This document shows positions 1 through 64,000 of a DNA stretch of 64,000 bases, piece by piece; the stretch's first letter is position 1, and each line of letters opens with the position of its first letter. The DNA lies in IMG/VR virus record IMGVR_UViG_3300028045_000001, positions 1 to 64,000 of that record. One strand, 5' to 3'. The position numbers and the translations under genes were made by a program. The notes below the pieces were generated by a model. The model saw only the letters and a list, made by a program, of their open reading frames with translations, ran no database searches and had not been told where the DNA came from.

Positions 1-5
1 CTATC

Positions 6-248
6 ATGAAAAATCTATTCGATAACGAAACCGATGATCAAAAAAGGCGAAGACTGCATATACAAGAAGATGGATTTGATCTAATGCAATTCCTCATCAA
101 TGCCTCAGATAATATGGAAGTGCGCACCCCCTCTTATAAAGAGGAGACTGCATTTTCCAAATACATTGAGGAGTATAACCTTGATGATGAGTTTAAGCAA
201 CTGGCTGAGGAATTCGGCGAGTTAGATCCAGAATTCTTTAAAGTATGA
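6..248 (+). CDS. hypothetical acidic protein
   Basis: 80-aa ORF at the window edge, co-oriented with the helicase; no motif recognised. Confidence 0.5.
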   Translation: MKNLFDNETDDQKRRRLHIQEDGFDLMQFLINASDNMEVRTPSYKEETAFSKYIEEYNLDDEFKQLAEEFGELDPEFFKV

Positions 249-291
249 AGTATATCCATAACTCCGAACTTGTTGAGGTTAGAGATTAAAT

Positions 292-2286
292 ATGTTCTTT
301 AAAAAAATCACTCAGGCTGGTAATAAGATCATCATAAAGGGATTTCCTATTCGATCGTTTAGTGTTAGATTGAGTAGGAGATATAAGACCAGTAGGCTCA
401 AACATCTATATGAGTCCCTAGGTGTCTCCTTTGGGGGCAAAGGCACTATCAAGATACATGTTTTCTTTTTACCTGAACTTGTCTACTTACTTCGTAGGAT
501 GAACTTTCCGGTACGACTTATACAAGAGATAATCAACAATACCTGGCTAAATAAAGTAGATGAAGAGATTAAGAACAGGGTTGATATAAGTCGTATTAAA
601 AAAGAGATGCATTGTACTCCGTTGCATTATCAATTGGAATTTTTAAATAAGTATGATTTATACAAACAACAATACCAATTGTTTGGTTATCTACTGAGCC
701 TTGATCAAGGACTTGGCAAGACATTAACTGCACTCATGTTGATGACTTGCCTTAGGAAAAAGATAGTTATTATTGTAGCACCCAATAATACACTCAATAC
801 TGTATGGGTAGCACATATAAAGGAATGGTATAAGTCTGAGAAGAAGATCTTCGTTGCCAATGAAGGTAAAGAATTAGATACTTCGTACGACTATTACATT
901 TTCAATTATGAGGCTATCCCCAAATTGGACCCTCTCGTTAGGATGCTTCGCGGAAGGGGAAAAGAGATAGGAATTATTATCGATGAGAGTCATAATTTCT
1001 TACGATTAGAAGCCGCCAGAACAACCAATGTAGTGGAGCTTCGTAGGAACCTTAACTGCGAAGATATGTTACCCATGTCTGGCACTCCATTAAAAAATGC
1101 TGGGTTGGAAATCATTCCGATACTTCTAATGATAGACAAGTATTTTGATGCTGAGGCAATGGCGATATTCAAAAAAGCATTTGGATTGAATACTAATATC
1201 GGTACAGACATACTAAGTGCCCGTCTTAGTACTATGATGTATAGGAAGATCAAAGAAGATGTTATCAAGCTCCCACAAAAAACAGAGGAGATCCGTAAGA
1301 TAAAAATGCGTACAGGGAAAGAGTACACATTCGCCGTAATTAGAAAAGAAATAAAGGAATTTATAGCTGATCGACTTAAATACCATAATGCTCGAAAAGG
1401 CAAATACGAGTCTGACTTCTACAGCGTCATGGACTATTTGCGCAAGCTTCCAAAATTTAAAAACGATCCTGAGTTTAAATTTTATCTGGATACCATAGCG
1501 GACTTTCAGACTCGTGATGTTAGCATGATGAACCCGAATGATGCTGAGTTAGTTAAGCGGGTGAATGAGTATGAAAAACATATCATTATCCCAGCGCTCC
1601 CAGCAGAATACAAAAAAAAGTTCAATAGTTCTAAGGCTGCTGTGAAGTACCTCATGCTTAAAATAAATGGTGAGGTGATAGGTAGCTACCTAATGGGTAA
1701 GCGCATAAAGATGACAACTGAATTAGCAGAGGCTGCGAACCTAACTGGCATAGTCGATGAATCAATTAAGAAGACAGTTTTCTTTACATCGTATGTTAAC
1801 ACAATAGAAACCGTGCAGTTGTACTTTGTAAAGCGTGGGTATAAGGTAATTGCGGTTTATGGAAAAACCTCATCTCAAGTAAAAGAAATGGTTCATAATT
1901 TTCAAACCAATGAAAAAGCCAATCCCATGGTCGCCAGTATTGATATGATGGCCACTGGTGTAACATTGACTGCAGCATCGACTGTTGCATTTTTAAATAG
2001 ACCATTTAGAGATATCCATAAAAGGCAGGCCTCCGACAGGATACATCGCATCGGACAAGATACTGATTGTACGATAATCATCATTGAATTAGATACTGGG
2101 GATAAATATAATCTATCCACCAGAATGGCGGACATCCTGCAAGAAAGTAAGATATTTTTTGACAGCGTTGTTGCTGGCACTACTGTCCAAGAAAAAATAG
2201 AAATAATAATAAATCTTGATGGCAACTATCATAAGGGTAAGGCTGCGATAAAAGCAAAGCGAGAACCCGATGAGGTGGTGGTTTAA
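292..2286 (+). CDS. SNF2/SF2-family helicase-ATPase (phiKZ-like)
   Basis: Motif I LDQGLGKT, motif II IIIDESH, motif III MSGTP, motif V MMATGVTL, motif VI QASDRIHRIGQ. Confidence 0.9.
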   Translation: MFFKKITQAGNKIIIKGFPIRSFSVRLSRRYKTSRLKHLYESLGVSFGGKGTIKIHVFFLPELVYLLRRMNFPVRLIQEIINNTWLNKVDEEIKNRVDISRIKKEMHCTPLHYQLEFLNKYDLYKQQYQLFGYLLSLDQGLGKTLTALMLMTCLRKKIVIIVAPNNTLNTVWVAHIKEWYKSEKKIFVANEGKELDTSYDYYIFNYEAIPKLDPLVRMLRGRGKEIGIIIDESHNFLRLEAARTTNVVELRRNLNCEDMLPMSGTPLKNAGLEIIPILLMIDKYFDAEAMAIFKKAFGLNTNIGTDILSARLSTMMYRKIKEDVIKLPQKTEEIRKIKMRTGKEYTFAVIRKEIKEFIADRLKYHNARKGKYESDFYSVMDYLRKLPKFKNDPEFKFYLDTIADFQTRDVSMMNPNDAELVKRVNEYEKHIIIPALPAEYKKKFNSSKAAVKYLMLKINGEVIGSYLMGKRIKMTTELAEAANLTGIVDESIKKTVFFTSYVNTIETVQLYFVKRGYKVIAVYGKTSSQVKEMVHNFQTNEKANPMVASIDMMATGVTLTAASTVAFLNRPFRDIHKRQASDRIHRIGQDTDCTIIIIELDTGDKYNLSTRMADILQESKIFFDSVVAGTTVQEKIEIIINLDGNYHKGKAAIKAKREPDEVVV

Positions 2287-2335
2287 ATTTAGATGGCTGA
2301 CCTCAATGAAGTTACAAATATAGGAGCTTATCTGT

Positions 2336-3355
2336 ATGGCTAAAAATATAATTGAAAAGATCCGGTCTATTGCGCCAAGCATAGGCGATATCGTGCTTGA
2401 AGATCGGGACTTAGGTGTCAACAATGACATAATCGAATTGATGGCTATCCAAGAAAACATTACAACGTTATATGACTTAAGGGAGAATATAGAAAAGTAC
2501 GGATTCACCCAACAGATAGCAGATTATGCAAAACAGATCGGCTGTATGGAGTTGTTTAACGACACAACAGTATCTCTTCAGAGTTTTATTGATGTTGGCG
2601 ATGATGCAGATGCCACAAAAGAGATAGTGTTAAATGGGATCGGCGGAGCCATTAAAACTGGTGCAGAAAAAATCAGAAAGCTTATCGCAGCTATAATAGT
2701 CAGGTTCAAATCACTGTTTAAAAGCGAGACCGCATGGGAGAAGTACACTAATGAGTTAGAAATTATAGGAGAGGAGTTATTCGAAAAGTTTGATTGGGGG
2801 AAAATTAACCCATTTTCAGTTGGAATAGCCCGTGTTATAAAAATGCCTGTAAGTATAAACTTTCATAAGGCCATATTGTCTTGGGATCCAAGGGAGCTAA
2901 TAAATTTATTTGACCCAACCAGGGTAACGACAACTGCGGATATCCCAAACACTATGAAGGTATGCGATGCCCTCTACATCATTGTTGCTAATAATTTAGG
3001 CACTATCTCATATGACAAATCTCTTGAAAAACAAAAGATCGATAAGCCTACATTCGGGGATCTTAAATTTAAGCGACACTTCAAAGATTATTATTCTGCT
3101 GTAAGTGACTCGGTGGAACATATGAAATCATTGAACACATACGCTAGTGAGATAGTTGGAGCCGTAGAGGAGTTTAAAGACGATCTACGAAAATTAACTG
3201 ACGAGGAGTTGGTTAAAAGGATTAGATATAAAACCCTCGTTGAGATTTGGCTGCTAAATGAACTAACGAATAATATAGTCAAGCTTGCCAGCATCGACAC
3301 TGCAGTTGCTATCGCTATATTCAAGTCACTCATAAAAGTTAGCAAGAAAGGGTAA
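2336..3355 (+). CDS. internal head/virion protein (phiKZ gp93-97-like paralog family)
   Basis: Acidic propeptide-like N-terminus, VSLQ motif, then amphipathic helix (IGGAIKTGAEKIRKLIAAII); N-terminus alignable by eye with ORFs at 3378, 35714 and 38822. Confidence 0.6.
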   Translation: MAKNIIEKIRSIAPSIGDIVLEDRDLGVNNDIIELMAIQENITTLYDLRENIEKYGFTQQIADYAKQIGCMELFNDTTVSLQSFIDVGDDADATKEIVLNGIGGAIKTGAEKIRKLIAAIIVRFKSLFKSETAWEKYTNELEIIGEELFEKFDWGKINPFSVGIARVIKMPVSINFHKAILSWDPRELINLFDPTRVTTTADIPNTMKVCDALYIIVANNLGTISYDKSLEKQKIDKPTFGDLKFKRHFKDYYSAVSDSVEHMKSLNTYASEIVGAVEEFKDDLRKLTDEELVKRIRYKTLVEIWLLNELTNNIVKLASIDTAVAIAIFKSLIKVSKKG

Positions 3356-3377
3356 CCCACCTACTACGGAGATACTA

Positions 3378-4550
3378 ATGATGCGATCAATAATACCACA
3401 CTTGACAAAAGACTATAGCGTCTACGAAACACCCAATGCTCACCTAATTGAATTAAGTGAGATTCTGGAGGAAGTGCGACAAGATAAAAGAGAGGAGCTA
3501 AAGTTACAAAAAGAATTAGGGGAAATTGAACATCTAAAGGATACAATTAAGGAATTTGGTTTAACACCCTCTTTGGCTAAATATCTTAAATTAAATGGCG
3601 GAGATGCGCTATTTAATCCAGACCATGGGATATCGTTAAAGGGATATATTGATGATTTATATTCTATGGAAGCCACTCAAGAAATAGTTATGAGCGGGCT
3701 ATCCGATACAATAGGTGGTATTCGTCAAAGAATTAAAGATAGAGTTGGTGCGATAAAAAAAAAGTGGTCAGATTTTATAAAGGGAAAATGGGCACTACAG
3801 GCTGAAGGAATATTGGAGTATATAAAAAAGGTTAGATTCATTTTACAGAATGATTTCGATTGGAGTTCCGTCGAAGATAAGAAAATGGAAGCCGTCGTTC
3901 ATCCGAAAGATATACTTGCTTATTTTCAAAAACACAGCGATTATGATGCATCTCCCTGGACGCAATTAATTAATGATATGTTGGTACAATTCGACAATTC
4001 TGTCCCACATGCTAAGGCGTTAGATGCAACGCAATTGAATAAATTAATTGGGTCGTTCAAAGATATCATTACTATAAAAATTGATAGTAAAGTATGGTGT
4101 GGGGCAACGGTGTCTCCTACAAAAAAATACGAGGTGAATGGACCCCTAACTTTAAAAAATGTCAAACTAAAAAATTTAGCTATCAGAAAGCATGCATTGT
4201 CTTTATTGGAATCTATAGAGGGTATATACCGAGGCCTTCTGCCTCCTCAGGCTGAATTAAACGAAAGGTACCCCGACTCCAGTACTATTCCGGTGGCGGT
4301 AACTAATTTTTCGTCTTTTTACGATGCAGTAGCAAAATATTATAAAAAAATGCAGGACCGGTATGTATGGGCCGGCGACCCAGACAAGAAGGACTTCGAA
4401 CGTGCAGCCGCATTGTCTCTTGAAAGTATAGTAGTTATGCAGGGTAACTTTGATTATTGGGTCACAGAGCTTTTGCTCAATTATATAAAACATGGTCTGT
4501 CCATATTTCAAAAACTCACAACCGAAGAATTTACACTTTACGAACAATGA
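3378..4550 (+). CDS. internal head/virion protein paralog
   Basis: Shares IxxxGL...LF...SLxG.ID...E..M.G N-terminal pattern with ORFs at 2336, 35714 and 38822. Confidence 0.6.
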   Translation: MMRSIIPHLTKDYSVYETPNAHLIELSEILEEVRQDKREELKLQKELGEIEHLKDTIKEFGLTPSLAKYLKLNGGDALFNPDHGISLKGYIDDLYSMEATQEIVMSGLSDTIGGIRQRIKDRVGAIKKKWSDFIKGKWALQAEGILEYIKKVRFILQNDFDWSSVEDKKMEAVVHPKDILAYFQKHSDYDASPWTQLINDMLVQFDNSVPHAKALDATQLNKLIGSFKDIITIKIDSKVWCGATVSPTKKYEVNGPLTLKNVKLKNLAIRKHALSLLESIEGIYRGLLPPQAELNERYPDSSTIPVAVTNFSSFYDAVAKYYKKMQDRYVWAGDPDKKDFERAAALSLESIVVMQGNFDYWVTELLLNYIKHGLSIFQKLTTEEFTLYEQ

Positions 4551-4604
4551 AGCATACGGCATCTTTTTTTAATTAGTTTAAACGTTTGTTTATATTTAAT
4601 CACC

Positions 4605-4636
4605 TACACCCACGGGAGAGACCTCCCGTGGGTGTA
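4605..4636 (+). terminator. intergenic hairpin, likely intrinsic terminator
   Basis: 14-bp stem tacacccacgggag/ctcccgtgggtgta, 4-nt loop, followed by T-rich run. Confidence 0.75.
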
Positions 4637-4667
4637 TTATTTTTATTCCTCAATACTTTTTTATTTA

Positions 4668-4675
4668 TATATTAC
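4668..4675 (+). promoter_or_regulatory. phiKZ-type early promoter motif TATATTAC
   Basis: Exact TATATTAC in AT-rich intergenic DNA after a hairpin; matches the published phiKZ early consensus. Confidence 0.6.
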
Positions 4676-4774
4676 TGTAATAGTACATATAGTAATTTTA
4701 GTTTTATTAATCTAATAGGGTTTGGGGGTATAGGTGTCGTGAATAGCGCAGCGTTAGATCAAAGTGAGTTCAAT

Positions 4775-5398
4775 ATGAAACACATCCAGGAATCATTGCC
4801 AGCCCAAGGCAAGCCTAAATTTATTTGTAGGATATGGCGTGATGGGGGAATGGTATTCTATAGGACGTTCGAATATGATGCTCAAAATAAAGAGCAGCAG
4901 AGAATTGTTGCACAAAAAACGGTTAGGGCTTTTTTAACTGACCGCAACGAAGCACATACTCTACTGAAAGGGAGCAACTTTAGAAAGTTTCGCACATCTA
5001 CATCGGCACGTAGTAAGTACGATCAAGTGGGGGTATTTCGAAGTATGGGCTCCAAGCGACGATCCCCTTCTTACTCTGGCCATATCAGTTATGACAAACT
5101 ACATATAGCGATATCGTACTCTGAGAAATTTTTTAGTGAGCCCCTTGCGTACGAACTCGCAGTGAAGACTGCTAAAATGTTAAGAGTATACTTTAGTATA
5201 AAGGACGATAGTGATGAGCATGTAGAAAAATTATGGGAGTATCAATCCTTTAAAGCAGCCCGTAAAAATTTTAGAAAAATGGAAACTAAGCAACAGGCGA
5301 TAGAAGAGATCGTGGACAAATTAGAAGAATTAATAGCCTATTGTGATGAGCGGAGGAGTAACGATGTTAAGAGTAGAGAGAAAAGTACAATTGATTGA
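4775..5398 (+). CDS. hypothetical basic protein, possibly tandem AP2-like DNA-binding domains
   Basis: GV...Y.GHI...ISYS.K....A..LA pattern resembles AP2 domains; the ORF-track start at 4586 runs through the hairpin and promoter, so the start was moved. Confidence 0.35.
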   Translation: MKHIQESLPAQGKPKFICRIWRDGGMVFYRTFEYDAQNKEQQRIVAQKTVRAFLTDRNEAHTLLKGSNFRKFRTSTSARSKYDQVGVFRSMGSKRRSPSYSGHISYDKLHIAISYSEKFFSEPLAYELAVKTAKMLRVYFSIKDDSDEHVEKLWEYQSFKAARKNFRKMETKQQAIEEIVDKLEELIAYCDERRSNDVKSREKSTID

Positions 5399-6458
5399 AT
5401 TCCCAATTGTAGTTGATAATGGAACTGAATGGATTATTAAGAAAGGCGTTAGGTCTGAAAATTTCGTAAGGAATTGCGAATGCCCATCTGATCAAAATCC
5501 AACTCCTGAATGTGGGGAGTGGATTTCAACTAATTTAATAAATGGAGCAGATTATTTTGAGATGTATCATCACTATGTTGATTTTACAGTAAAGAAAAAT
5601 ACTCAGGATATCATATCAGCATGTCCGCTGATATCCGCACCATCTGCATATAATCCAGACAGCCCATCTAATTTATTAGACTATACCATCGAAGCATTAT
5701 GCGTCACAGATGTGATACCAAAAAAGACTTATGCGGGGGATGGGTATATCGGAGACCTATTTTTATATACAATAGAAATAGCGAATAACCATAGGTACGA
5801 TCCAAAAGAAGGAGCTAATTCGAAAAGGCCTCTGTCATACAAAGTATTAGTTGATGAAAAAAAATTATTCGAATGTGAGCCGATTGATTGTTCACTTACC
5901 GGACACAGGTTATGTATTAAAGACAACGACGAAGACCCCTATCAAATAGGCGCGGGTCACTGTTGCGATATGCAGTACCTTGGACACGAAGTGCACGATA
6001 ACTACATTAACGATCATAGTACAATCTGGTGTAGAGTAATGAATGGTGTCAACGATCACTCTATAGTGGGGTATTATCATGACGGTATTTTCTATAAATT
6101 AAAAAGCTTTAGTACATCGTCATCTACATTGTTTGGAGAACTTATTCCAGGTAACGGCAAACTCATCAACGATAGCAACGATGGCGAACACTCTGTGCGC
6201 GTCACAGGAAACCATGTGATCTTATGCTACAAAGATACTTTACATGTAGAACAAAACAAGGCGTTTTTAAATGGTGAGATTGTATGCGATGGGACACTCG
6301 CAAAAGATAAGGATGCGTGGGGAATACTATCCGACGACTATAGTCCGGGTTGGAAAAGGGGAGTTGTGAAATTGTTTCCAGATATAATTAGAATTGAAAC
6401 GATCAATGTATCGGTACTCTTAGAAACAAGGGGTGCTTACACAGTCACATTTCGTTAA
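5343..6458 (+). CDS. hypothetical Cys-rich protein
   Basis: 371-aa ORF overlapping the end of the previous gene; no family recognised; true start may be TTG at 5391. Confidence 0.6.
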   Translation: MMSGGVTMLRVERKVQLIEFPIVVDNGTEWIIKKGVRSENFVRNCECPSDQNPTPECGEWISTNLINGADYFEMYHHYVDFTVKKNTQDIISACPLISAPSAYNPDSPSNLLDYTIEALCVTDVIPKKTYAGDGYIGDLFLYTIEIANNHRYDPKEGANSKRPLSYKVLVDEKKLFECEPIDCSLTGHRLCIKDNDEDPYQIGAGHCCDMQYLGHEVHDNYINDHSTIWCRVMNGVNDHSIVGYYHDGIFYKLKSFSTSSSTLFGELIPGNGKLINDSNDGEHSVRVTGNHVILCYKDTLHVEQNKAFLNGEIVCDGTLAKDKDAWGILSDDYSPGWKRGVVKLFPDIIRIETINVSVLLETRGAYTVTFR

Positions 6459-6490
6459 TACATTACAGATAACTAAATACGGAGATTGGT

Positions 6491-6832
6491 ATGATACAAG
6501 GCGTACACATTTTAAGTCACCTAATTGGAGATTTTTTATTACAGAATGATTGGATGGCCAAACATAAAAAAGAATCCAGTCTTATTTGCTTTATTCATGC
6601 AGCTTGTTACATGATTCCATTTTTGTTGTTTTGTAACTTGAGTTTAATGCAATCTCTTCTTATAGGTCTCCAGCATTTTATTCAAGATAGAACTTATATA
6701 GTTAACTACTTTATGACCATTGCAGGAAAATCGGAATTTGCTAAACCGCCACTAAGTCCTTGGTCTATATTTGTCGTAGATAATACTTTTCATCTTTTAT
6801 TTATTCAATTAATTTTAATGTTTGTAATTTAA
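6491..6832 (+). CDS. DUF3307-like membrane protein
   Basis: SHLIGDFLLQ...K...H...HFIQD...DNTFHL conserved His/Asp pattern in hydrophobic helices. Confidence 0.7.
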   Translation: MIQGVHILSHLIGDFLLQNDWMAKHKKESSLICFIHAACYMIPFLLFCNLSLMQSLLIGLQHFIQDRTYIVNYFMTIAGKSEFAKPPLSPWSIFVVDNTFHLLFIQLILMFVI

Positions 6833-6862
6833 CTACGAGGTGGACTGAGCCCACCTCGTTAG
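6833..6862 (+). terminator. intergenic hairpin
   Basis: acgaggtgg/ccacctcgt stem immediately after the stop codon. Confidence 0.6.
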
Positions 6863-6922
6863 AAAAACAGAGTGTTGTATTTGATGCCAGTAATTAATTT
6901 TTAAATAGCAAGGGAGATCTCT

Positions 6923-7486
6923 ATGGCGTACTACTATTGTGAAAAGTGTGGCAATTTAATCGAATCGAGAACGGCTATAGTGAATTGTCAAAATACAGAC
7001 TGTTTAAATTCACAATCCTCTGTAGACATGTATCAGATTGATGATTTATTTGTGGAATTAATTACAGGATTACATAGCCGAGGGATCCCAACTACCGGCT
7101 GTTGTTCTGGACACATCCATAATGTTACAGAACTCATTAACCCATATGTTGCTTTTAAAGTTGACAATATACATGAAGACTATGTCAGAGAATTATTTAT
7201 ACCAGAAATGAATAATCTCATCTCGGAAGAATATGTGTTTAGCGTCGTACCACACAATAAGGAAGGGGGCACGTTCATTGTAAAATTAGGAGTAGTTCGT
7301 AGAGATGAGTCATATATTAAAAACAGCTTAACTCTAACTCTTTTAACCCACATAAATAATTTTTATAAATTTCTTCATATGCAACAAGTGACGACTGATT
7401 TAGATCTATTAACTACTACACAGAGTAAACGCGATTATGGAACTTATAATGCGGCCGGAGGCATACATGATCCAATTACACGATGA
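6923..7486 (+). CDS. Zn-binding CCSGH-family protein (paralog 1)
   Basis: YYCEKCG...C...C...YQIDDLFVELITGLHSRGIPTTGCCSGH. Confidence 0.65.
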   Translation: MAYYYCEKCGNLIESRTAIVNCQNTDCLNSQSSVDMYQIDDLFVELITGLHSRGIPTTGCCSGHIHNVTELINPYVAFKVDNIHEDYVRELFIPEMNNLISEEYVFSVVPHNKEGGTFIVKLGVVRRDESYIKNSLTLTLLTHINNFYKFLHMQQVTTDLDLLTTTQSKRDYGTYNAAGGIHDPITR

Positions 7487-7742
7487 CGAATTGATATGTC
7501 CCAATTGTTTAATCAGCAACTACTTCTTTATTGGAGGTGGCTCTTGGTCCCCAGATAAATGTCCAGAGTGCCGTAGGACAGACTTGCCTGGAAGCCTTAG
7601 TTCGTACGCTACTTTATCTTTTGTAAGTAAGTTTAAAGCAGCGAAATTATTTTCTAAAATGTGGAGTTGCCACCATGGCGTGCCTGATAAATTTTCTAAT
7701 AGAAAGTTTATTATGGACAATTTATGTAAGAAGAAGAAATAA
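7437..7742 (+). CDS. small zinc-ribbon protein
   Basis: CPNC...CPEC pair; exact start uncertain. Confidence 0.55.
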   Translation: MELIMRPEAYMIQLHDDELICPNCLISNYFFIGGGSWSPDKCPECRRTDLPGSLSSYATLSFVSKFKAAKLFSKMWSCHHGVPDKFSNRKFIMDNLCKKKK

Positions 7743-7823
7743 TAATTGTGTCCGGATATAACTGGAATAAAGATGATGGAAGTTAATTAGTAAGTACAAA
7801 AAAATAAAACTTAGGGGGAATAC

Positions 7824-8060
7824 ATGAAAACTGCAAACAAACCTTCATTGCAGGCTGTGGAAGCAATAAAGCATATGACCGATTTCCAAGTACAATTCAG
7901 ATGGGTGGTAGAAGATTTAGATAAACGAGCAGATCTTCTGCAAGCAAAGATGGAATTTACTAATCGAAGAACAGCATACCTTTCGCGAAAAATGAAATCT
8001 ATGGAGCGTACACTAAAAGCGCTCCGCCTAAAGCGCCTTTCCAAAAGTAATAGATGTTAA
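7824..8060 (+). CDS. small coiled-coil protein
   Basis: RBS gggga upstream; similar to the 8101 ORF. Confidence 0.6.
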   Translation: MKTANKPSLQAVEAIKHMTDFQVQFRWVVEDLDKRADLLQAKMEFTNRRTAYLSRKMKSMERTLKALRLKRLSKSNRC

Positions 8061-8100
8061 GTAATTTATAAAATTTAAAAAATAAAACTTAGGAGGACAG

Positions 8101-8253
8101 ATGACAATTCATAATGAACTTCCAGCTAAGCTATTTACAGAAGCATTTATAATGCATACTGAAAACACCTTATCGCAATTTAAAGAGATATTGGATGCTC
8201 TAAGTGAACGAATGGATGTTGTGCAGGCAAGCATGGAAAAACCGATCAGATGA
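8101..8253 (+). CDS. 50-aa paralog of the 7824 ORF, overlapping the start of the DUF285 gene
   Basis: Strong RBS (aggagg); upstream aaaataaaacttagg shared with the 7824 gene; TGA overlaps ATG at 8250. Confidence 0.55.
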
Positions 8254-10379
8254 TCTCGGACCTTTCACATAGAATGGAATTAAATGAGGAGTATATGAAA
8301 AATCAAGAAACAGTAGTGATACCAACTTACGATAGCCAAATTTTATTGCAAACTGACATGGATGCATATAAGTTAGGATGCAAATGGGCAGTGTTAATAA
8401 TCAATAGTAGCTGCGAACTAAAGTTTGAAAACGAGATAAACCGTTCCGAAGCAGACGATCTCATATCCAATACAAAAAATATTATGCTACAAATACAAAC
8501 GACAATAGATAGTTTAGGTATACAAAAAACGATTGTACAAGACAACTCACTAATGGATGAACCAGGTATCATACGCGTAGCTCTCATAGATAAAGAAGAA
8601 GGCATCGTGGACGGAGATATCCCATTATGTATAGCGATATGCTCAGATGAAGATTTAATTGAAGCAGCCGGAATGTGGCTCACTATTGTGTATCGGTTAA
8701 AGATAGGGTGTGAGATTGATTACACTAAATCCGAAAAAGAACGACTCCCACATTTTGAATACCTTGCCACAGTACGACCTGCCAATGCGACAGACAAGGA
8801 AGATTCGACAATGCCAAGTACTTATATTCTCATCGCCCATGCTGTTGCGACTGCCCCTCGGAGTGAAGAGGAACTACGTAAGCATAAAGGTTCGTTTATA
8901 ACAAAGTGGCAAGGACAAAAGATTACCTTACCGTTAGATAAATCCGGAACATATGACTTCGAAATCCATTGGGGCGACGGTGCACACGATAAAGTCATAG
9001 GGTACGATCATAGTAGAATCTCACACACATATGCCGATGGCGAGGAGGTGCATACCATAACCATTTATGGGACTGTAGAAGGATTCGGGTTTGATTATTC
9101 ACCGGGGGCAGGCGTAGCGGATATACTCGATGTACTTCAGTGGGGAGATGTCAAGTTACATAACAACGGAGCTCAGTTTGCACATTGTACAAAGTTAAAG
9201 GGATTCAGTGCTAAGGATGTTCCGGATTTATCTGATGTTACCAATATGTGCGGTATGTTCGGTAAGGCTATTTCTTTCAACCAAGATATATCTAAATGGG
9301 ATGTAAGCAGTGTTACTAATATGGAGCAGATGTTCTGTTACGCCATAGTCTTCAATCAAAACATCTCCAATTGGGATGTGAGTAATGTTACTACTATGGC
9401 TGGCATGTTTAGAGGTGCCGCATCATTCAACCAAGATATATCCAAATGGGATGTAAGCGGTGTTACTAATATGAGGGATATGTTCCATGAGGATACTTCT
9501 TTCAATCAAGCCTTATCTAACTGGGATGTTAGTAGTGTTACCAATATGAACCGCATGTTTTATATGGCTACCTGTTTCAATCAGGAGATCTCTAAGTGGG
9601 ATGTTGGAAATGTTACCGATATGGATGGCATGTTCATGTATGCTGTATCCTTCAACCAAGATATCTCCAACTGGGATGTGAGTAGTGTTACTGGTATGGG
9701 TGCGATGTTCCAGCGAGCTTCATCCTTCGATCAAGACATATCCAAATGGGATGTTAGTAATGTTACCGATATGATGGACATGTTCCGTTGCGCCATAGTC
9801 TTTAACCAAGACATATCCAAATGGGATGTTAGTAGCGTAACTGATATGCAGGATATGTTCCATGCAGCTACATCCTTTAACCAGGATATCTCTAAGTGGG
9901 ATGTAAGCAGCGTAACTGATATGGAGGATATGTTCCATTCAGCTCCATACTTCAATCAGGATGTATCTAACTGGGACGTTAGTAGTGTTACTAATATGAA
10001 CGGCATGTTCCATGAAGCTAAGGCTTTCGATCAAGATATCTCCAAATGGAATGTCGGCAGTGTAACTGATATGCACGGGATGTTCCGAGGGGCTCTTTCC
10101 TTCGATCAAGCTATCTCTAACTGGGATGTGAGTAATGTTACCAACATGAGCGGGATGTTCTATAATGCTGTTCGTTTCGACAAATGTATATATAGCTGGG
10201 ATGTAAGCAAGGTCACTAATATGAGGTGTATGTTCTATGGGGCTACCTGTTTCAACCAGGATATTTCTGAGTGGGACGTGAGTAACGTCACTAATGTACA
10301 AAGCATAGTCGGGCTTGCTCCAAGTTTTAAGCGAAATCTCCCCAATTTTAAAGATTGCGCCAATGTGATAGTTAGATAA
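8250..10379 (+). CDS. BspA/DUF285 leucine-rich-repeat protein with PKD-like domain
   Basis: FITKW...IHWGDG domain followed by 14 full 25-aa repeats of consensus FNQDISxWDVSxVTxMxxMFxxAxS. Confidence 0.9.
9274..10323 (+). repeat. 75-bp coding tandem repeat (DUF285 units)
   Basis: Recurring ttcaa(c/t)caagatat(a/c)tc..a.tgggatgt at 75-nt period; boundaries approximate. Confidence 0.8.
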
Positions 10380-10397
10380 GTTGTTTTGTACATAGGG

Positions 10398-10428
10398 CCG
10401 CTACACTGGGAATATCCCAGTGTAGCGG
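10398..10428 (+). terminator. intergenic hairpin
   Basis: 14-bp stem ccgctacactggga/tcccagtgtagcgg, then T-run. Confidence 0.75.
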
Positions 10429-10446
10429 TTCAATTTTTTATACTTA

Positions 10447-10454
10447 TATATTAC
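10447..10454 (+). promoter_or_regulatory. early promoter motif TATATTAC
   Basis: Exact motif after hairpin and T-run. Confidence 0.6.
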
Positions 10455-10509
10455 ATTTATGAAGCGCTATAAAGTTCATATAAATTTAAATACATTACAG
10501 GAGATTATT

Positions 10510-11067
10510 ATGCAATATGGATATTGTGAAAAATGTGGTCAACTAAGTACAGGCAGGTACCCTTCACGTAAGTGTATGAATGTTGATTGTAAAGGGGAGG
10601 ATGGATACGCCATAGATGAGTTATTCGGGGAATTAATTATCAGGTTACATAGCAATGGTATTGTTACTTCGAATTGTTGTTCCGGACATACTCAACTACG
10701 TGCAAGATCAATAGATACACTTTATATGCAATTTAAAGTATCAGCGGATCGTTTTGATAACACCTTTTTAAAGAGGTGTAATGAAATGGTCCCTAACTTT
10801 CCGGAATGTGACTACAACTTTGAATTATGGTGTAACAAGCAAACCGATGTCACGTACTTCAACCTTGTACTGAAATTAAAATCTAAGGAGGATTCGAAAT
10901 GGCCTACTGAGGCAACTGAACGGCAAATATACCACGTCAGTAATCTTTACAACGTATTATCTGATCCAGGGATGATGCAATTTTTATTTTCATTAACTGA
11001 CGAAGAAGAGAAGCTTAGGTACGCCAGATACAAACTATCAAAGGGCCAAATAGGGGGGCACAAATAA
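10510..11067 (+). CDS. Zn-binding CCSGH-family protein (paralog 2)
   Basis: YCEKCG...CMNVDC...YAIDELFGELIIRLHSNGIVTSNCCSGH; start reassigned to the ATG after RBS ggag. Confidence 0.65.
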   Translation: MQYGYCEKCGQLSTGRYPSRKCMNVDCKGEDGYAIDELFGELIIRLHSNGIVTSNCCSGHTQLRARSIDTLYMQFKVSADRFDNTFLKRCNEMVPNFPECDYNFELWCNKQTDVTYFNLVLKLKSKEDSKWPTEATERQIYHVSNLYNVLSDPGMMQFLFSLTDEEEKLRYARYKLSKGQIGGHK

Positions 11068-11600
11068 TGAGATGCTTTTATTGTAAGTCATGTGGGGTAG
11101 TACATCGTGCGGGGTACCATCCTACTAATTGTAAAAATATGTGTTGCGATGGGACGGTATATGAGATAGATGAGCTGTTTGCAGAATTGATTGTGAAGTT
11201 ACATGGATTGGGCATAGTCACAACCGAATGTTGTTCTGGCCATGCCCATGATGAAAAATCAATTGGGGCGATATATATTTCATTCGCAGTTAAAGGAGCG
11301 AAGACGGAATTCATCAAAAACCACGTTGTAGTCTCACTTAATAAGCAGGCACACGAAGCTTATAAATTTGAGGTCATAGAAAAGGAGGACGAGTATGAGA
11401 GCACCATTAGACTCTGCGTAAAACCAGAATTTAGTGACGTATACATCAATGATTCCCCAACCTGTACAATTTTGAATCACACTAAGTCTTTCATTGCAAT
11501 GTTACTGTATACTCCAAAAATCATAAAGATGCTGTATAGCTTAACTGGAGAGAAAGAAAAACTTAAATACGCTAGATATAGATGTAAGTTACATGCCTAA
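11067..11600 (+). CDS. Zn-binding CCSGH-family protein (paralog 3)
   Basis: FYCKSCG...YEIDELFAELIVKLHGLGIVTTECCSGH; C-terminus LT.E.EKL.YARY shared with paralog 2. Confidence 0.65.
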   Translation: MRCFYCKSCGVVHRAGYHPTNCKNMCCDGTVYEIDELFAELIVKLHGLGIVTTECCSGHAHDEKSIGAIYISFAVKGAKTEFIKNHVVVSLNKQAHEAYKFEVIEKEDEYESTIRLCVKPEFSDVYINDSPTCTILNHTKSFIAMLLYTPKIIKMLYSLTGEKEKLKYARYRCKLHA

Positions 11601-11602
11601 CT

Positions 11603-11624
11603 GTATGGGGGACACCCCCCATAC
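11603..11624 (+). terminator. intergenic hairpin
   Basis: gtatggggg/cccccatac stem after the stop codon. Confidence 0.6.
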
Positions 11625-11661
11625 TTCCACAGCTTTGATGTCTTCCAATTTTTTTCATCTA

Positions 11662-11669
11662 TATATGAC
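11662..11669 (+). promoter_or_regulatory. early promoter variant TATATGAC
   Basis: One mismatch to consensus, same T-run context, upstream of the first BTLCP gene. Confidence 0.4.
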
Positions 11670-11750
11670 TTATATGAACAACAAAGTTTCTATACCGTAC
11701 TAACGTTATCTAAATCATCTATATTTAATTTTTAAATGGAGGTCATCGAC

Positions 11751-12365
11751 ATGAAGAAGGAGTTACTGTTGGCTACAATTGCAATTGTGTGTATTTCCGG
11801 ATGTGATGTTAACCTTGATATTGGGCCTGATGAAAGCACCAGTGGAGATGTCACAAATCCATATGGCGTGCATTCTCATCGTAACGCGGCTGTTCCCAAA
11901 GCCTGGTCTAAATTCTGTGCCCGCTATAATCAACCAATTGCTTCGAAAGACTATGGAAAAAGGTTTCAGGATCTAAGGGAGATCTTTCACCCGCTATTCG
12001 ATAATTTCGATCATGTTGAAGACATAGATCATTGGGGAGTCGAAGAGCAATGGGATATCATGCCTGACGACGATCTTCGTGGGGATTGTGAGGACTTTGC
12101 ACTTACCCTAAGGGCTCGACTTATTAGAAATGGATTTCCCATGCATGATGTCCGCATTGCTACTTGTCATATATTGAGGAAAGGCAAGCCTATGCATCAC
12201 GCGGTCGCTTTGGTTGAGGTCGATAGAGGTGATGTCTATGTGGTTGATCCAAGTGGAATATATAAATTTAAAGAGTATCGAGTAGTGTCCTGGAATAAGG
12301 TATTGGATGAGAGTGGCATATATTGGGTCATGATAGATAATATCCCAGGTACAATCAAACTTTAG
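11751..12365 (+). CDS. transglutaminase-like cysteine peptidase (BTLCP/LapG-like) lipoprotein, triad intact
   Basis: Lipobox ISGC; WGVEEQW...RGDCEDFALTLR...HHAVALVE...VVD. Confidence 0.85.
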   Translation: MKKELLLATIAIVCISGCDVNLDIGPDESTSGDVTNPYGVHSHRNAAVPKAWSKFCARYNQPIASKDYGKRFQDLREIFHPLFDNFDHVEDIDHWGVEEQWDIMPDDDLRGDCEDFALTLRARLIRNGFPMHDVRIATCHILRKGKPMHHAVALVEVDRGDVYVVDPSGIYKFKEYRVVSWNKVLDESGIYWVMIDNIPGTIKL

Positions 12366-12366
12366 G

Positions 12367-12396
12367 GGTAGAGGGAGAGCATGCTCTCCCTCTACC
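12367..12396 (+). terminator. 30-bp perfect palindrome after the stop codon
   Basis: ggtagagggagagcatgctctccctctacc equals its own reverse complement. Confidence 0.7.
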
Positions 12397-12420
12397 TGAA
12401 CTCATTATTTTTTTTATTTA

Positions 12421-12428
12421 TATGTTAC
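12421..12428 (+). promoter_or_regulatory. early promoter variant TATGTTAC
   Basis: One mismatch to consensus, after palindrome and T-run. Confidence 0.4.
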
Positions 12429-12482
12429 AATCATAGTACAACGATGGTATGTGAAATTTAATTTATAGGGAGTAAAAAAAAT

Positions 12483-13520
12483 ATGGTAGCCAATATTGAA
12501 AAAATTTTAAGCACGATAGTTAGTGAATATAAATCATGGTGTCAAAAAAATAATGTTAAAGATTTTAATAATGAAGATTATAAATATTGTTTTATTGCGG
12601 ATTTTTTTAAACTTAATTCACAAGAACGACGCTTCACTGTTTTAATATCAAAGAAATGCTTAGAAGTATGTGAAGTCATACTCTATGGGGAATCTTTTGA
12701 ATATATGAAAAACGAAGAAAATTCTCTTTGGTTTTATACGGTAATAAATATGACATTCATGGAAAATTTACTTAACTGGGGTACTTCTATTCGTGTAGCA
12801 TGGTTTGAAATTGATGAGAAAGAATATTGTTTTACACATTTCACTCTTAATCTTGATATAGAATCATGGGGAGATTTTATTAAAGCGACTCGTGAATTTA
12901 CAAGAATGAGCTTAACGCCCACAGACTCAGTTGGATCTATAAATACAATTACATATGAAATGGGTTGTAGAATAGCAAAGGATATAATAAAATATTCTAA
13001 AACCAATGATTTATTATTTAAAGTAAAACAAATATTAGTGCGACTGCAGCACATAATGTTTAGCTTTAAAATAAATAAAAGATTTGTATTGACCAGCGAT
13101 AAGAACTTAAAAAATTATAATAATATAAAAATATATTTAATAGATAATACAGAACCACTTAATAGTTGTATATCGCATCTTGATCCAGATGATGTATTTA
13201 CAACGATACCACTTGACCGATTTTATTCGTTTGAAGAAGTAATTGATTCAACTACATTATGTATAAATGTATTGTCTGAAAAAGATTTAATCATTGCGTC
13301 TGGAATATATAGTTTTATTGGAAGCTGCTTATACAACGAATTTAGTATCGATTGTGTTGAAGATAGATGTATAGATGATTCTTATAAAATGCGCTTGCTG
13401 CAAAGCAAAGAAAAAAAGACACTATGTATAGAAAAGGGAGACTATGGCGAAAGGGGTCGTTTATATATAGATGATCTTGTCTATGTCACTATAGAAAATA
13501 TAGACGAAGTTAAATTTTAA
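12483..13520 (+). CDS. hypothetical protein in a visibly lower-GC segment
   Basis: N-terminal half paralogous to the next ORF (YKY.FI.D.F...KKCLEVCE.ILY..FEY.KNEEN.LW). Confidence 0.7.
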   Translation: MVANIEKILSTIVSEYKSWCQKNNVKDFNNEDYKYCFIADFFKLNSQERRFTVLISKKCLEVCEVILYGESFEYMKNEENSLWFYTVINMTFMENLLNWGTSIRVAWFEIDEKEYCFTHFTLNLDIESWGDFIKATREFTRMSLTPTDSVGSINTITYEMGCRIAKDIIKYSKTNDLLFKVKQILVRLQHIMFSFKINKRFVLTSDKNLKNYNNIKIYLIDNTEPLNSCISHLDPDDVFTTIPLDRFYSFEEVIDSTTLCINVLSEKDLIIASGIYSFIGSCLYNEFSIDCVEDRCIDDSYKMRLLQSKEKKTLCIEKGDYGERGRLYIDDLVYVTIENIDEVKF

Positions 13521-13530
13521 TCCAAGGAAA

Positions 13531-14031
13531 ATGCGTATGTCAGATAATATTAAAAAATACCTAGATGTACTAATTAAACAATATGAAGAATGGATTAAAG
13601 GTAGCGACTATTATGAGGCATGGGTTGAAGAAAATAAATATATTGAAAATTTTAATGATGTAGATTATAAATATTATTTCATTTCAGATGTTTTTGAATT
13701 TACTACATATGAAAATTACTACTCTGCATTAATGGCAAAAAAATGTCTGGAGGTATGTGAAACTATACTCTATAAGAATTTTGAATACATCAAAAATGAA
13801 GAAAATGCGCTATGGTATAACATAATAATTAATATGCCAATTTTAAATGATAAACTTAATTTAAATTCATCTATTCATGAAATACGATTTGAGATTGATG
13901 GGGGGACTAAATATGAAAGTTATTGGTTTCCATATAAATTAACTACTGAATCATGGGGAGAATTCATTAAAGCAATCCGCGAGTTTATACAAACGGAATT
14001 TTATAAACATAATGCACATATTGTAGTATAA
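13531..14031 (+). CDS. hypothetical protein, paralog of the 12483 N-terminal domain
   Basis: Shared motifs KKCLEVCE and ESWGEFIKA. Confidence 0.7.
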   Translation: MRMSDNIKKYLDVLIKQYEEWIKGSDYYEAWVEENKYIENFNDVDYKYYFISDVFEFTTYENYYSALMAKKCLEVCETILYKNFEYIKNEENALWYNIIINMPILNDKLNLNSSIHEIRFEIDGGTKYESYWFPYKLTTESWGEFIKAIREFIQTEFYKHNAHIVV

Positions 14032-14077
14032 ATGTCTTTCAATGTTTATTAGTTATATATAACTTGACTGAAAGAAG
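14031..14077 (+). repeat. 47-bp duplicated promoter cassette, copy 1
   Basis: aatgtctttcaatgtttattagttatatataacttgactgaaagaag; copy 2 at 15767-15813 differs by one base; contains TATATAAC at 14056-14063. Confidence 0.85.
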
Positions 14078-14124
14078 GAAAGTATATAACTAATAAACTT
14101 AAATACATTGGAGGACACACTATC

Positions 14125-14739
14125 ATGAAAAAGAATATCTTAAATGCAATAGTTGTAATTTTTGTAGTATTGAATATGGTTGCTTGCGATAGCTCAGCCG
14201 ATGGAGATCAATCTCGATCTGGATCTTATAACAATCAAGTATCCAGGATCAAAGCTTATGATGAGTTCTTAGAGAGAGCAGGTCACGAAGTCCCAACAGC
14301 TCCTGAAAAATCCACTGCTGATCTTCAAAGAGTTTATAATGAACTTAGAGACAACTTCACTTACATGAGCGATAAGGAACAATACAATGTAGAAGATTAT
14401 TGGACCATCATGTCAGATGACAATCTTGTTGGAGATGCCGAAGACTTTGTGTTGACTCTTCGTAAGAAACTGATGGATGATGGGTTTAGACTGGCTAATG
14501 CACGAATAGCGCGATGCTATGTCCCAAGAGAAGACAATAAGTATGACTCTAAATACGTCAGCATCAACCATACTGTGCTTCTTGTAGAAGTCGAAATGGG
14601 TAGAGTGTATGTTGTAGATTCAGATGCCCATTATGATTTTTATAACTTTCCTGTGGTAGAGTGGGCTGACATGCTTGATGAAACTGGTGACTATTGGGTC
14701 AAGTTGGATATCCCTGGAAACAGCGATCGGATGATGTAA
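14125..14739 (+). CDS. BTLCP/LapG-like lipoprotein, catalytic Cys replaced by Ala
   Basis: Lipobox MVAC; GDAEDFVLTLR in place of GDCED; NHTVLLVE...VVD. Confidence 0.8.
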   Translation: MKKNILNAIVVIFVVLNMVACDSSADGDQSRSGSYNNQVSRIKAYDEFLERAGHEVPTAPEKSTADLQRVYNELRDNFTYMSDKEQYNVEDYWTIMSDDNLVGDAEDFVLTLRKKLMDDGFRLANARIARCYVPREDNKYDSKYVSINHTVLLVEVEMGRVYVVDSDAHYDFYNFPVVEWADMLDETGDYWVKLDIPGNSDRMM

Positions 14740-14743
14740 TAAC

Positions 14744-14781
14744 TATACAGGTACTGGGCGATATCGCCCAGTACCTGTATA
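14744..14781 (+). terminator. 38-bp perfect palindrome
   Basis: tatacaggtactgggcgat|atcgcccagtacctgtata. Confidence 0.7.
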
Positions 14782-14841
14782 CAAATAAACATTATTTTTT
14801 TACCATGTACTGATGTGCCGTCTTTCAATAAACCTTGGTTA

Positions 14842-14849
14842 TATATAAC
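14842..14849 (+). promoter_or_regulatory. early promoter variant TATATAAC
   Basis: Same ggttatatataactt context as the 47-bp cassette. Confidence 0.5.
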
Positions 14850-14904
14850 TTATATGAGGAATAAAAAATTATACAATCAATTTAACTACATTGGAGGACG
14901 GACT

Positions 14905-15702
14905 ATGAAAAAGAATATATTAATTGCGATATCTACACTATTCATGATGTTTACTATGGTTGCTTGTGATGGGAGCAGTGGTGGGGGTGGTGCCTCCGGC
15001 GATGACCTATCGGATTCCGGCGAGCTCACCGGAGATCTTGGCACAGACATCATCATAGATCAATATGTTGGGAACACTACTCCGATTATATCCGTTGGTC
15101 AACCAACTGGACGAGTGCGGGCGTATGATGATTTCTTAAGAAGGGATGGGCAGGATGTTCCAGTGGCTCCGAATAAAAATTCGTTTGATCTGAAAAAAGC
15201 GCATAAGGCATTCAGAAAAAAATTCACCTACATGCACGACATAGATAAATACGGTGTAGATGAATATTGGACTATTATGCCTGATGATGATCTTGTTGGG
15301 GATTGCGAAGACTTTGCTCTAACCTTTCGTGAGAAATTAATTGAAGCTGGATTTACTCCACCAAACGTTAGGATAGCAACCTGCGTAATGCCAAATGGAT
15401 ATAGAGATAATAGCCATCAGACTTATCATGCTGTACTCATCGTAGAAGTTTTTTGGGGTGAGGTGTATGTAGTAGATTCCAAGAGATGTTTGAAGTTCGA
15501 TAGCTTTAAAGTAATAGAGTGGGATAAAGTACTTGATGAAACTGGCAACTATTGGGTCAAGATGCGCATACCTAAGGATAAAGGAAATGGCGATCCAGGT
15601 AATGATAATAAAATTGAAGAAGAGGAAACCGAGAAGGAGGACATGGAAGACGACGAACGAAAAGATGGTCCAATAGGCTATTATGATAGACACTATGCAT
15701 AA
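14905..15702 (+). CDS. BTLCP/LapG-like lipoprotein, triad intact, acidic C-terminal tail
   Basis: Lipobox MVAC; YGVDEYW...GDCEDFALTFR...YHAVLIVE...VVD; start at the ATG after ggagg. Confidence 0.85.
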   Translation: MKKNILIAISTLFMMFTMVACDGSSGGGGASGDDLSDSGELTGDLGTDIIIDQYVGNTTPIISVGQPTGRVRAYDDFLRRDGQDVPVAPNKNSFDLKKAHKAFRKKFTYMHDIDKYGVDEYWTIMPDDDLVGDCEDFALTFREKLIEAGFTPPNVRIATCVMPNGYRDNSHQTYHAVLIVEVFWGEVYVVDSKRCLKFDSFKVIEWDKVLDETGNYWVKMRIPKDKGNGDPGNDNKIEEEETEKEDMEDDERKDGPIGYYDRHYA

Positions 15703-15709
15703 TTCAATC

Positions 15710-15749
15710 CTTACATGTTGTTGACCACACTTGGTCAACAACATGTAAG
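15710..15749 (+). terminator. intergenic hairpin
   Basis: 18-bp stem, 4-nt loop, followed by T-run. Confidence 0.75.
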
Positions 15750-15766
15750 AATCATTTATTTTTTTT

Positions 15767-15813
15767 AATGTCTTTCAATGTTTATTGGTTATATATAACT
15801 TGACTGAAAGAAG
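15767..15813 (+). repeat. 47-bp duplicated promoter cassette, copy 2
   Basis: Matches 14031-14077 with one mismatch; TATATAAC at 15792-15799. Confidence 0.85.
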
Positions 15814-15852
15814 TAAAATATAAAACTAATTTAACTATATTGGAGGATGACA

Positions 15853-16470
15853 ATGAAAACAAATTTTATCAATACAATGATAATAATTACTGTAATGTTC
15901 GCTACAGCTGCATGTAAAGAAGATGCATCTATTAGTGATTATATGAATAGCGACGCCACCACAGCAGTTGAATCCATGGGTCGACCAACAAGAAGGGTTA
16001 GGGCTTATGATGACTTCTTAAAAAGAACTGGTAAGAAAGTTAATGCCATTCCAAAAAAGAACTCATTCGATCTTATACGAGTATACGACGAGCTCAGAGA
16101 TAATTTTACTTATATGCGCGACATGGAACAATACGGTGTGGAAGAATACTGGACTGTTATGTCGGACGATGATCCTGTTGGGGATTGTGAAGACTTTGCT
16201 CTAACTCTTCGTGCACGATTGATAGCCGATGGGTTCTCTCCAGTGAATGTCAGGATTGCAACTTGTTACGTACCAACCTCGTATACTAAATCCGATGATC
16301 CAGAAAAGCGACTGAATCATGCAGTTCTTATAGTTGAAATTAATAATGGCCAAGTGTATGTAGTTGATAATGGAGACCACTATAAGTTTCATGAATTTGA
16401 GGTAATTAACTGGGACCGCATGCTTGATGAGACTGGAAATTATTGGGTCAATATGAACGTGTCCAGCTAA
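15853..16470 (+). CDS. BTLCP/LapG-like lipoprotein, triad intact
   Basis: Lipobox TAAC; YGVEEYW...GDCEDFALTLR...NHAVLIVE...VVD. Confidence 0.85.
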   Translation: MKTNFINTMIIITVMFATAACKEDASISDYMNSDATTAVESMGRPTRRVRAYDDFLKRTGKKVNAIPKKNSFDLIRVYDELRDNFTYMRDMEQYGVEEYWTVMSDDDPVGDCEDFALTLRARLIADGFSPVNVRIATCYVPTSYTKSDDPEKRLNHAVLIVEINNGQVYVVDNGDHYKFHEFEVINWDRMLDETGNYWVNMNVSS

Positions 16471-16483
16471 AGATTAGACCTAA

Positions 16484-16512
16484 TGTAGGGTGGGCAATAT
16501 GCCCACCCTGTA
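16484..16512 (+). terminator. intergenic hairpin
   Basis: agggtgggca/tgcccaccct stem followed by T-run. Confidence 0.7.
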
Positions 16513-16554
16513 GTGTATTTTTTTATATTTCTATAAAACTAATTGGAGGATGTT

Positions 16555-17157
16555 ATGAAAGGGATCTTTATAAACGTGACCCTAATTGGCCTACTGCTAC
16601 TTGGACTCGCTTGCGAAGAAACAGAAGTTACCCATTCAAAAATAGGTAAGCATAATAGATGGAGGCATGCCGGGTACGATGACTTTCTTAAGACACGTGG
16701 GCAAAAAATTTTCGATAACCCAAAGAAGTTCCTTGTCGATTTTCGAAAGATATACGACGAGCTTAGAGATAATTTCACGTATATGGGTGACGAAGAACAG
16801 TATGGCAAAGAAGACTATTGGACCATTATGCCTGACGACAATCTGGTTGGGGATGATGAGGATTTTGTGCTAACCCTCAGAGAAAGATTAGTTAGTAGTG
16901 GTTTTAATAAAGCTAACGTAAGGATTGCCAGATGTTATAAACCGAGGGAGGATAATAAATATGATTCGGAGTACCTTATGTTCAATCATGTTGTGGCCCT
17001 TGTTGAAATTGAAATGGGAAGGTTGCTTGTAGCAGATACAGATGACTACTACAACTTCTATCGTTTTCCAGTAGTCAGTTGGTACGACATGCTTGATGAG
17101 ACTGGCGACTATTGGGTCAAGTTGGATATGCCAGGAAATTCGGACAAAATGGAATAA
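16555..17157 (+). CDS. BTLCP/LapG-like lipoprotein, catalytic Cys replaced by Asp
   Basis: Lipobox GLAC; GDDEDFVLTLR; shares REDNKYDS and the PGNSD.M tail with the 14125 ORF. Confidence 0.8.
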   Translation: MKGIFINVTLIGLLLLGLACEETEVTHSKIGKHNRWRHAGYDDFLKTRGQKIFDNPKKFLVDFRKIYDELRDNFTYMGDEEQYGKEDYWTIMPDDNLVGDDEDFVLTLRERLVSSGFNKANVRIARCYKPREDNKYDSEYLMFNHVVALVEIEMGRLLVADTDDYYNFYRFPVVSWYDMLDETGDYWVKLDMPGNSDKME

Positions 17158-17159
17158 CT

Positions 17160-17187
17160 ACAACGCCTGGACATGTCCAGGCGTTGT
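17160..17187 (+). terminator. 28-bp perfect palindrome
   Basis: acaacgcctggaca|tgtccaggcgttgt. Confidence 0.65.
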
Positions 17188-17219
17188 GTAACTTATTTAA
17201 ATACATTGGAGGACATGTC

Positions 17220-17861
17220 ATGAAAAATAAAATTATCAGTATGATGTTAATGGGTGCAATTGTCCTTAATGTAGTTGCATGTGTAGAAGTGACAACTACC
17301 ACAACTACTACAGCTACTGGCGAACCTATTGTAATGGGCGACTACGATATCTCAGGTAATGAAACCCCACTCGAATACATTGATCGACCTTCAAGGAGAG
17401 TTCGATTTTATGATGATTTTTTGAGAAGGACTAATAAGAAAGTTCCCTTAAGTCCTAAAAAGAATGTTGGTGATCTTAAAAAAATATATAAGAAACTTAG
17501 GTCTACTTTTACCTATGTGTCTGACATAAATCAATATGGTGTGGATGATCATTGGGTAGTTATGCCGGACAATAATCGCACAGGGGACTGTGAGGATTTT
17601 GCTTTGACTCTTCGTGAAAAGTTAATTGCAGATGGGTTTGAAAAATCCAACGTGAGATTCGCCACGTGTTACACTCCTAAAAAATATGAGGAAGATGCAA
17701 AGAACAATTACCATGCGGTCCTTATTGTTGAGTTATTTTGGGGAAAAGTGTATGTTGTGGATTATAAGTATTGTGTAGAGTTTCGTAAATTCCCTGTTGA
17801 GAAATGGGATCATGTATTAGATGAGACGGGGAAGTATTGGATCCGGATGGAGATTCGTTAA
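17220..17861 (+). CDS. BTLCP/LapG-like lipoprotein, triad intact
   Basis: Lipobox VVAC, Thr run, YGVDDHW...GDCEDFALTLR...YHAVLIVELFWG..VVD. Confidence 0.85.
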   Translation: MKNKIISMMLMGAIVLNVVACVEVTTTTTTTATGEPIVMGDYDISGNETPLEYIDRPSRRVRFYDDFLRRTNKKVPLSPKKNVGDLKKIYKKLRSTFTYVSDINQYGVDDHWVVMPDNNRTGDCEDFALTLREKLIADGFEKSNVRFATCYTPKKYEEDAKNNYHAVLIVELFWGKVYVVDYKYCVEFRKFPVEKWDHVLDETGKYWIRMEIR

Positions 17862-17906
17862 TTGTTAACGAAATAAATAATAAATTTTAAACGGGGGGTG
17901 TTTAGT

Positions 17907-18962
17907 ATGGCAGAAGAAGCGTATGAAGAAGAGCTGCATTTATTAGCCCTTATGAAAAAACTATTCACGATGGGCGTTGTTTGTTGCAGTGTTGTTTGGG
18001 CAGGATTTAATGTTTGCAGCACTGTCTGGGATTGGGGCAAGGCAAAGTATGAGACACACAAGCAACAATCCCATACTGAGAAACGGTATCTACGACGAAT
18101 GAAATCACTCGTTGCCAGCTACAATGCTCTCGAATCACAAGTTGCCAAAAACGATAGACGATTAACTGAAATTGAAGGAACGATGACCAGTAAATCCGTT
18201 GGACGAACTTCGAACTCATCTAAGGTCAAACTGTGGCCAAGTAATACTATCAGATACCACATTGATGAGAAAATTGAGGATTGGGATTTAACCCAAATGA
18301 TCGATGAGGCATTTGAAAAAATAAGTGAGAATACTTGTTTAAAATTTCATAAGCTTCCGATACTTTGGAAGGATAGGAGTAGCTTTCTGCTAATCACATT
18401 GACGGAGAGTGACGAGGACTATCCTAATGCGACATTGGGCTATTCGCAAAGAAATCAAGTTGAATTGAGTATGTATTCTGAATTTGATACTGTATACCAT
18501 GAGTTTCTACATGCACTTGGATTGCCCCATGAACACCAAAGACCTGATGCTGAAATAGTCGTTAATTTTGATAACCTTGAAGGTGATAGTACTTGGTACA
18601 GAAAATATCCAAAAGATATGTACCCATACCCTTTGGATAAATTCATCTTTGATGCTGACTCCATTATGGCATATTGCTCATATAGCGAGACAACACAACG
18701 AGGGAAGAAAACTATTAATTACGGGAGAGCGCAGGGGTCACTCAGTCCCACTCCAATTGACTACATGAAGATCAATTGTATGTACTGTGGCTCTAATCCT
18801 CCACCGAAAGAGACCCAGTGGTACATGGCACTACTGAACAGGTATTCCCATAAAGGCTCACCAAAGAAGTTGAAGGTGGTCATAGAAGGGGAAGATGGCG
18901 AACGTGATGTACTTGTCACTTTAGATGAAATGGCATCTTTTGGTAATAAAAAAGAATACTGA
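17907..18962 (+). CDS. astacin-family (M12A) zinc metalloprotease with N-terminal hydrophobic segment
   Basis: HEFLHALGLPHEHQRPD signature, Met-turn DSIMAY, WP..TIRY, conserved Cys. Confidence 0.85.
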   Translation: MAEEAYEEELHLLALMKKLFTMGVVCCSVVWAGFNVCSTVWDWGKAKYETHKQQSHTEKRYLRRMKSLVASYNALESQVAKNDRRLTEIEGTMTSKSVGRTSNSSKVKLWPSNTIRYHIDEKIEDWDLTQMIDEAFEKISENTCLKFHKLPILWKDRSSFLLITLTESDEDYPNATLGYSQRNQVELSMYSEFDTVYHEFLHALGLPHEHQRPDAEIVVNFDNLEGDSTWYRKYPKDMYPYPLDKFIFDADSIMAYCSYSETTQRGKKTINYGRAQGSLSPTPIDYMKINCMYCGSNPPPKETQWYMALLNRYSHKGSPKKLKVVIEGEDGERDVLVTLDEMASFGNKKEY

Positions 18963-19085
18963 TAGTTACATGACCGGGAAAACAGATCCTCTTGGCGGCT
19001 GGTATAGTGAAGGTATAATGGGATTTGTGAGAATAGAAGACATGATAGATTTTAGTAGGTAAATTAAAACGAAAGGAGACGTAAA

Positions 19086-20084
19086 ATGAAAAAAGGTAAA
19101 ACAACAATCAAGGGCAGTAATGCAAAAATGGCTACATTGGCAATTTGTGGGATAGTTAACATCATTTTTATTTGGACTTTTTGTAGTGCAACGGTGACTG
19201 TTGCAGAGGATGTCGCTGTAACGCACGAGGTACAAGAAGAACAAGTTCCATTTTCAATGGAAGAGCATCGTGTACGATGTCGAAAAGCTACCACTTTAGG
19301 TAGAGAGCACCTTCTGTCAAAGCCCCACACTGTGCAAGGATGGCCCGATAAGGTCATTCGATACTATATCGATAAAGACAGATTGACGGATCCATATGTT
19401 GTTGAAGAAGTAATAAATGTATTCGACGCCATAGCAGAAACCACATGTTTAGACTTCATCCGACTTGATGGACCAGAATCATACAATGTGCAGGTTAAGG
19501 TATTATTGGTAACATCCACTACAAATGGGAGGTACCCCACTTCAACATTAGGATACAATGAGATCGCGAATATAATTAGATTGCGCAATGATTCTCAAAT
19601 ATGGACTATCTATCATATGGTTTTACATGCGTTGGGTTTGACTCATGAGAACCAGCGACCCGACGCAGAGCTTCTTGTTGATATGGATAACATACAAGAA
19701 GAGTTTAAATGTAATTTTGAGAAGCTCCCTGCAAGTTGCTTTCTGTACCCAGTAGATAAGTTCATTTTTGAGGTAAGTTCCATTATGTCGTATAGGCCAT
19801 ACTCTGCCTGTAAAGATTGTAGCAAAAGAACTATCGACTACGGGCGCGAGAAGGAGGGACAACGTGAACCGACATCTATTGATTATATGAAATTGGAGTA
19901 CATTTACTGTGGACTTAATCCGCCACCTAAAGAAACCCAATGGTATTTGTCTTTTCTACATAGGTACCATAATCACTCAAAGCCTGAGGATTTGACGGTT
20001 ACAATAAAAAGTAACGGTATAACTTCATACGTTAATTTTGGTGGCATGGCGTCGCCACTCGGCGATCATGTGAAACCGGAGTAA
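19086..20084 (+). CDS. astacin-like protein lacking the catalytic Glu
   Basis: HMVLHALGLTHENQRPD (E to M), SSIMSY; shares YCG.NPPPKETQWY with the upstream paralog; N-terminal TM segment. Confidence 0.8.
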   Translation: MKKGKTTIKGSNAKMATLAICGIVNIIFIWTFCSATVTVAEDVAVTHEVQEEQVPFSMEEHRVRCRKATTLGREHLLSKPHTVQGWPDKVIRYYIDKDRLTDPYVVEEVINVFDAIAETTCLDFIRLDGPESYNVQVKVLLVTSTTNGRYPTSTLGYNEIANIIRLRNDSQIWTIYHMVLHALGLTHENQRPDAELLVDMDNIQEEFKCNFEKLPASCFLYPVDKFIFEVSSIMSYRPYSACKDCSKRTIDYGREKEGQREPTSIDYMKLEYIYCGLNPPPKETQWYLSFLHRYHNHSKPEDLTVTIKSNGITSYVNFGGMASPLGDHVKPE

Positions 20085-20180
20085 TAAAACAAGGGTTTAT
20101 TTAATCTTATCGACGAGACTGTGGATCGAATACCCACAGTCTCGTTTGTATCAGTATAAAAACTATAAGGGAGAACTGTC

Positions 20181-21470
20181 ATGAAAACAGACACTACCGC
20201 GTTCGTAACAAAGTGGGAAGGGAAACGAGTCACGTTACCATTACACAAAAATGGAACATTTGATTTTGTAGTAGACTGGGGCGACGGTGTAGCAGATCAT
20301 ATAACTGAACATGATCAAAAAGAAATTATACACGATTATGAGGATGGCCAGTTAACGCATGAAGTAGCTATATCTGGCACCATAGAAGGGTTTGGATTTA
20401 TTGTCGATGACCCACTTAGTTACACTGCCATAAATTCGCTCCCCTTTGGATCTTTTCCATTAAATAACACCGACGGCTTTGCGCAGCAGTCCAGGACCAT
20501 TGCATTAGTAAAGAAATTCACGAACTGGTGTATGGGGTTTGTCACATCCAAGCAAGCCATAGTGTCAGGACCAAAGGAAGGAAGCCAATTTATGGACTTT
20601 ATTAAGTCAGCCCAAGCTATGGCCCCAAAACCGAGCGACTGCATATTACTCGATGTCTTACAGTGGGGGGCCGTTAAGTTACACAATGGAGGGTGTCAAT
20701 TTACAGATTGTACAAAGTTAAAAGGCTTCAGTGCTAAGGATGTTCCAGATTTATCTAATGTTACTAATATGATGGGCATGTTCCTCAGAGCTACATCGTT
20801 CAATCAAGACTTATCTAAATGGGATGTGGGTAGTGTTACTGATATGAAAGATATGTTCTGTGGCGCTACTTCCTTTAACCAAAATATCTCTAAATGGGAT
20901 GTGAGTAGTGTTACTGATATGAGCGGTGCGTTCCTCAGGGCTGCATCTTTCAACCAAGACATATCTAATTGGGACGTTAGCAGTGTCACTAATATGAAAG
21001 ATATGTTCTTGGGTGCCGAAGTCTTCGATCAAGACATATCTAACTGGGATGTTGGCAAGGTTACTGATATGGCGAATATGTTTAATGGCGCTACATTATT
21101 CAATCAACCCATCTCTAACTGGAATGTTAACAGCGTCACCGATACAGCTGGGATGTTCTATGAAGCTTCATCCTTTAACCAAGACATATCCAATTGGGAC
21201 GTGGGTAGGGTAACTGACATGAGGTTTATGTTCCACAATGCCACTGCCTTCAATCAAGATATTTCTAAGTGGAATGTTGGCAGTGTTAGGAATATGGATT
21301 GTATGTTCATGTCGGCTGTATCCTTCAACCAAGATATCTCTAACTGGGATGTGAGTAGCGTAACTGCTATGGGAGGTATGTTCTATGAAGCCAGCTCATT
21401 CGATCAGAATATATCCGATTGGGATGTAATCAACACGACCAAAGGAAGTCCCATTAAACAAACAAATTAA
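20181..21470 (+). CDS. BspA/DUF285 leucine-rich-repeat protein
   Basis: FVTKWEG...VDWGDG domain, about 70-aa insertion, 8 full plus 1 partial 25-aa repeats. Confidence 0.9.
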   Translation: MKTDTTAFVTKWEGKRVTLPLHKNGTFDFVVDWGDGVADHITEHDQKEIIHDYEDGQLTHEVAISGTIEGFGFIVDDPLSYTAINSLPFGSFPLNNTDGFAQQSRTIALVKKFTNWCMGFVTSKQAIVSGPKEGSQFMDFIKSAQAMAPKPSDCILLDVLQWGAVKLHNGGCQFTDCTKLKGFSAKDVPDLSNVTNMMGMFLRATSFNQDLSKWDVGSVTDMKDMFCGATSFNQNISKWDVSSVTDMSGAFLRAASFNQDISNWDVSSVTNMKDMFLGAEVFDQDISNWDVGKVTDMANMFNGATLFNQPISNWNVNSVTDTAGMFYEASSFNQDISNWDVGRVTDMRFMFHNATAFNQDISKWNVGSVRNMDCMFMSAVSFNQDISNWDVSSVTAMGGMFYEASSFDQNISDWDVINTTKGSPIKQTN

Positions 21471-21478
21471 TTTTGACC

Positions 21479-21525
21479 GCATGGACAAGACTGTCGGGAG
21501 TTCTATCCACAGTCTTGTCCGTGCT
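21479..21525 (+). terminator. intergenic hairpin
   Basis: gcatggacaagactgt/acagtcttgtccgtgc stem with one G-U pair. Confidence 0.65.
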
Positions 21526-21552
21526 AACAACATCTCATTATTTTTTTATTTA

Positions 21553-21560
21553 TATATTAC
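21553..21560 (+). promoter_or_regulatory. early promoter motif TATATTAC
   Basis: Exact motif after T-run. Confidence 0.6.
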
Positions 21561-21651
21561 CATTACAGTATGCGACCTCCTTACTTAACCAACAATAAAT
21601 ATAATTACCTGGTTACTATCATATAAAAGGATCTTTTTATAAGGAGTATAT

Positions 21652-22086
21652 ATGATCAGTCAAGAGATAGAACCTATCATTGAATCATTTTTAGTGGTGG
21701 ATAAGGATAATAAGCAGAACGCGATATCATGTTCATTGATGCTTCATGGGAGGGTTAGTCCAGGATATCAGGATAGATACGGCTTACAGTTTAGAGGAAG
21801 ACGCGGTTATAAGCTATACAAGATGACTTGTGCAAAAACCGAATACATCTCACTGGTCCCTGACCCAAATGATGATAAATACCCAATCCATTCTGAAGAC
21901 TGTGGGAGCGACACTTGTTCAAGATTAACTTCCGGAATCTGTCCTGGCACTATCTTTGGTACATACTACACTGGTGCCGAAAGACCCAAACGAAATGAGT
22001 ATTCGGACCATCATTATCAATGCATACATCTGGATGATCAAATCCCACCTTATGATCCCCCACCAATATGCACCTGGGAAGAATAG
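21652..22086 (+). CDS. hypothetical Cys-containing protein
   Basis: RBS aaggag; no family recognised. Confidence 0.6.
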   Translation: MISQEIEPIIESFLVVDKDNKQNAISCSLMLHGRVSPGYQDRYGLQFRGRRGYKLYKMTCAKTEYISLVPDPNDDKYPIHSEDCGSDTCSRLTSGICPGTIFGTYYTGAERPKRNEYSDHHYQCIHLDDQIPPYDPPPICTWEE

Positions 22087-22095
22087 GAGATTGAA

Positions 22096-22629
22096 ATGGC
22101 TTACGGGGACATATTAAGAGTGCGCTCAAGATTCATGGTGACCAGCGAAGAAGCCCCAGAAAAGGCATCCCTTTGCCTGTTAGATGACAGGGGGCAGCTA
22201 TGGTTCGAACGTCACAATAAACATGGCAGATACTTTAGAAAAAGAATTATGGAACTATGGGATCTTCTTAGATATCTCTTTCGTGACAAAAATCTACGAA
22301 GAATACATTCGATGTACATGCTAATAAATGGGGACAATAGTAGAAAGGCGTCAGTCTGTGCATTGGATAGATCGGGAACTCTGTGGATAGAGTACTATAC
22401 TGACCATGGGAGGTTCTTTAAAAAAAGTGACTCGCTTATCTATTATATGGGGTGCAGTCAAATACAATATTATGGACTCAACAAAAGAGAACCGTGTAGA
22501 CGTAATCCTTGTATAGAAAGAGATGCACAGCATTGTGCTGGATGGATAACTGGCACAGTGGTTGATGTCAGTAAGCCATTTAGATTGCCTGCAACTTCAA
22601 AAAAATATGAGCATCAAATAGGCGACTGA
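22096..22629 (+). CDS. hypothetical protein with internal duplication
   Basis: KASLCLLDDRGQLWFE..NKHGRYFRK and KASVCALDRSGTLWIE..TDHGRFFKK. Confidence 0.65.
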   Translation: MAYGDILRVRSRFMVTSEEAPEKASLCLLDDRGQLWFERHNKHGRYFRKRIMELWDLLRYLFRDKNLRRIHSMYMLINGDNSRKASVCALDRSGTLWIEYYTDHGRFFKKSDSLIYYMGCSQIQYYGLNKREPCRRNPCIERDAQHCAGWITGTVVDVSKPFRLPATSKKYEHQIGD

Positions 22630-23008
22630 TGTAATAAAAGAAAAGATATCTGTTGGGACACTTTGTTTGGAGGAGAGTACCCAACGAACGAGTCTGGTCT
22701 TGGTGTAACAATGTAGTTGTACTTGAAGTACAAACCCTTAAGTCGGTACACAATTGTTGACGGATTTCTAGTTTAGGGGCATCTACCATGCTGCGCTCGC
22801 AGCCGGTATGATGCATGCTCTACAACAGAAACATTACAATAAACTTGAGAGTGACTGATAGCGGAGGTTACTTATCAACGTGCGACAATTGCTGCACTGA
22901 GGCCAGTTAAACAGTATCGCTGAGAAGTGTGACGACATCAATGCATGAATACTATATGTCCATGGGGGGCGCATGCAGTATCTTAATTGTGACGATGTAA
23001 TAAAACTG

Positions 23009-23050
23009 CACATACATATCTATGGGCGACTGCCCATAGATATGTATGTG
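23009..23050 (+). terminator. intergenic hairpin
   Basis: 19-bp stem cacatacatatctatgggc/gcccatagatatgtatgtg. Confidence 0.65.
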
Positions 23051-23076
23051 TGCTCGTTTAATTTAAACAATGGACG

Positions 23077-23382
23077 GTGAAGATGCTATATCAAATTAAA
23101 AAAAGGTCCTACCGTGATCTTTATATAAATATGAAAATTAAAACAGATACAGATGCCATAGATTATAAAAATATGAAACTCATAACGTTACCAACAACTT
23201 ACCCGATCACTTGTCCAGTAGAGCTTGTAGACAAACTCGGAAACGTTGTAATGGTTTTCTTTATGGATCGTGCTAATAAAAATAAATTAAATGTTCTACA
23301 TAATAAAACTATTTCAAAAGACAGACTGAGTATAATAATTTCAGTAATGATAACTCCAACCCAAAACAAAATGAGGATATGA
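23077..23382 (+). CDS. hypothetical protein
   Basis: ORF coupled by ATGA overlap to the next gene. Confidence 0.5.
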   Translation: MKMLYQIKKRSYRDLYINMKIKTDTDAIDYKNMKLITLPTTYPITCPVELVDKLGNVVMVFFMDRANKNKLNVLHNKTISKDRLSIIISVMITPTQNKMRI

Positions 23383-23726
23383 TGGACCGTATTTCTACCG
23401 AATGTAGTTTTCTTTATTTAAAGCCAACGCACAGCTACGATTTAGCTAAACTATCACATAATTATGAGGACATTAATGTAATTCAACTGCAATTAAATGA
23501 GCAATTTAAAGACACCGTCTGGTACATGAATATTTATAATGAATCAGATACCTTTATCGGGACAATTCGGAGATTGTTCGAAGAGGAGCCACGCAGAAAG
23601 GATGACGCTCCCTGCAGTCATGAGGTAGCACTAATGAAGAGCTTGGGCGATAGTACCACAGAAGCTATAATAGACGATGTAGTAGCATATATTTATGAAA
23701 CAATAAACAACTTCGGGGGCCATTAA
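23379..23726 (+). CDS. hypothetical protein
   Basis: RBS gagga; operonic. Confidence 0.6.
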   Translation: MMDRISTECSFLYLKPTHSYDLAKLSHNYEDINVIQLQLNEQFKDTVWYMNIYNESDTFIGTIRRLFEEEPRRKDDAPCSHEVALMKSLGDSTTEAIIDDVVAYIYETINNFGGH

Positions 23727-23727
23727 C

Positions 23728-24624
23728 ATGAAGGTACTTGTATTTTATCGAGAACAAAATATGGACAGTAGAAGCTGCTTAGCCGTACTTGAATCAGTAT
23801 ACGATAAAAAGAATATTACTCCGATCCCAATAAATTACAATTACTTCATTCGGCCAGAATCAAGGGAATTTGATAAGGTATACGTTGTCGGTATCAACCT
23901 CAGGGGAGACAATAAACTCTTTCTTGATGGATTATGCAAAGAGGTGTTTTACTTTGAACAGAATGAAAAAAGTGGAGCACTACTTCCGCTATTGGTTCAT
24001 CTAAATATTAAAGATATCGATCCATGGAGAATGGAACTATACCGCATAATAGATGCTCACCAAAGAGGGGACGCCTCAGTACATGGGGATGCGATACACA
24101 TAGTTAATTGTGGGCTACGTTACTTGGCGGAGGAATCAAACGAACTTGAGAATGGAACTGGGAAGGGAACCGAGCGCAGCCTTGATTGGAATGTCTTCTT
24201 CTCAAATATGAGTGAGGCATGTGGGCAGATCGATATGGAGGCAGTGGCCATGGTTGGGCAGCCTATATATAAAGCAGAACAAGCGGCATTAAAAATATTA
24301 AGTGGGAGATTGGTGCGGGCGGTACAGTTTAAAGGCAAATCGTGTCTCATAGCAAATCATACAACAGGAGATCTATTTCAATTTGTTCCAAACGTCGATG
24401 AGTACAGCATTCACATAACGTACTCCAGAAATAAACGAGGCAAGGTCAACGTTCGATTGACTACTAAGGATGATACGGTGGATGTGCGAAAGATAGCCGA
24501 AGAGTATGGGAATGGTTCCGGTGGAGGTCCATCTCCAAATATAGCTGGATTCACTTGTGACTTTTTACCAGAAGAAATATTATTTCAGATACACAATAAG
24601 CCACACCCCCTGGTTAAAAATTAG
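23728..24624 (+). CDS. DHH/DHHA1-family protein with degenerate catalytic motifs
   Basis: Overall pattern FY...D..S....PINY...VYVV...; C-terminal GGG..NIAGF; DHH position reads EQN. Confidence 0.6.
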   Translation: MKVLVFYREQNMDSRSCLAVLESVYDKKNITPIPINYNYFIRPESREFDKVYVVGINLRGDNKLFLDGLCKEVFYFEQNEKSGALLPLLVHLNIKDIDPWRMELYRIIDAHQRGDASVHGDAIHIVNCGLRYLAEESNELENGTGKGTERSLDWNVFFSNMSEACGQIDMEAVAMVGQPIYKAEQAALKILSGRLVRAVQFKGKSCLIANHTTGDLFQFVPNVDEYSIHITYSRNKRGKVNVRLTTKDDTVDVRKIAEEYGNGSGGGPSPNIAGFTCDFLPEEILFQIHNKPHPLVKN

Positions 24625-24665
24625 AACTGGACCAGCAAATACAAATAACGGGAGGATGCATCGGG

Positions 24666-25136
24666 ATGTACAATCAAGACTGTAAAGAGGTAGCTGGCGA
24701 TATAATACAATTGGCCATAGAAGGGAGATTTGATGTCATTGTTCACGGTTGTAATTGTTTCTGTACCATGGGGGCAGGACTTGCAAAAGCAATTAGAGCA
24801 GAATTTCCAGAAGCTTATAAAGCGGATCTCAATACAAAGAAAGGAGATGCATCAAAACTCGGTACCTACACCAAAGCAACGGTAGATAGAAATGGAAACA
24901 CTATAACTATAATCAATGCTTACATCCAGTTTGAGTATGGATGGGTTGGAACTATGGCTCAGTACGAAGCCATACGAAACGTTTGTATAAAATTAAAATC
25001 TGAATTTTCTGGGAAACGATTTGGATTCCCTTTAATTGGGGCAGGATTAGCTGGGGGCAACTGGAAAATCATCGAGATTATTTTGTGTAAGGAATTACAA
25101 GGTGAAGACTATACTGTAGTTAAGTTGCCAACTTAA
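24666..25136 (+). CDS. macro-domain (ADP-ribose binding/hydrolase) protein
   Basis: GDII...IVHGCNCFCTMGAGLAKAIRAEFPEA...NAYIQ...FPLIGAGLAGGNW. Confidence 0.9.
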   Translation: MYNQDCKEVAGDIIQLAIEGRFDVIVHGCNCFCTMGAGLAKAIRAEFPEAYKADLNTKKGDASKLGTYTKATVDRNGNTITIINAYIQFEYGWVGTMAQYEAIRNVCIKLKSEFSGKRFGFPLIGAGLAGGNWKIIEIILCKELQGEDYTVVKLPT

Positions 25137-25172
25137 TAACATGTGTGGCAATGGTTAAAAAAGGAGTACGAT

Positions 25173-25361
25173 ATGGGAGCTATTATAATAAATAAAACTC
25201 AGCAGGTGGTTAAAATTTTAGACGGGCACTCAACGACAGAAAAGATTTATTATCAATAGGCCGACATACAGAAATTAAAAGCGGTGTTGATGGAAGTACA
25301 ATTGGGTATGACACACTTTTTAGTAATATTTAAGCTATACAGCTTTAAATCGGAGGCGTGA
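25173..25361 (+). pseudogene. amber-interrupted remnant of the 26118/26491 family
   Basis: RBS aaggag; IIINKTQQVVKILDGH resembles KLKNLTGNDVTIFDDKH; in-frame TAG at 25257-25259. Confidence 0.35.
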
Positions 25362-26045
25362 GTGAACACTAAATATAAAAATATGATAGCTGATTATCCA
25401 GAAAGATTGTTCGTTCGTCAAGAAGAAATGAATTTAATGGCCGCCATCATATCCAAGGTTGAACCCTATTATAACCTAAATGATGGTGCGCATAAAGTGA
25501 GCCATGCGGTCGATGTAATGTTACTTGCTATGACTCTCCAAAAAGCCACTATGAAAGGCGTTATAGGTTACTATGAGGATAGAAGAAACATAATAGCATC
25601 CGCGTTGCTACACGACATATTTGTACATAGGGGTCGAGCCTCCCATGAAACGGCAGCAGTATTTGAATTAAATTTTGGCACACTAAAGGATTGGTTTACA
25701 CAAATAATTGAAGAGTTTAAATTAGATAGGAATATTGTAGTAGATGCCATTAATGAACATAGGGCATCGTATAGTGGCGCGTACACATCAATTATATCTG
25801 AGTATGTATCAGGTGCGGATAGAGGTCGTCCTGATATCGATCGTTTATGTAAGAGGGTTAAATCCGGGACTGATGCCACACAAGATGAGCATATGATCGA
25901 TCATATAATTGAGAAATTTGGAAGAGAGGGGTATGCGAGATGGTCAGATAGCTATAAACTGCACTTTGGGTCAGAGTTACGACAAATGCAGGACACTATA
26001 GGGGATAGAAGTAGATTGACTGAAATATATGGAAATCAGATGTAG
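25362..26045 (+). CDS. HD-domain phosphohydrolase
   Basis: AHKVSHA...ALLHDI...H..A...EHRAS...ADRG.PD. Confidence 0.8.
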   Translation: MNTKYKNMIADYPERLFVRQEEMNLMAAIISKVEPYYNLNDGAHKVSHAVDVMLLAMTLQKATMKGVIGYYEDRRNIIASALLHDIFVHRGRASHETAAVFELNFGTLKDWFTQIIEEFKLDRNIVVDAINEHRASYSGAYTSIISEYVSGADRGRPDIDRLCKRVKSGTDATQDEHMIDHIIEKFGREGYARWSDSYKLHFGSELRQMQDTIGDRSRLTEIYGNQM

Positions 26046-26117
26046 GGGAAAGTAGGGAGTTGATCATTTTAATCAATAATAACAACCGCATAACATTTAA
26101 GAAAGAGGGAGCAAGTT

Positions 26118-26456
26118 GTGAAATTAAAAAATCTTACAGGTAACGATGTCACTATTTTTGACGATAAGCACAATGCCATATGTGAGCTCGCTAAAAACAA
26201 CCATACGATGTTAGCAATTACACAATCATATGAGGATGAAGGTGAGACGTTTTCTATTAATGGGCACGATGTTCCGGTTCGTATATGTAACCCATACCAA
26301 GTCGGGCTACCTGCACCGGAGGACGGTGTTCTATATGTTGTACCACGTGTGATACTACAGATATGTAGTGAAAGAGAGGATCTGGTAGCCTTAGCATACA
26401 GGTCTCCACAAATTGGGCATGGGCTCATCCCAACTATAGTGTCCCTTTTAAACTAA
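26118..26456 (+). CDS. conserved viral hypothetical protein (NLT...LP.P.DGVLYVV family)
   Basis: Motifs KNLT and GLPAPEDGVLYVVP...REDLV; paralog of 26491. Confidence 0.6.
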   Translation: MKLKNLTGNDVTIFDDKHNAICELAKNNHTMLAITQSYEDEGETFSINGHDVPVRICNPYQVGLPAPEDGVLYVVPRVILQICSEREDLVALAYRSPQIGHGLIPTIVSLLN

Positions 26457-26490
26457 TTAGACGCATATGAAAGAAGGATAGTTTTAAATT

Positions 26491-26880
26491 ATGAAAATAA
26501 AAAATTTAACTAGTAGAAGCGTTACACTTCTAGACAAAAATCACAATACTATCATTGCACTCAAGCCAGAACCATTTGAGAAGAATAAGGCAGGGGAAAG
26601 GCTCCCCCATTTTTACAGTGAGAACAAGTACGAAAAATGTGGAACTTGTGACATTAATGGGCACACTTTACCGACATTCAAGTGGTCACGTGAAATTGTG
26701 GCAGGAATGCCTGAGTTTAAAAAGGACGAGGCGTATCTCATCAACCATAGCCAACTACTGGACCCAGAGTATGTGCAAATTCTAAAAAATCACACTGTGT
26801 TCATTTTGGATGTACAGACGATGGTTAAGAACATAGATGGATCCATAAAAGGCTATTGCGGATTAGCTAAACTTAAATAA
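26491..26880 (+). CDS. paralog of 26118
   Basis: MKIKNLT...GMPEFKKDEAYLIN...DGSIKGYCGL. Confidence 0.6.
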   Translation: MKIKNLTSRSVTLLDKNHNTIIALKPEPFEKNKAGERLPHFYSENKYEKCGTCDINGHTLPTFKWSREIVAGMPEFKKDEAYLINHSQLLDPEYVQILKNHTVFILDVQTMVKNIDGSIKGYCGLAKLK

Positions 26881-26902
26881 CTAAGATACGACATGTGCTT
26901 AT

Positions 26903-27736
26903 GTGTTGGTGGTGGAGAAGAAAAGAATGGATGAAAGATGTTCTGTAATGATAGACAGTAATTCAAAAAATCTATGTTTCACAGAAGAGGAAATCGAATT
27001 AATAGATGCCGTCTTATCAATGCTTACGGATGCTCGTAACTTAGATAACAACAGTGTCGATGATAACAATAGCGAAATTAAGGACTCCGATAATGACGAT
27101 AGATGTCTGGGACTACATATATTTGTCGAAGGGAGTATGCGTAATCTAACCCATGTAGTCGAGGTTATGATACTTGCACTTAAGGTGCAAAAAGGTACAA
27201 CAAAGACTCTCGAAGGTAGAAAATCTATAATAGTTGCATCCTTACTGCACGATGGCGTATACGTAGATCGCTATTATTCCCTAATTAGTGAATTCATGCA
27301 AGGCAGTTCAAAGATATGGTTCATGGAATTATGCAAGAAGTTCAAATTGGATTCTCTTCAAATACTGCACACTCTCATTGAAATTAACGGCTCTATGAAT
27401 TGCAATTATCTGATAGTCCCGCAGAAAGGACAAAGCTCATCTGAGAATACGTTTATTTCAGTAGCATCAGTATTTGTGGTTTGTGCCATCGTAGGCAAGC
27501 CAGATATTTCTGAATTATGCAGAGGAATTAGACTATCCTATCATATGATGCCGAGCGAGACTGCGGTGGACTGTATAATCAGAGAGTACGGTAGAAATGG
27601 AACTATGGCATGGCCGGGCACTTATAAGTTATATTTCAAGCACGAACTAAATAAAATGTACGACATTATAGACGATAGGGATAGACTAACTGGGATCTAT
27701 ACCAAAATCGATAAAGAGATATGCCGAGGTAGCTAA
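26903..27736 (+). CDS. degenerate HD-domain paralog of 25362
   Basis: H.V.VM.LA...QK.T...R..I.ASLLHD; C-terminal YGRNG...WP..YKL.F..EL..M.D.I.DR.RL..IY shared. Confidence 0.65.
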   Translation: MLVVEKKRMDERCSVMIDSNSKNLCFTEEEIELIDAVLSMLTDARNLDNNSVDDNNSEIKDSDNDDRCLGLHIFVEGSMRNLTHVVEVMILALKVQKGTTKTLEGRKSIIVASLLHDGVYVDRYYSLISEFMQGSSKIWFMELCKKFKLDSLQILHTLIEINGSMNCNYLIVPQKGQSSSENTFISVASVFVVCAIVGKPDISELCRGIRLSYHMMPSETAVDCIIREYGRNGTMAWPGTYKLYFKHELNKMYDIIDDRDRLTGIYTKIDKEICRGS

Positions 27737-27751
27737 AAACTGAGTGCTACA

Positions 27752-27785
27752 ATAACACCTGTCTCCACGTGGAGACAGGTGTTAT
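27752..27785. terminator. 34-bp perfect palindrome between convergent genes
   Basis: ataacacctgtctccac|gtggagacaggtgttat. Confidence 0.75.
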
Positions 27786-27795
27786 ACAACACTAT

Positions 27796-29331
27796 TTATT
27801 TTTTCGGGTCGATAACCATCTGTTTTAAAAAATCGATAACTATATCTGTCACCACGGCACTGTTGATGCGCTTAACGATATCCTCATCCTGAGTCCCATT
27901 CAGATTTGAAAGATAATCTACAAAGCTACTATCCAACCTTTTATACAGGGTATAGCCGAACGATTCAGGCGCAGTGACACCAAATACAAGATTTGTTAGA
28001 ACTGTATTAAGTGGTGCCTCTGAGTTACGCTGAGCCTTTGCCATATGGACACAACGATTTAAACTTTGTGGAAGGATCGGATCGCCTTCGTGGTTTGTTT
28101 TGATGTCCCTTTCCCAAGAAAACATTACAGTATTAAACGCCGCAGTCTCATACTTTTTCTTTAAGAAAGAAACCTTGCTGGATATGTCATCCATGCGCAC
28201 AGAGTATTTATCCTCGATCATCTTTGTGTCGCGAACCACAACATCCGATGCGATGCCTAACTCTGGGAGCACACGGTCATTTGGAAATTTAACAAAGAGA
28301 TGCTGGAGGATTTCTTTATCTGTGTGACCATCTGCAATGAATGGGCTGTAGTTATCCATGTTAACGGTTCTGTTCTGCATGATGAGGGTATCATTAAAAA
28401 TATTATTGCGCATAATTATCAAGTTATACGCGCAGCCGTACAGTATTCCTTTAATAACCTCGGCATTATCTTCGATGAGTCGTATGGCATCTGGACCAAG
28501 TGTACTGGAGTGTTCCAATATACCATCTACGGTTGGCTTATAGATCCTCACCATATTGGCGATTTCAGTTGTATTCTGGGCCATGTCTTTAGTTGCCGAT
28601 AATTGGTTGGTCCATTTTTTAACAAAAGTATTTACTCTAGTTGGGGTAAGTAGAGTCTTCAAAACCATTTCGGTATCGTCATAGGTGACATCAAAATTAT
28701 CTATCACCGCATGAATCACAGTATCGGCATATTGTTTTTTAAGGATTAGTGGAGTTGTATCTGGGACTTCGATGCTTTTTAATTTTAGTGCGATCGTCCC
28801 AAGTAATTTAAAACTTGGTTCTTCGAGAGAAGTTTTCGTTAAGTCATGGCAAAAGCTAACTATGTCCATAACTGAACTTACCATATTGATCTCTTCCCAA
28901 TCAACTTCACCAAGCCCGTGTGCCACAGACTTATCGTCATTCCCGTGCTCATAATACTGAATCAGAAATGGGTCCGAGGCAACTAATCGATTCAGTGTTT
29001 CAGTATATGAGCTCTCGATGTCACTTACTTGTACACGAACGTCATTTATTTCTGTATACGATTTGTTGATCCTCTCCGACAAGGCTTCCGCGAGTGTGTC
29101 GATGTTATTTAAAATGTGTTCAGATATAACGTCGATGTTTTGACTGTAGCCGTTCAATACCTCGACGACATATTCCTCTGGGGAGGATGTGGCATCCATC
29201 GTCGGACTGAAGGTAGATAACTTCTCAACATATCCAGCTACAGTTGGATCCGTTATAGTAAAGTCTGGAAGGCCGCCATTCACCATGATGTGCTTGATGA
29301 ATGCTTTTTTCATAAGGTCTAAATTTTGCAT
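27796..29331 (-). CDS. probable virion structural protein (phiKZ-like block)
   Basis: 511-aa ORF co-oriented with the baseplate-like gene; assignment from context only. Confidence 0.45.
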   Translation of the reverse strand: MQNLDLMKKAFIKHIMVNGGLPDFTITDPTVAGYVEKLSTFSPTMDATSSPEEYVVEVLNGYSQNIDVISEHILNNIDTLAEALSERINKSYTEINDVRVQVSDIESSYTETLNRLVASDPFLIQYYEHGNDDKSVAHGLGEVDWEEINMVSSVMDIVSFCHDLTKTSLEEPSFKLLGTIALKLKSIEVPDTTPLILKKQYADTVIHAVIDNFDVTYDDTEMVLKTLLTPTRVNTFVKKWTNQLSATKDMAQNTTEIANMVRIYKPTVDGILEHSSTLGPDAIRLIEDNAEVIKGILYGCAYNLIIMRNNIFNDTLIMQNRTVNMDNYSPFIADGHTDKEILQHLFVKFPNDRVLPELGIASDVVVRDTKMIEDKYSVRMDDISSKVSFLKKKYETAAFNTVMFSWERDIKTNHEGDPILPQSLNRCVHMAKAQRNSEAPLNTVLTNLVFGVTAPESFGYTLYKRLDSSFVDYLSNLNGTQDEDIVKRINSAVVTDIVIDFLKQMVIDPKK

Positions 29332-29519
29332 TATTTTCCTCCAGTGGTAGTTGAGTTCCCCATGTAAGCTACCTGAGTCATTACAACATCGTATCGGCTT
29401 TCTTCATCAAGATCGATGGCGTTAATTTTCCCCAAAATTTCATTTATTAGATAAAATAAAATGAAATTGTTTTGCAGGGAAGTTGGGGTAAGAGTCGGTG
29501 TAGTTTTATTTTCCATCAA
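29331..29519 (-). CDS. small hypothetical protein
   Basis: RBS ggag; stop overlaps the start of the 29331 gene. Confidence 0.45.
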   Translation of the reverse strand: MMENKTTPTLTPTSLQNNFILFYLINEILGKINAIDLDEESRYDVVMTQVAYMGNSTTTGGK

Positions 29520-29563
29520 AATCTCCTTTAAAATTGTTTTTACTACAATATAAATTTAGGGTA

Positions 29564-32437
29564 TCAACTGAATGCATTTAGGTCGCCAGTGCTAACGGTC
29601 TCAATGATTAAGTCTTCAACGTAGTGAATTGTGTTGTCTGTATTAAATGTTAATTTTCGTGCTACGATTGATTTCGTTTTGTCATTAACATTAATTAGGG
29701 TTTGAAGTTCCGGATCTCCATTGATACCATAATTGTCAATGCTTAAGATTTGATCACCTAAGGAAGATATGATCTCATCTTGGATAAGAGATATGGATAT
29801 GGTACCGGATTCGACATGTGCCCTTATAATATTTACCACGGATGATTTAAGACTATTTATCATTTCGATGTTATCTATTGTTTTAGTCGAGACGTATAGA
29901 ACTAGATGCATGGTCACGTTCAGCGGCTGATTAACGAACGTATTCTTTTTTGTAACGTAGTTACTATTTCCTATCGTACATATAGGTTCAAAGAACATGT
30001 AGGTTTTTTCAAGCAAGTCTTTCTGAACTCGACTAAGCTCCTCCAAATAATGTCCTATCATTTCAGAGAGATTGATTCCTATCATGGAGGGATCGGTCGA
30101 ATTATCGTACAGTAACCTATAATCTATATGGAGCATGTTGATGGCGTAAATACTTGTTCTTTCTTTCACAACTATGCCATTGCCCCGGTAATCCAAGACC
30201 ATATCTCCAGCAAGATGTGCTACGATCTTGTGCCCAAACTCATCAACGATATCATCGCCCTCTGAAAATAATTTATTTAATTCTACCGCGCCATCAAATA
30301 CAATAAATATGAGCTTACCTTCGTCGTCGTACTCATACACATCGGATGTATATTTTTTATATATTGTTTCTGGATATGTTTGGTACTTGATATCTGTATA
30401 ATTAATATCAACCGATGGATCTATAGTACTGTTCAATCTTTTTCCAAGAACTATAGTTAAATCCTGTCGTATAGTGGTAACAAACTCACTTGGGGACAGC
30501 GTACTTCCTAATATGTTGGAAGACCTTACTTCGAGACTGACCATGAGCGAAAACTTCATATCTATATAGCAGCCGTTAGAGTTCCCACCAGAGGTGCGGT
30601 TAAAGGAATTAATTAGTATGCGATGAAATTTATTTATGTCGTACTCAGTCGTGAGCACGAAGTCATAGTAGGTAACTTTTTCTACTTCGCTACTTTTTAC
30701 TGCATCTATATAAAACTCCTCACCTGAATTCGGGTCTGTCGTGTACCCCCGAATGCGGATATTGTCCTCAATAACATCCTTTAGATCATTGGACTTTAGG
30801 ACACCTATGCGTACTATAAACTTTTCTGTCTCTAGTAAATTATGTATGATGATGCCATTCATTATAGTTAGCTGAGTACTTATCTCCACGTTCTCAGATA
30901 CAAAGACAATTTCTTGTATAGCTGGGTTGGTTAATTCATATATGGATGCAACTGGAAATTCATCCTCTACAGAAAGTCTTATGTGGAATGGGGAAAAAGT
31001 ATATTGTGAGTCATTTAAAATAGACACCCGCTGTTCGATGGAGCGTGCATCAAAAGTAGCTCTCTCCATATCACATACTGGCTCAGCTATATTGCCGTTT
31101 AATTTATATAGTATGGCGGGTAATACTGTGACGGAATTGTCGCTGTTAGTTTTAATATGCGTACACGCTTCTATACTGAGTTCTGATATATTTGTGCGCA
31201 GATTCCCTGCTGGCAAATGAATCCCTTCTGCATCTTTAATAGGCGAATGCGCTATGAAATTACGTGCTGTCAAGTTATCTAACTGTTTGGTGACTGTAGT
31301 TTCTTTGTTAGTAAATAAATTTTTCATTCTTGGCAACGTTATAGCAGCTTCAGTTGTGAATGCATCGTTAATGACTTTGTCTCTGAGTTCTTCAAATGTC
31401 CAGCCATTAGAGCCACCTGAGATTCGATTCGTTGTAGGCAATACTTCTCTGACGGGTATCCTGTTTAATATTTCGGTGTAGGCAAGTGTCCCCTCTCCGA
31501 TGTCACCAAGCGTAAACGACAGGTCGCTGGGTTTTATATTACCTATGTTTATATCTAACTCTCCCTTTGTTTCATAGATCTCCACCTTTAAGTTAGTCCC
31601 AATAGTCCCATTAGAAAAATATATTTGTGGGATATTAATTGATATTGTATTCTCATCGAGATTTACTCTGAGCTTAGCGGTTGGAGTAAACGGATCATAC
31701 GACATGTCCGATAGTGTTTGTCCTATCGGGGACCACCGTTTATTTTTAAGATGTGTTATCACTACAGCATAGAACTTATTTTGTAACTCCCATTTGTTTG
31801 TGTAACCTTGTCCCTTAACAAGGGTCTCCGTATAAATGCGCCTGCGGAATTGATATACTGGAAACTCCATATCTATCATGGCCATATCGTGTAGATGCAT
31901 TTCGGTGTGTTTAATTGTATTATCTACAAGAGTTTTTAATGGGCTATCCATGGATGTATCATGTGATATTAAGAACGTATTTGTTAGCTTGTTGATCTTA
32001 ATTTCAATCGGGTAATATATACCGAAATCAATGCCGCCTATTGTGAACTTTGATGTGGACGGAATTATGATCTTATTGTAGTTGGAGTTGTAGGATACAG
32101 AGTGGTCTATTATGTATTTTTTATCTAAGAGCAGTCTTAGGTTAGTGGACGATGGCAAAGAGTACAACCCAACATAATCCCACTGCGACATATGCCGATA
32201 TAACTCCTTCGAAGTAGTTGCTCGTTTTGAATAACTATCGTTATTCATACGGATCATTTCTTGAGTAGCCCCACTAACCAAATTGCACATAGTCTCTAAC
32301 ATCCAGCAGGGGACGTTATTGCCATCGACTATTTTATTGCCACTCCCATGGCGTTCCTGTAGGTCCCGCAACGCTAAACTTTGAGTCAACATCGGATTTT
32401 TTAAAAGATGGTCCAAGTTATTAATTTTGTCTACCAT
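29564..32437 (-). CDS. large virion structural protein, probable baseplate wedge (T4 gp6/baseplate-J-like)
   Basis: Resembles the conserved ~900-aa phiKZ-group virion protein; ISGGSNGWTFEELR matches the GG...x.EELR baseplate-J/gp6 motif. Confidence 0.6.
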   Translation of the reverse strand: MVDKINNLDHLLKNPMLTQSLALRDLQERHGSGNKIVDGNNVPCWMLETMCNLVSGATQEMIRMNNDSYSKRATTSKELYRHMSQWDYVGLYSLPSSTNLRLLLDKKYIIDHSVSYNSNYNKIIIPSTSKFTIGGIDFGIYYPIEIKINKLTNTFLISHDTSMDSPLKTLVDNTIKHTEMHLHDMAMIDMEFPVYQFRRRIYTETLVKGQGYTNKWELQNKFYAVVITHLKNKRWSPIGQTLSDMSYDPFTPTAKLRVNLDENTISINIPQIYFSNGTIGTNLKVEIYETKGELDINIGNIKPSDLSFTLGDIGEGTLAYTEILNRIPVREVLPTTNRISGGSNGWTFEELRDKVINDAFTTEAAITLPRMKNLFTNKETTVTKQLDNLTARNFIAHSPIKDAEGIHLPAGNLRTNISELSIEACTHIKTNSDNSVTVLPAILYKLNGNIAEPVCDMERATFDARSIEQRVSILNDSQYTFSPFHIRLSVEDEFPVASIYELTNPAIQEIVFVSENVEISTQLTIMNGIIIHNLLETEKFIVRIGVLKSNDLKDVIEDNIRIRGYTTDPNSGEEFYIDAVKSSEVEKVTYYDFVLTTEYDINKFHRILINSFNRTSGGNSNGCYIDMKFSLMVSLEVRSSNILGSTLSPSEFVTTIRQDLTIVLGKRLNSTIDPSVDINYTDIKYQTYPETIYKKYTSDVYEYDDEGKLIFIVFDGAVELNKLFSEGDDIVDEFGHKIVAHLAGDMVLDYRGNGIVVKERTSIYAINMLHIDYRLLYDNSTDPSMIGINLSEMIGHYLEELSRVQKDLLEKTYMFFEPICTIGNSNYVTKKNTFVNQPLNVTMHLVLYVSTKTIDNIEMINSLKSSVVNIIRAHVESGTISISLIQDEIISSLGDQILSIDNYGINGDPELQTLINVNDKTKSIVARKLTFNTDNTIHYVEDLIIETVSTGDLNAFS

Positions 32438-32457
32438 TTATTTTACCTCGTTGGTAT

Positions 32458-33453
32458 TCAGGGTGCATACTTAAATAGTAATTCGTATCCGTCGCCAATG
32501 TATTCTTTTTTCGCTCCTATATATGGTACTCCTGAATAGTTAGTATCTGTGGCATACCCATAGTTTGAGTATGACTCTATATTTGGATTAAACATCCTCA
32601 CCAGTCTATTGAAGTCCATCAGTATTCTATAATCGTTGTACTCTATTTTGTTAACTGAGCACGGTATACTGAACGACTTCGCAGCCTGGGAAATTACTTC
32701 ATTTGCCGCAACATTGAACTTTGCGCCCATTGGGACAGCGGTTAAGATGCATCCGGTCGCCTTTGCCCAACCAGTTATGTACCTACTGGTTGGATCCATA
32801 AGGAACCTGTAGATACTAAATGTATAACACATACGTTGCGCATCTATATCCTCATTATACATAACTATCTCGCCCTTCAATACAAGTCGCATAAATTCGT
32901 ACCAATAGTGAAACATGTTTAGCAGGGGAGAGTTTTGGACATCCATAAATTGCATAGTTATGTCATAGTTCTTCATAAGGTCATCTGCACCTGTCGCATA
33001 TATTTGATTCTCTCCATGATGCCCACCAGTAGTGGTAGCAGTGTTCATAACCATATCTGGGAATCCAGATATGCTCTGCAGTGCAGTACAGAGTGGCACC
33101 ATAAAAGGATTCTTATTCACTAACAACAGGCACTCAGACGAGTACCTACTTTGTGCACTAGCAAAACGTTTATCCAATAAGCATCTTATAGCAAACTGTA
33201 TGGAATTGACGTCCAGTGTGTTCAGTACTGACAGTATGGCGCTGTGCTTTATATTACTGGAGGTTAGATTCAACTGTGGCCTTGTTATAAAAGTAAGTCC
33301 GGTTAGTTCTGTGCCAGTGCTTACATTATTACATTTAAATCTGTCATGCTGTGTAAATAATTGCTGGATGGTGTTATACGCCCCACCTGTACCAGCGTTC
33401 CTACTCAGAAGTTCAATTTCTGATTTATATTGAGCTACATTGTCATTTGCCAT
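32458..33453 (-). CDS. phiKZ-like virion structural protein (tube/hub-initiator-like)
   Basis: GLTFITRPQLNL...NPFM..L...SISGFPD...YTFSIYRF pattern typical of this phage group. Confidence 0.55.
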   Translation of the reverse strand: MANDNVAQYKSEIELLSRNAGTGGAYNTIQQLFTQHDRFKCNNVSTGTELTGLTFITRPQLNLTSSNIKHSAILSVLNTLDVNSIQFAIRCLLDKRFASAQSRYSSECLLLVNKNPFMVPLCTALQSISGFPDMVMNTATTTGGHHGENQIYATGADDLMKNYDITMQFMDVQNSPLLNMFHYWYEFMRLVLKGEIVMYNEDIDAQRMCYTFSIYRFLMDPTSRYITGWAKATGCILTAVPMGAKFNVAANEVISQAAKSFSIPCSVNKIEYNDYRILMDFNRLVRMFNPNIESYSNYGYATDTNYSGVPYIGAKKEYIGDGYELLFKYAP

Positions 33454-33538
33454 ACATACCTCTTATTATTTTATATAGGTAAGGATTATATAGTATGTTA
33501 AATTATTATTAATTTCATTATAATTAGAGGGTATCTAA

Positions 33539-34597
33539 ATGAGCTATTCTGATTTAAAAACAGGGGTATCCATTTTCACGAGTCTCTTACGAAAGGTGGA
33601 CGAGATAGGCCCCAAAGCATTAAGTGACTATGTGCGACCTGCGACAATCATGGGGTCCGTTGTGGTTGACATTTCCCTGGGAGATGAGGACATCATACTG
33701 CCGTTGGCGTCCATGTTGAATTCTTTCTACATAGGGTACATAACTACTGCATTAGAATTAAACACTATAATCGAGGGGGGTAAAACTGTAAGAGATGCGT
33801 TGACTATAGTCTCATCTAATAACAACTATATAGAGTTACTAGAGGAAGTCGATGAAAAGTTTTTATCTTGCGAATTAACTGGCGAGTACGAAGTATCCCT
33901 ACAGGCCGATGGTGGCAAACAAGGTAACAAGGTAGAGGCTTCTGTATTCTCTGGGAAAGTAGTCGAACTGAATATTCGCTCAAAAGAACATGATCGCCCG
34001 ATTTCCATAAAACTAATAGTTCAACTACTTTCTCGACAGGTACAGCAATCTGTGATAGAGCAACTCTTTGCAGTTAGCAACAAATCAACAATAGATCAAA
34101 GATGGACTATGTTTAAAACTGGCGAAATTTCCTTTTGGAAAGATTTCATATGGGAGCGGGACCTCGTTAAACGCCATAGGAGCGCACTAAAAAAGGACGA
34201 CACTGGGTACCTATTTGATGAGTTACAATCCCGTTCAAATAAATTAACGAGAAATATCGAAACGAGTGTCGATATTGGTAAGGTGTCTCAGAATTCCGCC
34301 AATAACATACTTATAGTTGAAAAGCGGTTTTTTACGCAGATGGTAAAACGCTTGGGTATAAAAATTGATGACTTTTCCAGCAGGCAGCGATTTATGAGCA
34401 ATAACTACTGCCTTATTATAGTTGTTGTTGATATCATGTACAGTTCATTGGAAGTTTATTTCAATGGCATACGAACGAAAGCCGATTACAGTTTCAAAGC
34501 CGTGCTATCAAACTATGGTGGCGGAGGCAGTAGTAAGACCGAGTTAGCCGAGATCATGGCGCAGTTTCAAGCTGGGAGTTCGCCAAAAGTATTTTAA
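33539..34597 (+). CDS. phiKZ-like head structural protein
   Basis: SDYVRPA...GEISFWKDFIW..DL...H..AL..D..G...SANNILIV pattern; contains VSLQ. Confidence 0.55.
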   Translation: MSYSDLKTGVSIFTSLLRKVDEIGPKALSDYVRPATIMGSVVVDISLGDEDIILPLASMLNSFYIGYITTALELNTIIEGGKTVRDALTIVSSNNNYIELLEEVDEKFLSCELTGEYEVSLQADGGKQGNKVEASVFSGKVVELNIRSKEHDRPISIKLIVQLLSRQVQQSVIEQLFAVSNKSTIDQRWTMFKTGEISFWKDFIWERDLVKRHRSALKKDDTGYLFDELQSRSNKLTRNIETSVDIGKVSQNSANNILIVEKRFFTQMVKRLGIKIDDFSSRQRFMSNNYCLIIVVVDIMYSSLEVYFNGIRTKADYSFKAVLSNYGGGGSSKTELAEIMAQFQAGSSPKVF

Positions 34598-34612
34598 TGG
34601 ACGGGAGAAAAC

Positions 34613-35602
34613 ATGTCAACTATAAAAGATCTGAGTTCTGAGGTCGATAAGCGTATCCAAGCAAAACTTCGAACTGGTAACATCACTAAAGAGTCTATAG
34701 AAAAGATGCTCGATGTGAACCGCAGTGTGCATCTTCAAATAAATAAACACATAAACAGTTTCAGTGTAGATGATATTGTAAAAATCTACGATCGGATGCT
34801 TAATAGAAAAAATGATAAGTCCTACACTGCCGTACAGGTATACTTTAGCTTTGTTGCGTCATTGCCGCTGCGCCTAAGGCAGATGGAAGAACAAAGGCCA
34901 TTCTCTTCATTCGCAGAGATAAACAATAAGTTTATAAACTGCTACAATGATCTGATGGCTAATTTTGATAAGTACATCGATATAGAAAACCTGGCACTCC
35001 CAAAGACCAGATTGAGCCATTACCTAATCATTGGTCTCACAGACAAGTCTGATTTTGTAAGTCAATTCTTTTTCTTCCTATTCGATGGAATAACATTTGA
35101 TTTAATTGACAGTCTGTCTGACAAACCAAAGTATCGAATGCTCTTTCTTCAAAATAACGTCAAGAAGGTTGCTGGCATTATGGATAGCATCGATAAATTG
35201 GGGAAGTCGCGTAGGCCCGTCGAAATAATGATTAACAATCTTAAGAAGTCTGGTATGAACCTCGTTGTTGTAAATGAGAACGGCGAAAACTTAACCGCCT
35301 ACCTAAGAACTGGCGTCTTGAGTAAGGGGTTGCTGAGTAATATTACCCAAGGCATTAAGCGTGTGAGATTTTTTGGATCCATCGGTGAGCATTGGGAAAC
35401 ATTTAAATATTATTGGGTGGTAAGAAGAACCAAAGTTAACAAGGAGTGGATGGAGACTCAGAGACAATTGTTAGTTGAGGATCTAGAAGACCTTGATCAA
35501 AACTCTAAAGAATATAAGCGACTGTTAAAGATTGTTGAGAACTACTCTGTGGAAATATCTAAGCTCGATAAACGTCTCCAGACTTACATGGATTCAGATT
35601 AG
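34613..35602 (+). CDS. phiKZ-like head structural protein
   Basis: C-terminal coiled-coil K..KE...Q..L...Y..L...E...I.KL; located in the head gene cluster. Confidence 0.5.
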   Translation: MSTIKDLSSEVDKRIQAKLRTGNITKESIEKMLDVNRSVHLQINKHINSFSVDDIVKIYDRMLNRKNDKSYTAVQVYFSFVASLPLRLRQMEEQRPFSSFAEINNKFINCYNDLMANFDKYIDIENLALPKTRLSHYLIIGLTDKSDFVSQFFFFLFDGITFDLIDSLSDKPKYRMLFLQNNVKKVAGIMDSIDKLGKSRRPVEIMINNLKKSGMNLVVVNENGENLTAYLRTGVLSKGLLSNITQGIKRVRFFGSIGEHWETFKYYWVVRRTKVNKEWMETQRQLLVEDLEDLDQNSKEYKRLLKIVENYSVEISKLDKRLQTYMDSD

Positions 35603-35713
35603 ATGATAATAATATGAACTCTATTTGCACGTCGGATTATAAATAATTTTTTTTTAGCATGCTGGACTTTATCCGAGTCCGTTTATTTACACACCATCCT
35701 AGGAGGATAGACA

Positions 35714-36727
35714 ATGCGGAATGTTTTTGCAAAATTGAACGATGATGCTCCAGTTAACAACGCCATCACTGATGAGGTTGTTATAGTTGAAGCCATTCTG
35801 GAAGCCAGTGAGAAGTTAAGTGAGGATCTCGCAGACCTTGAACTCAGTATGATGGACTTCAATACCAAGCTTGAAACCATCGATGAGATCGAAGTGTACG
35901 TAGCTACAATTGAAGAAGCCGGTATTGATAAAGGTCTTGCCACCATGGCGATTAAGACTGGTTGGGGAAGCCTCTTTGAGGACTCCGCTGTATCACTTCA
36001 GGGACTCATCGATGGGACAGATGACGCCGAGGAAGTAAAAGTCCATATGCTCGCAAGCGTTGGTGACGTTATCAAGAAAGCAAAGGAGAATGTGGCAAAG
36101 CTACTGACTGCTCTATGGGAAAAGCTTAAGGCTGTTCTCGCAAGCTTCTTTGACTTTTCAGTTAAGTATCAAAATGCACTCAATAAGTTAAGCGGCTGGG
36201 ATAAAGCTGACTGGGGTGCCATCAAGGATAAGAAACTTGGTCTTGCTTACAGCGGAGATGACCTCATCTCAGCGTACGGAAAGATCCAGGAACTTGCCGC
36301 TGCGTTAGCTTCCACTGACAAATTTCCAGCGCCGGAACAAATTCTTGGTGCATGGGCTCTCAAAAATGGATCATATTCAAGAACGAAGTCAGATGCTCCG
36401 GCTAAGGGTAAAACAGTTGCAGAGAATGGCTACGAAAAAAATGCCTCTGCCATCTTTAAAGGAACTGGCCTCGCCCTTAAGGCTGTTGCCGATCTCAGGG
36501 ATAAAATTACAGCTATCGAAAAAGCAAAGACTGACGCCGTCAAAGCAATCAAAGAAACAAAAGACGATGGCTACAAAGAAGCAATCAAGGCTGTCAAAAT
36601 GGATAGTCTGACACACATCAGCGCTATTAAGGCCGCAATTACAGAAACAAAAATGGTCTCTTCTTCTGCGGTTAAAGTACTCAAAGTTGCAGCAAAGTCA
36701 GCAAAGAAAGAAAAAAAAGCCGATTAG
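35714..36727 (+). CDS. internal head protein paralog
   Basis: Acidic propeptide, VSLQGLIDG, amphipathic KLLTALWEKLK, Ala/Lys-rich body. Confidence 0.65.
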   Translation: MRNVFAKLNDDAPVNNAITDEVVIVEAILEASEKLSEDLADLELSMMDFNTKLETIDEIEVYVATIEEAGIDKGLATMAIKTGWGSLFEDSAVSLQGLIDGTDDAEEVKVHMLASVGDVIKKAKENVAKLLTALWEKLKAVLASFFDFSVKYQNALNKLSGWDKADWGAIKDKKLGLAYSGDDLISAYGKIQELAAALASTDKFPAPEQILGAWALKNGSYSRTKSDAPAKGKTVAENGYEKNASAIFKGTGLALKAVADLRDKITAIEKAKTDAVKAIKETKDDGYKEAIKAVKMDSLTHISAIKAAITETKMVSSSAVKVLKVAAKSAKKEKKAD

Positions 36728-36765
36728 TAATAAGTTCCCAAAGAAGATAGTGTGTGTGGTCCCAG

Positions 36766-36795
36766 CAACTCCTACGCAGCCATGCGTAGGAGTTG
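36766..36795 (+). terminator. intergenic hairpin
   Basis: 13-bp stem caactcctacgca/tgcgtaggagttg followed by T-run. Confidence 0.75.
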
Positions 36796-36851
36796 TATTT
36801 TTTATGATTGTCATTATATAAAAATTAACCTACTCTGGAGATGTATTAAAT

Positions 36852-37898
36852 ATGGATCAACTACAATGTGACTTTGACAATGCTGTTAGGGAATTCGATA
36901 CAGTATCGTATGGGCTAGGTATATTGGTAGATCTTTCACAGACTATGAATGAAAAGGATCTATCAGTTGCATTATTAACTTTTGTAGAAAAACAAAACTT
37001 ATCTAGTATCCTACCGTCGGAAATAAGCTCTTGCTTTGATGAGGTGTCCGTTGAGAACACTTTTGTTGTGTGTAACACAATAACAGATAAGGTTGCAACT
37101 ACAATAAAAAAACTATGGGGATTTTTAATAAGTATCGCAGAGAAAATAAAGGAGTTGTTTTTTAAAATAATTGATAAATTAACTAAGCTTAAGAAGAATG
37201 TGGGAAAACGCATCAGGAGCTTATTGGGCGTATTGTCAAAGTATGAAGCTGCGGCACTTACTGAGATGTTCGCTAACTCCAAGGGGCAGATCATGGAAGC
37301 CCACAAAATAAAATCCTACACGGAGGCCATTAACGAGGGAATCGCGATAGACTCTTTGGAGTATGTAAATCTATCCGAGACTACGCCTAATTTAAACTTA
37401 CCAGAGCTCGTCATTATGCGGACGATAATGCAGAAAATAGAATGCAGTATAACCCACAACCTAGTTATCACAAATAGACGACCCGAGGCACAATTCGCCA
37501 TGGCATCTCTCAATGAACTAGGATATAATGAAGTAGTTATTAAGGATCTAAAGGAATACGTCGAGAACATCGATCTTGATAGCTTAAAAAAGACCCAGAC
37601 TAACGCAGCCGAAAAACTCAAGTCTGCCGTGAATTTTTTTGTGGATCAATCTGTATCCGCTACTGCAGATTTACTTAAGCAGCAAAAATTGGCGAAGGTC
37701 GGATCCCCAGAACACAAAGACCTTACAAGAAAAATTAATACTTTATCAATTAAAGAAAAACTTAAAGTCAGCAATGTTAAAAAATGGCAATCCATTTACA
37801 ATGGCTACTATCGACAATTGATAAACAAACAATTGTTGGTAATAAATACTGTCGATAAGTTGGTAACAATCGTTGATAACACATTAAAAAAATTATAA
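36852..37898 (+). CDS. internal head protein paralog
   Basis: IKKLWGFLISIAEKIKELF helix typical of the family; resembles 39986. Confidence 0.6.
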   Translation: MDQLQCDFDNAVREFDTVSYGLGILVDLSQTMNEKDLSVALLTFVEKQNLSSILPSEISSCFDEVSVENTFVVCNTITDKVATTIKKLWGFLISIAEKIKELFFKIIDKLTKLKKNVGKRIRSLLGVLSKYEAAALTEMFANSKGQIMEAHKIKSYTEAINEGIAIDSLEYVNLSETTPNLNLPELVIMRTIMQKIECSITHNLVITNRRPEAQFAMASLNELGYNEVVIKDLKEYVENIDLDSLKKTQTNAAEKLKSAVNFFVDQSVSATADLLKQQKLAKVGSPEHKDLTRKINTLSIKEKLKVSNVKKWQSIYNGYYRQLINKQLLVINTVDKLVTIVDNTLKKL

Positions 37899-37915
37899 TG
37901 GAGGATACTTAAGTT

Positions 37916-38800
37916 ATGTTAGGTAACGACCTATTACGACGACCACCTCCACCAGTATTTTCTGCAGATACACCCTTAACGATGGGCGATATTGTTGATT
38001 TTCTTAGGGAGATCAGTAGCACTATCCCAAGTAAATCTGCCAGGATGCTGTATTTTGCGCTACACAACAATATAAATTTTGACACACATGCACTCAATGT
38101 GTATAACAATACTCGCACTGTTGCAGTCACTGCATATATACACAGGTGCATCGTGGAGACATGCTTCAATGTATGGAGGCTTTACCGCGAGCTGTTTAAT
38201 AGAACAACAAACATGTATCCATTAATCTCTTCTAATGCCGATGCTCTGTTTGAACGAATTGCAAATCAACAAACCGCCAGACACACGTACGATCACATCA
38301 AGACCATCTCCATCCAAATAAAATATGATATACTCTTAGACTCCGATAGAGTTATGTCCTTATCTGATGAGGCGAATGCGGTCATCGATAGGATCACCAG
38401 TCCAAAAGCGATGGATAGTATAACTCGACAGTTTACTGAGGCCTATGCAGATGAAGACCACTATGTGATCATGCTCAAAGAAAAAAACTTAATTGACGAT
38501 CTATTGGACATTACAGAATTGATCGGGTTACTATGTAGGTGGGAAACAACAGGCCCACTTGGAAAATACCCTGGCATGTATGACAGCCCTATCACTGCCG
38601 ATAGAATGGTTAAAAGTAGATTATCTAATGATACTATGTTAATGGTAGTATCACAGAGCATACCACTGCCAAATTGGCTACGTCGAGAGCAACATCACAT
38701 TGGATACAATGCATCATCTAATGACTTTATAACGCTATATAAGTTTATGATGGAAAAACTTGAAATGGCCGAAGCCCATATGGAAGATGAAAAAATTTAA
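37916..38800 (+). CDS. hypothetical protein in the head gene cluster
   Basis: RBS ggagg; no function recognised. Confidence 0.55.
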   Translation: MLGNDLLRRPPPPVFSADTPLTMGDIVDFLREISSTIPSKSARMLYFALHNNINFDTHALNVYNNTRTVAVTAYIHRCIVETCFNVWRLYRELFNRTTNMYPLISSNADALFERIANQQTARHTYDHIKTISIQIKYDILLDSDRVMSLSDEANAVIDRITSPKAMDSITRQFTEAYADEDHYVIMLKEKNLIDDLLDITELIGLLCRWETTGPLGKYPGMYDSPITADRMVKSRLSNDTMLMVVSQSIPLPNWLRREQHHIGYNASSNDFITLYKFMMEKLEMAEAHMEDEKI

Positions 38801-38821
38801 ATTACGAATTAAGGAGCTACG

Positions 38822-39868
38822 ATGAAACAATTATTTGATGGTATTGTAAAGGATACCTGCGATAACAAAAGTGAGACGCAATTAGTAGAAGAATTACTTG
38901 AAGCAACTCTGCACTTTAATACTTCTTTTTATGAAATCTGCACTGATCTCAGGGAAGCCACAGAGATGATGGAAGTATTAGGTGAACTGAGCTCGTTTCA
39001 AGAAACGATTGTTTCTTGTGGACTTGACAAGGGTCTTGCTTCCATGGCTAAAAAAAATAACTTCGATATGCTGTTTGAGAATTCTTCTGTCTCTCTACAA
39101 GGATTCATCGATGGGGTTTATGAAACGCAAGAAGTTACCGATGTGATGTTGAATGGCATAAAAGATACAGGTAAGAACGCCATCGAGAAAATAAAAAAGA
39201 TGTTTGCAGCGCTAAGCGCTAAGGTACGGAAATTAATAAGTTGGTTGACCGATACCTGGGCAACCCGTGCTAAAAAAGCCCTTGAAAAAATAAATGGCTA
39301 TAAGGAACTCACAAAAGAAGACTGGGACGTTCTTTACAGTAAAAACAAACGAACCAAGATTCACTGGGATGCTAAAGGACTGCTCGATATCATTGGGACG
39401 CTTTCTAAAGGGAAAGAGGCATTTGCTGAATTGGATCAGGATAAGATAGTTCCTTTTATGGAGAGTATAGGCTGGGCCCTTGATCCTGGAGTCTACTCTA
39501 TCCAGCGAGACAAAGATTACCAGAAGCGCTCAAAAGGCAAGTTGACTTTTAAGGAAGCAGGATTTAACGAACAAACAACCGCCTCTGTCTATGACGCAGC
39601 TATGGGCTTGATGACAATGGCTATCTCCATCGAACAACATTTTGAACGGCTGGAAGAAATTATAAAAGAGAAGATCGATGAGGCTAGTTATAGTAGCGAG
39701 GAGGAAGAGACACTGGACGTTAAAAAATTTGTACTTAGTTTCACAACGATCGGATATAAATACAACTGCTACATGAAGTATGTCCGGGACCTGAGTGAAG
39801 TTGGAAACTCGGCTATCTCAGTCCTCAGAGTGGTAAACTCATTCAAGGGAAAAGGCACTAAAAAATAA
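38822..39868 (+). CDS. internal head protein paralog
   Basis: GLDKGLASMA...LFENSSVSLQGFIDG nearly colinear with 35714. Confidence 0.65.
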   Translation: MKQLFDGIVKDTCDNKSETQLVEELLEATLHFNTSFYEICTDLREATEMMEVLGELSSFQETIVSCGLDKGLASMAKKNNFDMLFENSSVSLQGFIDGVYETQEVTDVMLNGIKDTGKNAIEKIKKMFAALSAKVRKLISWLTDTWATRAKKALEKINGYKELTKEDWDVLYSKNKRTKIHWDAKGLLDIIGTLSKGKEAFAELDQDKIVPFMESIGWALDPGVYSIQRDKDYQKRSKGKLTFKEAGFNEQTTASVYDAAMGLMTMAISIEQHFERLEEIIKEKIDEASYSSEEEETLDVKKFVLSFTTIGYKYNCYMKYVRDLSEVGNSAISVLRVVNSFKGKGTKK

Positions 39869-39892
39869 TGTGACCTTTGAAATAGTAAATTT

Positions 39893-39925
39893 TAAATAGT
39901 CGGTACTTAGAGTACCGACTATTTA
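39893..39925 (+). terminator. intergenic hairpin
   Basis: 15-bp stem taaatagtcggtact/agtaccgactattta. Confidence 0.7.
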
Positions 39926-39985
39926 TATAATAAAAAACATTTGATCATTATATAAATTTACTAAAGTAATATAGGAGATGTATAA

Positions 39986-41023
39986 ATGGACGAAACTATG
40001 GATATGCAAATTAACAATCTGACTAAGCTATATACGGACCTCGATGATCTGGAAACTGCTCTATGTCTTGTTATTGATTTTAACGACACCATAAATGAAG
40101 TACAGGTTGACGCATCACTACTCTCATTCGTATCTAAGATAGGATTCAATGAGATACTCAAAGAAGAGATGGCTGATTGTCATCGTGAGAATTTCAGTGA
40201 CGCATCTGTTGCGAACTTAAAACTTGGCAGCGTAGGCAAGATCGGCGAGATAATCGATCGCGTTTGGAAATTCATAGAGAACTTAATTGAACGCATCAAA
40301 GAGCTTTGGGGCAAACTCACCGATCGTAATGGGACGGTCTTAAAAGAGGTTCGCGACATCAACGATCGGATAACGCTAATCTATAAAAAAATACAAGATA
40401 TGGATAAAAAGCTTCCAAGTTCTGATGAAGTGAACAATGAGCTCTCTTTTGTTAAAAAGGGAGTCTATGACCAATTGACCCTGCGTGCGAATATTAATTA
40501 TTTAATGGAGGGGTTAACTACGGCTAACTATCTAAATGCCCTGGATGTTAAAGATGCCCCGAACGAAGTGGTCGAACCATTTAAAACCATGAGGGGAGTT
40601 TTGGATCATCTCGGTATGAATATTGGAAAGGACCTCATTGTAAAAATACTAACTACTAACTCCAAAAGTAAAGGGGATTTAAAAACAAAGGGCTTTACTA
40701 TTGAAAAAGTCCTCAGAATATTGGAGGAGGGTCCTAAATTAAATACTGTCTGCAACAACGGCAAAGATGCTATAAAAGAAATAAAAGGGATCTTAAAGAA
40801 AGAAGAGCAGACAGCTAAGAAAAATCCAGCACTCTCTAAAAATAGAACTGAGAATGCAAAACAATGGGTTAGTGCGTATGTCAAATACTTTTCTCTGTTA
40901 GGAAAAGAGTGTTCCATCTGCGTTGATATGATGCTCGATATTGCGAAGGGAGCGGAGACTGCTTTGAAGCAAGCCACCGCTAAAAAAGAAAAAGAAAGGG
41001 CACACGAAAAGGGCCGTAAATAA
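39986..41023 (+). CDS. internal head protein paralog
   Basis: IIDRVWKFIENLIERIKELW helix; N-terminus resembles 36852. Confidence 0.6.
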   Translation: MDETMDMQINNLTKLYTDLDDLETALCLVIDFNDTINEVQVDASLLSFVSKIGFNEILKEEMADCHRENFSDASVANLKLGSVGKIGEIIDRVWKFIENLIERIKELWGKLTDRNGTVLKEVRDINDRITLIYKKIQDMDKKLPSSDEVNNELSFVKKGVYDQLTLRANINYLMEGLTTANYLNALDVKDAPNEVVEPFKTMRGVLDHLGMNIGKDLIVKILTTNSKSKGDLKTKGFTIEKVLRILEEGPKLNTVCNNGKDAIKEIKGILKKEEQTAKKNPALSKNRTENAKQWVSAYVKYFSLLGKECSICVDMMLDIAKGAETALKQATAKKEKERAHEKGRK

Positions 41024-41040
41024 CAACATGCGCAACTATG

Positions 41041-41078
41041 ACATGACCGGATGGTGAGTACTCACCATCCGGTCATGT
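41041..41078 (+). terminator. 38-bp perfect palindrome
   Basis: acatgaccggatggtgagt|actcaccatccggtcatgt. Confidence 0.7.
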
Positions 41079-41092
41079 ATAAGGAGTTAGAT

Positions 41093-42577
41093 ATGAAAGT
41101 TGATTTACATGGATTGGGGTATTATCCACTATCCCCTGGATCACAGGCATTGACCGATATATTCCAAGAGGGTATCGAATACGTTAAAAAATATCGGGGC
41201 ATGTCACCTGTGAAGAAAAAGGTGGCTGTCGCCAGGTATATAAGAAGGGGATTATTTCCTAAATTTAAAGCTGCTGTCTTAAAGTACTATGGGCTAAAAG
41301 TTAGACGCGTATATGTCCAAACCGACCCTGGCTTTGATGACCCAGTATACTTTGCAATGACGCCAACAGTCAAAACTACGAATACGGCCTGGGACATAAC
41401 CTCCGTGATCACTGGTTGGGGGTACGATGTCGATCCAGAAACTGCAGAAGAGTTCATACGATTAGCAGAAAGCATCAATCAGGATTCCCATAAGGTGAAC
41501 TATGAGCTAAAGGACGACAGCGTGCCATTGTATCTTGACATATGCATACCCAATGGGGCGTTCCTACTTCAAGAGCTCACTGCCAATAGTGTGGCCAATT
41601 TTACTGCTAAAGAGCTGACTGCAATCTACCTGCACGAAATAGCACATCAATTGATTTTAATTGAGCGATGCACCCATACAATTGCGCAATCTATGCTATT
41701 AGAAGAAAAAATGAATCACTTCAATCGCAATGCTGATTTGAAGGAGCGCATAAAATTAGCAAAGTACTTCTTAGCCAATGAGGACACCGCGACAATAGAT
41801 GATGTTGAGGCACTCCACGAAAGCACCATGTCACTGGTAGGCCTCGCTAAGGAAGTAAGCAATGTTGTGGATACATTTGTAGAGGTAGTTATCGTGTTAA
41901 TACTCAGATACTTTCCGATTATACTCGCGTTCAAGACATTAATGCGTTTTCTGATGGCTGTCTCTACGGTACAAATAAAAACCGAAGGTGGGAAACTAAG
42001 TGATAAGGCTCCGACCTACTTTGAAAATATGTCTGAGGAAATCAATGCCGATGAGTTTATATCTAAGAATGGAATGGGGTCCCATCAAATAAGTGCATTA
42101 TCCAAGTTGGAAGTAGCCTTCAAACTTGGGCTTGGCAGTCAGAGTGCTACAAACCCAGTGTCAAAATTACTTATGAGTATACCATACTATCTGTTGGCGG
42201 TAAGCGGGAGATTATCGGCTACTGGTTGGTTGGCTTCTCACGAGGAAGACTTTAATAGAATTATTCGACTAACCAGAAATTCATTTGCTGCGCTTAAGGA
42301 TGAGGGATTGCCTCATGGGTTAGTGAAGTATTCAATGGAAGAATGCGAACGAGCCATCCAAGAACAATATAAGTACGTAAAGAAACATTCGATTGCATAT
42401 AAGCTTAAGCTCATACATAACTTCATTAGGAAATATATGAGCCCCTTCAATCTTGTGACTATGATCGCCAACGGAAACTATATAAAGCAGTATAGTGAGT
42501 TGGAATCAAAGATAGAGGATTTGAACACCTCTAAGTTGTGGTACCAATCCACTAAGATCAAATCTTTTATAAAGTGA
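41093..42577 (+). CDS. virion-cluster protein with zincin (HExxH) metallopeptidase motif
   Basis: AIYLHEIAH and downstream EINADEF; start moved to the ATG after RBS aaggag. Confidence 0.6.
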   Translation: MKVDLHGLGYYPLSPGSQALTDIFQEGIEYVKKYRGMSPVKKKVAVARYIRRGLFPKFKAAVLKYYGLKVRRVYVQTDPGFDDPVYFAMTPTVKTTNTAWDITSVITGWGYDVDPETAEEFIRLAESINQDSHKVNYELKDDSVPLYLDICIPNGAFLLQELTANSVANFTAKELTAIYLHEIAHQLILIERCTHTIAQSMLLEEKMNHFNRNADLKERIKLAKYFLANEDTATIDDVEALHESTMSLVGLAKEVSNVVDTFVEVVIVLILRYFPIILAFKTLMRFLMAVSTVQIKTEGGKLSDKAPTYFENMSEEINADEFISKNGMGSHQISALSKLEVAFKLGLGSQSATNPVSKLLMSIPYYLLAVSGRLSATGWLASHEEDFNRIIRLTRNSFAALKDEGLPHGLVKYSMEECERAIQEQYKYVKKHSIAYKLKLIHNFIRKYMSPFNLVTMIANGNYIKQYSELESKIEDLNTSKLWYQSTKIKSFIK

Positions 42578-42722
42578 TGGAGAGTGGTAGTTTGGAATAT
42601 AGAGAGCGGTGGGGTATAAATCAGAATGTCGATTTAATGCGTAGTTGTTCTAACTATTACACTACCCTTAGCTTGTTATTTGGTATAATCTTGGATCAGG
42701 TGCGTCATCAATCAACCCCGGC

Positions 42723-42753
42723 CTATAACGCTTCCATTTAGGAAGCGTTATAG
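42723..42753. terminator. hairpin between convergent genes
   Basis: 13-bp stem ctataacgcttcc/ggaagcgttatag. Confidence 0.7.
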
Positions 42754-42783
42754 ACTTTGATCGTTATGAGCAAACAGTTATAA

Positions 42784-43185
42784 TCACGGAGTATACTCGG
42801 AGGCCTGATATCCGGCAGCATCCAATATATTTAATATCTCTGCCTTAACCGATGGAGAGCTGACTGACCTAACGACTATGTGAAAATCCACCGACTCGTC
42901 TAAGACTGCGAATGTAGCCGCAGATACCCAATCCTTTGCAACTGCCATGAGTGTATTGTCCGGGAATCGGAGTATGAAATACTCATGATTTTTTGGATCC
43001 GGATTGATTGAGTTACCTTTCAATATCTGCAAATGATAATTGTCCACATCGTTATGGCACACGGAAGTGATGTCGTAATCTCCAAGTGCCACTATGGTCC
43101 CGACGTATGACTGCGTGTCAAATTGATTTGTCGTTGTAAAAGTGACTCTGCTTTTAATTGTGAGTTCGATACCATTTATAATCAT
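42784..43185 (-). CDS. conserved jumbo-phage small beta-rich (SH3-like) protein
   Basis: VTF.T......YVG...A...Y...H......DP...EYF.L.........VA.DW pattern. Confidence 0.45.
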   Translation of the reverse strand: MIINGIELTIKSRVTFTTTNQFDTQSYVGTIVALGDYDITSVCHNDVDNYHLQILKGNSINPDPKNHEYFILRFPDNTLMAVAKDWVSAATFAVLDESVDFHIVVRSVSSPSVKAEILNILDAAGYQASEYTP

Positions 43186-43195
43186 GTGGTCTCCT

Positions 43196-45010
43196 TTAAG
43201 AGTCTAACGGTTCCTTTACCTTTAATCCACCAGTGACCACAATAGAACTTGTCTTAGCTAACTTCAAGCATATCTCCCTAAACCGTCTAAGGAGAGTTGT
43301 ATGAACTGCGGCGGGTTGGATGATCCAAGGTAACACATCGCCATCCTCTCCATACATGGGACTGTCGCCGATAATAGAAGTTATCCCAGTAAGGATATCT
43401 GTGGACATCTTTGGATAAAACGAACTCCCCACGCTATCTATATTGAGGTTGTCTTCGATGATGCGTATCCCTGCACGATATGCCGTACAAAAAGCATTGG
43501 ATACCTCCAGGTCTTCTGTCGGAGTGCCAGCCATCATATCGCCTTGTGGCGCAAGTGCCCGATGCAGTGAACTATATGCGCCTACCGTAAATCCATCTAC
43601 CAATGTTTTACGAGTGGCTCCGATAACATCTATCAATGTGTCAAGCATAGATATATTTTCAAAGCTTGTGCCACCCACCATGATAGATACATTCCGTGGG
43701 TAAACTAATCGATTGTACACTTTTAACACATCGTTTAGCTTTGTAATCTTATCCGGAGTTGTATCATCCTGTAGTCGCTCGATGACTCGTTCCAATTGAA
43801 CGATAGTGGCCATAAATTCTATTTTTGTTTCATCGCCATAATTTGGATGTGCCCCGCTCTCGGTTCTTGTGAAGATATTGTCAATTGAGACCTTGCCATC
43901 GTAGTACTTATAATGAACGCCCGGCATAGTTTCAATTTCTGACATTGGGGCCGTTGGAGTTTCGACGAGATTTCTAAGTACTAAGAGTTCATTAACCTCT
44001 TCTGGATGATGCGGTGGTGACTTGATGCACACTGCAATCCTGTCAAATAAATCCAATTGTGATACAGTCTCTACAACAGAGGCTCGAAACCCGCCACTCA
44101 TGCCTCCTACAATCACAACTAACTTTTCCTCGGGAGTTTCATTTACTCTTTTTACAGCTTCGAATATCTTTGCGGCACTTGTATCATTATCTGATATTTC
44201 TGTGTGATGGACCATGAGGGTACATACCTCATGTTCGAGTGCGGTCTGTAGTTCTCTATTATGCATGCGAGCGTCTATAACAACTGCATCCATAGTTTCA
44301 AACTGAGATTCTGATTGTACAACGTACCATGGTTCTGGCTTCTCTATGCGATGGCGATCGATGATTATTGTTTTAAAATTATTCTGTTGATTATTGACAA
44401 ATACCTCAGCAACGGCTTCTGAAAGGTCTCTGTCACCATGAGAACTTGTATACGCCTGGGAATAAGCTATGTGCCGTATAGCGTCGTCCCTATCGCATCC
44501 ATATTCCTCCACAATATCATCGATGGTCCATGTCTCATTTAGCTCTATATGGTCCTCAACAAGCTCAACGAATTTATTGTATCTTTGAACCAGTACCGAG
44601 TAGGGTGTATTTTGGATCGTATCCGATTCCATCATAACGACGATCGCTTTCAATGCTATTATCATTGATGATGTTGTACCATCGTAGGATAAGCGATCTA
44701 TTTTTTTACCTATGTGTGCTATGAGTTTTCGTACTGCTTCAGATACTGGGTTTATGTAATTTATAGAGCGAACAATATTTATTCCGTCGCACGTAAACAC
44801 CGAATCAGATGTCCGATCAGATGGGTTCAGTAAAAGCCCATATGCTGCCTGTGGGCCACTGTGCAATAACAGTTCTTTTATGATATCTTCAAATATTGGA
44901 ATAACTGTTTTCGCATAATCGTCCTTTCGTATTACGTTGTTTTCCAACTCCCTTGCATTTAGTATGGTCCTAGCCCCTGGGCGATGTGATCCATCTGCGT
45001 TACTGCTCAT
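43196..45010 (-). CDS. groEL: divergent GroEL-like chaperonin
   Basis: FTCDGINIVRSI (cf. ITKDGVTVAKEI), SYDGTTSS (cf. GDGTTT), SIMVGG...IDVIGATR..LVDG (cf. EDALHATRAAVEEG), IIQPA..H..LL. Confidence 0.75.
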   Translation of the reverse strand: MSSNADGSHRPGARTILNARELENNVIRKDDYAKTVIPIFEDIIKELLLHSGPQAAYGLLLNPSDRTSDSVFTCDGINIVRSINYINPVSEAVRKLIAHIGKKIDRLSYDGTTSSMIIALKAIVVMMESDTIQNTPYSVLVQRYNKFVELVEDHIELNETWTIDDIVEEYGCDRDDAIRHIAYSQAYTSSHGDRDLSEAVAEVFVNNQQNNFKTIIIDRHRIEKPEPWYVVQSESQFETMDAVVIDARMHNRELQTALEHEVCTLMVHHTEISDNDTSAAKIFEAVKRVNETPEEKLVVIVGGMSGGFRASVVETVSQLDLFDRIAVCIKSPPHHPEEVNELLVLRNLVETPTAPMSEIETMPGVHYKYYDGKVSIDNIFTRTESGAHPNYGDETKIEFMATIVQLERVIERLQDDTTPDKITKLNDVLKVYNRLVYPRNVSIMVGGTSFENISMLDTLIDVIGATRKTLVDGFTVGAYSSLHRALAPQGDMMAGTPTEDLEVSNAFCTAYRAGIRIIEDNLNIDSVGSSFYPKMSTDILTGITSIIGDSPMYGEDGDVLPWIIQPAAVHTTLLRRFREICLKLAKTSSIVVTGGLKVKEPLDS

Positions 45011-45348
45011 TATGTTTCCCCTTTCCTTTCTTTTTTAAGGGCATCGATCTGGCTCTGCCTATCCCTTATTCTAAATTTAATCGTACGATATGTGTCGAGA
45101 TCGAGCCCCATCAGCTCCTTATATCCCATACCAAATTGCTCTATTGCCATACCGTTGCTTAATAAAAAATCCAGGACATCATCCTGGATAGATTTACTTA
45201 TTCCAAATAAAGTGTTCACTTGTTTTTTAGGCGTGTGCATTGCAGAATTGAATCTCGTTATATCTGGAGTAGGCTCAATAGCCGCATCGCTCATGACACG
45301 TACAGTATAGTATTTTTCAATGGATGATAAATTCTGCATTCTGTCCAC
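45010..45348 (-). CDS. small protein, possibly baseplate-hub assembly (T4 gp51-like)
   Basis: I.EQFGMGYKELM.LD pattern; adjacent to the gp26-like gene. Confidence 0.35.
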   Translation of the reverse strand: MDRMQNLSSIEKYYTVRVMSDAAIEPTPDITRFNSAMHTPKKQVNTLFGISKSIQDDVLDFLLSNGMAIEQFGMGYKELMGLDLDTYRTIKFRIRDRQSQIDALKKERKGET

Positions 45349-45377
45349 CAGAACATTGTATTTTTCAATGTATCCAT

Positions 45378-46925
45378 TTACAATGTCTGCAACTGCATTA
45401 AGATTAAGATCTGGCGGACACCTATAAAAAAAAGTGTTTGTACGTCTCCTATTTGAAGATAGCTTTTATCCATGCTAAATTCTTTACAGATTGGGCATGG
45501 CTTAGGTCGATGCCCTATAAATGTAACTCGTCCAGTAGCGCTGTACTCAACTAATTTATCGTACATGTTCTGCGATTCTACTAACGTTACTCCAAGGGTA
45601 TCTCCAATGGCCTCATAGTCTTCTATTGTATTTACAACTGCCCCATCCTCATCGACGGTCCTTACATTTTTTATCCAAGGTCGGACCATCTTCGAGGTGT
45701 TGACTCTAACGAGTTCCTCTACCTTATATCGTGTGTTCGACTTTAATTTAGATACAATGTGCTTGACTATCTCTAATCCATAAACTATTCTATCGCTCAT
45801 TGTTGGTGGGGAAAAGGTCACTTGTAGACCTTCTTGTAGATCATACACTTTTTCTTTAAATATACGATCACGATATACTTTCAATTGCTCGGGTGTTCTT
45901 TCGGCCGACATGATATCTACTACATCGGATGCGTCTAACAAGTCGAGATTATCCAACCTCAACTTTGATATATCTAATAGAAATTTTTCTTCATGGGTAC
46001 AGTTTGAACCAACGCAGAGTTGTGTTATGTTAACTCCCTTTGGAAACATTAACGATACCGCTCCCCATAACAACGTGTCATAATCGCAATTGTGGATGTT
46101 AGATAAAAATGTATTGTAGTTCTCGTAACCAACTAAATTGCTATCGGCTATGGAGTTGTGCAATGCCTTCATTATAACACTCTCTACAACAACGCTGCCC
46201 ATTAAGAGAGAGTGTGCAGAATACATACGACCATATTCTTTCAGTTCCTCGTCTATGGCGGTGTAGGCATTGTGTAGATCTTCAAGGACCAGTGGCTTCT
46301 GCTGAACATAAAACCCACTGTTCAGTAGCATATTTTTTTTTACACCAGTAGTCTTACTAAGTATTGCTAACTTTGCCGCGTCGCCTTTCAGTGTGCCCGA
46401 ACCAGTTTTAAACTCGGTATGACTAGTTGCTACAAGTGGACCTTCTGTTGTTTGCTTGTAATTGTCGTTGGAGGCAAGTGCCTTTTGAAACATTAAGTTA
46501 TATAGCTCAGATCGCTGTGTCTGAGTATGTTGATAGTTCAAAAACTTATGAAGATAGCTGTCGGGGTCCTGTGTGAGTTCAGCCACTTCTTCGTCAGTGT
46601 ACTTCTCATACCGCTTATCTACACTGCGTCTTACAGAATTAAGATCCCCAACGAGTAAAGTCATTGTATCAGATAGATCGGATGCAGTTTTCTGCATCCC
46701 TTTAACTATTGATGAGAATGCATCAAAATCGTTTTTTAGTGTTCCATCACCTTTATCATTAGTGGCTGGCTGGTCCACAGGACCGGCTGTTCCCTGTACT
46801 ATTTCCGGAGCCTCATCCTTTGCAATCTCTTCAGACTCGCCCTCTTGTTCGATGGATCCCATCGACTCCAACACTTTGTCCAAGCTATTAGAGAACCCTT
46901 GTTTTACATTGTTGTCATCTTCCAT
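45378..46925 (-). CDS. conserved phiKZ-group protein, possibly baseplate-hub assembly (T4 gp26-like)
   Basis: DYDTLLWG...FP.G.....C....C......LDI.KL and C-terminal CPIC. Confidence 0.4.
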   Translation of the reverse strand: MEDDNNVKQGFSNSLDKVLESMGSIEQEGESEEIAKDEAPEIVQGTAGPVDQPATNDKGDGTLKNDFDAFSSIVKGMQKTASDLSDTMTLLVGDLNSVRRSVDKRYEKYTDEEVAELTQDPDSYLHKFLNYQHTQTQRSELYNLMFQKALASNDNYKQTTEGPLVATSHTEFKTGSGTLKGDAAKLAILSKTTGVKKNMLLNSGFYVQQKPLVLEDLHNAYTAIDEELKEYGRMYSAHSLLMGSVVVESVIMKALHNSIADSNLVGYENYNTFLSNIHNCDYDTLLWGAVSLMFPKGVNITQLCVGSNCTHEEKFLLDISKLRLDNLDLLDASDVVDIMSAERTPEQLKVYRDRIFKEKVYDLQEGLQVTFSPPTMSDRIVYGLEIVKHIVSKLKSNTRYKVEELVRVNTSKMVRPWIKNVRTVDEDGAVVNTIEDYEAIGDTLGVTLVESQNMYDKLVEYSATGRVTFIGHRPKPCPICKEFSMDKSYLQIGDVQTLFFIGVRQILILMQLQTL

Positions 46926-46937
46926 ATCATCCTCTTT

Positions 46938-47747
46938 TTATTTAAATGGGAACCATCTCCTGTGATGCAGTGACACCACATTGAATTTATCAGTTAGTAC
47001 CTTCATACGTAATTGTATAGTCTTATTCGCTACTATTAACTCTGCTATTATCTGAGGTTCATCTTTAAACTTTTGTTTTTTAAGGTACTCCGTCACCGAT
47101 ATAGTAGTCTCGCCATCCCACAATGGAATCTTGATAGAGATAGATGTTTCTTTGTCTAAGGTTTCTATTTCCCCGTCTTTAAAATGGAGAAAAGAGGTCT
47201 CGCTTTTTTTAAATGCAGCACTATCTATTTTTTTTGCTACAATATGTCGACCATCCTGTGCTTCGATCTGATTATCAATTGAAAATTGAATGTGCTCACT
47301 TATAGCTCTCCCAATCTCTATGTCTCTTATTACAACATCTTTGGGATGTTCTTTAGGTGTGAGCACTTTAAATCCCTGCTTTGTATTAACAGTTCTAACA
47401 TCCTTAATGTAAAAAAGGTTGTTCTCAATCGATATCTTTATGTCTCTTATATCGGCATACTTATTAATGACTGTAGCTAACCGTTTAGACATAAGACATA
47501 TGTTATTTTTTTCGAAGGCTGGGAATACACTATAAAGGGCATTCATAAATTCAGGATCTTTGAACGACACCTTATGAATCGGGCGATGTTTTATAGTAGT
47601 ATCGTAGTGGATGATATCATTTTCTTCCATTGTTGTGTAGTAACATATTCCGTTCACTATATAAATATATTCATTTTGGCGTCTACATAATGAAAGGTAT
47701 TCTTTTATAATCTTTTTTTCATTAACTGTATCTTGTTTCTTTGCCAT
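46938..47747 (-). CDS. hypothetical protein
   Basis: 269-aa ORF with RBS, in the minus-strand operon. Confidence 0.6.
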   Translation of the reverse strand: MAKKQDTVNEKKIIKEYLSLCRRQNEYIYIVNGICYYTTMEENDIIHYDTTIKHRPIHKVSFKDPEFMNALYSVFPAFEKNNICLMSKRLATVINKYADIRDIKISIENNLFYIKDVRTVNTKQGFKVLTPKEHPKDVVIRDIEIGRAISEHIQFSIDNQIEAQDGRHIVAKKIDSAAFKKSETSFLHFKDGEIETLDKETSISIKIPLWDGETTISVTEYLKKQKFKDEPQIIAELIVANKTIQLRMKVLTDKFNVVSLHHRRWFPFK

Positions 47748-47765
47748 GTCCCATACCCCTTAAGT

Positions 47766-48119
47766 TTAATAAAGAAAGTTTTTCATTGGGGGGTCTGACT
47801 CATTATCCATTGCAAACCCGTTCGCATCTGCCATGAGCCGTGACATTGCGGTATTGGCAGGTGATGTTGGATTGAGTAGATCTGAGCCAGCTACTGATTG
47901 CTTTTGTGGGACGACGTGCTCCAATAGTTTCGTCATGCTTGCATGTGCTGCGCTCGCACGGCTGATCATTTTTTTTAAACCCGCAGTACTCTCCCTTTGT
48001 ATCTTCTTTGCATTCGCACGCTTGCGTTGCTCTGACTTCTTGGCTCGTTTTACTTTCTTTTTTTTTCTTCGATCTCTATTATTAGTACCCATATTTACCC
48101 CCACAATTGTCACGCTCAT
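47766..48119 (-). CDS. hypothetical basic protein
   Basis: Lys/Arg-rich N-terminus; in the operon. Confidence 0.5.
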   Translation of the reverse strand: MSVTIVGVNMGTNNRDRRKKKKVKRAKKSEQRKRANAKKIQRESTAGLKKMISRASAAHASMTKLLEHVVPQKQSVAGSDLLNPTSPANTAMSRLMADANGFAMDNESDPPMKNFLY

Positions 48120-48679
48120 TTAATGTTAATAAATTTGTCCTTTTCTGATATAGCGTATTCGACCATATTTCCAATAACTGTACGAAGCTGCTCTTCCTTA
48201 TCCTTTAGTGCAACTTGGGCGGCATGCACTTCCGAGAACGCTGTCGTAACATCGTCCTCGTCGCTCAGTTTAGTGAATAGCGAAGGCTCGTCGATAATCA
48301 AGTCAAGTACAGTGTTAACGCGCTTACTAATAAGGTTCGGGGCACTTGCGAGCTTGGCAATGTATGGATCAACTAATTTCTCTGCGCCGGCTACACATTT
48401 ACCAATAACGCTTGCATTTTTAGTGATGTCGAAAATTTGTTTTTTAATGGCTACTGCATCGGTGCCACCCTTCTTTAGGTTGAGGGCACGCTCCTTCAAT
48501 AGAGCTACATCACACATTGCCCCGAGTACATCCTTTGTTCGCTCTTCCAATGAAGCGAACTCTTCCTTTCCTATAGCAACGTTATTGGATAGCATCTTCT
48601 TAATGTCCATCTTTGGTATTCTCCTAATATAGTAGTGAATAATAAAATATAGCACCGTCAAATTATATGATGACAACAA
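48116..48679 (-). CDS. hypothetical coiled-coil protein
   Basis: Probable true start at internal MDIKK after RBS aggag. Confidence 0.55.
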   Translation of the reverse strand: MLSSYNLTVLYFIIHYYIRRIPKMDIKKMLSNNVAIGKEEFASLEERTKDVLGAMCDVALLKERALNLKKGGTDAVAIKKQIFDITKNASVIGKCVAGAEKLVDPYIAKLASAPNLISKRVNTVLDLIIDEPSLFTKLSDEDDVTTAFSEVHAAQVALKDKEEQLRTVIGNMVEYAISEKDKFINIK

Positions 48680-48715
48680 ACATATAAAATATATAAGGTA
48701 CTGGGGGTATATAAA

Positions 48716-50917
48716 ATGAATTGTGCTGCACGTGAATCAATGCTTGAAACGTATGTACTCAAGCAAGTTAACGGCTACTTGCTGGCCAATCCCGGGGCGG
48801 ACCGAGATAAAGTATCAAGTATAGTTCAAAATGAGGTTACGGCGAACTTCAAAGATAAGCACCTGGTGAATGTAATCATAGAAAAAGGGGAGTACGTTCT
48901 AAAAAAAGAAAAACTCTCGGAGATCGTCGAAACAACCAGAGATAAGGTTATTGCTCCAAGTGGTAGCATATATTTTACGCCAGATGTAAAAGAATCGGTC
49001 ACATCAAGAATGCTACGGACCAGGGTAAGTGAGCGCGATGCTGCGAAACTGGCTGGGTTCGTAGCTACGCAGCGGGGGGACCACGAGCTAGCGCTATCTA
49101 AACATTTTGAGCAGTCTAATAAAAAGGTTATGGTTAACTCTCTGCCAGGAGCGTTCAACGCCCCGCAAAATGTCCACTGCGACAGAGGGAACTATAACGC
49201 TATAACGTCAATCGGCCGCGCAATTATAAAATCCTGTTACACTGTTTGTGAACAACTACTTGGAGGCAACTTCCATTGGAAGGATGATGACGCTGTAGTT
49301 AACTACATAGAGACCCACCTATCCACGATGCCTCCTGAAAGTGAGGTCATGGATACAGTACATAGCCACAAGCTCAAAATACCAACTGTGGATGAGACAG
49401 TTAATTTTATTTTGACTATGGTTGACAAATACTCAATAACTCCATCCATACCCATATCAGAAAAAATAGTTAGATGTATGACCGAACCACAGCGAACATA
49501 CTTCTATTATGTCAATAATTTAAAACACCTGATAATCGAAAACGAAGTTATATTTAAACCAATGCTAAAAAAGTTCTTTGATATTAAAGATATTAAAGGG
49601 TCTCCCGGTACAGATCCAAACGAACTATTAGAGATGGATGAAAATCTATTAGTCATAATTTGCTCGAATGCCTACATGGACCTTAGGTATACTTCCAAGG
49701 ATGGGAGGGTAAAAAACCGAACGCTTCCCGAGTTTGTAAAAAATAACCCAGATGGAGCAAGACGATTCATAGCTATAGGGCGACACTTTGAATCAATTTT
49801 AAACCCATGTAAACTTCTAATGGATGTCCTTATTGACACCGATACCAGTATAGCAGATATTCAAACAAAACAAAATACTGTACGAAATACAATAATTGGA
49901 TCCGATACGGACAGTTGTATATTTTCATGTCATAAGTGGGTAGAGTGGTATACTGGTGAGCCGGTTAAAACAACTCCTGGGATGTATGAGATCGCATCAA
50001 TAGTCATATACTGGTTAGTTATGCTTATAAAACCAACCCTACATAAATTCAGTGTTGACCACGGAGTTACTGACTCCCAGGCCACTATTTTAAAGATGAA
50101 GAACGAATTCTTGCAACCTATATTTATGGGCTTCTCTATTAAAAAACAAGATGCCTCAATAGTCTCTATCATTGAAGGCAACGTACTGGTCGAACCGAAA
50201 ATTAATATGAAAGGGCTAGGTCTAAAATCCTCCACGTTTACAAAAAAGACTCTCGAACTCATAAATGTACTCGTTGTTAAAGATATATTGATGGGTGCTC
50301 AAGAGGGGCCGATATCTGGGAAGGCAATTATAAATAAATGCCTCAGGAGAGAAGTTGAAATTATTGATAGTTTGAAGAATGGCGAGATGGACTTTTTGAA
50401 ATCGCTATCTGCCAATCCTCCAAGTGAATATAAAAATCCTATGTCGAGTAACTATGCATATGTGCATTTTTGGAATGAGGTGTACGCTAAGAGCCATGGT
50501 AAAATAGAGGTTCCATCTAAACCTATAATGGTTACCTTGAGCGAACCTACGATCGGCTACATTGATTGGTTAAAAGAAAACTACCCTGTAGTGTATAATG
50601 ACATTGATAAGCTACTGGATTATATTTGGAGCGTCTATATAGAAACTGCAAGAAAAAAGAAACCAAATATTCCTGAACAAAAACTGCTACCTAAGAACAT
50701 CCTACAAAAATGGAAAAAGTGTCCAAGCAAATTAGCAATCAATGGGGAGTACAATAAAGTACCAAAATCAATTATCTCATTAATCGCAGTTAGAGATATA
50801 GTTTTTCAAAACATGAAACCCATATACGTCATATTAGAATCTTTAGGTATTGTAACCTACACAACTAATACAGATAAAAAACTCACGCTATTATCTGACC
50901 AGTACGAGCCATACTAA
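48716..50917 (+). CDS. family-B DNA polymerase, palm-containing subunit of a split phiKZ-type polymerase
   Basis: Motif B QSNKKVMVNSLPGAF; motif C GSDTDSCIF; KGLGLKSS. Confidence 0.85.
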   Translation: MNCAARESMLETYVLKQVNGYLLANPGADRDKVSSIVQNEVTANFKDKHLVNVIIEKGEYVLKKEKLSEIVETTRDKVIAPSGSIYFTPDVKESVTSRMLRTRVSERDAAKLAGFVATQRGDHELALSKHFEQSNKKVMVNSLPGAFNAPQNVHCDRGNYNAITSIGRAIIKSCYTVCEQLLGGNFHWKDDDAVVNYIETHLSTMPPESEVMDTVHSHKLKIPTVDETVNFILTMVDKYSITPSIPISEKIVRCMTEPQRTYFYYVNNLKHLIIENEVIFKPMLKKFFDIKDIKGSPGTDPNELLEMDENLLVIICSNAYMDLRYTSKDGRVKNRTLPEFVKNNPDGARRFIAIGRHFESILNPCKLLMDVLIDTDTSIADIQTKQNTVRNTIIGSDTDSCIFSCHKWVEWYTGEPVKTTPGMYEIASIVIYWLVMLIKPTLHKFSVDHGVTDSQATILKMKNEFLQPIFMGFSIKKQDASIVSIIEGNVLVEPKINMKGLGLKSSTFTKKTLELINVLVVKDILMGAQEGPISGKAIINKCLRREVEIIDSLKNGEMDFLKSLSANPPSEYKNPMSSNYAYVHFWNEVYAKSHGKIEVPSKPIMVTLSEPTIGYIDWLKENYPVVYNDIDKLLDYIWSVYIETARKKKPNIPEQKLLPKNILQKWKKCPSKLAINGEYNKVPKSIISLIAVRDIVFQNMKPIYVILESLGIVTYTTNTDKKLTLLSDQYEPY

Positions 50918-50948
50918 CCACTAATTAAAAAGGAAAGGATAGGTTAAA

Positions 50949-51440
50949 ATGATTAATGGCACAGAAATAAAACAGTACATTGGAATTAAAATTGTTAAGG
51001 GCTGTCCTATGACACGTGGAGAGTCTGCTATGCTACGTGGCGTCACACTTGACCCAAGTATCGATAAGCATGAACCAGGGTACCACGTCATATACCCTGA
51101 TGACTATGCATCGTGGTCGCCAGAGGATGTGTGGGAGCAGGCGTATTTAGAGCTTCCTGGTGATGGATCATATGTTGAGGATGCAATGGTGAAAAAGTTC
51201 ATTGGAGATATCGAATCAAAAAAGGTGGGTACCTCTACCACACATGTTACAGCCACTATGCTAACTGGGTTCATTCATTGCGATCGATCTGTCTGCGACA
51301 ACCCTAAGCGATACAATTATGCTGTTGGTACGAAGGTAGCTACTGAGAAAATAAAACAAAGAATCATAGAAGGCCTCTCATTTGTATTGCAGTGGGGAAA
51401 GTATGGCCTTACAGGATATAAGGATCTGGAAAAAGAATAA
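50949..51440 (+). CDS. two-domain phage protein with C-terminal Gp49/Gp66 (PF13876-like) domain
   Basis: N-terminal YIG.K.V...PM...GY.V.YPD.Y.SWSP..V.E.AY; C-terminal TT.......TGF.....S.C..P..Y...VG...A. Confidence 0.65.
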   Translation: MINGTEIKQYIGIKIVKGCPMTRGESAMLRGVTLDPSIDKHEPGYHVIYPDDYASWSPEDVWEQAYLELPGDGSYVEDAMVKKFIGDIESKKVGTSTTHVTATMLTGFIHCDRSVCDNPKRYNYAVGTKVATEKIKQRIIEGLSFVLQWGKYGLTGYKDLEKE

Positions 51441-51450
51441 ATGTACTAAC

Positions 51451-51482
51451 ACATAGGGGTGGTCTAAGGACCACCCCTATGT
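51451..51482 (+). terminator. intergenic hairpin
   Basis: 14-bp stem acataggggtggtc/gaccacccctatgt. Confidence 0.7.
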
Positions 51483-51517
51483 CCCACCTCCACTGTCTTT
51501 TCAGTTCTTATTACTCA

Positions 51518-51525
51518 TATATAAC
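51518..51525 (+). promoter_or_regulatory. early promoter variant TATATAAC
   Basis: After hairpin, upstream of the 51580 gene. Confidence 0.45.
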
Positions 51526-51579
51526 TACAGTGAGTAAGTCAATCACTAATGAAAACTTATATACAAGGGAGTGTAAAAA

Positions 51580-51972
51580 ATGAAAAAAATGATATTATTC
51601 ATTGTGGCTATAACTTGTTCTTTGTTGGCCGTCTTAGCTGCTATATTTATTAAGACGATGGACGTGGGAATAATTACTGCATCTGTAATCGTCGTGCTTG
51701 GAATGGCGTCGGCAATAGGCGTTAGTGTGGCACTGATGATACGTCCGATTACAGCTATTTCTAATATAGACATGGGGCTATATGTAAGTTGCCAAGGTAC
51801 ATGCATAGTACTTGCAGCAGTCCTTATGTATAACTTGTCTGACATCAATGCATTCGGCGCTGGATTGATGGCTGTTGGAAAATCTTGTCTTATCGTGGCG
51901 CTAATTCAGATCATTGTGCTCGTAGCCATCTTAGTCCTCAGTAAGATGGCGCGGAAAATTAAATGTCTTTGA
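51580..51972 (+). CDS. small four-TM membrane protein
   Basis: Four hydrophobic stretches; RBS gggag. Confidence 0.65.
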   Translation: MKKMILFIVAITCSLLAVLAAIFIKTMDVGIITASVIVVLGMASAIGVSVALMIRPITAISNIDMGLYVSCQGTCIVLAAVLMYNLSDINAFGAGLMAVGKSCLIVALIQIIVLVAILVLSKMARKIKCL

Positions 51973-51981
51973 CTGATGGGT

Positions 51982-52031
51982 AGTGACGGGGATAGTATGG
52001 GCTATGATAAGCCCATACTATCCCCGTCACT
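51982..52031 (+). terminator. 22-bp-stem hairpin
   Basis: agtgacggggatagtatgggct/agcccatactatccccgtcact, then T9. Confidence 0.75.
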
Positions 52032-52072
52032 CAGAGATTATTTTTTTTTATATCTCAGTATGTTTTTATCTA

Positions 52073-52080
52073 TATATTAC
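52073..52080 (+). promoter_or_regulatory. early promoter motif TATATTAC
   Basis: Exact motif. Confidence 0.6.
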
Positions 52081-52141
52081 TACTAAGAGGCAAACTATAA
52101 GGTATTGCAATTACAAATTTATTAAAAAGGAGAAACTAACT

Positions 52142-53137
52142 ATGATCGACCACCTTACTATTCTTGTGAAGCGAATGGGGGAAGATACCTCAGGCGAGTT
52201 TAATATTTCGAATATGAGTATCCGCTTCAACAATCTTGACGGAGGAACATTTCCAATAAAAGCTCCCAATTACATTGGCCTTTATTATGGCAGTCCCACT
52301 TTTGCAATAACACATATTGCTTCTATAAGTTCCATAGTAAAGGAAGAAGCCTGTCATACTTATTATCTTGATTCAATGAAGAAGCTAACTACACCAATCA
52401 AACTTACTGATACTGTAGAAGGCGATAAAGCCATTAGAAAATACGAGTACTGGACAGTGTGTGAACTTGGCTTACACGAATGTTGTAGTGGACTATCGCC
52501 ACATCACTACATTGATCCCTCTGTGCCATTGCCACTACAACACGGTCATGTACATCCACACGATCATATGGCACAACCACCACAATACGGTTATGTACAT
52601 CCACATGGTCATATGCCCCAGAGTATCTTACAAAATGGACTACGTTCATTGAGGGAAGGTTATATGATGCCTAAGGATCTTGATAGTCCACTCTCGGAAG
52701 AAGACAAGCTGAGAACGCCATCAAGTAGCTATGTGCGTGCAGTACCCAAACCTAACGTTGTAGAATCCCCATACACTTATGTAACCGATAAGGATAATGA
52801 GGAGCCATCAGCCAAACCTCACTTGGTAAGTCATAGCGTTGCAACTATGGAGGCGCTTACACGTGGACTTGCAGATGAAAGGATACGCGAACGTGCAGCC
52901 TCTGGGGAAGTAACACTGGAATTAGACGAGACGCTCACCGCTATTACTGGTGGTGATATCGTAGAAAGCGATAGCGTATCTTCCGACATACTTACCCGTA
53001 CTGAAGATAACCATGTACTTTCCTCAGACGATTCACCTGTGGTTTGTAACCAAACAAAAGAAGGTGAAGACGTCTCTCCAGTTCTTAAGGATGAGGAGGA
53101 CGAATCACCACAACATGTAGAGGGGACACACAGATAG
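52142..53137 (+). CDS. hypothetical protein with His/Pro-rich repeat and acidic tail
   Basis: Start after RBS aaggag; the ORF-track start at 51983 lies inside the hairpin. Confidence 0.6.
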   Translation: MIDHLTILVKRMGEDTSGEFNISNMSIRFNNLDGGTFPIKAPNYIGLYYGSPTFAITHIASISSIVKEEACHTYYLDSMKKLTTPIKLTDTVEGDKAIRKYEYWTVCELGLHECCSGLSPHHYIDPSVPLPLQHGHVHPHDHMAQPPQYGYVHPHGHMPQSILQNGLRSLREGYMMPKDLDSPLSEEDKLRTPSSSYVRAVPKPNVVESPYTYVTDKDNEEPSAKPHLVSHSVATMEALTRGLADERIRERAASGEVTLELDETLTAITGGDIVESDSVSSDILTRTEDNHVLSSDDSPVVCNQTKEGEDVSPVLKDEEDESPQHVEGTHR

Positions 53138-53191
53138 TTGAAGTATCTGATGAAGAGGTGTTCGATCAAATACTTCGATAAGGGGGGACTA

Positions 53192-53485
53192 ATGGATCAA
53201 AACTTAGAGCAGTTGTGTGAGGAGATAATAAGTGAGACAAAGGCACTTATATTAAACTACATAGATAACAAGTTGGAGCCACAAGTGTTGCGGGACACCG
53301 TACAGGGTTTACTTGGCAAGTATGTGGATGTACTCCGCATGATCGAGGGTAAACAAGACTATTTCAATTTAGATAATCCTAAAGTCTCTGACTTACTGCA
53401 AAGATTCACCTCCGCCCAATCAATTCTTGACCTGACATCACTCATGGTCATGGAGAATGACGCAGTCGAGGTTGGTGGATTTTAA
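53192..53485 (+). CDS. hypothetical protein, paralog of the 53508 C-terminus
   Basis: K..IL.YIDNKL.P..L......L..KYV.V...IE shared. Confidence 0.6.
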   Translation: MDQNLEQLCEEIISETKALILNYIDNKLEPQVLRDTVQGLLGKYVDVLRMIEGKQDYFNLDNPKVSDLLQRFTSAQSILDLTSLMVMENDAVEVGGF

Positions 53486-53507
53486 AAAATAAATAGGAGA
53501 TATACTA

Positions 53508-53897
53508 ATGGGTAAAGTTAAAAGGAAGTCGCCCCAAAGATCAACGGAGACGGAACGATATGTAACCAGTGTATGTGCTGAGGCAGCAAGCCTTAGACCG
53601 CAGAGTTACGACGATGAATGGGGGCAGTTATATGAGAAACTGGCGAAAAAGCCCTGGTTACGACCAAAGCCTTCCGCAGAAGGACTATGTGCGGAGCTAC
53701 TATCGCAAGCCAAGGTATTTTTATTAGATTATATCGATAACAAATTGGATCCAGAGGAGTTAAAGTCTACCAAAATGTCCTTGGTGAGAAAGTATGTGGA
53801 GGTAGCTACCTTGATAGAAACACAGGGCTGCAGTGATTGCGATAATGTATCTGCTATGCTACAAAAACTGAAATTGGTATTTTCTATGCTCCCATAA
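53508..53897 (+). CDS. hypothetical protein
   Basis: RBS aggag; paralog of 53192. Confidence 0.6.
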   Translation: MGKVKRKSPQRSTETERYVTSVCAEAASLRPQSYDDEWGQLYEKLAKKPWLRPKPSAEGLCAELLSQAKVFLLDYIDNKLDPEELKSTKMSLVRKYVEVATLIETQGCSDCDNVSAMLQKLKLVFSMLP

Positions 53898-54011
53898 GAT
53901 ACAATTTTAAAGTGCCGATGATAAACGGTATGACGGAGAAACCTGATCCGAAAACTATACATACCCGAGAGTTAAGTGGAAACACCATCGATCCTTAACA
54001 CTAATTACGTT

Positions 54012-54044
54012 GTACCTACTTGGCCATTTAGGCCAAGTAGGTAC
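54012..54044 (+). terminator. intergenic hairpin
   Basis: 14-bp stem gtacctacttggcc/ggccaagtaggtac. Confidence 0.65.
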
Positions 54045-54205
54045 GTCGTTAAAGGGAAATGAGATGGACCTTGGACACTCCTTGTATGCACTGCCAAGTA
54101 TGCATAGTCAAAGTATCCTTACAACAGTTACGAGAGTAAAATATGGGTCATAACATGATGCGAGTTTTTTAAATCAACTACATGACTCTTAATTTTTTTC
54201 ATCTA

Positions 54206-54213
54206 TATATTAC
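54206..54213 (+). promoter_or_regulatory. early promoter motif TATATTAC
   Basis: Exact motif after T-run. Confidence 0.6.
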
Positions 54214-54270
54214 CATAATGAGTAACAATCTATTAATTTAATTTACACAAAGGAGAGAGTATACACTATC

Positions 54271-54735
54271 ATGAAAAAGCATATGCGGTCGACACTTATA
54301 TTTAATCTATTATTTGGCTTTGTTTTCTTTACTTCGATTGGGATAGGCTTTGCAATTATGGTGAAAGCGGAGATAATGTCGACCATATTAGTACTGGTAA
54401 TTTGGAGTGTCTGCATGCTGCACACCAATTTTGTAAGTCTTGAAGTCACTATGGCAGAGGGTGGGACTACCATGGACTACGTGTACCGTTCTTTCTTCAG
54501 TACTCTGAGTGTTCTCGTAATTATGTTAATTGTTATCTGGAGATTAGGAGGAATAGAAACCGTTCCATCGGGTATGTGGGTGATATTTACCACATGGGTA
54601 GGCGGGGTGCTACTCAGTCCGATCGTGTTCGTCCCATTAATAATTAAAGAGATGTTATCGTCAGATGCCAAAACTTTGCGGCTGCGATTTTTTGATGCCT
54701 GCAGAAAAGTAGTAAAGCGATACCTTGTCCCATAA
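54271..54735 (+). CDS. multi-pass membrane protein
   Basis: Four hydrophobic segments; RBS aggag. Confidence 0.65.
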   Translation: MKKHMRSTLIFNLLFGFVFFTSIGIGFAIMVKAEIMSTILVLVIWSVCMLHTNFVSLEVTMAEGGTTMDYVYRSFFSTLSVLVIMLIVIWRLGGIETVPSGMWVIFTTWVGGVLLSPIVFVPLIIKEMLSSDAKTLRLRFFDACRKVVKRYLVP

Positions 54736-54762
54736 ATGATAGTTATATTGGAGGATAACGAG

Positions 54763-55191
54763 ATGAAAGAATTAACTTCAGTGTACGTAGCGCAGGTGTC
54801 CTACGTAGTTGCATTGTGCGGTTTGATTATACTTAACTATGAGATTGAACTTTGTTCTGGGATGGCAGCGACCGCACTCATAACCTACCATAGGATAAAG
54901 ACCATAAATAATTTTTACATCAAGTCTGTACCAGCTAATCGAATGCAATACAATGGAGGAGTGGTGATCGTGTACTTGTCGATATTGCTTTATATGTACA
55001 GACTCAATGGAGTTACTACATTTACAGATGGGGTAATATCTGTAGGTATTTCATGGGCGATATTAATTATTGTGCTGATCATTATCCCTGTGACATACAT
55101 CCAGATTAGACGTAGAGTAGGACATGTCGACGATGACTTCACTGCGGCATACATGGAGAATGCGGAAAAATTATTGGATAAAGAAGATTAG
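54763..55191 (+). CDS. multi-pass membrane protein
   Basis: Hydrophobic segments; start after RBS ggagg. Confidence 0.65.
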   Translation: MKELTSVYVAQVSYVVALCGLIILNYEIELCSGMAATALITYHRIKTINNFYIKSVPANRMQYNGGVVIVYLSILLYMYRLNGVTTFTDGVISVGISWAILIIVLIIIPVTYIQIRRRVGHVDDDFTAAYMENAEKLLDKED

Positions 55192-55236
55192 GGGCACCCA
55201 AAGGATAGTGTGATTCATAAAACTAATTTCCATTAC

Positions 55237-55277
55237 ATAACACCCACAGTGACTATTATAGTCACTGTGGGTGTTAT
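55237..55277. terminator. hairpin between convergent genes
   Basis: 19-bp stem ataacacccacagtgacta/tagtcactgtgggtgttat. Confidence 0.75.
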
Positions 55278-55281
55278 AGCC

Positions 55282-55581
55282 CTAAGTAAACCGTATAAGA
55301 TTCTTCACCGATCTTTTTTTTACTGCAACTATACCATCGTCGGTCTTGTAATGTACCCATGAAAATGTGACATTGTGAACAGATGCGTTGGTTACAACGT
55401 GTCCGTTAGGAAAAACTATTTTTTTATATTTTTTTTGGTCACTGAATCTATAGTGCGAATTGAATACGTCACATATGCCGATATATACATTTGCAAAGAT
55501 GTCCAATACAATAGGAATAAGAAATGTTGTAACGATTGCAGTCATACTAAGAATTGTTATAATGTTGATGTGTTCACTCAT
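55282..55581 (-). CDS. small membrane-anchored protein
   Basis: N-terminal TM segment and short soluble tail. Confidence 0.55.
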   Translation of the reverse strand: MSEHINIITILSMTAIVTTFLIPIVLDIFANVYIGICDVFNSHYRFSDQKKYKKIVFPNGHVVTNASVHNVTFSWVHYKTDDGIVAVKKRSVKNLIRFT

Positions 55582-55656
55582 GTTATCAACCCCATAATTA
55601 AATTAATGTTATATAACCACCCATTTAAATTATGTTACTACGAAAAGGTAATTGGA

Positions 55657-55692
55657 AAAGTACTCTCGGCCGTAATTGGCCGAGAGTACTTT
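55657..55692. terminator. intergenic hairpin
   Basis: 15-bp stem aaagtactctcggcc/ggccgagagtacttt. Confidence 0.6.
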
Positions 55693-55778
55693 CGCATAAT
55701 ACACGCACTAACCAATCAAAAGGAATCTATGACATAAAATGAATGTGGCATGCACCCATTGGATATCTTTCGTTATAA

Positions 55779-56011
55779 TTGCAGGGCCTGTCCAACATAG
55801 CCAACACCTGGAGTAGTATATGCTCCGGCTGTAGCGCCGGCAGGTTCGCACTACAACAACTGAGTACCCCTCTCAGCCATACGGGACCCTCATGATGGGT
55901 TGCATCGAGCGGGTCCGTTCAGGTGGATGTGGCTGCATCATGACATATTAGAGGTACATGGTTGTGCTCGTCATGGGTGTGTGGCGGTCAGTTGGACACC
56001 AGGCCCTGCAA
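55779..56011 (+). ncRNA. candidate structured ncRNA (about 233 nt)
   Basis: Ends pair (ttgcagggcctg/caggccctgcaa, tccaac/gttgga); several internal stems; GC-richer than flanks; no ORF of 60 aa or more; G-U pairs favour the + strand. Confidence 0.55.
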
Positions 56012-56063
56012 ATCGTAAAAGACATTAATATTTATTCACTACATATAATAGTTAAACAATGTG

Positions 56064-56088
56064 TATATATATATATATATATATATAT
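56064..56088. repeat. (TA)12T microsatellite
   Basis: 25-nt alternating TA run followed by gttac. Confidence 0.9.
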
Positions 56089-56125
56089 GTTACTTCTACA
56101 TATAATTTTACACTGCCTATATTTT

Positions 56126-56590
56126 TTATAGGCACCTATTATACGCTGCTGTACATAAACTATCTACTACTATGTTGCCTCGATTGCTGGCATGTCCTTG
56201 TACCCACACCATACGTAGACTGTGTGGGGCGATAACGTCTAAGAACATCGTCCAAAGATCTATATTCTTAGCGAGCCTTCCAGAGGAAGTCACCCACCCA
56301 TTACCCGACCAATTATATACCCAGCCCTTATTATAACTATCCACAACATACCTACTATCACTGTACACTGTAACCCTACAAGGAACAGTCAGGGCCCGTA
56401 TAGCATTTATAACCCCGCTAAGTTCCATACGATTGCTGGTAGTGTCCTCGACGGCTTCGCACATAATCATGTACCTATTGTCATCGCTTATAAGCAAGGC
56501 AGCGTTAGTGCCGTACTCTTTACTACCCCCACCATCGGTATATATGCTGACATCTTGTGTTTTGTCCATACGAATCAATTTCCTATACAT
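56126..56590 (-). CDS. rnhA: ribonuclease HI
   Basis: IYTDGG, TSNRMELSGVI, YSDSRYV, KNIDLW, WVQGH..NRGN..VD.L. Confidence 0.92.
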   Translation of the reverse strand: MYRKLIRMDKTQDVSIYTDGGGSKEYGTNAALLISDDNRYMIMCEAVEDTTSNRMELSGVINAIRALTVPCRVTVYSDSRYVVDSYNKGWVYNWSGNGWVTSSGRLAKNIDLWTMFLDVIAPHSLRMVWVQGHASNRGNIVVDSLCTAAYNRCL

Positions 56591-56605
56591 CTATGAGTAC
56601 TAAAG

Positions 56606-56768
56606 GCATGGATCCAGGAGCGTACATAGGGGAATGGCAAGTATCCTATGTCGCCCCGAACCCAGCGTTGCGAGAGAAAAGAGGTCACCAGCAAGCGACT
56701 TAATTGGCACAGATTAAGTTAGAACCAGGAGGTGACGTTGTCTGTATAAGATATACTGCATGCATTTT
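56606..56768 (+). ncRNA. candidate structured RNA
   Basis: Stems acataggg/tcctatgt, gtcacc/ggtgac and acttaat/attaagt; closing gcatg/catgc; ends in T-run. Confidence 0.3.
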
Positions 56769-56803
56769 TTATTATAACCTATACATCCAAGGAGTTAACA
56801 TCT

Positions 56804-57256
56804 ATGTACAACCTAATAGTGACCGACATGTTCTCAGTCAGCAGCGTACCAAACACCTCCCTGTACCGTAGGGTCACACTAAGTAACATGGCACAGACCA
56901 TAGCCGAGATAGAGGCCTGCGACAACATATATCCAGTGTACAAGTATGTAATGTTTAACAGCATGCTGACGCTGATGCCATCCAAAGGCACCAGGCAGTT
57001 AATAGCGGCCATAAATAAAAAAAACAAACTGCGTCCAGATAATCTGGTAGCGCTGAGGGATGACACCCTTCAGTTCAATGCAGGCGAAATCCACAATGTG
57101 CTACACCTATATTTCAATGATAATTTAGAGATAGCCTGCGATCGTATCAGGATACTCCCCCATCGCAGGATAGCCAAGGAGCAGGCGGGGAATGGCAACA
57201 TCTATCCGATGCTACACGCAAAGATGGATGAGTACCCACAAGAAGCAACCCAATAG
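56804..57256 (+). CDS. hypothetical protein
   Basis: RBS aaggag; 150 aa. Confidence 0.6.
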   Translation: MYNLIVTDMFSVSSVPNTSLYRRVTLSNMAQTIAEIEACDNIYPVYKYVMFNSMLTLMPSKGTRQLIAAINKKNKLRPDNLVALRDDTLQFNAGEIHNVLHLYFNDNLEIACDRIRILPHRRIAKEQAGNGNIYPMLHAKMDEYPQEATQ

Positions 57257-57404
57257 ATTTTTCAAAAATTATTTGAGAATTGTGTCTCCCTGCGGTCTGC
57301 CAGGGTGTAGATAATTTTCTTTATCTGAGCATTATTACACTGTATAGTAAAACTCTCTTCGAGAGTTAGACATGTTTATACGATCATACTTTTATATAAA
57401 AAAA

Positions 57405-57489
57405 TATGCACGATAGGCACGTTAATTCTTACGGGTCAGCAGCGAGCTGGTCGGGCCTAACCGATGCGGGTGTGCGTATCAGTTTTTTT
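57405..57489 (+). ncRNA. candidate small multi-arm RNA
   Basis: Closing stem tatgcac/gtgcgta with three short internal hairpins, then T7. Confidence 0.25.
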
Positions 57490-57495
57490 CACTTA

Positions 57496-57503
57496 TATAT
57501 TAC
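57496..57503 (+). promoter_or_regulatory. early promoter motif TATATTAC
   Basis: Exact motif after T-run. Confidence 0.6.
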
Positions 57504-57509
57504 TATAAT

Positions 57510-57712
57510 AAGAACGGAAATGGTGCTGTTCTTTTTTTCACCATAGGGGGGAGTAACGCCGACGTGTTACTGCACGAATGCGCGCTCCTGAATCGAGTGC
57601 GAATCAACTAACCCACAAGTTGCTGAGTATAGCTCGTAGGCCCGGTCCACTATAACGTAAATGTGGATCGGGTCGATTCAGCGGTGCTGCGGGGGAGTAT
57701 TGTTTTTTTTTT
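57510..57712 (+). ncRNA. candidate structured ncRNA or leader upstream of the RNAP-subunit operon
   Basis: Stems agtaacg/tgttact, cgcgctc/gagtgcg, gctgagt/attcagc and a 12-bp ggcccggtccac/gtggatcgggtc; ends in T-run. Confidence 0.45.
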
Positions 57713-57757
57713 CGTGTCCCTGGCCGCACAAGTTAACAATTCTTATAGGAGAGCGAG

Positions 57758-58855
57758 ATGATTGGATTAGAGGATACATCACTGATAGATGTGGAGAGGG
57801 AACTAGAGAACTTACGGAATGCTTCGACTACGGTCAGTGACTTAACTCATACTGATGCTAACGAGGGTAGCCCGACTGGTGAGTCAGAGGATGTGGGCAT
57901 TCACGATGAGAGGAGTACTGGGGCTGTGCTGCTTGACGCCTACGCTGTGCTGCAGGAGTACTTGGAGTCGACTGGCATCGTTATCGCTATTCCACGTGAA
58001 ACTCTGTACAGTAACTTTATGACGCTCCGGGTGATACTGTGGCTTAGGAGGGTGTTCGATCGTGAGTTTCTGTTAGGGATCTTGCGATCGAACTCGGAAG
58101 TTCGGGAACTCTTAGAGTCGAGCATCATTGCCAGTGAGGACGAGGAGGTGGACGATGTGGAGGATGAGACAGACAGTGGGGAAGCTTACTCAGATCTTAT
58201 CTCAACTCTTATAGGGACACTCTACGATAACTACCCACTAAACTCAGACTTAAAGCAACTTATGGCACATGCCGATGAGATCGTCAACACTCCAGATTTT
58301 TTAGCTTATGTAGCGCATCTGTTAGAGGTTATAGTGGGAGAAGCTACTGCACCAGTTATCAACGACAGCAACATGGAGGAGTTTACCGAATACTTATCCG
58401 GGTTCAGTTCTAACCTTGACAGGCTGGGCGAGTTTATGGATAGCTACAGTAAGGAGTTTAAACGTAGGGACTGGAACATGGTACTTGGTCTGCTCCGTAA
58501 CTACCACCATGAAAAATACAACGGACCGCAGGCTGTTGCATTTATGTTCACATACAACAACGACGTAAATAAGTTCTATCATCCGCGAGCTCTTTTTCCT
58601 GCTGAGGAGGAGCACCGGCAGCATAGCAAGCACCACATAGAGTATTGGTTGAATAGTCCGGATAAAGAAATTCCAGAGCATGTCTTCGTTATGCTTGTGT
58701 TCGCCATAATGGACGATGTCCAGTTCGATCAAAGACTTGCTGCGGAAACCTTCAGTGGCATTGCAAGCAAGTATACTTTTCATGACGGATACATCGATGT
58801 GGCTTGGACCATACTTAACTACGAGTACACCAATCATATGGGGGACGCATCATAA
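57758..58855 (+). CDS. acidic hypothetical protein preceding the RNAP subunit
   Basis: RBS aggag; stop overlaps the start of the RNAP gene. Confidence 0.65.
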   Translation: MIGLEDTSLIDVERELENLRNASTTVSDLTHTDANEGSPTGESEDVGIHDERSTGAVLLDAYAVLQEYLESTGIVIAIPRETLYSNFMTLRVILWLRRVFDREFLLGILRSNSEVRELLESSIIASEDEEVDDVEDETDSGEAYSDLISTLIGTLYDNYPLNSDLKQLMAHADEIVNTPDFLAYVAHLLEVIVGEATAPVINDSNMEEFTEYLSGFSSNLDRLGEFMDSYSKEFKRRDWNMVLGLLRNYHHEKYNGPQAVAFMFTYNNDVNKFYHPRALFPAEEEHRQHSKHHIEYWLNSPDKEIPEHVFVMLVFAIMDDVQFDQRLAAETFSGIASKYTFHDGYIDVAWTILNYEYTNHMGDAS

Positions 58856-60078
58856 TGTTAACTAAGGAGCAGACCAACTATCTAATTAAAAATATCGAAC
58901 GGATGCCACTCAGAAGGTTTTTAATAGACACCTTTACCCCAAGAATACCGGGAGTAGATGATGATGTTTTTAAGATACCGCTGAGAGAAGAATTCATACT
59001 AACTAACGATATGATAATAAACTACAACGGCCCTCCTGTAAAAACAACGGTTCCTATCTTTATAGTAAATGTTATTATATTGGCTGTGCCTCTCAGATCC
59101 AGGGTTGATTATATCAATATGCCCTTCACGAACGCTGTCATAGATAAGATGCAGGACCGCATCATAGACCTTCTTATAGAAAGCTCTAATAATCCTGACA
59201 TAGATCCAGAGTTAAAGATGGACGTTAAAATGTTTTATCATCACTACGATAGCTTAGCGTATATAGGGCATTTTTCAGAGTTAGCTACGTCTGCATATAG
59301 TAAAAAATCTTTAACTACATCTCCTGCTGTGATAGCCAGAGCAAAAGAACTGTATGAGAAACATAAGCATGAGTTAGATGATCCGCGAGTTGTTGTGGCC
59401 ATAGAAGATGAATTGATATCTATGGATAAAGATTGGTTAAAGGGGGATGTAGGATCGGTGTTCTTTGAGTCACTGGGTGCCAAGGGGTACGATATCCATA
59501 GGAAATCATTATTTATAACACAGGGAGCCATACTTAAGTTTGACAAGCAAGGAACGGAGACCTCTGTAGTAAAGCCCCCACTTCATGACGGCTGGGATAA
59601 AAAGGATTTTGTATCTATAGTCAATAATATTAGAAGAGGGTCGTATGGTCGAGCTAACTCGACACAGCAAGGTGGGTATCTGACCAAGATCATGTATCGA
59701 GTATACTCTTCTGTGAAAATAAATATAGAAGATTGTGGTACTAAGAAGGGGATCAAGTTAGTACTGACAGAGCCAGATAAATACATTGGGAGGTTCATAA
59801 CTAAGAATGGAAAAACGATACCATTGACAAGCGATAATGTGGGATCATACGTAGGTAAGGAAATAACAGTAAGGGATCCATTTTATTGTGAGGCCGACCC
59901 TGGGTTCTGTTTTCATTGCATGACTGACGTGGCAAAGGCGATAGGTGCAGATGTCATAGTGAGTCAAGTGAGTGGGATCGGCTCCACTATATTACAAACA
60001 TCTATGAAGGCCATGCATGGGGTCAAACAAAAAGTTTTAACGATCGACTACAAGGATTACTTTATCGATATAGAGTAG
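58855..60078 (+). CDS. split RNA polymerase beta' C-terminal subunit (virion RNAP, phiKZ gp80-like)
   Basis: Bridge-helix-like RRGSYGRANSTQQGGYLTK; EDCGT; Zn-site VRDPFYC...FC.HC; trigger-loop-like QTSMKAMHG. Confidence 0.8.
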   Translation: MLTKEQTNYLIKNIERMPLRRFLIDTFTPRIPGVDDDVFKIPLREEFILTNDMIINYNGPPVKTTVPIFIVNVIILAVPLRSRVDYINMPFTNAVIDKMQDRIIDLLIESSNNPDIDPELKMDVKMFYHHYDSLAYIGHFSELATSAYSKKSLTTSPAVIARAKELYEKHKHELDDPRVVVAIEDELISMDKDWLKGDVGSVFFESLGAKGYDIHRKSLFITQGAILKFDKQGTETSVVKPPLHDGWDKKDFVSIVNNIRRGSYGRANSTQQGGYLTKIMYRVYSSVKINIEDCGTKKGIKLVLTEPDKYIGRFITKNGKTIPLTSDNVGSYVGKEITVRDPFYCEADPGFCFHCMTDVAKAIGADVIVSQVSGIGSTILQTSMKAMHGVKQKVLTIDYKDYFIDIE

Positions 60079-60181
60079 CGGGTATGTGACCCTTATAATT
60101 TTATAAACTTATTATATAAATGGCCATATTCGTGATTCGCTTTACATAACAAAGAATGATACATTTAAAGGAGACAATACC

Positions 60182-60889
60182 ATGACGGGTACATCTACAA
60201 AAAAAATAACTCCGACTGTACAGGCTACGACTGGAGTACCGGCAGCAGGCGAGAACAAGGAAGGAGACAAGGGCAGGGAGAAATCGAGTGTCGGTACCCC
60301 TACTTTTGAAACTACAAAAAAGGGGGAGGATGCACTAAAGGATCTACCGCATATGTCCCAATTGATTCCTCCAAAGAATCCTATCAGTAACATACCGCCA
60401 ACTCCGAGGTCTACGCCACCGGTGCATCCCAATACCGGAGCAACAAAGTCTCCGGTCAAAAGTAAGGAGTATGTGGCATACAAAAGATGCATAGAGCAAA
60501 TAACAATTGCATTTGACGCGAAGAAAAAAGCGATCCCAAGTACAAGACGAACGATCCTAAGTAACTGGGCTACAGAATTGAACAAGCTCGTGACAATTTT
60601 AACAACCACCTCAGATACAAAAGTACTCGAGGCGTTCTTGGAATTTGTCGATGCTAACCGACGCCCTGGAAAATGCCTTCATAGCGATGAAGTGTTCTCA
60701 TATGTTTCCAGACAGTTCCCAGCAACTCAGGTTGACAAGATTGCTGTCACCATCACATCCTTTGTGGCACTCGCAGAATTCTACGAGAAAAAGGCAATCA
60801 ATAAGGCTGCAGTCTTCCGTATCGATACTGAACGCATTGCCGCAATAACTGGTTCGGAGACAATCGCTGGATACTTGACGACCGATTAA
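60182..60889 (+). CDS. hypothetical protein with Pro/Thr-rich N-terminus
   Basis: RBS aaggag; low-complexity N-terminal half. Confidence 0.6.
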   Translation: MTGTSTKKITPTVQATTGVPAAGENKEGDKGREKSSVGTPTFETTKKGEDALKDLPHMSQLIPPKNPISNIPPTPRSTPPVHPNTGATKSPVKSKEYVAYKRCIEQITIAFDAKKKAIPSTRRTILSNWATELNKLVTILTTTSDTKVLEAFLEFVDANRRPGKCLHSDEVFSYVSRQFPATQVDKIAVTITSFVALAEFYEKKAINKAAVFRIDTERIAAITGSETIAGYLTTD

Positions 60890-60915
60890 CCCTTCTCATA
60901 TCGTGAGGTGAGTCT

Positions 60916-61365
60916 ATGCAAGAGGTAGAGCAACTTAAAAAGACAGTGCCTTACTTTATGGATAAGGCAGACAACACTATCGACAAAACTACTGTCATCA
61001 GAGATAAGATGATAGAGTCTATGTCAGATGTTGTGTTAAACATGAAATGGGATCCAGATGCCGATTCTGTTGGAAAGACAGAAGTTAAAGTCGGAATGAT
61101 GAATTCTCTTGATTCATTATTAAAGAACCAAGAGAAGGTCAGACTTAATAGAGCTAAATTATCTCTTCAGGATAAGACCAATGAATTTTTACAAGATGTA
61201 AGTAGAGACCTAACGGCCATCCTTCCTAAAATTAACCTGCAATCACTACTCGATAGCAGGGACAGTCTGACAGGTGACGAGATGGATACGGTGATTGAAC
61301 AAGCGTTCAAAGAATCCGGATTAACCATCAAGTCAGCTGAGTTGGAGGATGATCCAACAAAGTAA
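60916..61365 (+). CDS. hypothetical protein
   Basis: RBS gaggtg; 149 aa. Confidence 0.6.
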   Translation: MQEVEQLKKTVPYFMDKADNTIDKTTVIRDKMIESMSDVVLNMKWDPDADSVGKTEVKVGMMNSLDSLLKNQEKVRLNRAKLSLQDKTNEFLQDVSRDLTAILPKINLQSLLDSRDSLTGDEMDTVIEQAFKESGLTIKSAELEDDPTK

Positions 61366-61529
61366 AACGGGACATGTTAAGGCGAGCTCCTCCCGTCTGG
61401 GAAGAGCTTGTTTAAGCATGCCTCCAATCATTAAAAAGTATTTATTATAATAGCCACCGATTCTCTTGTAAAAATTCTATAGATGCGATAGAATGAATTA
61501 ATAATGGTTTAAGGTAGAATAGGTGAATA

Positions 61530-62057
61530 ATGAGTCATTCCAAGGACGATGTGCCGAAGAATGGTACAGAATCATCTGCCATACTTTCTTTAAGGGGGGC
61601 GGTTAGGCAGAAATTAAATTATTTTAAAGGTCTAAGTAATATAATAAAGACGATCGACGACTCAATAGAAGATTTAAATGTTACAGAAGTCACAACTACA
61701 ATGGAGGGCATGTATCAAGAAGTCGTGTATGAGAAAATGAGGTTTTTTTCTGATGTGACAAATGTACAGAGAGCAATAGAAGTGAAAAATATCGAATTGT
61801 CTGTAATCGCAAAGATTAAACAAGCTGAAAGTAGGTGTAAGAGATTACTTATGCTGGTTGAAAAATTACTTGCCTACATAGGAAAAACTACCTCTAAGAT
61901 TAAGAAAGCGAATAATATTAATGGGAAGTCGTATATGGGTACGGTCACTTTAATTGACCGTACAAATGAACTGAGTCTAAAAATAGATATACTGTTAAAT
62001 GACATTACTGCAGTATTCGAAAGACTCATCGGCGTATTGCACGCAGACAACATTTAA
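61530..62057 (+). CDS. hypothetical coiled-coil protein
   Basis: RBS aggtg; heptad-rich. Confidence 0.6.
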   Translation: MSHSKDDVPKNGTESSAILSLRGAVRQKLNYFKGLSNIIKTIDDSIEDLNVTEVTTTMEGMYQEVVYEKMRFFSDVTNVQRAIEVKNIELSVIAKIKQAESRCKRLLMLVEKLLAYIGKTTSKIKKANNINGKSYMGTVTLIDRTNELSLKIDILLNDITAVFERLIGVLHADNI

Positions 62058-62080
62058 ATGTTGTGCTATTAAACTTACCT

Positions 62081-62114
62081 ACTGACACGAGTCTCATATG
62101 AGACTCGTGTCAGT
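62081..62114 (+). terminator. 34-bp perfect palindrome
   Basis: actgacacgagtctcat|atgagactcgtgtcagt. Confidence 0.7.
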
Positions 62115-62137
62115 GCAGGTCATCATCATTTCATTTA

Positions 62138-62145
62138 TATATTAC
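62138..62145 (+). promoter_or_regulatory. early promoter motif TATATTAC
   Basis: Exact motif after the palindrome. Confidence 0.6.
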
Positions 62146-62194
62146 TATTATGTATATACGTCACTTATATTAATTTTAACATAAGGAGAAAATT

Positions 62195-62548
62195 ATGGAT
62201 AAACTTGCAAAAGCTATCGTAGAAAGCACTAACGAACTATTTGGTCCAATGGCCGCTTTAGATAGAATGATGATGCTGGAGATAGCCACTTTAGAGACGA
62301 TAAAGGACACTCACATTAAGGGGGGCAGAGGATATGCGGGCGTAATTATGCCTACAAATGAATTCGGCGAGACAGCAGATATCATACTCGACCGCTCGGA
62401 CGCGCTTCTAAATAGTGAATATTGTCTTAAACTAAGTAGATTAAAACAAAAAGCTGTGTTGGATTTTTTGCCAAAGATACAAGCTTTTCTTGATGAGGCT
62501 GCGACACTATCTGATGAGGTAGAGAATCTTTTAAACAAGTTTAAATAA
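62195..62548 (+). CDS. hypothetical protein
   Basis: RBS aaggag. Confidence 0.6.
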   Translation: MDKLAKAIVESTNELFGPMAALDRMMMLEIATLETIKDTHIKGGRGYAGVIMPTNEFGETADIILDRSDALLNSEYCLKLSRLKQKAVLDFLPKIQAFLDEAATLSDEVENLLNKFK

Positions 62549-62578
62549 AGGGTGCGAATAGATCACAAGGAATGAGTA

Positions 62579-62836
62579 ATGGGAATCGTAAAGGAAAGTA
62601 AAGCACTTCTATTTAAGTTAGATGATAATGCGATAAAGATCAGAGATATATTAATGCGGGTCTGTAAGGATAAAGAACAGTATCCGGACTCTTGTAAGGT
62701 ACAATCCGAACTCGAAGAGATATATAGGCAAATCGCAATAGAGAGAGATGATCTACTGGACTTACAGCGTGAGATATCTGAAAGACTGACTACCTTAGTA
62801 CAGTGGCATAGATATGGATTTTCAAAGTACGAATAA
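62579..62836 (+). CDS. small coiled-coil protein
   Basis: Operonic; heptad pattern. Confidence 0.55.
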   Translation: MGIVKESKALLFKLDDNAIKIRDILMRVCKDKEQYPDSCKVQSELEEIYRQIAIERDDLLDLQREISERLTTLVQWHRYGFSKYE

Positions 62837-62863
62837 AATGAATTAGCTGAGGAGGGAGGTGCC

Positions 62864-63955
62864 ATGAAAACAGACACTAACGCGTTCATAACAAAGTGGG
62901 AAGGCGAACAGATCGAACTGCCGTTAGATCCAGATGGAACATATGACTTCACAGTAGATTGGGGAGATGGTACATCGAACCGCATAACCGAGCATGATCA
63001 AAAAGAAATTATACATGGTTATGAGGATGGCCAGGTAGCGCATGAAGTAGTTATATCGGGAGTTATAGAAGGGTTTGGGTATAGGGGTCTCCATATGCAC
63101 GATTACGAGTTAACTAAAGGCATATTACTCGATGTCCTACAGTGGGGAGATGTTAAGTTACATAATAGAGGGAGTCAGTTTGACCATTGCACAGAACTAA
63201 AAGGCTTCAGCGCTAAGGATGTTCCAGATTTATCTAATGTCACTAATATGGGTGGGATGTTCTATGGAGCTTCATCATTCAACCAAGACATCTCTAACTG
63301 GGACGTAAGTAATGTAACTGATATGATAGGCATGTTCGGTTACGCCACATCATTCAATCAAGACATCTCTAACTGGGATGTGAGTAGCGTAACTGACATG
63401 GGTGCGATGTTCTCTGACACTTTACGCTTCAACCAAGATATCTCCGATTGGGATGTTAGTAACGTTATTGGCATGCACAGTATGTTCCATAACGCTACCT
63501 CCTTCAACCAAAATTTATCTAATTGGGATGTGAGTAATGTGGGTGATATGGGATTTATGTTCTATGGAGCTACATCCTTCGATCAGGACATATCTAACTG
63601 GGATGTGAGTAAGGTTACTTATATGGGATTTATGTTCCATGGAGCTACCTCGTTCAACCAAGATATCTCTAAGTGGAATGTTGGCAATGTCACTAATGTA
63701 GACTGCATGTTTCTCAAAGCTTCATCCTTCAACCAATCCATCTCTAACTGGGATGTGAGTAATGTTACTAGTATGTCGGGTATGTTCGCTAAAGCTTCAT
63801 CCTTCAACCAAGATATCTCCAACTGGGATGTTGGAAATGTTACTAATATGGAGGGCATGTTCGGTGAGGCTTCATCCTTCAACCAAGACATCTCTAAATG
63901 GAACATCAGTGATGCTGCTGCTGACACATGTAATATATATGGCGATAAATCATAA
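62864..63955 (+). CDS. BspA/DUF285 leucine-rich-repeat protein
   Basis: MKTDTNAFITKWEG...VDWGDG domain nearly identical to 20181; 8 full plus 1 partial 25-aa repeats. Confidence 0.9.
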   Translation: MKTDTNAFITKWEGEQIELPLDPDGTYDFTVDWGDGTSNRITEHDQKEIIHGYEDGQVAHEVVISGVIEGFGYRGLHMHDYELTKGILLDVLQWGDVKLHNRGSQFDHCTELKGFSAKDVPDLSNVTNMGGMFYGASSFNQDISNWDVSNVTDMIGMFGYATSFNQDISNWDVSSVTDMGAMFSDTLRFNQDISDWDVSNVIGMHSMFHNATSFNQNLSNWDVSNVGDMGFMFYGATSFDQDISNWDVSKVTYMGFMFHGATSFNQDISKWNVGNVTNVDCMFLKASSFNQSISNWDVSNVTSMSGMFAKASSFNQDISNWDVGNVTNMEGMFGEASSFNQDISKWNISDAAADTCNIYGDKS

Positions 63956-63957
63956 CA

Positions 63958-63991
63958 TCATAGAGACGGCATTAGACTGCCGTCTCTATGA
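63958..63991 (+). terminator. intergenic hairpin
   Basis: 14-bp stem tcatagagacggca/tgccgtctctatga. Confidence 0.7.
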
Positions 63992-64000
63992 AACCCAGTA

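What the first reader, a model, noticed from the sequence alone, without database searches (positions are those of the whole stretch)
17907..20084. Tandem astacin metalloproteases, one active and one with HExxH changed to HMxxH
Seen: both carry the xxHALGLxHExQRPD signature, a Met-turn, an N-terminal hydrophobic anchor and a shared YCG.NPPPKETQWY tail. The second has Met at the catalytic Glu position (codon 19617-19619) but keeps all three Zn-binding His residues. Established: astacins (M12A) need this Glu and are mainly known as secreted animal and some bacterial proteases. Inference: this repeats the active+pseudo-protease pairing of the adjacent BTLCP array in an unrelated protease family.
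Basis: partly seen in the sequence, partly recalled or inferred. Interest (0 to 1): 0.6.

Follow-up and report, generated by a model that had tools for sequence, protein, structure and literature searches.

The report
Phage astacin pair, one catalytically dead
An uncultivated marine jumbo phage carries two neighbouring, exported astacin-type zinc protease genes, one with an intact active site and one that has lost only the catalytic glutamate, so the second is probably a zinc-binding protein that cannot cut; it is a neat but single-lineage case.

Summary
Window 17907-18962 (P0001, 351 aa) and 19086-20084 (P0002, 332 aa) both score about three times the Pfam Astacin cut-off. They are 43% identical, and both models fold like solved astacins (TM 0.75-0.80). 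P0001 has HEFLHALGLPHE. P0002 has HMVLHALGLTHE, with ATG at 19617-19619, and keeps the three His, the Met-turn Tyr and the conserved Cys pair. The Met needs two base changes from GAG. It reads identically in contigs of three seawater runs from three studies, so it is not an assembly error.

The genome is a complete 240-kb phiKZ-like jumbo phage from seawater. Only one close relative turned up in 1.84 billion representative proteins: a Glu-bearing, membrane-anchored astacin in a related phage contig from the same sample. No ortholog of the dead copy is known, so its persistence cannot be tested. The trio groups with small lipoprotein astacins, at least three of which lie on phage-like contigs. 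None was found in GenBank phages or PHROGs.

Best reading: a duplication inside the phage lineage gave an active, membrane-tethered periplasmic protease and a faster-evolving pseudo-protease. Both probably act on host envelope proteins. The adjacent BTLCP array also mixes Cys-bearing and Cys-less copies. Targets, host and any pairing remain unknown.

The parts
17907..18962 (+). Gene for P0001, 351 aa: membrane-anchored astacin with intact HExxHxxGxxHE
   Evidence: ORF and translation; Pfam Astacin 66.7 bits; AF2 model pLDDT 81, Foldseek top hits are hatching enzymes, BMP1 and astacin, TMt 0.75-0.78
17961..18035 (+). P0001 residues 19-43: the only hydrophobic segment (LFTMGVVCCSVVWAGFNVCSTVWDW), 44% small or polar residues
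   Evidence: Hydropathy and composition; modelled as a helix
18069..18176 (+). P0001 residues 55-90: long helix (possibly a coiled-coil stalk) between the anchor and the protease domain
   Evidence: DSSP on the AF2 model, H55-90, pLDDT 50-77; the relative P0003 has a stretch at the same position before its astacin domain (sequence; not modelled)
18234..18788 (+). P0001 astacin catalytic domain (residues 110-294)
   Evidence: Pfam and six-frame match; pLDDT above 90
18498..18533 (+). P0001 zinc motif HEFLHALGLPHE; Glu199 codon GAG at 18501-18503
   Evidence: Sequence; aligned to astacin HELMHAIGFYHE
18660..18674 (+). P0001 Met-turn SIMAY (Met254, Tyr256)
   Evidence: Aligned to astacin SIMHY; columns conserved in the family
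18783..18959 (+). P0001 clade-specific C-terminal extension: YCG-NPPPKETQWY, then a helix and a beta-hairpin
   Evidence: Alignments; model H301-316, E322-337, pLDDT about 70; no Pfam match
18992..19019 (+). Sigma-70-like promoter match TTGGCG-16-TATAAT in the 123-bp gap between the two genes
   Evidence: Consensus scan, 10 of 12. The scan as a whole is not enriched over shuffles, so this is weak evidence.
19086..20084 (+). Gene for P0002, 332 aa: astacin paralogue with HMxxHxxGxxHE (predicted pseudo-protease)
   Evidence: ORF and translation; Pfam Astacin 68.0 bits; AF2 model pLDDT 80, Foldseek top hits are astacins, TMt up to 0.80
19128..19196 (+). P0002 residues 15-37: hydrophobic core of a signal peptide or anchor, preceded by a Lys-rich N-region (MKKGKTTIKGSNAK)
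   Evidence: Hydropathy; sequence. Whether it is cleaved after CSA was not predicted by any tool.
19341..19910 (+). P0002 astacin domain (residues 86-275)
   Evidence: Pfam and six-frame match; pLDDT above 90
19614..19649 (+). P0002 zinc motif HMVLHALGLTHE; Met178 codon ATG at 19617-19619 in place of the general-base Glu
   Evidence: Sequence. The Glu column is 100% in 52 other astacins. The stretch is identical in contigs of three seawater runs.
19779..19793 (+). P0002 Met-turn SIMSY (Met234, Tyr236)
   Evidence: Alignments
19905..20081 (+). P0002 C-terminal extension homologous to that of P0001
   Evidence: Alignments; model H282-295, E304-317
20108..20150 (+). Strong hairpin followed by UUUGU after the P0002 stop codon: likely intrinsic terminator
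   Evidence: RNA fold -23 kcal/mol, z = -5.8, 0 of 200 shuffles as stable
11736..17861 (+). Context: six BTLCP (Peptidase_C93) lipoprotein paralogues. Four have the GDCEDF Cys; two have Ala (14125-14739) or Asp (16552-17157) there.
   Evidence: Pfam; paralogue clustering; alignment; profile match to the LapG-type chain 4u65_E, GDCEDYA
20181..21470 (+). Context: DUF285 repeat protein, one of five in the genome
   Evidence: Pfam 333 bits; paralogues; 75-nt repeat units

Best explanation
The two genes are paralogues of the astacin (MEROPS M12A) family carried as accessory genes by an uncultivated marine phiKZ-like jumbo phage. They most likely arose by tandem duplication inside this phage lineage. 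Both products are exported across the host inner membrane. P0001 stays tethered by an N-terminal anchor on a helical stalk, with a complete astacin active site facing the periplasm, and is predicted to be a working zinc endopeptidase. P0002 is exported by a signal peptide or anchor and keeps the fold and all zinc ligands, but has Met where the general-base Glu should be. It is therefore predicted to bind zinc, and probably peptide ligands, without cutting. I infer that both act on host cell-envelope proteins during infection, alongside the adjacent lipoprotein BTLCP proteases. The active copies would remove or trim surface or periplasmic proteins such as receptors or adhesins. The dead copies would bind the same kind of targets, or host inhibitors or regulators, without turnover. 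Shown here: family membership, motifs, fold, export signals, duplication and the reality of the Met codon. Inferred: activity, inactivity, location and targets.
For: Family and fold: Pfam Astacin 66.7 and 68 bits against a 22.5 cut-off; sequence match to crayfish astacin, meprin and myroilysin, with zinc motif and Met-turn in register; AF2 models with pLDDT above 90 in the domain and Foldseek TMt 0.75-0.80 to astacin, BMP1 and hatching enzymes.

Specific loss: P0002 keeps 31 of 45 family-conserved positions, against 34 for P0001 and 27 for the Glu-bearing relative P0003. The Glu is its only deviation among the fully invariant columns of the zinc motif and Met-turn.

Not an error: GAG to ATG needs two substitutions. 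Contigs from the source run and two other seawater runs of different studies cover 19617-19619 with no differences.

Export: each protein has one N-terminal hydrophobic segment. The Cys pair equivalent to astacin's Cys42-Cys198 disulfide is conserved in P0001, P0002 and P0003. P0003 has about 240 aa, then a transmembrane segment, then a stretch that may be a stalk, then the astacin domain. Related small astacins begin with lipoprotein signals.

Phage origin: G000 is a 239,960-bp record with terminal repeats, estimated 100% complete, with a split RNA polymerase beta subunit, DNA polymerase and helicase.

Duplication in the lineage: P0001, P0002 and P0003 form a clade with 100/97 support. P0001 and P0002 are sisters at 91/69. 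The end branches are 0.75 for P0001 and 1.41 for P0002.

Gene integrity: P0002 has its own AGGAG ribosome-binding site, a promoter-like site upstream and a strong hairpin downstream.

Parallel: the adjacent BTLCP array mixes Cys-bearing and Cys-less copies.

Known precedent: the M12 pseudo-peptidases ADAM7 (HQLGH) and ADAM29 (HHLGH) keep the His residues and lose the Glu (PMC11266112).
Against: No activity, zinc content, localisation or expression data exist, and no RNA run holds the stretch. The host is unknown; the nearest bacterial BTLCPs are at most about 40% identical over the main aligned segments and come from many Pseudomonadota. The dead state is seen in one phage lineage only. The three runs carry the identical sequence, so they add no evolutionary depth. 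The order of branching within the trio is not resolved (AU p 0.23 and 0.29 for the alternatives). No propeptide with an astacin-type aspartate switch could be recognised; the region before each domain is modelled at low confidence. The longer branch of P0002 fits relaxed constraint as well as it fits a new function.
Confidence: 0.5

Rival explanations
1. P0002 is a decaying duplicate. The Glu was lost by drift after duplication and the gene has no function of its own.
For: It is known from a single lineage. Its end branch is about 1.9 times that of P0001. This phage is full of tandem paralogue families, so spare copies are common.
Against: It is a 332-codon open frame with its own ribosome-binding site and terminator-like hairpin. 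All other zinc-site and Met-turn residues are kept, and it retains more family-conserved positions than the Glu-bearing relative P0003 (31 against 27 of 45). The domain is modelled at pLDDT above 90. At 43% identity the duplication is old, yet the frame has stayed open.
Confidence: 0.22
2. The two proteins form a heteromer in which the dead copy regulates, positions or inhibits the active one.
For: They are adjacent paralogues with a shared clade-specific C-terminal extension of a helix plus a hairpin, which could be a contact element. Pseudo-enzymes often regulate their active relatives (PMC11266112).
Against: There is no positive evidence. The related phage contig carries a single astacin with the same tail and no second copy within its 26 kb. 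So the tail does not need a dead partner.
Confidence: 0.12
3. The astacins serve lysis or release rather than envelope remodelling. P0001's weakly hydrophobic anchor, rich in Gly, Ser, Thr and Cys, would behave like a signal-anchor-release segment. When the membrane depolarises, the protease would be freed to cut envelope tethers.
For: The P0001 anchor is 44% small or polar residues and its hydropathy is only 1.88. This resembles signal-anchor-release (SAR) endolysin anchors (my own knowledge, not tested here).
Against: No holin, endolysin or spanin was identified next to the genes; the neighbours are BTLCPs and a DUF285 protein. P0003's anchor is strongly hydrophobic (2.31). No astacin is known to act in phage lysis.
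Confidence: 0.08
4. The genes are nutrient-acquisition accessory genes: secreted proteases that digest external protein to feed the infected cell.
For: Many bacterial astacins and other metzincins are secreted digestive enzymes (established knowledge). The setting is seawater.
Against: P0001 and P0003 are membrane-tethered rather than free. A catalytically dead copy gives no nutritional gain. The neighbouring BTLCP family is known for specific cleavage of surface adhesins, not for bulk digestion.
Confidence: 0.08

Closest known systems
Crayfish astacin and the M12A family (BMP1/tolloid, meprins, fish hatching enzymes)
   Same: Same Pfam family, same fold (TMt 0.75-0.80), HExxHxxGxxHE zinc motif, SxMxY Met-turn with the Tyr ligand, and Cys at the positions of the Cys42-Cys198 disulfide.
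   Different: These are phage-encoded and have an N-terminal membrane anchor or signal instead of a secreted zymogen with a recognisable aspartate-switch propeptide. RxDRD is replaced by RPDAE, and the Met-turn His by Ala or Ser. There is a roughly 55-aa clade-specific C-terminal extension with no Pfam match. One copy lacks the catalytic Glu.
Small lipoprotein astacins of uncultivated phages (for example P0006, P0009, P0020; IMG/VR loci L014-L022)
   Same: They are the nearest larger group in the tree. The three spot-checked sit on contigs with phage genes: terminase and thymidylate synthase (P0009), a faint terminase match with DNA polymerase A (P0006), and a portal protein (P0020). A one-pattern IMG/VR scan gave 14 viral contigs. 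All carry export signals.
   Different: They are 205-230 aa with a lipobox Cys, no stalk, no C-terminal extension and no terminal Cys. Every one examined keeps HExxH. Identity to the window proteins is only about 25-31%.
Bacterial astacins: myroilysin (PDB 5czw, 5zjk) and flavastacin-type proteins
   Same: They are prokaryotic M12A members. Myroilysin is matched by sequence (E 0.005) and by fold. Flavastacin-like clusters appear in the Atlas structure search.
   Different: They are weaker matches than the animal astacins (TMt 0.51-0.68). They are chromosomal, secreted and active enzymes with other accessory domains.
M12 pseudo-peptidases ADAM7 (HQLGH) and ADAM29 (HHLGH)
   Same: The defect is the same kind: the general-base Glu of HExxH is replaced while the three zinc-binding His and the Met-turn stay (PMC11266112 Table 2).
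   Different: They belong to the M12B adamalysin subfamily, are eukaryotic and multidomain, and have roles in cell adhesion. There is no homology beyond the metzincin core.
Tandem-domain animal astacins with one Glu-less domain (for example Trichuris trichiura nas-4-like CDW52714.1: HQLMH plus HELLH)
   Same: They are a natural combination of a Glu-less and a Glu-bearing astacin module in the same family.
   Different: The two modules are fused in one eukaryotic polypeptide. The replacements are Gln, Leu, Ile or His, not Met. This is an unrelated lineage.
LapG-type BTLCP proteases (the neighbouring array)
   Same: They are periplasmic, exported proteases encoded side by side with the astacins, and they show the same mix of intact and nucleophile-less copies.
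   Different: This is an unrelated fold and mechanism (Cys-His-Asp). BTLCP has already been reported as a frequent viral accessory gene (PMC11283719). Astacin has not.

Membership tests
Astacin family (MEROPS M12A, Pfam PF01400) | Significant full-length match to the family profile | tested here: met
   66.7 bits (P0001) and 68.0 bits (P0002) against a cut-off of 22.5, profile positions 2-188 of 189
Astacin family (MEROPS M12A, Pfam PF01400) | Zinc-binding consensus HExxHxxGxxH with three His ligands | tested here: met
   The three His and the Gly are present in both: H198/H202/H208 and H177/H181/H187
Astacin family (MEROPS M12A, Pfam PF01400) | General-base Glu directly after the first His (needed for an active peptidase) | tested here: not met
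   Met in P0001 (E199, GAG 18501-18503). Not met in P0002 (M178, ATG 19617-19619). P0002 is therefore a family homologue but not a predicted peptidase.
Astacin family (MEROPS M12A, Pfam PF01400) | Family-specific Glu after the third His (HExxHxxGxxHE) | tested here: met
   E209 and E188
Astacin family (MEROPS M12A, Pfam PF01400) | Met-turn SxMxY with the Tyr fifth ligand | tested here: met
   SIMAY 252-256 and SIMSY 232-236, aligned to astacin SIMHY
Astacin family (MEROPS M12A, Pfam PF01400) | Astacin catalytic-domain fold | tested here: met
   Foldseek E 1e-11 to 1e-13 and TMt 0.75-0.80 to 1ast, 3edg, 3lqb and 3vtg for both models
Astacin family (MEROPS M12A, Pfam PF01400) | Conserved disulfide between the N-terminal subdomain and the C-terminal end (astacin Cys42-Cys198) | tested here: inconclusive
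   Cys residues are present at both aligned positions in P0001, P0002 and P0003 (TCL... and ...YCG). Bond formation cannot be tested here.
Astacin family (MEROPS M12A, Pfam PF01400) | Zymogen with an N-terminal propeptide that blocks the zinc (aspartate switch) | tested here: inconclusive
   The regions before the domains (P0001 91-109, P0002 38-85) are modelled at pLDDT below 60 and show no recognisable FxGD-type motif
Astacin family (MEROPS M12A, Pfam PF01400) | Zinc-dependent endopeptidase activity | not testable with these tools
   Needs a protein assay
Metallopeptidase pseudo-enzymes (non-peptidase homologues) | Loss of a residue essential for catalysis with the fold retained | tested here: met
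   For P0002: Glu to Met at a column that is 100% Glu in 52 relatives, with 31 of 45 conserved positions kept and a confident astacin model
Metallopeptidase pseudo-enzymes (non-peptidase homologues) | Retention under selection, i.e. conserved in orthologs | tested here: inconclusive
   No ortholog exists in 5.8 billion clusters, 1.84 billion representatives, IMG/VR or JGI metagenome contigs

The most novel reading that the evidence does not exclude
The phage deliberately keeps catalytically dead copies of two unrelated exported protease families: astacin HMxxH, and BTLCP with Cys changed to Ala or Asp. These would work as non-cutting binders in the host periplasm. Possible roles are substrate traps that mask a receptor or adhesin, decoys that soak up host protease inhibitors, or decoys that titrate a host regulator such as a LapD-type receptor. 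That would make 'pseudo-protease decoys' a phage strategy for controlling the host cell surface.
Probability: 0.15. Interest if true: 0.7.

Novelty: new member of a known kind. Interest (0 to 1): 0.42.

Why it matters
Astacins are textbook animal and bacterial secreted proteases. I found no paper describing one in a phage. No PHROG family matched, no copy turned up in 50,697 GenBank phage records, and no phage astacin appeared in the viral structure library. Yet they recur on viral metagenomic contigs.

This suggests an overlooked class of exported phage accessory proteins that probably edit the host envelope. The jumbo-phage pair adds a natural 'active versus dead' contrast within one genome. 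It is mirrored by the neighbouring BTLCP genes, which gives a concrete handle on what phage pseudo-proteases do.

The limits are serious. There is one lineage, no known host and no expression data.

Tried and rejected
- **Close relatives of P0002 or P0001.** The word-index search found only the two proteins themselves. IMG/VR scans with P0002 and with the three-sequence profile found nothing. The JGI metagenome scan returned only the window's own contig plus distant astacins.
- **Relatives of P0003.** The word search for residues 330-614 found only P0003 itself.
- **GenBank phages.** tblastn of P0002, P0001 and the small phage astacin P0009 gave no match. Megablast of the locus gave no match.
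- **PHROGs.** No family matched either protein.
- **Heteromer test.** Complex prediction on P0001 95-351 with P0002 68-332 gave 'no answer' (score 0.00, controls not run). This is evidence neither for nor against binding.
- **N-terminal 245 aa of P0003 and the C-terminal tails.** No Pfam family and no Atlas lead.
- **Host inference.** Relatives cannot be drawn for a virus record. There are no tRNAs in the window. The nearest bacterial BTLCPs are diverse Pseudomonadota, mostly Alphaproteobacteria, at 40% identity or less over the main aligned segments, so no host can be named.
- **Branching order inside the trio.** Not resolved. AU tests do not reject P0003 as sister of either copy.
- **dN/dS between the two copies.** Not attempted. 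At 43% protein identity the synonymous sites are saturated.
- **phmmer of one BTLCP against the PDB.** Nothing. The six-sequence profile was needed.
Full report
**What is there**

The finding covers two + strand genes. P0001 is window 17907-18962, 351 aa. P0002 is window 19086-20084, 332 aa. For P0001 the ATG at 17907 is the better start. The GTG at 17898 lies directly on the GGGGG ribosome-binding site. P0002 has an AGGAG about 9 nt upstream of its start.

Both proteins match Pfam Astacin (PF01400) over the whole profile, at 66.7 and 68.0 bits against a cut-off of 22.5. A six-frame search of the whole genome finds exactly these two astacin places. They are 43% identical over 242 residues.

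A sequence search of the PDB returns crayfish astacin, meprin beta, tolloid-like 1 and myroilysin. The zinc motif and the Met-turn are in register in those alignments.

AlphaFold2 models were built on a 55-sequence alignment. Both give pLDDT above 90 across the catalytic domain. Foldseek places both next to astacin, BMP1, LAST-MAM and fish hatching enzymes, with TM-scores of 0.75-0.80 normalised to the solved chain.

**The active-site difference**

- P0001 reads HEFLHALGLPHE.
- The Glu codon in P0001 is GAG at 18501-18503. The difference is therefore at least two substitutions, not a single-base slip.
- In an alignment with 52 other astacins the Glu column is 100% Glu.
- P0002 keeps 31 of the 45 positions that are conserved in at least 60% of those relatives. 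P0001 keeps 34, and the Glu-bearing relative P0003 keeps 27. P0002 is therefore not generally degenerate. It has lost the catalytic base specifically. It keeps the three His, the Glu after the third His, the Met-turn Met and Tyr, and the Cys pair at the positions of astacin's Cys42-Cys198.
- From established metzincin chemistry, this Glu polarises the zinc-bound water. Replacing it abolishes, or reduces by orders of magnitude, peptide hydrolysis while leaving metal binding intact. The inactivity of P0002 is inferred from that. It was not measured.

**Is the Met real?**

The stretch is held by six seawater metagenome runs. Contigs were laid from four of them. The source run covers 17800-20200 at word depth of about 79. 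A second run from another study covers 19112-20200. A third covers 19480-19740. None shows a single difference. So the codon is not an assembly or sequencing artefact. However, all three carry the same sequence, so they say nothing about how long the state has persisted.

**Genome context**

The window is the first 64 kb of a 239,960-bp IMG/VR virus record with terminal repeats, estimated complete. It encodes:

- a split multisubunit RNA polymerase beta subunit, about 32% identical to those of phiKZ-like Pseudomonas phages;
- a DNA polymerase and a helicase;
- a GroEL-like protein.

This is a distant phiKZ-like jumbo phage from seawater. The genome is rich in tandem paralogue families.

Directly upstream of the astacins lie five BTLCP (Peptidase_C93) genes, and a sixth sits at 11736-12365. 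All six begin with lipoprotein-type signals. A profile of the six matches the solved LapG-type chains 4u65_E and 4fgo_A, with GDCEDF aligned to GDCEDYA. Four copies keep that Cys. The copy at 14125-14739 has Ala and the copy at 16552-17157 has Asp. All keep the His and most keep the Asp context.

Downstream lies a DUF285 repeat protein, one of five in the genome.

The 45-bp gap between the last BTLCP and P0001 has no terminator. The 123-bp gap between the two astacins holds a sigma-70-like match. That scan is not enriched over shuffles, so it is weak evidence. A strong hairpin follows P0002 (-23 kcal/mol, z -5.8).

**Architecture and location**

- Each protein has one hydrophobic segment, at the N-terminus.
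- P0001 has an acidic N-terminus, then KK, then a weakly hydrophobic segment (residues 19-43, 44% small or polar residues). After that comes a long helix to about residue 90, then the protease domain, then a roughly 55-aa extension. The extension runs YCG-NPPPKETQWY, a helix, then a beta-hairpin.
- P0002 has a Lys-rich N-region, a hydrophobic core and a possible cleavage site after CSA. It then has a low-confidence linker, the domain and the same extension.
- The extension has no Pfam match.
- The conserved Cys pair, the export signals and the architecture of P0003 (below) all point to the periplasmic side of the inner membrane. This is inference.

**Relatives**

The word-index search of 5.8 billion clusters found only the two proteins themselves. 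IMG/VR scans found nothing close.

An exhaustive HMM search of 1.84 billion representatives gave 3,102 astacins at E up to 0.001, but only one close relative. This is P0003: 614 aa, 127 bits, against 505-541 bits for the two window proteins.

P0003 has HELGH, the same YCG-x-x-PPPK-x-x-QW extension, and a transmembrane segment at about 243-273 followed by a stretch that may be a stalk. It also has an unassignable N-terminal region of about 240 aa.

P0003 lies on a 26-kb contig of the same JGI seawater metagenome as the window's genome. That contig shares several other genes with the window's genome, including DUF285 proteins at about 60% identity and a YAcAr protein at 73%. It is therefore a fragment of a related phage. 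It carries one astacin only.

In a careful maximum-likelihood tree the three form a clade with 100/97 support. P0001 and P0002 are sisters at 91/69. The alternative arrangements are not rejected (AU p 0.23 and 0.29). The end branch of P0002 is 1.41, against 0.75 for P0001.

The best reading is a duplication within this phage lineage, followed by faster change in the copy that lost Glu. No ortholog of P0002 is known.

**A wider set of phage astacins**

The trio groups with small astacins of about 205-230 aa that begin with lipoprotein signals. Three that I spot-checked lie on contigs with phage genes:

- P0009: terminase, GP3 packaging protein and thymidylate synthase;
- P0006: a faint terminase match, DNA polymerase A and Toprim;
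- P0020: a portal protein and an intein-bearing large gene.

A one-pattern scan of IMG/VR with their profile returned 14 viral contigs of 13-100 kb. One of these (L016) holds two astacin genes. All 15 astacin genes on these viral contigs read HExxH.

Among the top 150 representatives, Glu is replaced only in tandem-domain proteins. One is a Trichuris nas-4-like protein with HQLMH plus HELLH. The others (P0021, P0038, P0042, P0043) were not identified.

By contrast, nothing was found in the following:

- PHROGs;
- 50,697 GenBank phage records;
- the BFVD viral structure library, where the only astacin-like hit is a sandfly reovirus entry and phage hits are weak matrixin-like ones;
- two full-text literature searches for astacin with phage terms.

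BTLCP, on the other hand, has already been reported as the most frequent viral accessory gene in a river-virus study (PMC11283719).

**How it most likely works**

- *Shown:* two intact, diverged astacin paralogues with export signals in a complete phage genome; one with a full active site, one lacking only the general base; the codon is real.
- *Inferred, fairly safe:* P0001 is a membrane-tethered periplasmic zinc endopeptidase. P0002 binds zinc but does not cut.
- *Inferred, speculative:* together with the lipoprotein BTLCPs, they edit host envelope proteins during infection. This could mean shedding a receptor or adhesin, to block superinfection or to free the cell from particles. The dead copies would act as non-cutting binders.
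- The review of metallopeptidase pseudo-enzymes gives direct precedents for Glu-less, His-retaining M12 members (ADAM7, ADAM29) that work through protein binding.
- *Rivals:* a decaying duplicate, a regulatory heteromer, a lysis role through a release-prone anchor, and nutrient scavenging. The complex prediction gave no verdict and is not used either way.

**Verdict**

The proteins are members of a known family (astacin) in a setting where that family has not been described. One of them is a pseudo-enzyme of a kind that is already known.

Interest is moderate. The phage context and the twofold active/dead pattern are suggestive. The case rests on one uncultivated lineage with no host, no expression data and no orthologs.

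Noticed in passing
window 11736-17861: There are six BTLCP (LapG-like, Peptidase_C93) lipoprotein paralogues. Two lack the catalytic Cys (Ala in 14125-14739, Asp in 16552-17157), and these two resemble each other most closely, so the dead form was itself duplicated. A Cys-less LapG-like protein might compete for a LapD-type receptor; this is speculation and was not tested.
   Followed up: partly
window 14031-14094, 15767-15830 (94% identical), 11637-11700; also 14083-14115, 14866-14898, 15815-15847, 17181-17213: Conserved upstream elements sit in front of the BTLCP genes (GTCTTTCAATGTTTATTrGTTATATATAACTTGACTGAAAGAAG, and ...AAATACATTGGAGGA at the ribosome-binding site). Hairpin terminators follow three of the genes (15710-15749, 16484-16512, 17159-17188). 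This suggests each copy was duplicated together with its own control region.
   Followed up: partly
window 12409-12438 and 21541-21570; genome-wide: A T-run followed by TATAT[G/A]TTAC lies upstream of the genes at 12483 and 21652. The octamer TATATTAC occurs 39 times on the + strand and 11 times on the - strand of the 240-kb genome. It may be a phage promoter; it resembles phiKZ early promoters as I recall them. It is absent directly upstream of the astacins.
   Followed up: no
window 8250-10379, 20181-21470, 62864-63955; genome 149128-151377, 152697-153848: Five DUF285 repeat proteins are built of 25-aa (75-nt) units. About 60%-identical copies occur in the related phage contig L003 (7071-8135).
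   Followed up: no
L003 10001-11845 (JGI Ga0233414_10000197): This is the only close relative of the astacin pair. It is a 614-aa protein with an unassignable N-terminal region of about 240 aa, then a transmembrane segment, a possible stalk, an astacin domain (HELGH) and the same PPPK-QW tail. It lies in a related phage fragment from the same seawater sample.
   Followed up: partly
L016 about 5001-5642 (+) and about 9322 (-) (IMGVR_UViG_3300035670_000085, 99.9 kb): A different viral contig carries two small lipoprotein astacin genes about 4 kb apart on opposite strands. Both have HExxH.
   Followed up: no
proteins P0004, P0021, P0038, P0042, P0043: These are tandem-domain astacins in which one domain has Gln, Leu, Ile or His in place of the catalytic Glu. 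P0004 is from Trichuris trichiura; the others are unidentified. They are natural active-plus-dead combinations within one polypeptide.
   Followed up: no
window 21652-22086 and 22096-22629; 12483-13520 and 13531-14031: The first two are adjacent Cys-rich ORFs without any Pfam match. The second two are an adjacent paralogous pair; the one scanned, 13531-14031, also had no Pfam match. Their function is unknown. They flank the protease cluster.
   Followed up: no
window 43196-45010 (-), 58855-60078 (+), 29564-32437 (-): These are a GroEL-like chaperonin, a split RNA polymerase beta subunit (about 32% identical to phiKZ-like phages) and a 957-aa protein of phrog_3248. They mark the genome as a distant phiKZ-like jumbo phage.
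   Followed up: partly

What the first reader, a model, noticed from the sequence alone, without database searches (positions are those of the whole stretch)
55779..56011. Candidate 230-nt multi-branched ncRNA next to RNase H
Seen: a 12-bp terminal helix (55779-55790 with 56000-56011) continued by tccaac/gttgga and gccaacacc/ggtgt(g)tggc. It encloses hairpins ggagta/tgctcc, ctgag/ctcag, acgg(g)accc/gggtccgt with inner gatg/catc, and catgac/gtcatg with inner gaggtaca/tgtgctc. The segment is GC-richer than its flanks, has no ORF, and a TATAAT lies immediately upstream. I cannot match it to tRNA, tmRNA, SRP, RNase P or a known ribozyme core. Inference: an undescribed phage structural or decoy RNA.
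Basis: partly seen in the sequence, partly recalled or inferred. Interest (0 to 1): 0.65.

Follow-up and report, generated by a model that had tools for sequence, protein, structure and literature searches.

The report
Orphan GC-rich inverted-repeat RNA candidate
A marine phiKZ-like jumbo phage carries, just behind its RNase H gene, a single-copy 233-base GC-rich segment closed by a long interrupted inverted repeat; it looks like a structured RNA sitting where related phages keep tRNA genes, but it has no relatives and no transcript data, so its function is unproven.

Summary
What exceeds chance is narrower than claimed.

**Beyond chance**
- A roughly 36-bp interrupted closing stem, -50.9 kcal/mol against -20.8 ± 3.7 for shuffled arms.
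- A GC island of 56% in a 39% GC genome. It is the only non-coding one in 240 kb.

**Not beyond chance**
- The inner hairpins. The 167-nt core folds no better than shuffles (z -0.6 and -1.4).
- The upstream TATAAT, which is not a credible promoter.

**Searches**
- No match in Rfam, tRNA or tmRNA searches.
- The genome has no reverse transcriptase, Ro60, RtcB or RNase III.
- No homologue in cultured phages, 16 related IMG/VR genomes, JGI metagenomes or bacterial genomes.
- All environmental copies are identical, so covariation cannot be tested. No RNA-seq run holds the phage.

**Context**
- The element lies between the RNase H stop codon and a strong hairpin terminator.
- Two distant relatives carry tRNA genes in this position.

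**Reading**
- My best reading (confidence about 0.35) is a minus-strand RNA domain co-transcribed with RNase H. Its long duplex would act as a processing or stability stalk.
- Rivals are a plus-strand small RNA, a relic of an insertion bounded by inverted repeats, an attenuator leader, and a DNA-level site.
- Interest is modest. The candidate is plausible but orphan.

The parts
55779..56011 (.). The strand is unresolved: context favours minus, and the number of G-U pairs weakly favours plus.
   Evidence: GC is 0.562. MFE is -104.1 kcal/mol (plus) and -96.4 kcal/mol (minus). It is single copy in the 239,960-bp genome.
55779..55808 (.). Left arm of the closing stem: 12 bp, then 6-7 bp, then 9 bp, interrupted by a bulge and internal loops.
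   Evidence: Pairing probabilities are 0.87-0.99 on both strands.
55976..56011 (.). Right arm of the closing stem.
55763..55771 (-). Outer extension of the stem. On the minus strand GAAAGAUAU pairs with AUGUCUUUU (56017-56025). Two of the nine pairs are G-U on the minus strand and A·C mismatches on the plus strand.
   Evidence: (minus-strand fold of the whole spacer) and direct reading.
56017..56025 (-). Partner of the outer stem extension.
55809..55975 (.). The 167-nt GC-rich core with local hairpins. Its folding is not better than shuffles.
   Evidence: z -0.57 and -1.44.
55862..55879 (-). Core segment UGGCUGAGAGGGGUACUC, complementary to the 5' arm of the downstream terminator. It is a possible antiterminator or mimic of the terminator arm. 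Weak lead only.
   Evidence: -17.3 kcal/mol, reached by 0.4% of shuffles of the whole upstream region; 2.8% with the stricter null, one of four tests.
55657..55692 (-). Strong 15-bp hairpin, followed by UUUU on the minus strand. It is the likely end of the RNase H/element transcript and could also stop plus-strand read-through.
   Evidence: The phage's other terminators are similar long perfect hairpins.
56064..56089 (.). (TA)13 microsatellite between RNase H and the element. Its length varies between environmental copies.
56126..56590 (-). RNase H gene (Pfam RNase_H, E 1e-29). The element lies 115 nt downstream of its stop codon.
55282..55581 (-). 99-aa predicted membrane protein, the next minus-strand gene after the terminator.
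   Evidence: No Pfam or PHROG match.
55774..55779 (+). Not supported as a promoter.

Best explanation
**What is real.** The non-chance feature is a long interrupted inverted repeat of about 36 pairs, with arms at 55763-55808 and 55976-56025. It closes off a 167-nt GC-rich core in an otherwise AT-rich spacer.

**Most likely reading.** The element is read as RNA on the minus strand, as part of the RNase H transcript. The order is RNase H ORF, (TA)13, element, 85 nt, strong hairpin terminator.

**Proposed mechanism.** The long irregular duplex would act as a processing and stability stalk, the kind of substrate that host RNase III cuts. Cleavage would either release a stable structured RNA of about 230 nt or set the 3' end and half-life of the RNase H message.

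**Parallel in relatives.** Two distant relatives carry tRNA genes in this same slot. Those tRNAs would likewise be cut out of a longer transcript.

**Shown:** the repeat, the GC island, the absence of an ORF, the single copy, the terminator, and the shared gene order with tRNA-bearing relatives.

**Inferred:** transcription, the strand, RNase III processing, and any downstream function.
For: - The closing stem is far beyond chance, and the whole element folds better than all shuffles.
- It is the only non-coding GC island in 240 kb. GC enrichment in an AT-rich genome is the classic mark of structured RNA genes.
- The stem continues outward with two transitions that are G-U on the minus strand and A·C on the plus strand. 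There is no sharp repeat end.
- A 10-bp inner helix with two G-U pairs also forms only on the minus strand.
- The whole spacer folds with z -7.1 on the minus strand against -5.2 on the plus strand.
- The element lies between the RNase H stop codon and a strong hairpin followed by U4 on the minus strand.
- The RNase H to RNAP-beta gene order is kept in four distinct related loci: L016, L019, L020 (L021 is an identical sequence from a second record) and L022.
- In L019, four tRNA genes lie between RNase H and a hairpin. In L016, a tRNA-Gln is followed by a 17-bp hairpin.
- In L019's genome, most detected tRNAs sit at this locus.
- The window's own genome has no tRNA gene at all.
Against: - No transcript data exist. 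Only DNA metagenomes hold the phage.
- No homologue was found, so there is no covariation. All copies are identical.
- The core is not thermodynamically exceptional.
- The plus-strand fold is 7.7 kcal/mol more stable and has 6 G-U pairs against 2.
- No minus-strand promoter was identified, and the phage's own promoter motifs are absent on both sides.
- The phage encodes no RNase III, so processing would depend on an unknown host.
- Spacers next to RNase H in relatives generally fold with z of -2 to -7. Hairpin-rich spacers are common in these phages.
Confidence: 0.35

Rival explanations
1. The element is a stand-alone, trans-acting, plus-strand small RNA (structural, scaffold or decoy) transcribed from the TATAAT just upstream.
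For: - The plus-strand MFE is lower (-104.1 against -96.4 kcal/mol) and has 6 G-U pairs against 2.
- A 13-bp helix with three G-U pairs forms only on the plus strand.
- 191 of 226 predicted genes are on the plus strand.
Against: - TATAAT has no -35 partner.
- GTTATAAT occurs at chance frequency and mostly inside genes.
- By the usual sigma-70 spacing (my knowledge), a start would fall inside the 5' arm of the closing helix.
- The phage's own promoter motifs, TATATATTAC and TCTTTCAAT-N8-GTTATATATAACT, are absent here.
- No terminator follows on the plus strand.
- The z-score is better on the minus strand, and shuffled plus-strand sequences fold more stably than shuffled minus-strand ones, so composition explains the lower plus-strand MFE.
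Confidence: 0.12
2. The element is a DNA-level relic: a small insertion bounded by terminal inverted repeats (MITE-like), or a piece of foreign GC-rich DNA, with no RNA function.
For: - Significance lies in the terminal inverted repeat, not in the core.
- Its GC content is foreign to the genome.
- A possible 3-bp AAT duplication appears if the repeat is read as 11 bp (direct reading).
- It is absent from all relatives.
Against: - It is single copy in the genome.
All hits were single and pattern-length only.
- No copy exists elsewhere in JGI metagenomes, IMG/VR or cultured phages.
- No transposase or reverse transcriptase was seen in the genes near the element, and a whole-genome search found no reverse transcriptase.
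- The repeat carries on past its supposed end with G-U-compatible transitions.
- The AAT duplication is weak, about a 1 in 64 chance for each boundary choice.
Confidence: 0.2
3. The element is a cis-acting leader or attenuator on the minus strand. It would control read-through of the hairpin at 55657-55692 into the 99-aa gene through an alternative pairing between the core and the terminator.
For: - The layout of structured domain, 85-nt spacer, terminator and gene resembles a riboswitch leader.
- Core segment 55862-55879 pairs with the terminator's 5' arm at -17.3 kcal/mol.
Against: - With a strict null the complementarity reaches only p = 0.028 in one of four tests.
- The switching segment lies about 170 nt from the terminator, inside a hairpin.
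- The 99-aa gene has its own promoter-like GGTTATATAACA between the terminator and its ATG.
- No riboswitch family matches.
Confidence: 0.1
4. The element is a functional DNA site, such as a replication origin, cruciform or protein-binding palindrome, next to an AT-rich (TA)13 unwinding region and close to replication genes.
For: - A GC-rich palindrome sits beside a 29% GC stretch containing (TA)13.
- RNase H and a DNA polymerase gene are nearby.
Against: - Cumulative GC and AT skew rise steadily, with no turning point near 56 kb.
- The repeat is imperfect, with bulges and G-U-type mismatches that suit RNA better than a cruciform.
- No iterons were noticed when reading the spacer.
Confidence: 0.08

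Closest known systems
Phage T4 'species 1' and 'species 2' stable RNAs (RNA C and RNA D) in the T4 tRNA gene cluster (from my own knowledge, not tested here)
   Same: They are small stable RNAs of unknown function, encoded by a large lytic phage in its tRNA gene locus and cut out of a longer transcript. Here the element occupies the slot that holds tRNA genes in relatives.
   Different: The T4 RNAs are shorter and have tRNA-like ends processed by RNase P. This element has no tRNA-like feature, and its expression is unknown.
RNase III processing stalks: rRNA operon flanking stems, T7 early mRNA sites and the lambda sib retroregulator (established knowledge)
   Same: In both, a long irregular duplex forms from sequences flanking an RNA domain or lying downstream of a gene. 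Here about 36 pairs carry bulges and internal loops.
   Different: Cleavage is untested, the phage has no RNase III of its own, and the host is unknown.
Candidate structured ncRNAs found as long GC-rich intergenic regions in AT-rich genomes (PMC6429828, PMC8723152)
   Same: The detection signature is the same: an intergenic region well above the genome in GC, with no ORF.
   Different: Those candidates are accepted on covariation across homologues. None exists here.
Bacterial Y RNAs, YrlA (PMC4201824)
   Same: The 5' and 3' ends pair into a long bulged stem that closes a branched domain.
   Different: There is no tRNA-like module and no Rfam match. The phage has no Ro60/TROVE or RtcB gene.
Retron msr-msd RNA
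   Same: It has a 12-bp terminal inverted repeat (a1/a2-like) around hairpins, and it lies next to an RNase H gene.
   Different: No reverse transcriptase exists anywhere in the complete genome. The helix continues instead of ending at a branching G.
MITE-like repeat elements (Correia, ERIC and similar)
   Same: The size is similar and the element has imperfect terminal inverted repeats.
   Different: It is single copy, has no clear target duplication, and no other copy appears in any collection searched.

Membership tests
Any Rfam 15 family | A covariance-model score at or above the family's gathering threshold. | tested here: not met
   One search found no match in the whole window. One search (E-value mode, 55500-56300) gave only chance-level hits, none covering the element.
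tRNA / tmRNA / intron-containing tRNA | A cloverleaf with T and D arms, or a tmRNA tag and tRNA-like domain. | tested here: not met
   ARAGORN, including the intron option and relaxed thresholds, found 0 genes in the region and in the whole genome.
Retron msr-msd | An adjacent or genomic retron-type reverse transcriptase. | tested here: not met
   PF00078 is absent from the complete 239,960-bp genome.
Retron msr-msd | a1/a2 terminal inverted repeats ending at an unpaired branching G. | tested here: inconclusive
   A 12-bp inverted repeat is present, but the helix continues for 16 more pairs.
Bacterial Y RNA (YrlA) | A partner Ro60 (TROVE) gene and a tRNA-like module. | tested here: not met
   Searches found no TROVE and no RtcB. 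There is no T-arm and no Rfam match.
MITE / element bounded by terminal inverted repeats | Multiple copies sharing the terminal repeats, each flanked by target-site duplications. | tested here: not met
   It is single copy. The bacterial-genome scan gave only single chance hits, though it was truncated at 120 rows. Only a doubtful 3-bp AAT duplication is present.
Structured ncRNA accepted by covariation | Compensatory base changes in helices across homologues. | not testable with these tools
   All copies are identical. The nearest relatives are only 31-37% identical in RNAP beta and lack the element.
RNase III processing stalk | Staggered cleavage by RNase III within a duplex of about 20 bp or more. 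| not testable with these tools
   The duplex is present. Cleavage needs an experiment.
Expressed small RNA | A discrete transcript with defined ends. | not testable with these tools
   no RNA run holds the phage; only DNA contigs.
Riboswitch / attenuator leader | Mutually exclusive terminator and antiterminator pairing next to a conserved aptamer. | tested here: inconclusive
   The complementarity is -17.3 kcal/mol, but p = 0.028 in one of four tests. No aptamer family matches.

The most novel reading that the evidence does not exclude
The element would be a new class of jumbo-phage structured RNA that has taken over the tRNA gene slot behind RNase H. It would be excised from the RNase H transcript through its long stalk and would act in trans, for example as a protein-binding scaffold or decoy, in a nucleus-forming phage lineage that has no tRNA genes. 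Unrelated, single-copy domains closed by stalks next to RNase H in two relatives (L020 5147-5402, L016 6002-6306) could be fast-evolving counterparts.
Probability: 0.15. Interest if true: 0.6.

Novelty: new member of a known kind. Interest (0 to 1): 0.35.

Why it matters
Non-coding RNAs of nucleus-forming jumbo phages are little characterised, and their RNA must leave a protein-bounded compartment. A stable RNA co-transcribed with a replication gene in the tRNA slot would be a useful handle on RNA processing in such phages. As it stands, the element is one orphan sequence from an uncultured marine phage. It is a reasonable entry for a candidate list, but not a discovery. The practical lesson is that the fold statistics here come from the closing repeat and the GC content, not from the branched interior.

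Tried and rejected
**RNA family searches**
- Rfam at gathering scores on the whole window, and in E-value mode on the locus: nothing.
- ARAGORN with intron and relaxed options: nothing.

**Similarity searches**
- blastn against 50,697 phage records, at E 1e-5 for the locus and E 10 for the element: only 22-36-nt chance hits.
- Exact-pattern scans of IMG/VR: none.
- Exact-pattern scan of JGI metagenomes: only the phage's own contig.
- Scan of bacterial genomes for the repeat arm: single chance hits only, no paired arms. That scan was truncated.

**Covariance model**
- A covariance model built from the single sequence found nothing in 16 related IMG/VR genomes.
- It also found nothing in 20 loci, apart from trivial hairpins that matched the terminal helix with the interior deleted.

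**Looking for closer relatives**
- The best RNase H homologues are 47% identical and bacterial, from sulfatase and DUF1501 neighbourhoods.
- The best RNAP-beta homologues are 37% identical.
- Cultured phages carry only scattered RNase H relatives of 33-42% identity.

**Sequencing reads**
- Only five seawater DNA runs hold the phage. All are identical and none is RNA.

**Partner genes in the phage genome**
- Reverse transcriptase, Ro60, RtcB and RNase III are all absent.

**Promoters**
- The phiKZ-like early motif and a second bipartite motif were found genome-wide, but not at the element.
- GTTATAAT was rejected as a promoter.

**Other ideas tested**
- Origin of replication: no skew signal.
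- Decayed tRNA array: no residual tRNA score.
- Structured spacers of L020 and L016 as homologues: no sequence similarity to each other or to the element, and each is single copy.
- Pairing of the flanks of the L019 tRNA cluster: the duplex prediction was not interpretable.

**Not run**
- I did not run the exhaustive protein search on the short stop-to-stop frames, because they look non-coding.

Full report
**Setting.** The window is the first 64 kb of a complete 239,960-bp virus genome with direct terminal repeats, assembled from seawater metagenomes. It is 39% GC. It encodes a split multisubunit RNA polymerase beta subunit, about 32% identical to that of phiKZ-like Pseudomonas phages, and a divergent family B DNA polymerase. 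This makes it a distant phiKZ-like (chimallivirus-like) jumbo phage. Its nearest relatives in 5.8 billion proteins and in IMG/VR are only 31-37% identical in RNAP beta.

**The observation.**
- The whole 233-nt element folds to -104.1 kcal/mol on the plus strand (z -3.5) and -96.4 kcal/mol on the minus strand (z -4.15). None of 200 dinucleotide shuffles did as well on either strand.
- In a scan of 4135 genome windows of 233 nt, corrected for GC, it ranks 8th on the plus strand and 14th on the minus strand.
- I inspected six of the other most stable windows. Each owes its score to one long perfect hairpin of 15-22 bp, most of them lying just upstream of an early promoter. These are the phage's terminators. 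The element is the only multi-helix case among those inspected.
- Its GC content (0.562) is third of 4134 windows. The other windows at 0.55 or more lie in two Gly/Ala/Pro-rich coding regions. The element is therefore the only non-coding GC island in the genome.
- There is no credible ORF.

**What is and is not beyond chance.**
- Folding the inner 167 nt alone (55809-55975) gives z -0.57 on the plus strand and -1.44 on the minus strand. Of 200 shuffles, 59 and 19 fold as well. The inner hairpins are what any sequence of this composition produces.
- The signal is in the closing stem. Arms 55760-55810 and 55976-56030 pair at -50.9 kcal/mol, against -20.8 ± 3.7 for shuffled arms, with 0 of 300 as good.
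- A perfect 12-bp inverted repeat at this spacing is not rare by itself. The genome has about 14 of them. This one is the GC-richest and extends to about 36 pairs.
- The absence of a z-score signal in the core does not exclude function, because the score normalises away the GC enrichment that is itself the signal. It does mean that the branched anatomy is unproven.

**Promoter and strand.**
- The TATAAT at 55774-55779 has no -35 partner.
- GTTATAAT occurs 24 times in the genome against 23 expected, mostly inside genes.
- By the usual sigma-70 spacing (my knowledge), a start would fall within the 5' arm of the helix.
- The phage's own promoters are different. One is a phiKZ-like early motif, TCAgTA...TTTTTTATTTATATATTAC, at about 35 well-placed sites, nearly all on the plus strand. 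The nearest are at 54206 and 57496. The other is a bipartite motif, TCTTTCAAT-N8-GTTATATATAACT. Neither occurs at the element on either strand.
- For the plus strand: a lower MFE, 6 G-U pairs against 2, and one helix specific to that strand.
- For the minus strand: a better z-score, a 10-bp helix with two G-U pairs, and a 9-bp outer extension of the stem (55763-55771 with 56017-56025). Two pairs of that extension are G-U on the minus strand and A·C on the plus strand. The whole spacer gives z -7.1 on the minus strand against -5.2 on the plus strand.
- Thermodynamics does not decide the strand.

**Context.** The element lies in a small minus-strand island within a genome where 191 of 226 predicted genes are on the plus strand. 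The order on the minus strand is as follows:

| Feature | Coordinates |
|---|---|
| RNase H gene | 56590-56126 |
| (TA)13 | 56089-56064 |
| Element | 56011-55779 |
| Spacer | 85 nt |
| 15-bp GC-rich hairpin followed by UUUU | 55692-55657 |
| 99-aa membrane protein gene | 55581-55282 |

- The same arrangement of RNase H on the minus strand with RNAP beta downstream is kept in four distinct related loci: L016, L019, L020 (L021 is an identical sequence from a second record) and L022.
- In L019, four tRNA genes (Ala, Asn, Asp, Ser) lie on the RNase H strand between the RNase H stop codon and a hairpin, and a fifth (Thr) lies just upstream.
- In L016, a tRNA-Gln downstream of RNase H is followed 25 nt later by a perfect 17-bp hairpin.
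- Most of the tRNAs detected in L019's genome are at this locus.
- The window's own genome has no tRNA gene at all.
- The element therefore sits in the position that relatives use for small stable RNA genes co-oriented with RNase H and ended by a hairpin. This is the main reason I favour the minus strand.

**Search for relatives.**
- The element is single copy in its genome.
- Contigs of the same phage from several ENA, JGI and Logan samples are identical across the element. They differ only in (TA)n length and at two G-U-compatible positions in a hairpin over the RNase H stop codon. No covariation can be read from them.
- No similarity was found in cultured phages, in IMG/VR or in JGI metagenomes beyond the phage's own contig.
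- A scan of bacterial genomes for the repeat arm returned only single chance matches and no paired arms.
- A covariance model of the element found nothing in 16 related virus genomes. It also found nothing in their loci, apart from trivial hairpins.
- No RNA-seq run holds the phage.

**Known families considered.**

| Family | Result |
|---|---|
| Retron | No reverse transcriptase in the genome |
| Y RNA | No Ro60 or RtcB, and no tRNA-like module |
| tRNA or tmRNA | None found |
| MITE | Single copy, no clear target duplication, and the repeat continues past its supposed end |
| Replication origin | No skew signal |
| Riboswitch-like attenuator | A core segment (55862-55879) pairs with the terminator's 5' arm at -17.3 kcal/mol, but under a strict null this is p = 0.028 in one of four tests |

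**Conclusion.** The element is a real, non-random, single-copy, GC-rich segment closed by an inverted repeat, and it belongs to no described family.
- My best reading (confidence about 0.35) is an RNA domain on the RNase H strand. Its long irregular duplex would serve as a processing or stability stalk, by analogy with RNase III sites and with the tRNAs that relatives place here.
- The decisive data are strand-specific transcript ends, RNase III cleavage and closer relatives. None is obtainable with the present collections.

Noticed in passing
window 4668, 10447, 21553, 52073, 54206, 57496, 62138 (+), and about 28 more sites in the rest of the genome: There is a strongly conserved phiKZ-like early-promoter motif, TCAgTA...TTTTTTATTTATATATTACtataATGA. 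It is almost always on the plus strand and mostly 45-130 nt upstream of a start codon.
   Followed up: partly
window 14058, 14844, 15794, 51520 (+); genome 123420: A second bipartite promoter-like motif, TCTTTCAAT-N8-GGTTATATATAACT, lies upstream of genes that lack the early motif.
   Followed up: partly
window about 14745-14785, about 51985-52035, about 62075-62115; genome about 103190, 152140, 185500: Very long perfect hairpins (15-22 bp), often without a U-run and mostly just upstream of an early promoter. They appear to be the phage's terminator type.
   Followed up: partly
window 56064-56089: The (TA)13 microsatellite varies in length between environmental copies of the same phage by roughly one to three repeat units (the L006 copy is also interrupted). 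Short-read assemblies break here.
   Followed up: partly
window 56113-56135 (variant positions 56115 and 56132): A hairpin lies over the RNase H stop codon. In contig L006 two C-to-T changes on the minus strand both turn G-C pairs into G-U pairs. One of them is a synonymous Cys codon change.
   Followed up: partly
whole genome (G000): The complete 240-kb genome has no tRNA or tmRNA gene, whereas related IMG/VR genomes have 1-6.
   Followed up: yes
L020:5147-5402 and L016:6002-6306 (minus strand): Spacers upstream of RNase H in two relatives fold into 250-330-nt domains closed by imperfect long-range helices of about 40 bp (z -5.8 and -6.25). Each is single copy and has no sequence similarity to the other or to the element.
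   Followed up: partly
window 57505-57757: An unusually long (about 250 nt), GC-rich (up to 0.56) leader lies between the early promoter at 57496 and the 365-aa gene. It folds only modestly better than shuffles, z -2.4.
   Followed up: partly
window 8936-8952 and 9217-9233: A perfect 17-bp inverted repeat with about 265 nt between its arms lies inside a predicted coding region. It is the longest such pair in the genome.
   Followed up: no
window 55556, 55772 (+), 56337, 56778 (-): Four copies of GTTATAAT fall within 1.3 kb around the element, although the motif is at chance frequency genome-wide.
   Followed up: partly
window 56126-56590: The closest homologues of the phage RNase H (45-47% identity) are bacterial genes in sulfatase and DUF1501 neighbourhoods, not phage genes. 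This could be a hint about the host or the gene's donor.
   Followed up: partly
L030:8649-8936: The RNAP-beta homologue of this relative has an in-frame insertion of about 96 aa between residues matching 320 and 323 of the window's protein.
   Followed up: no
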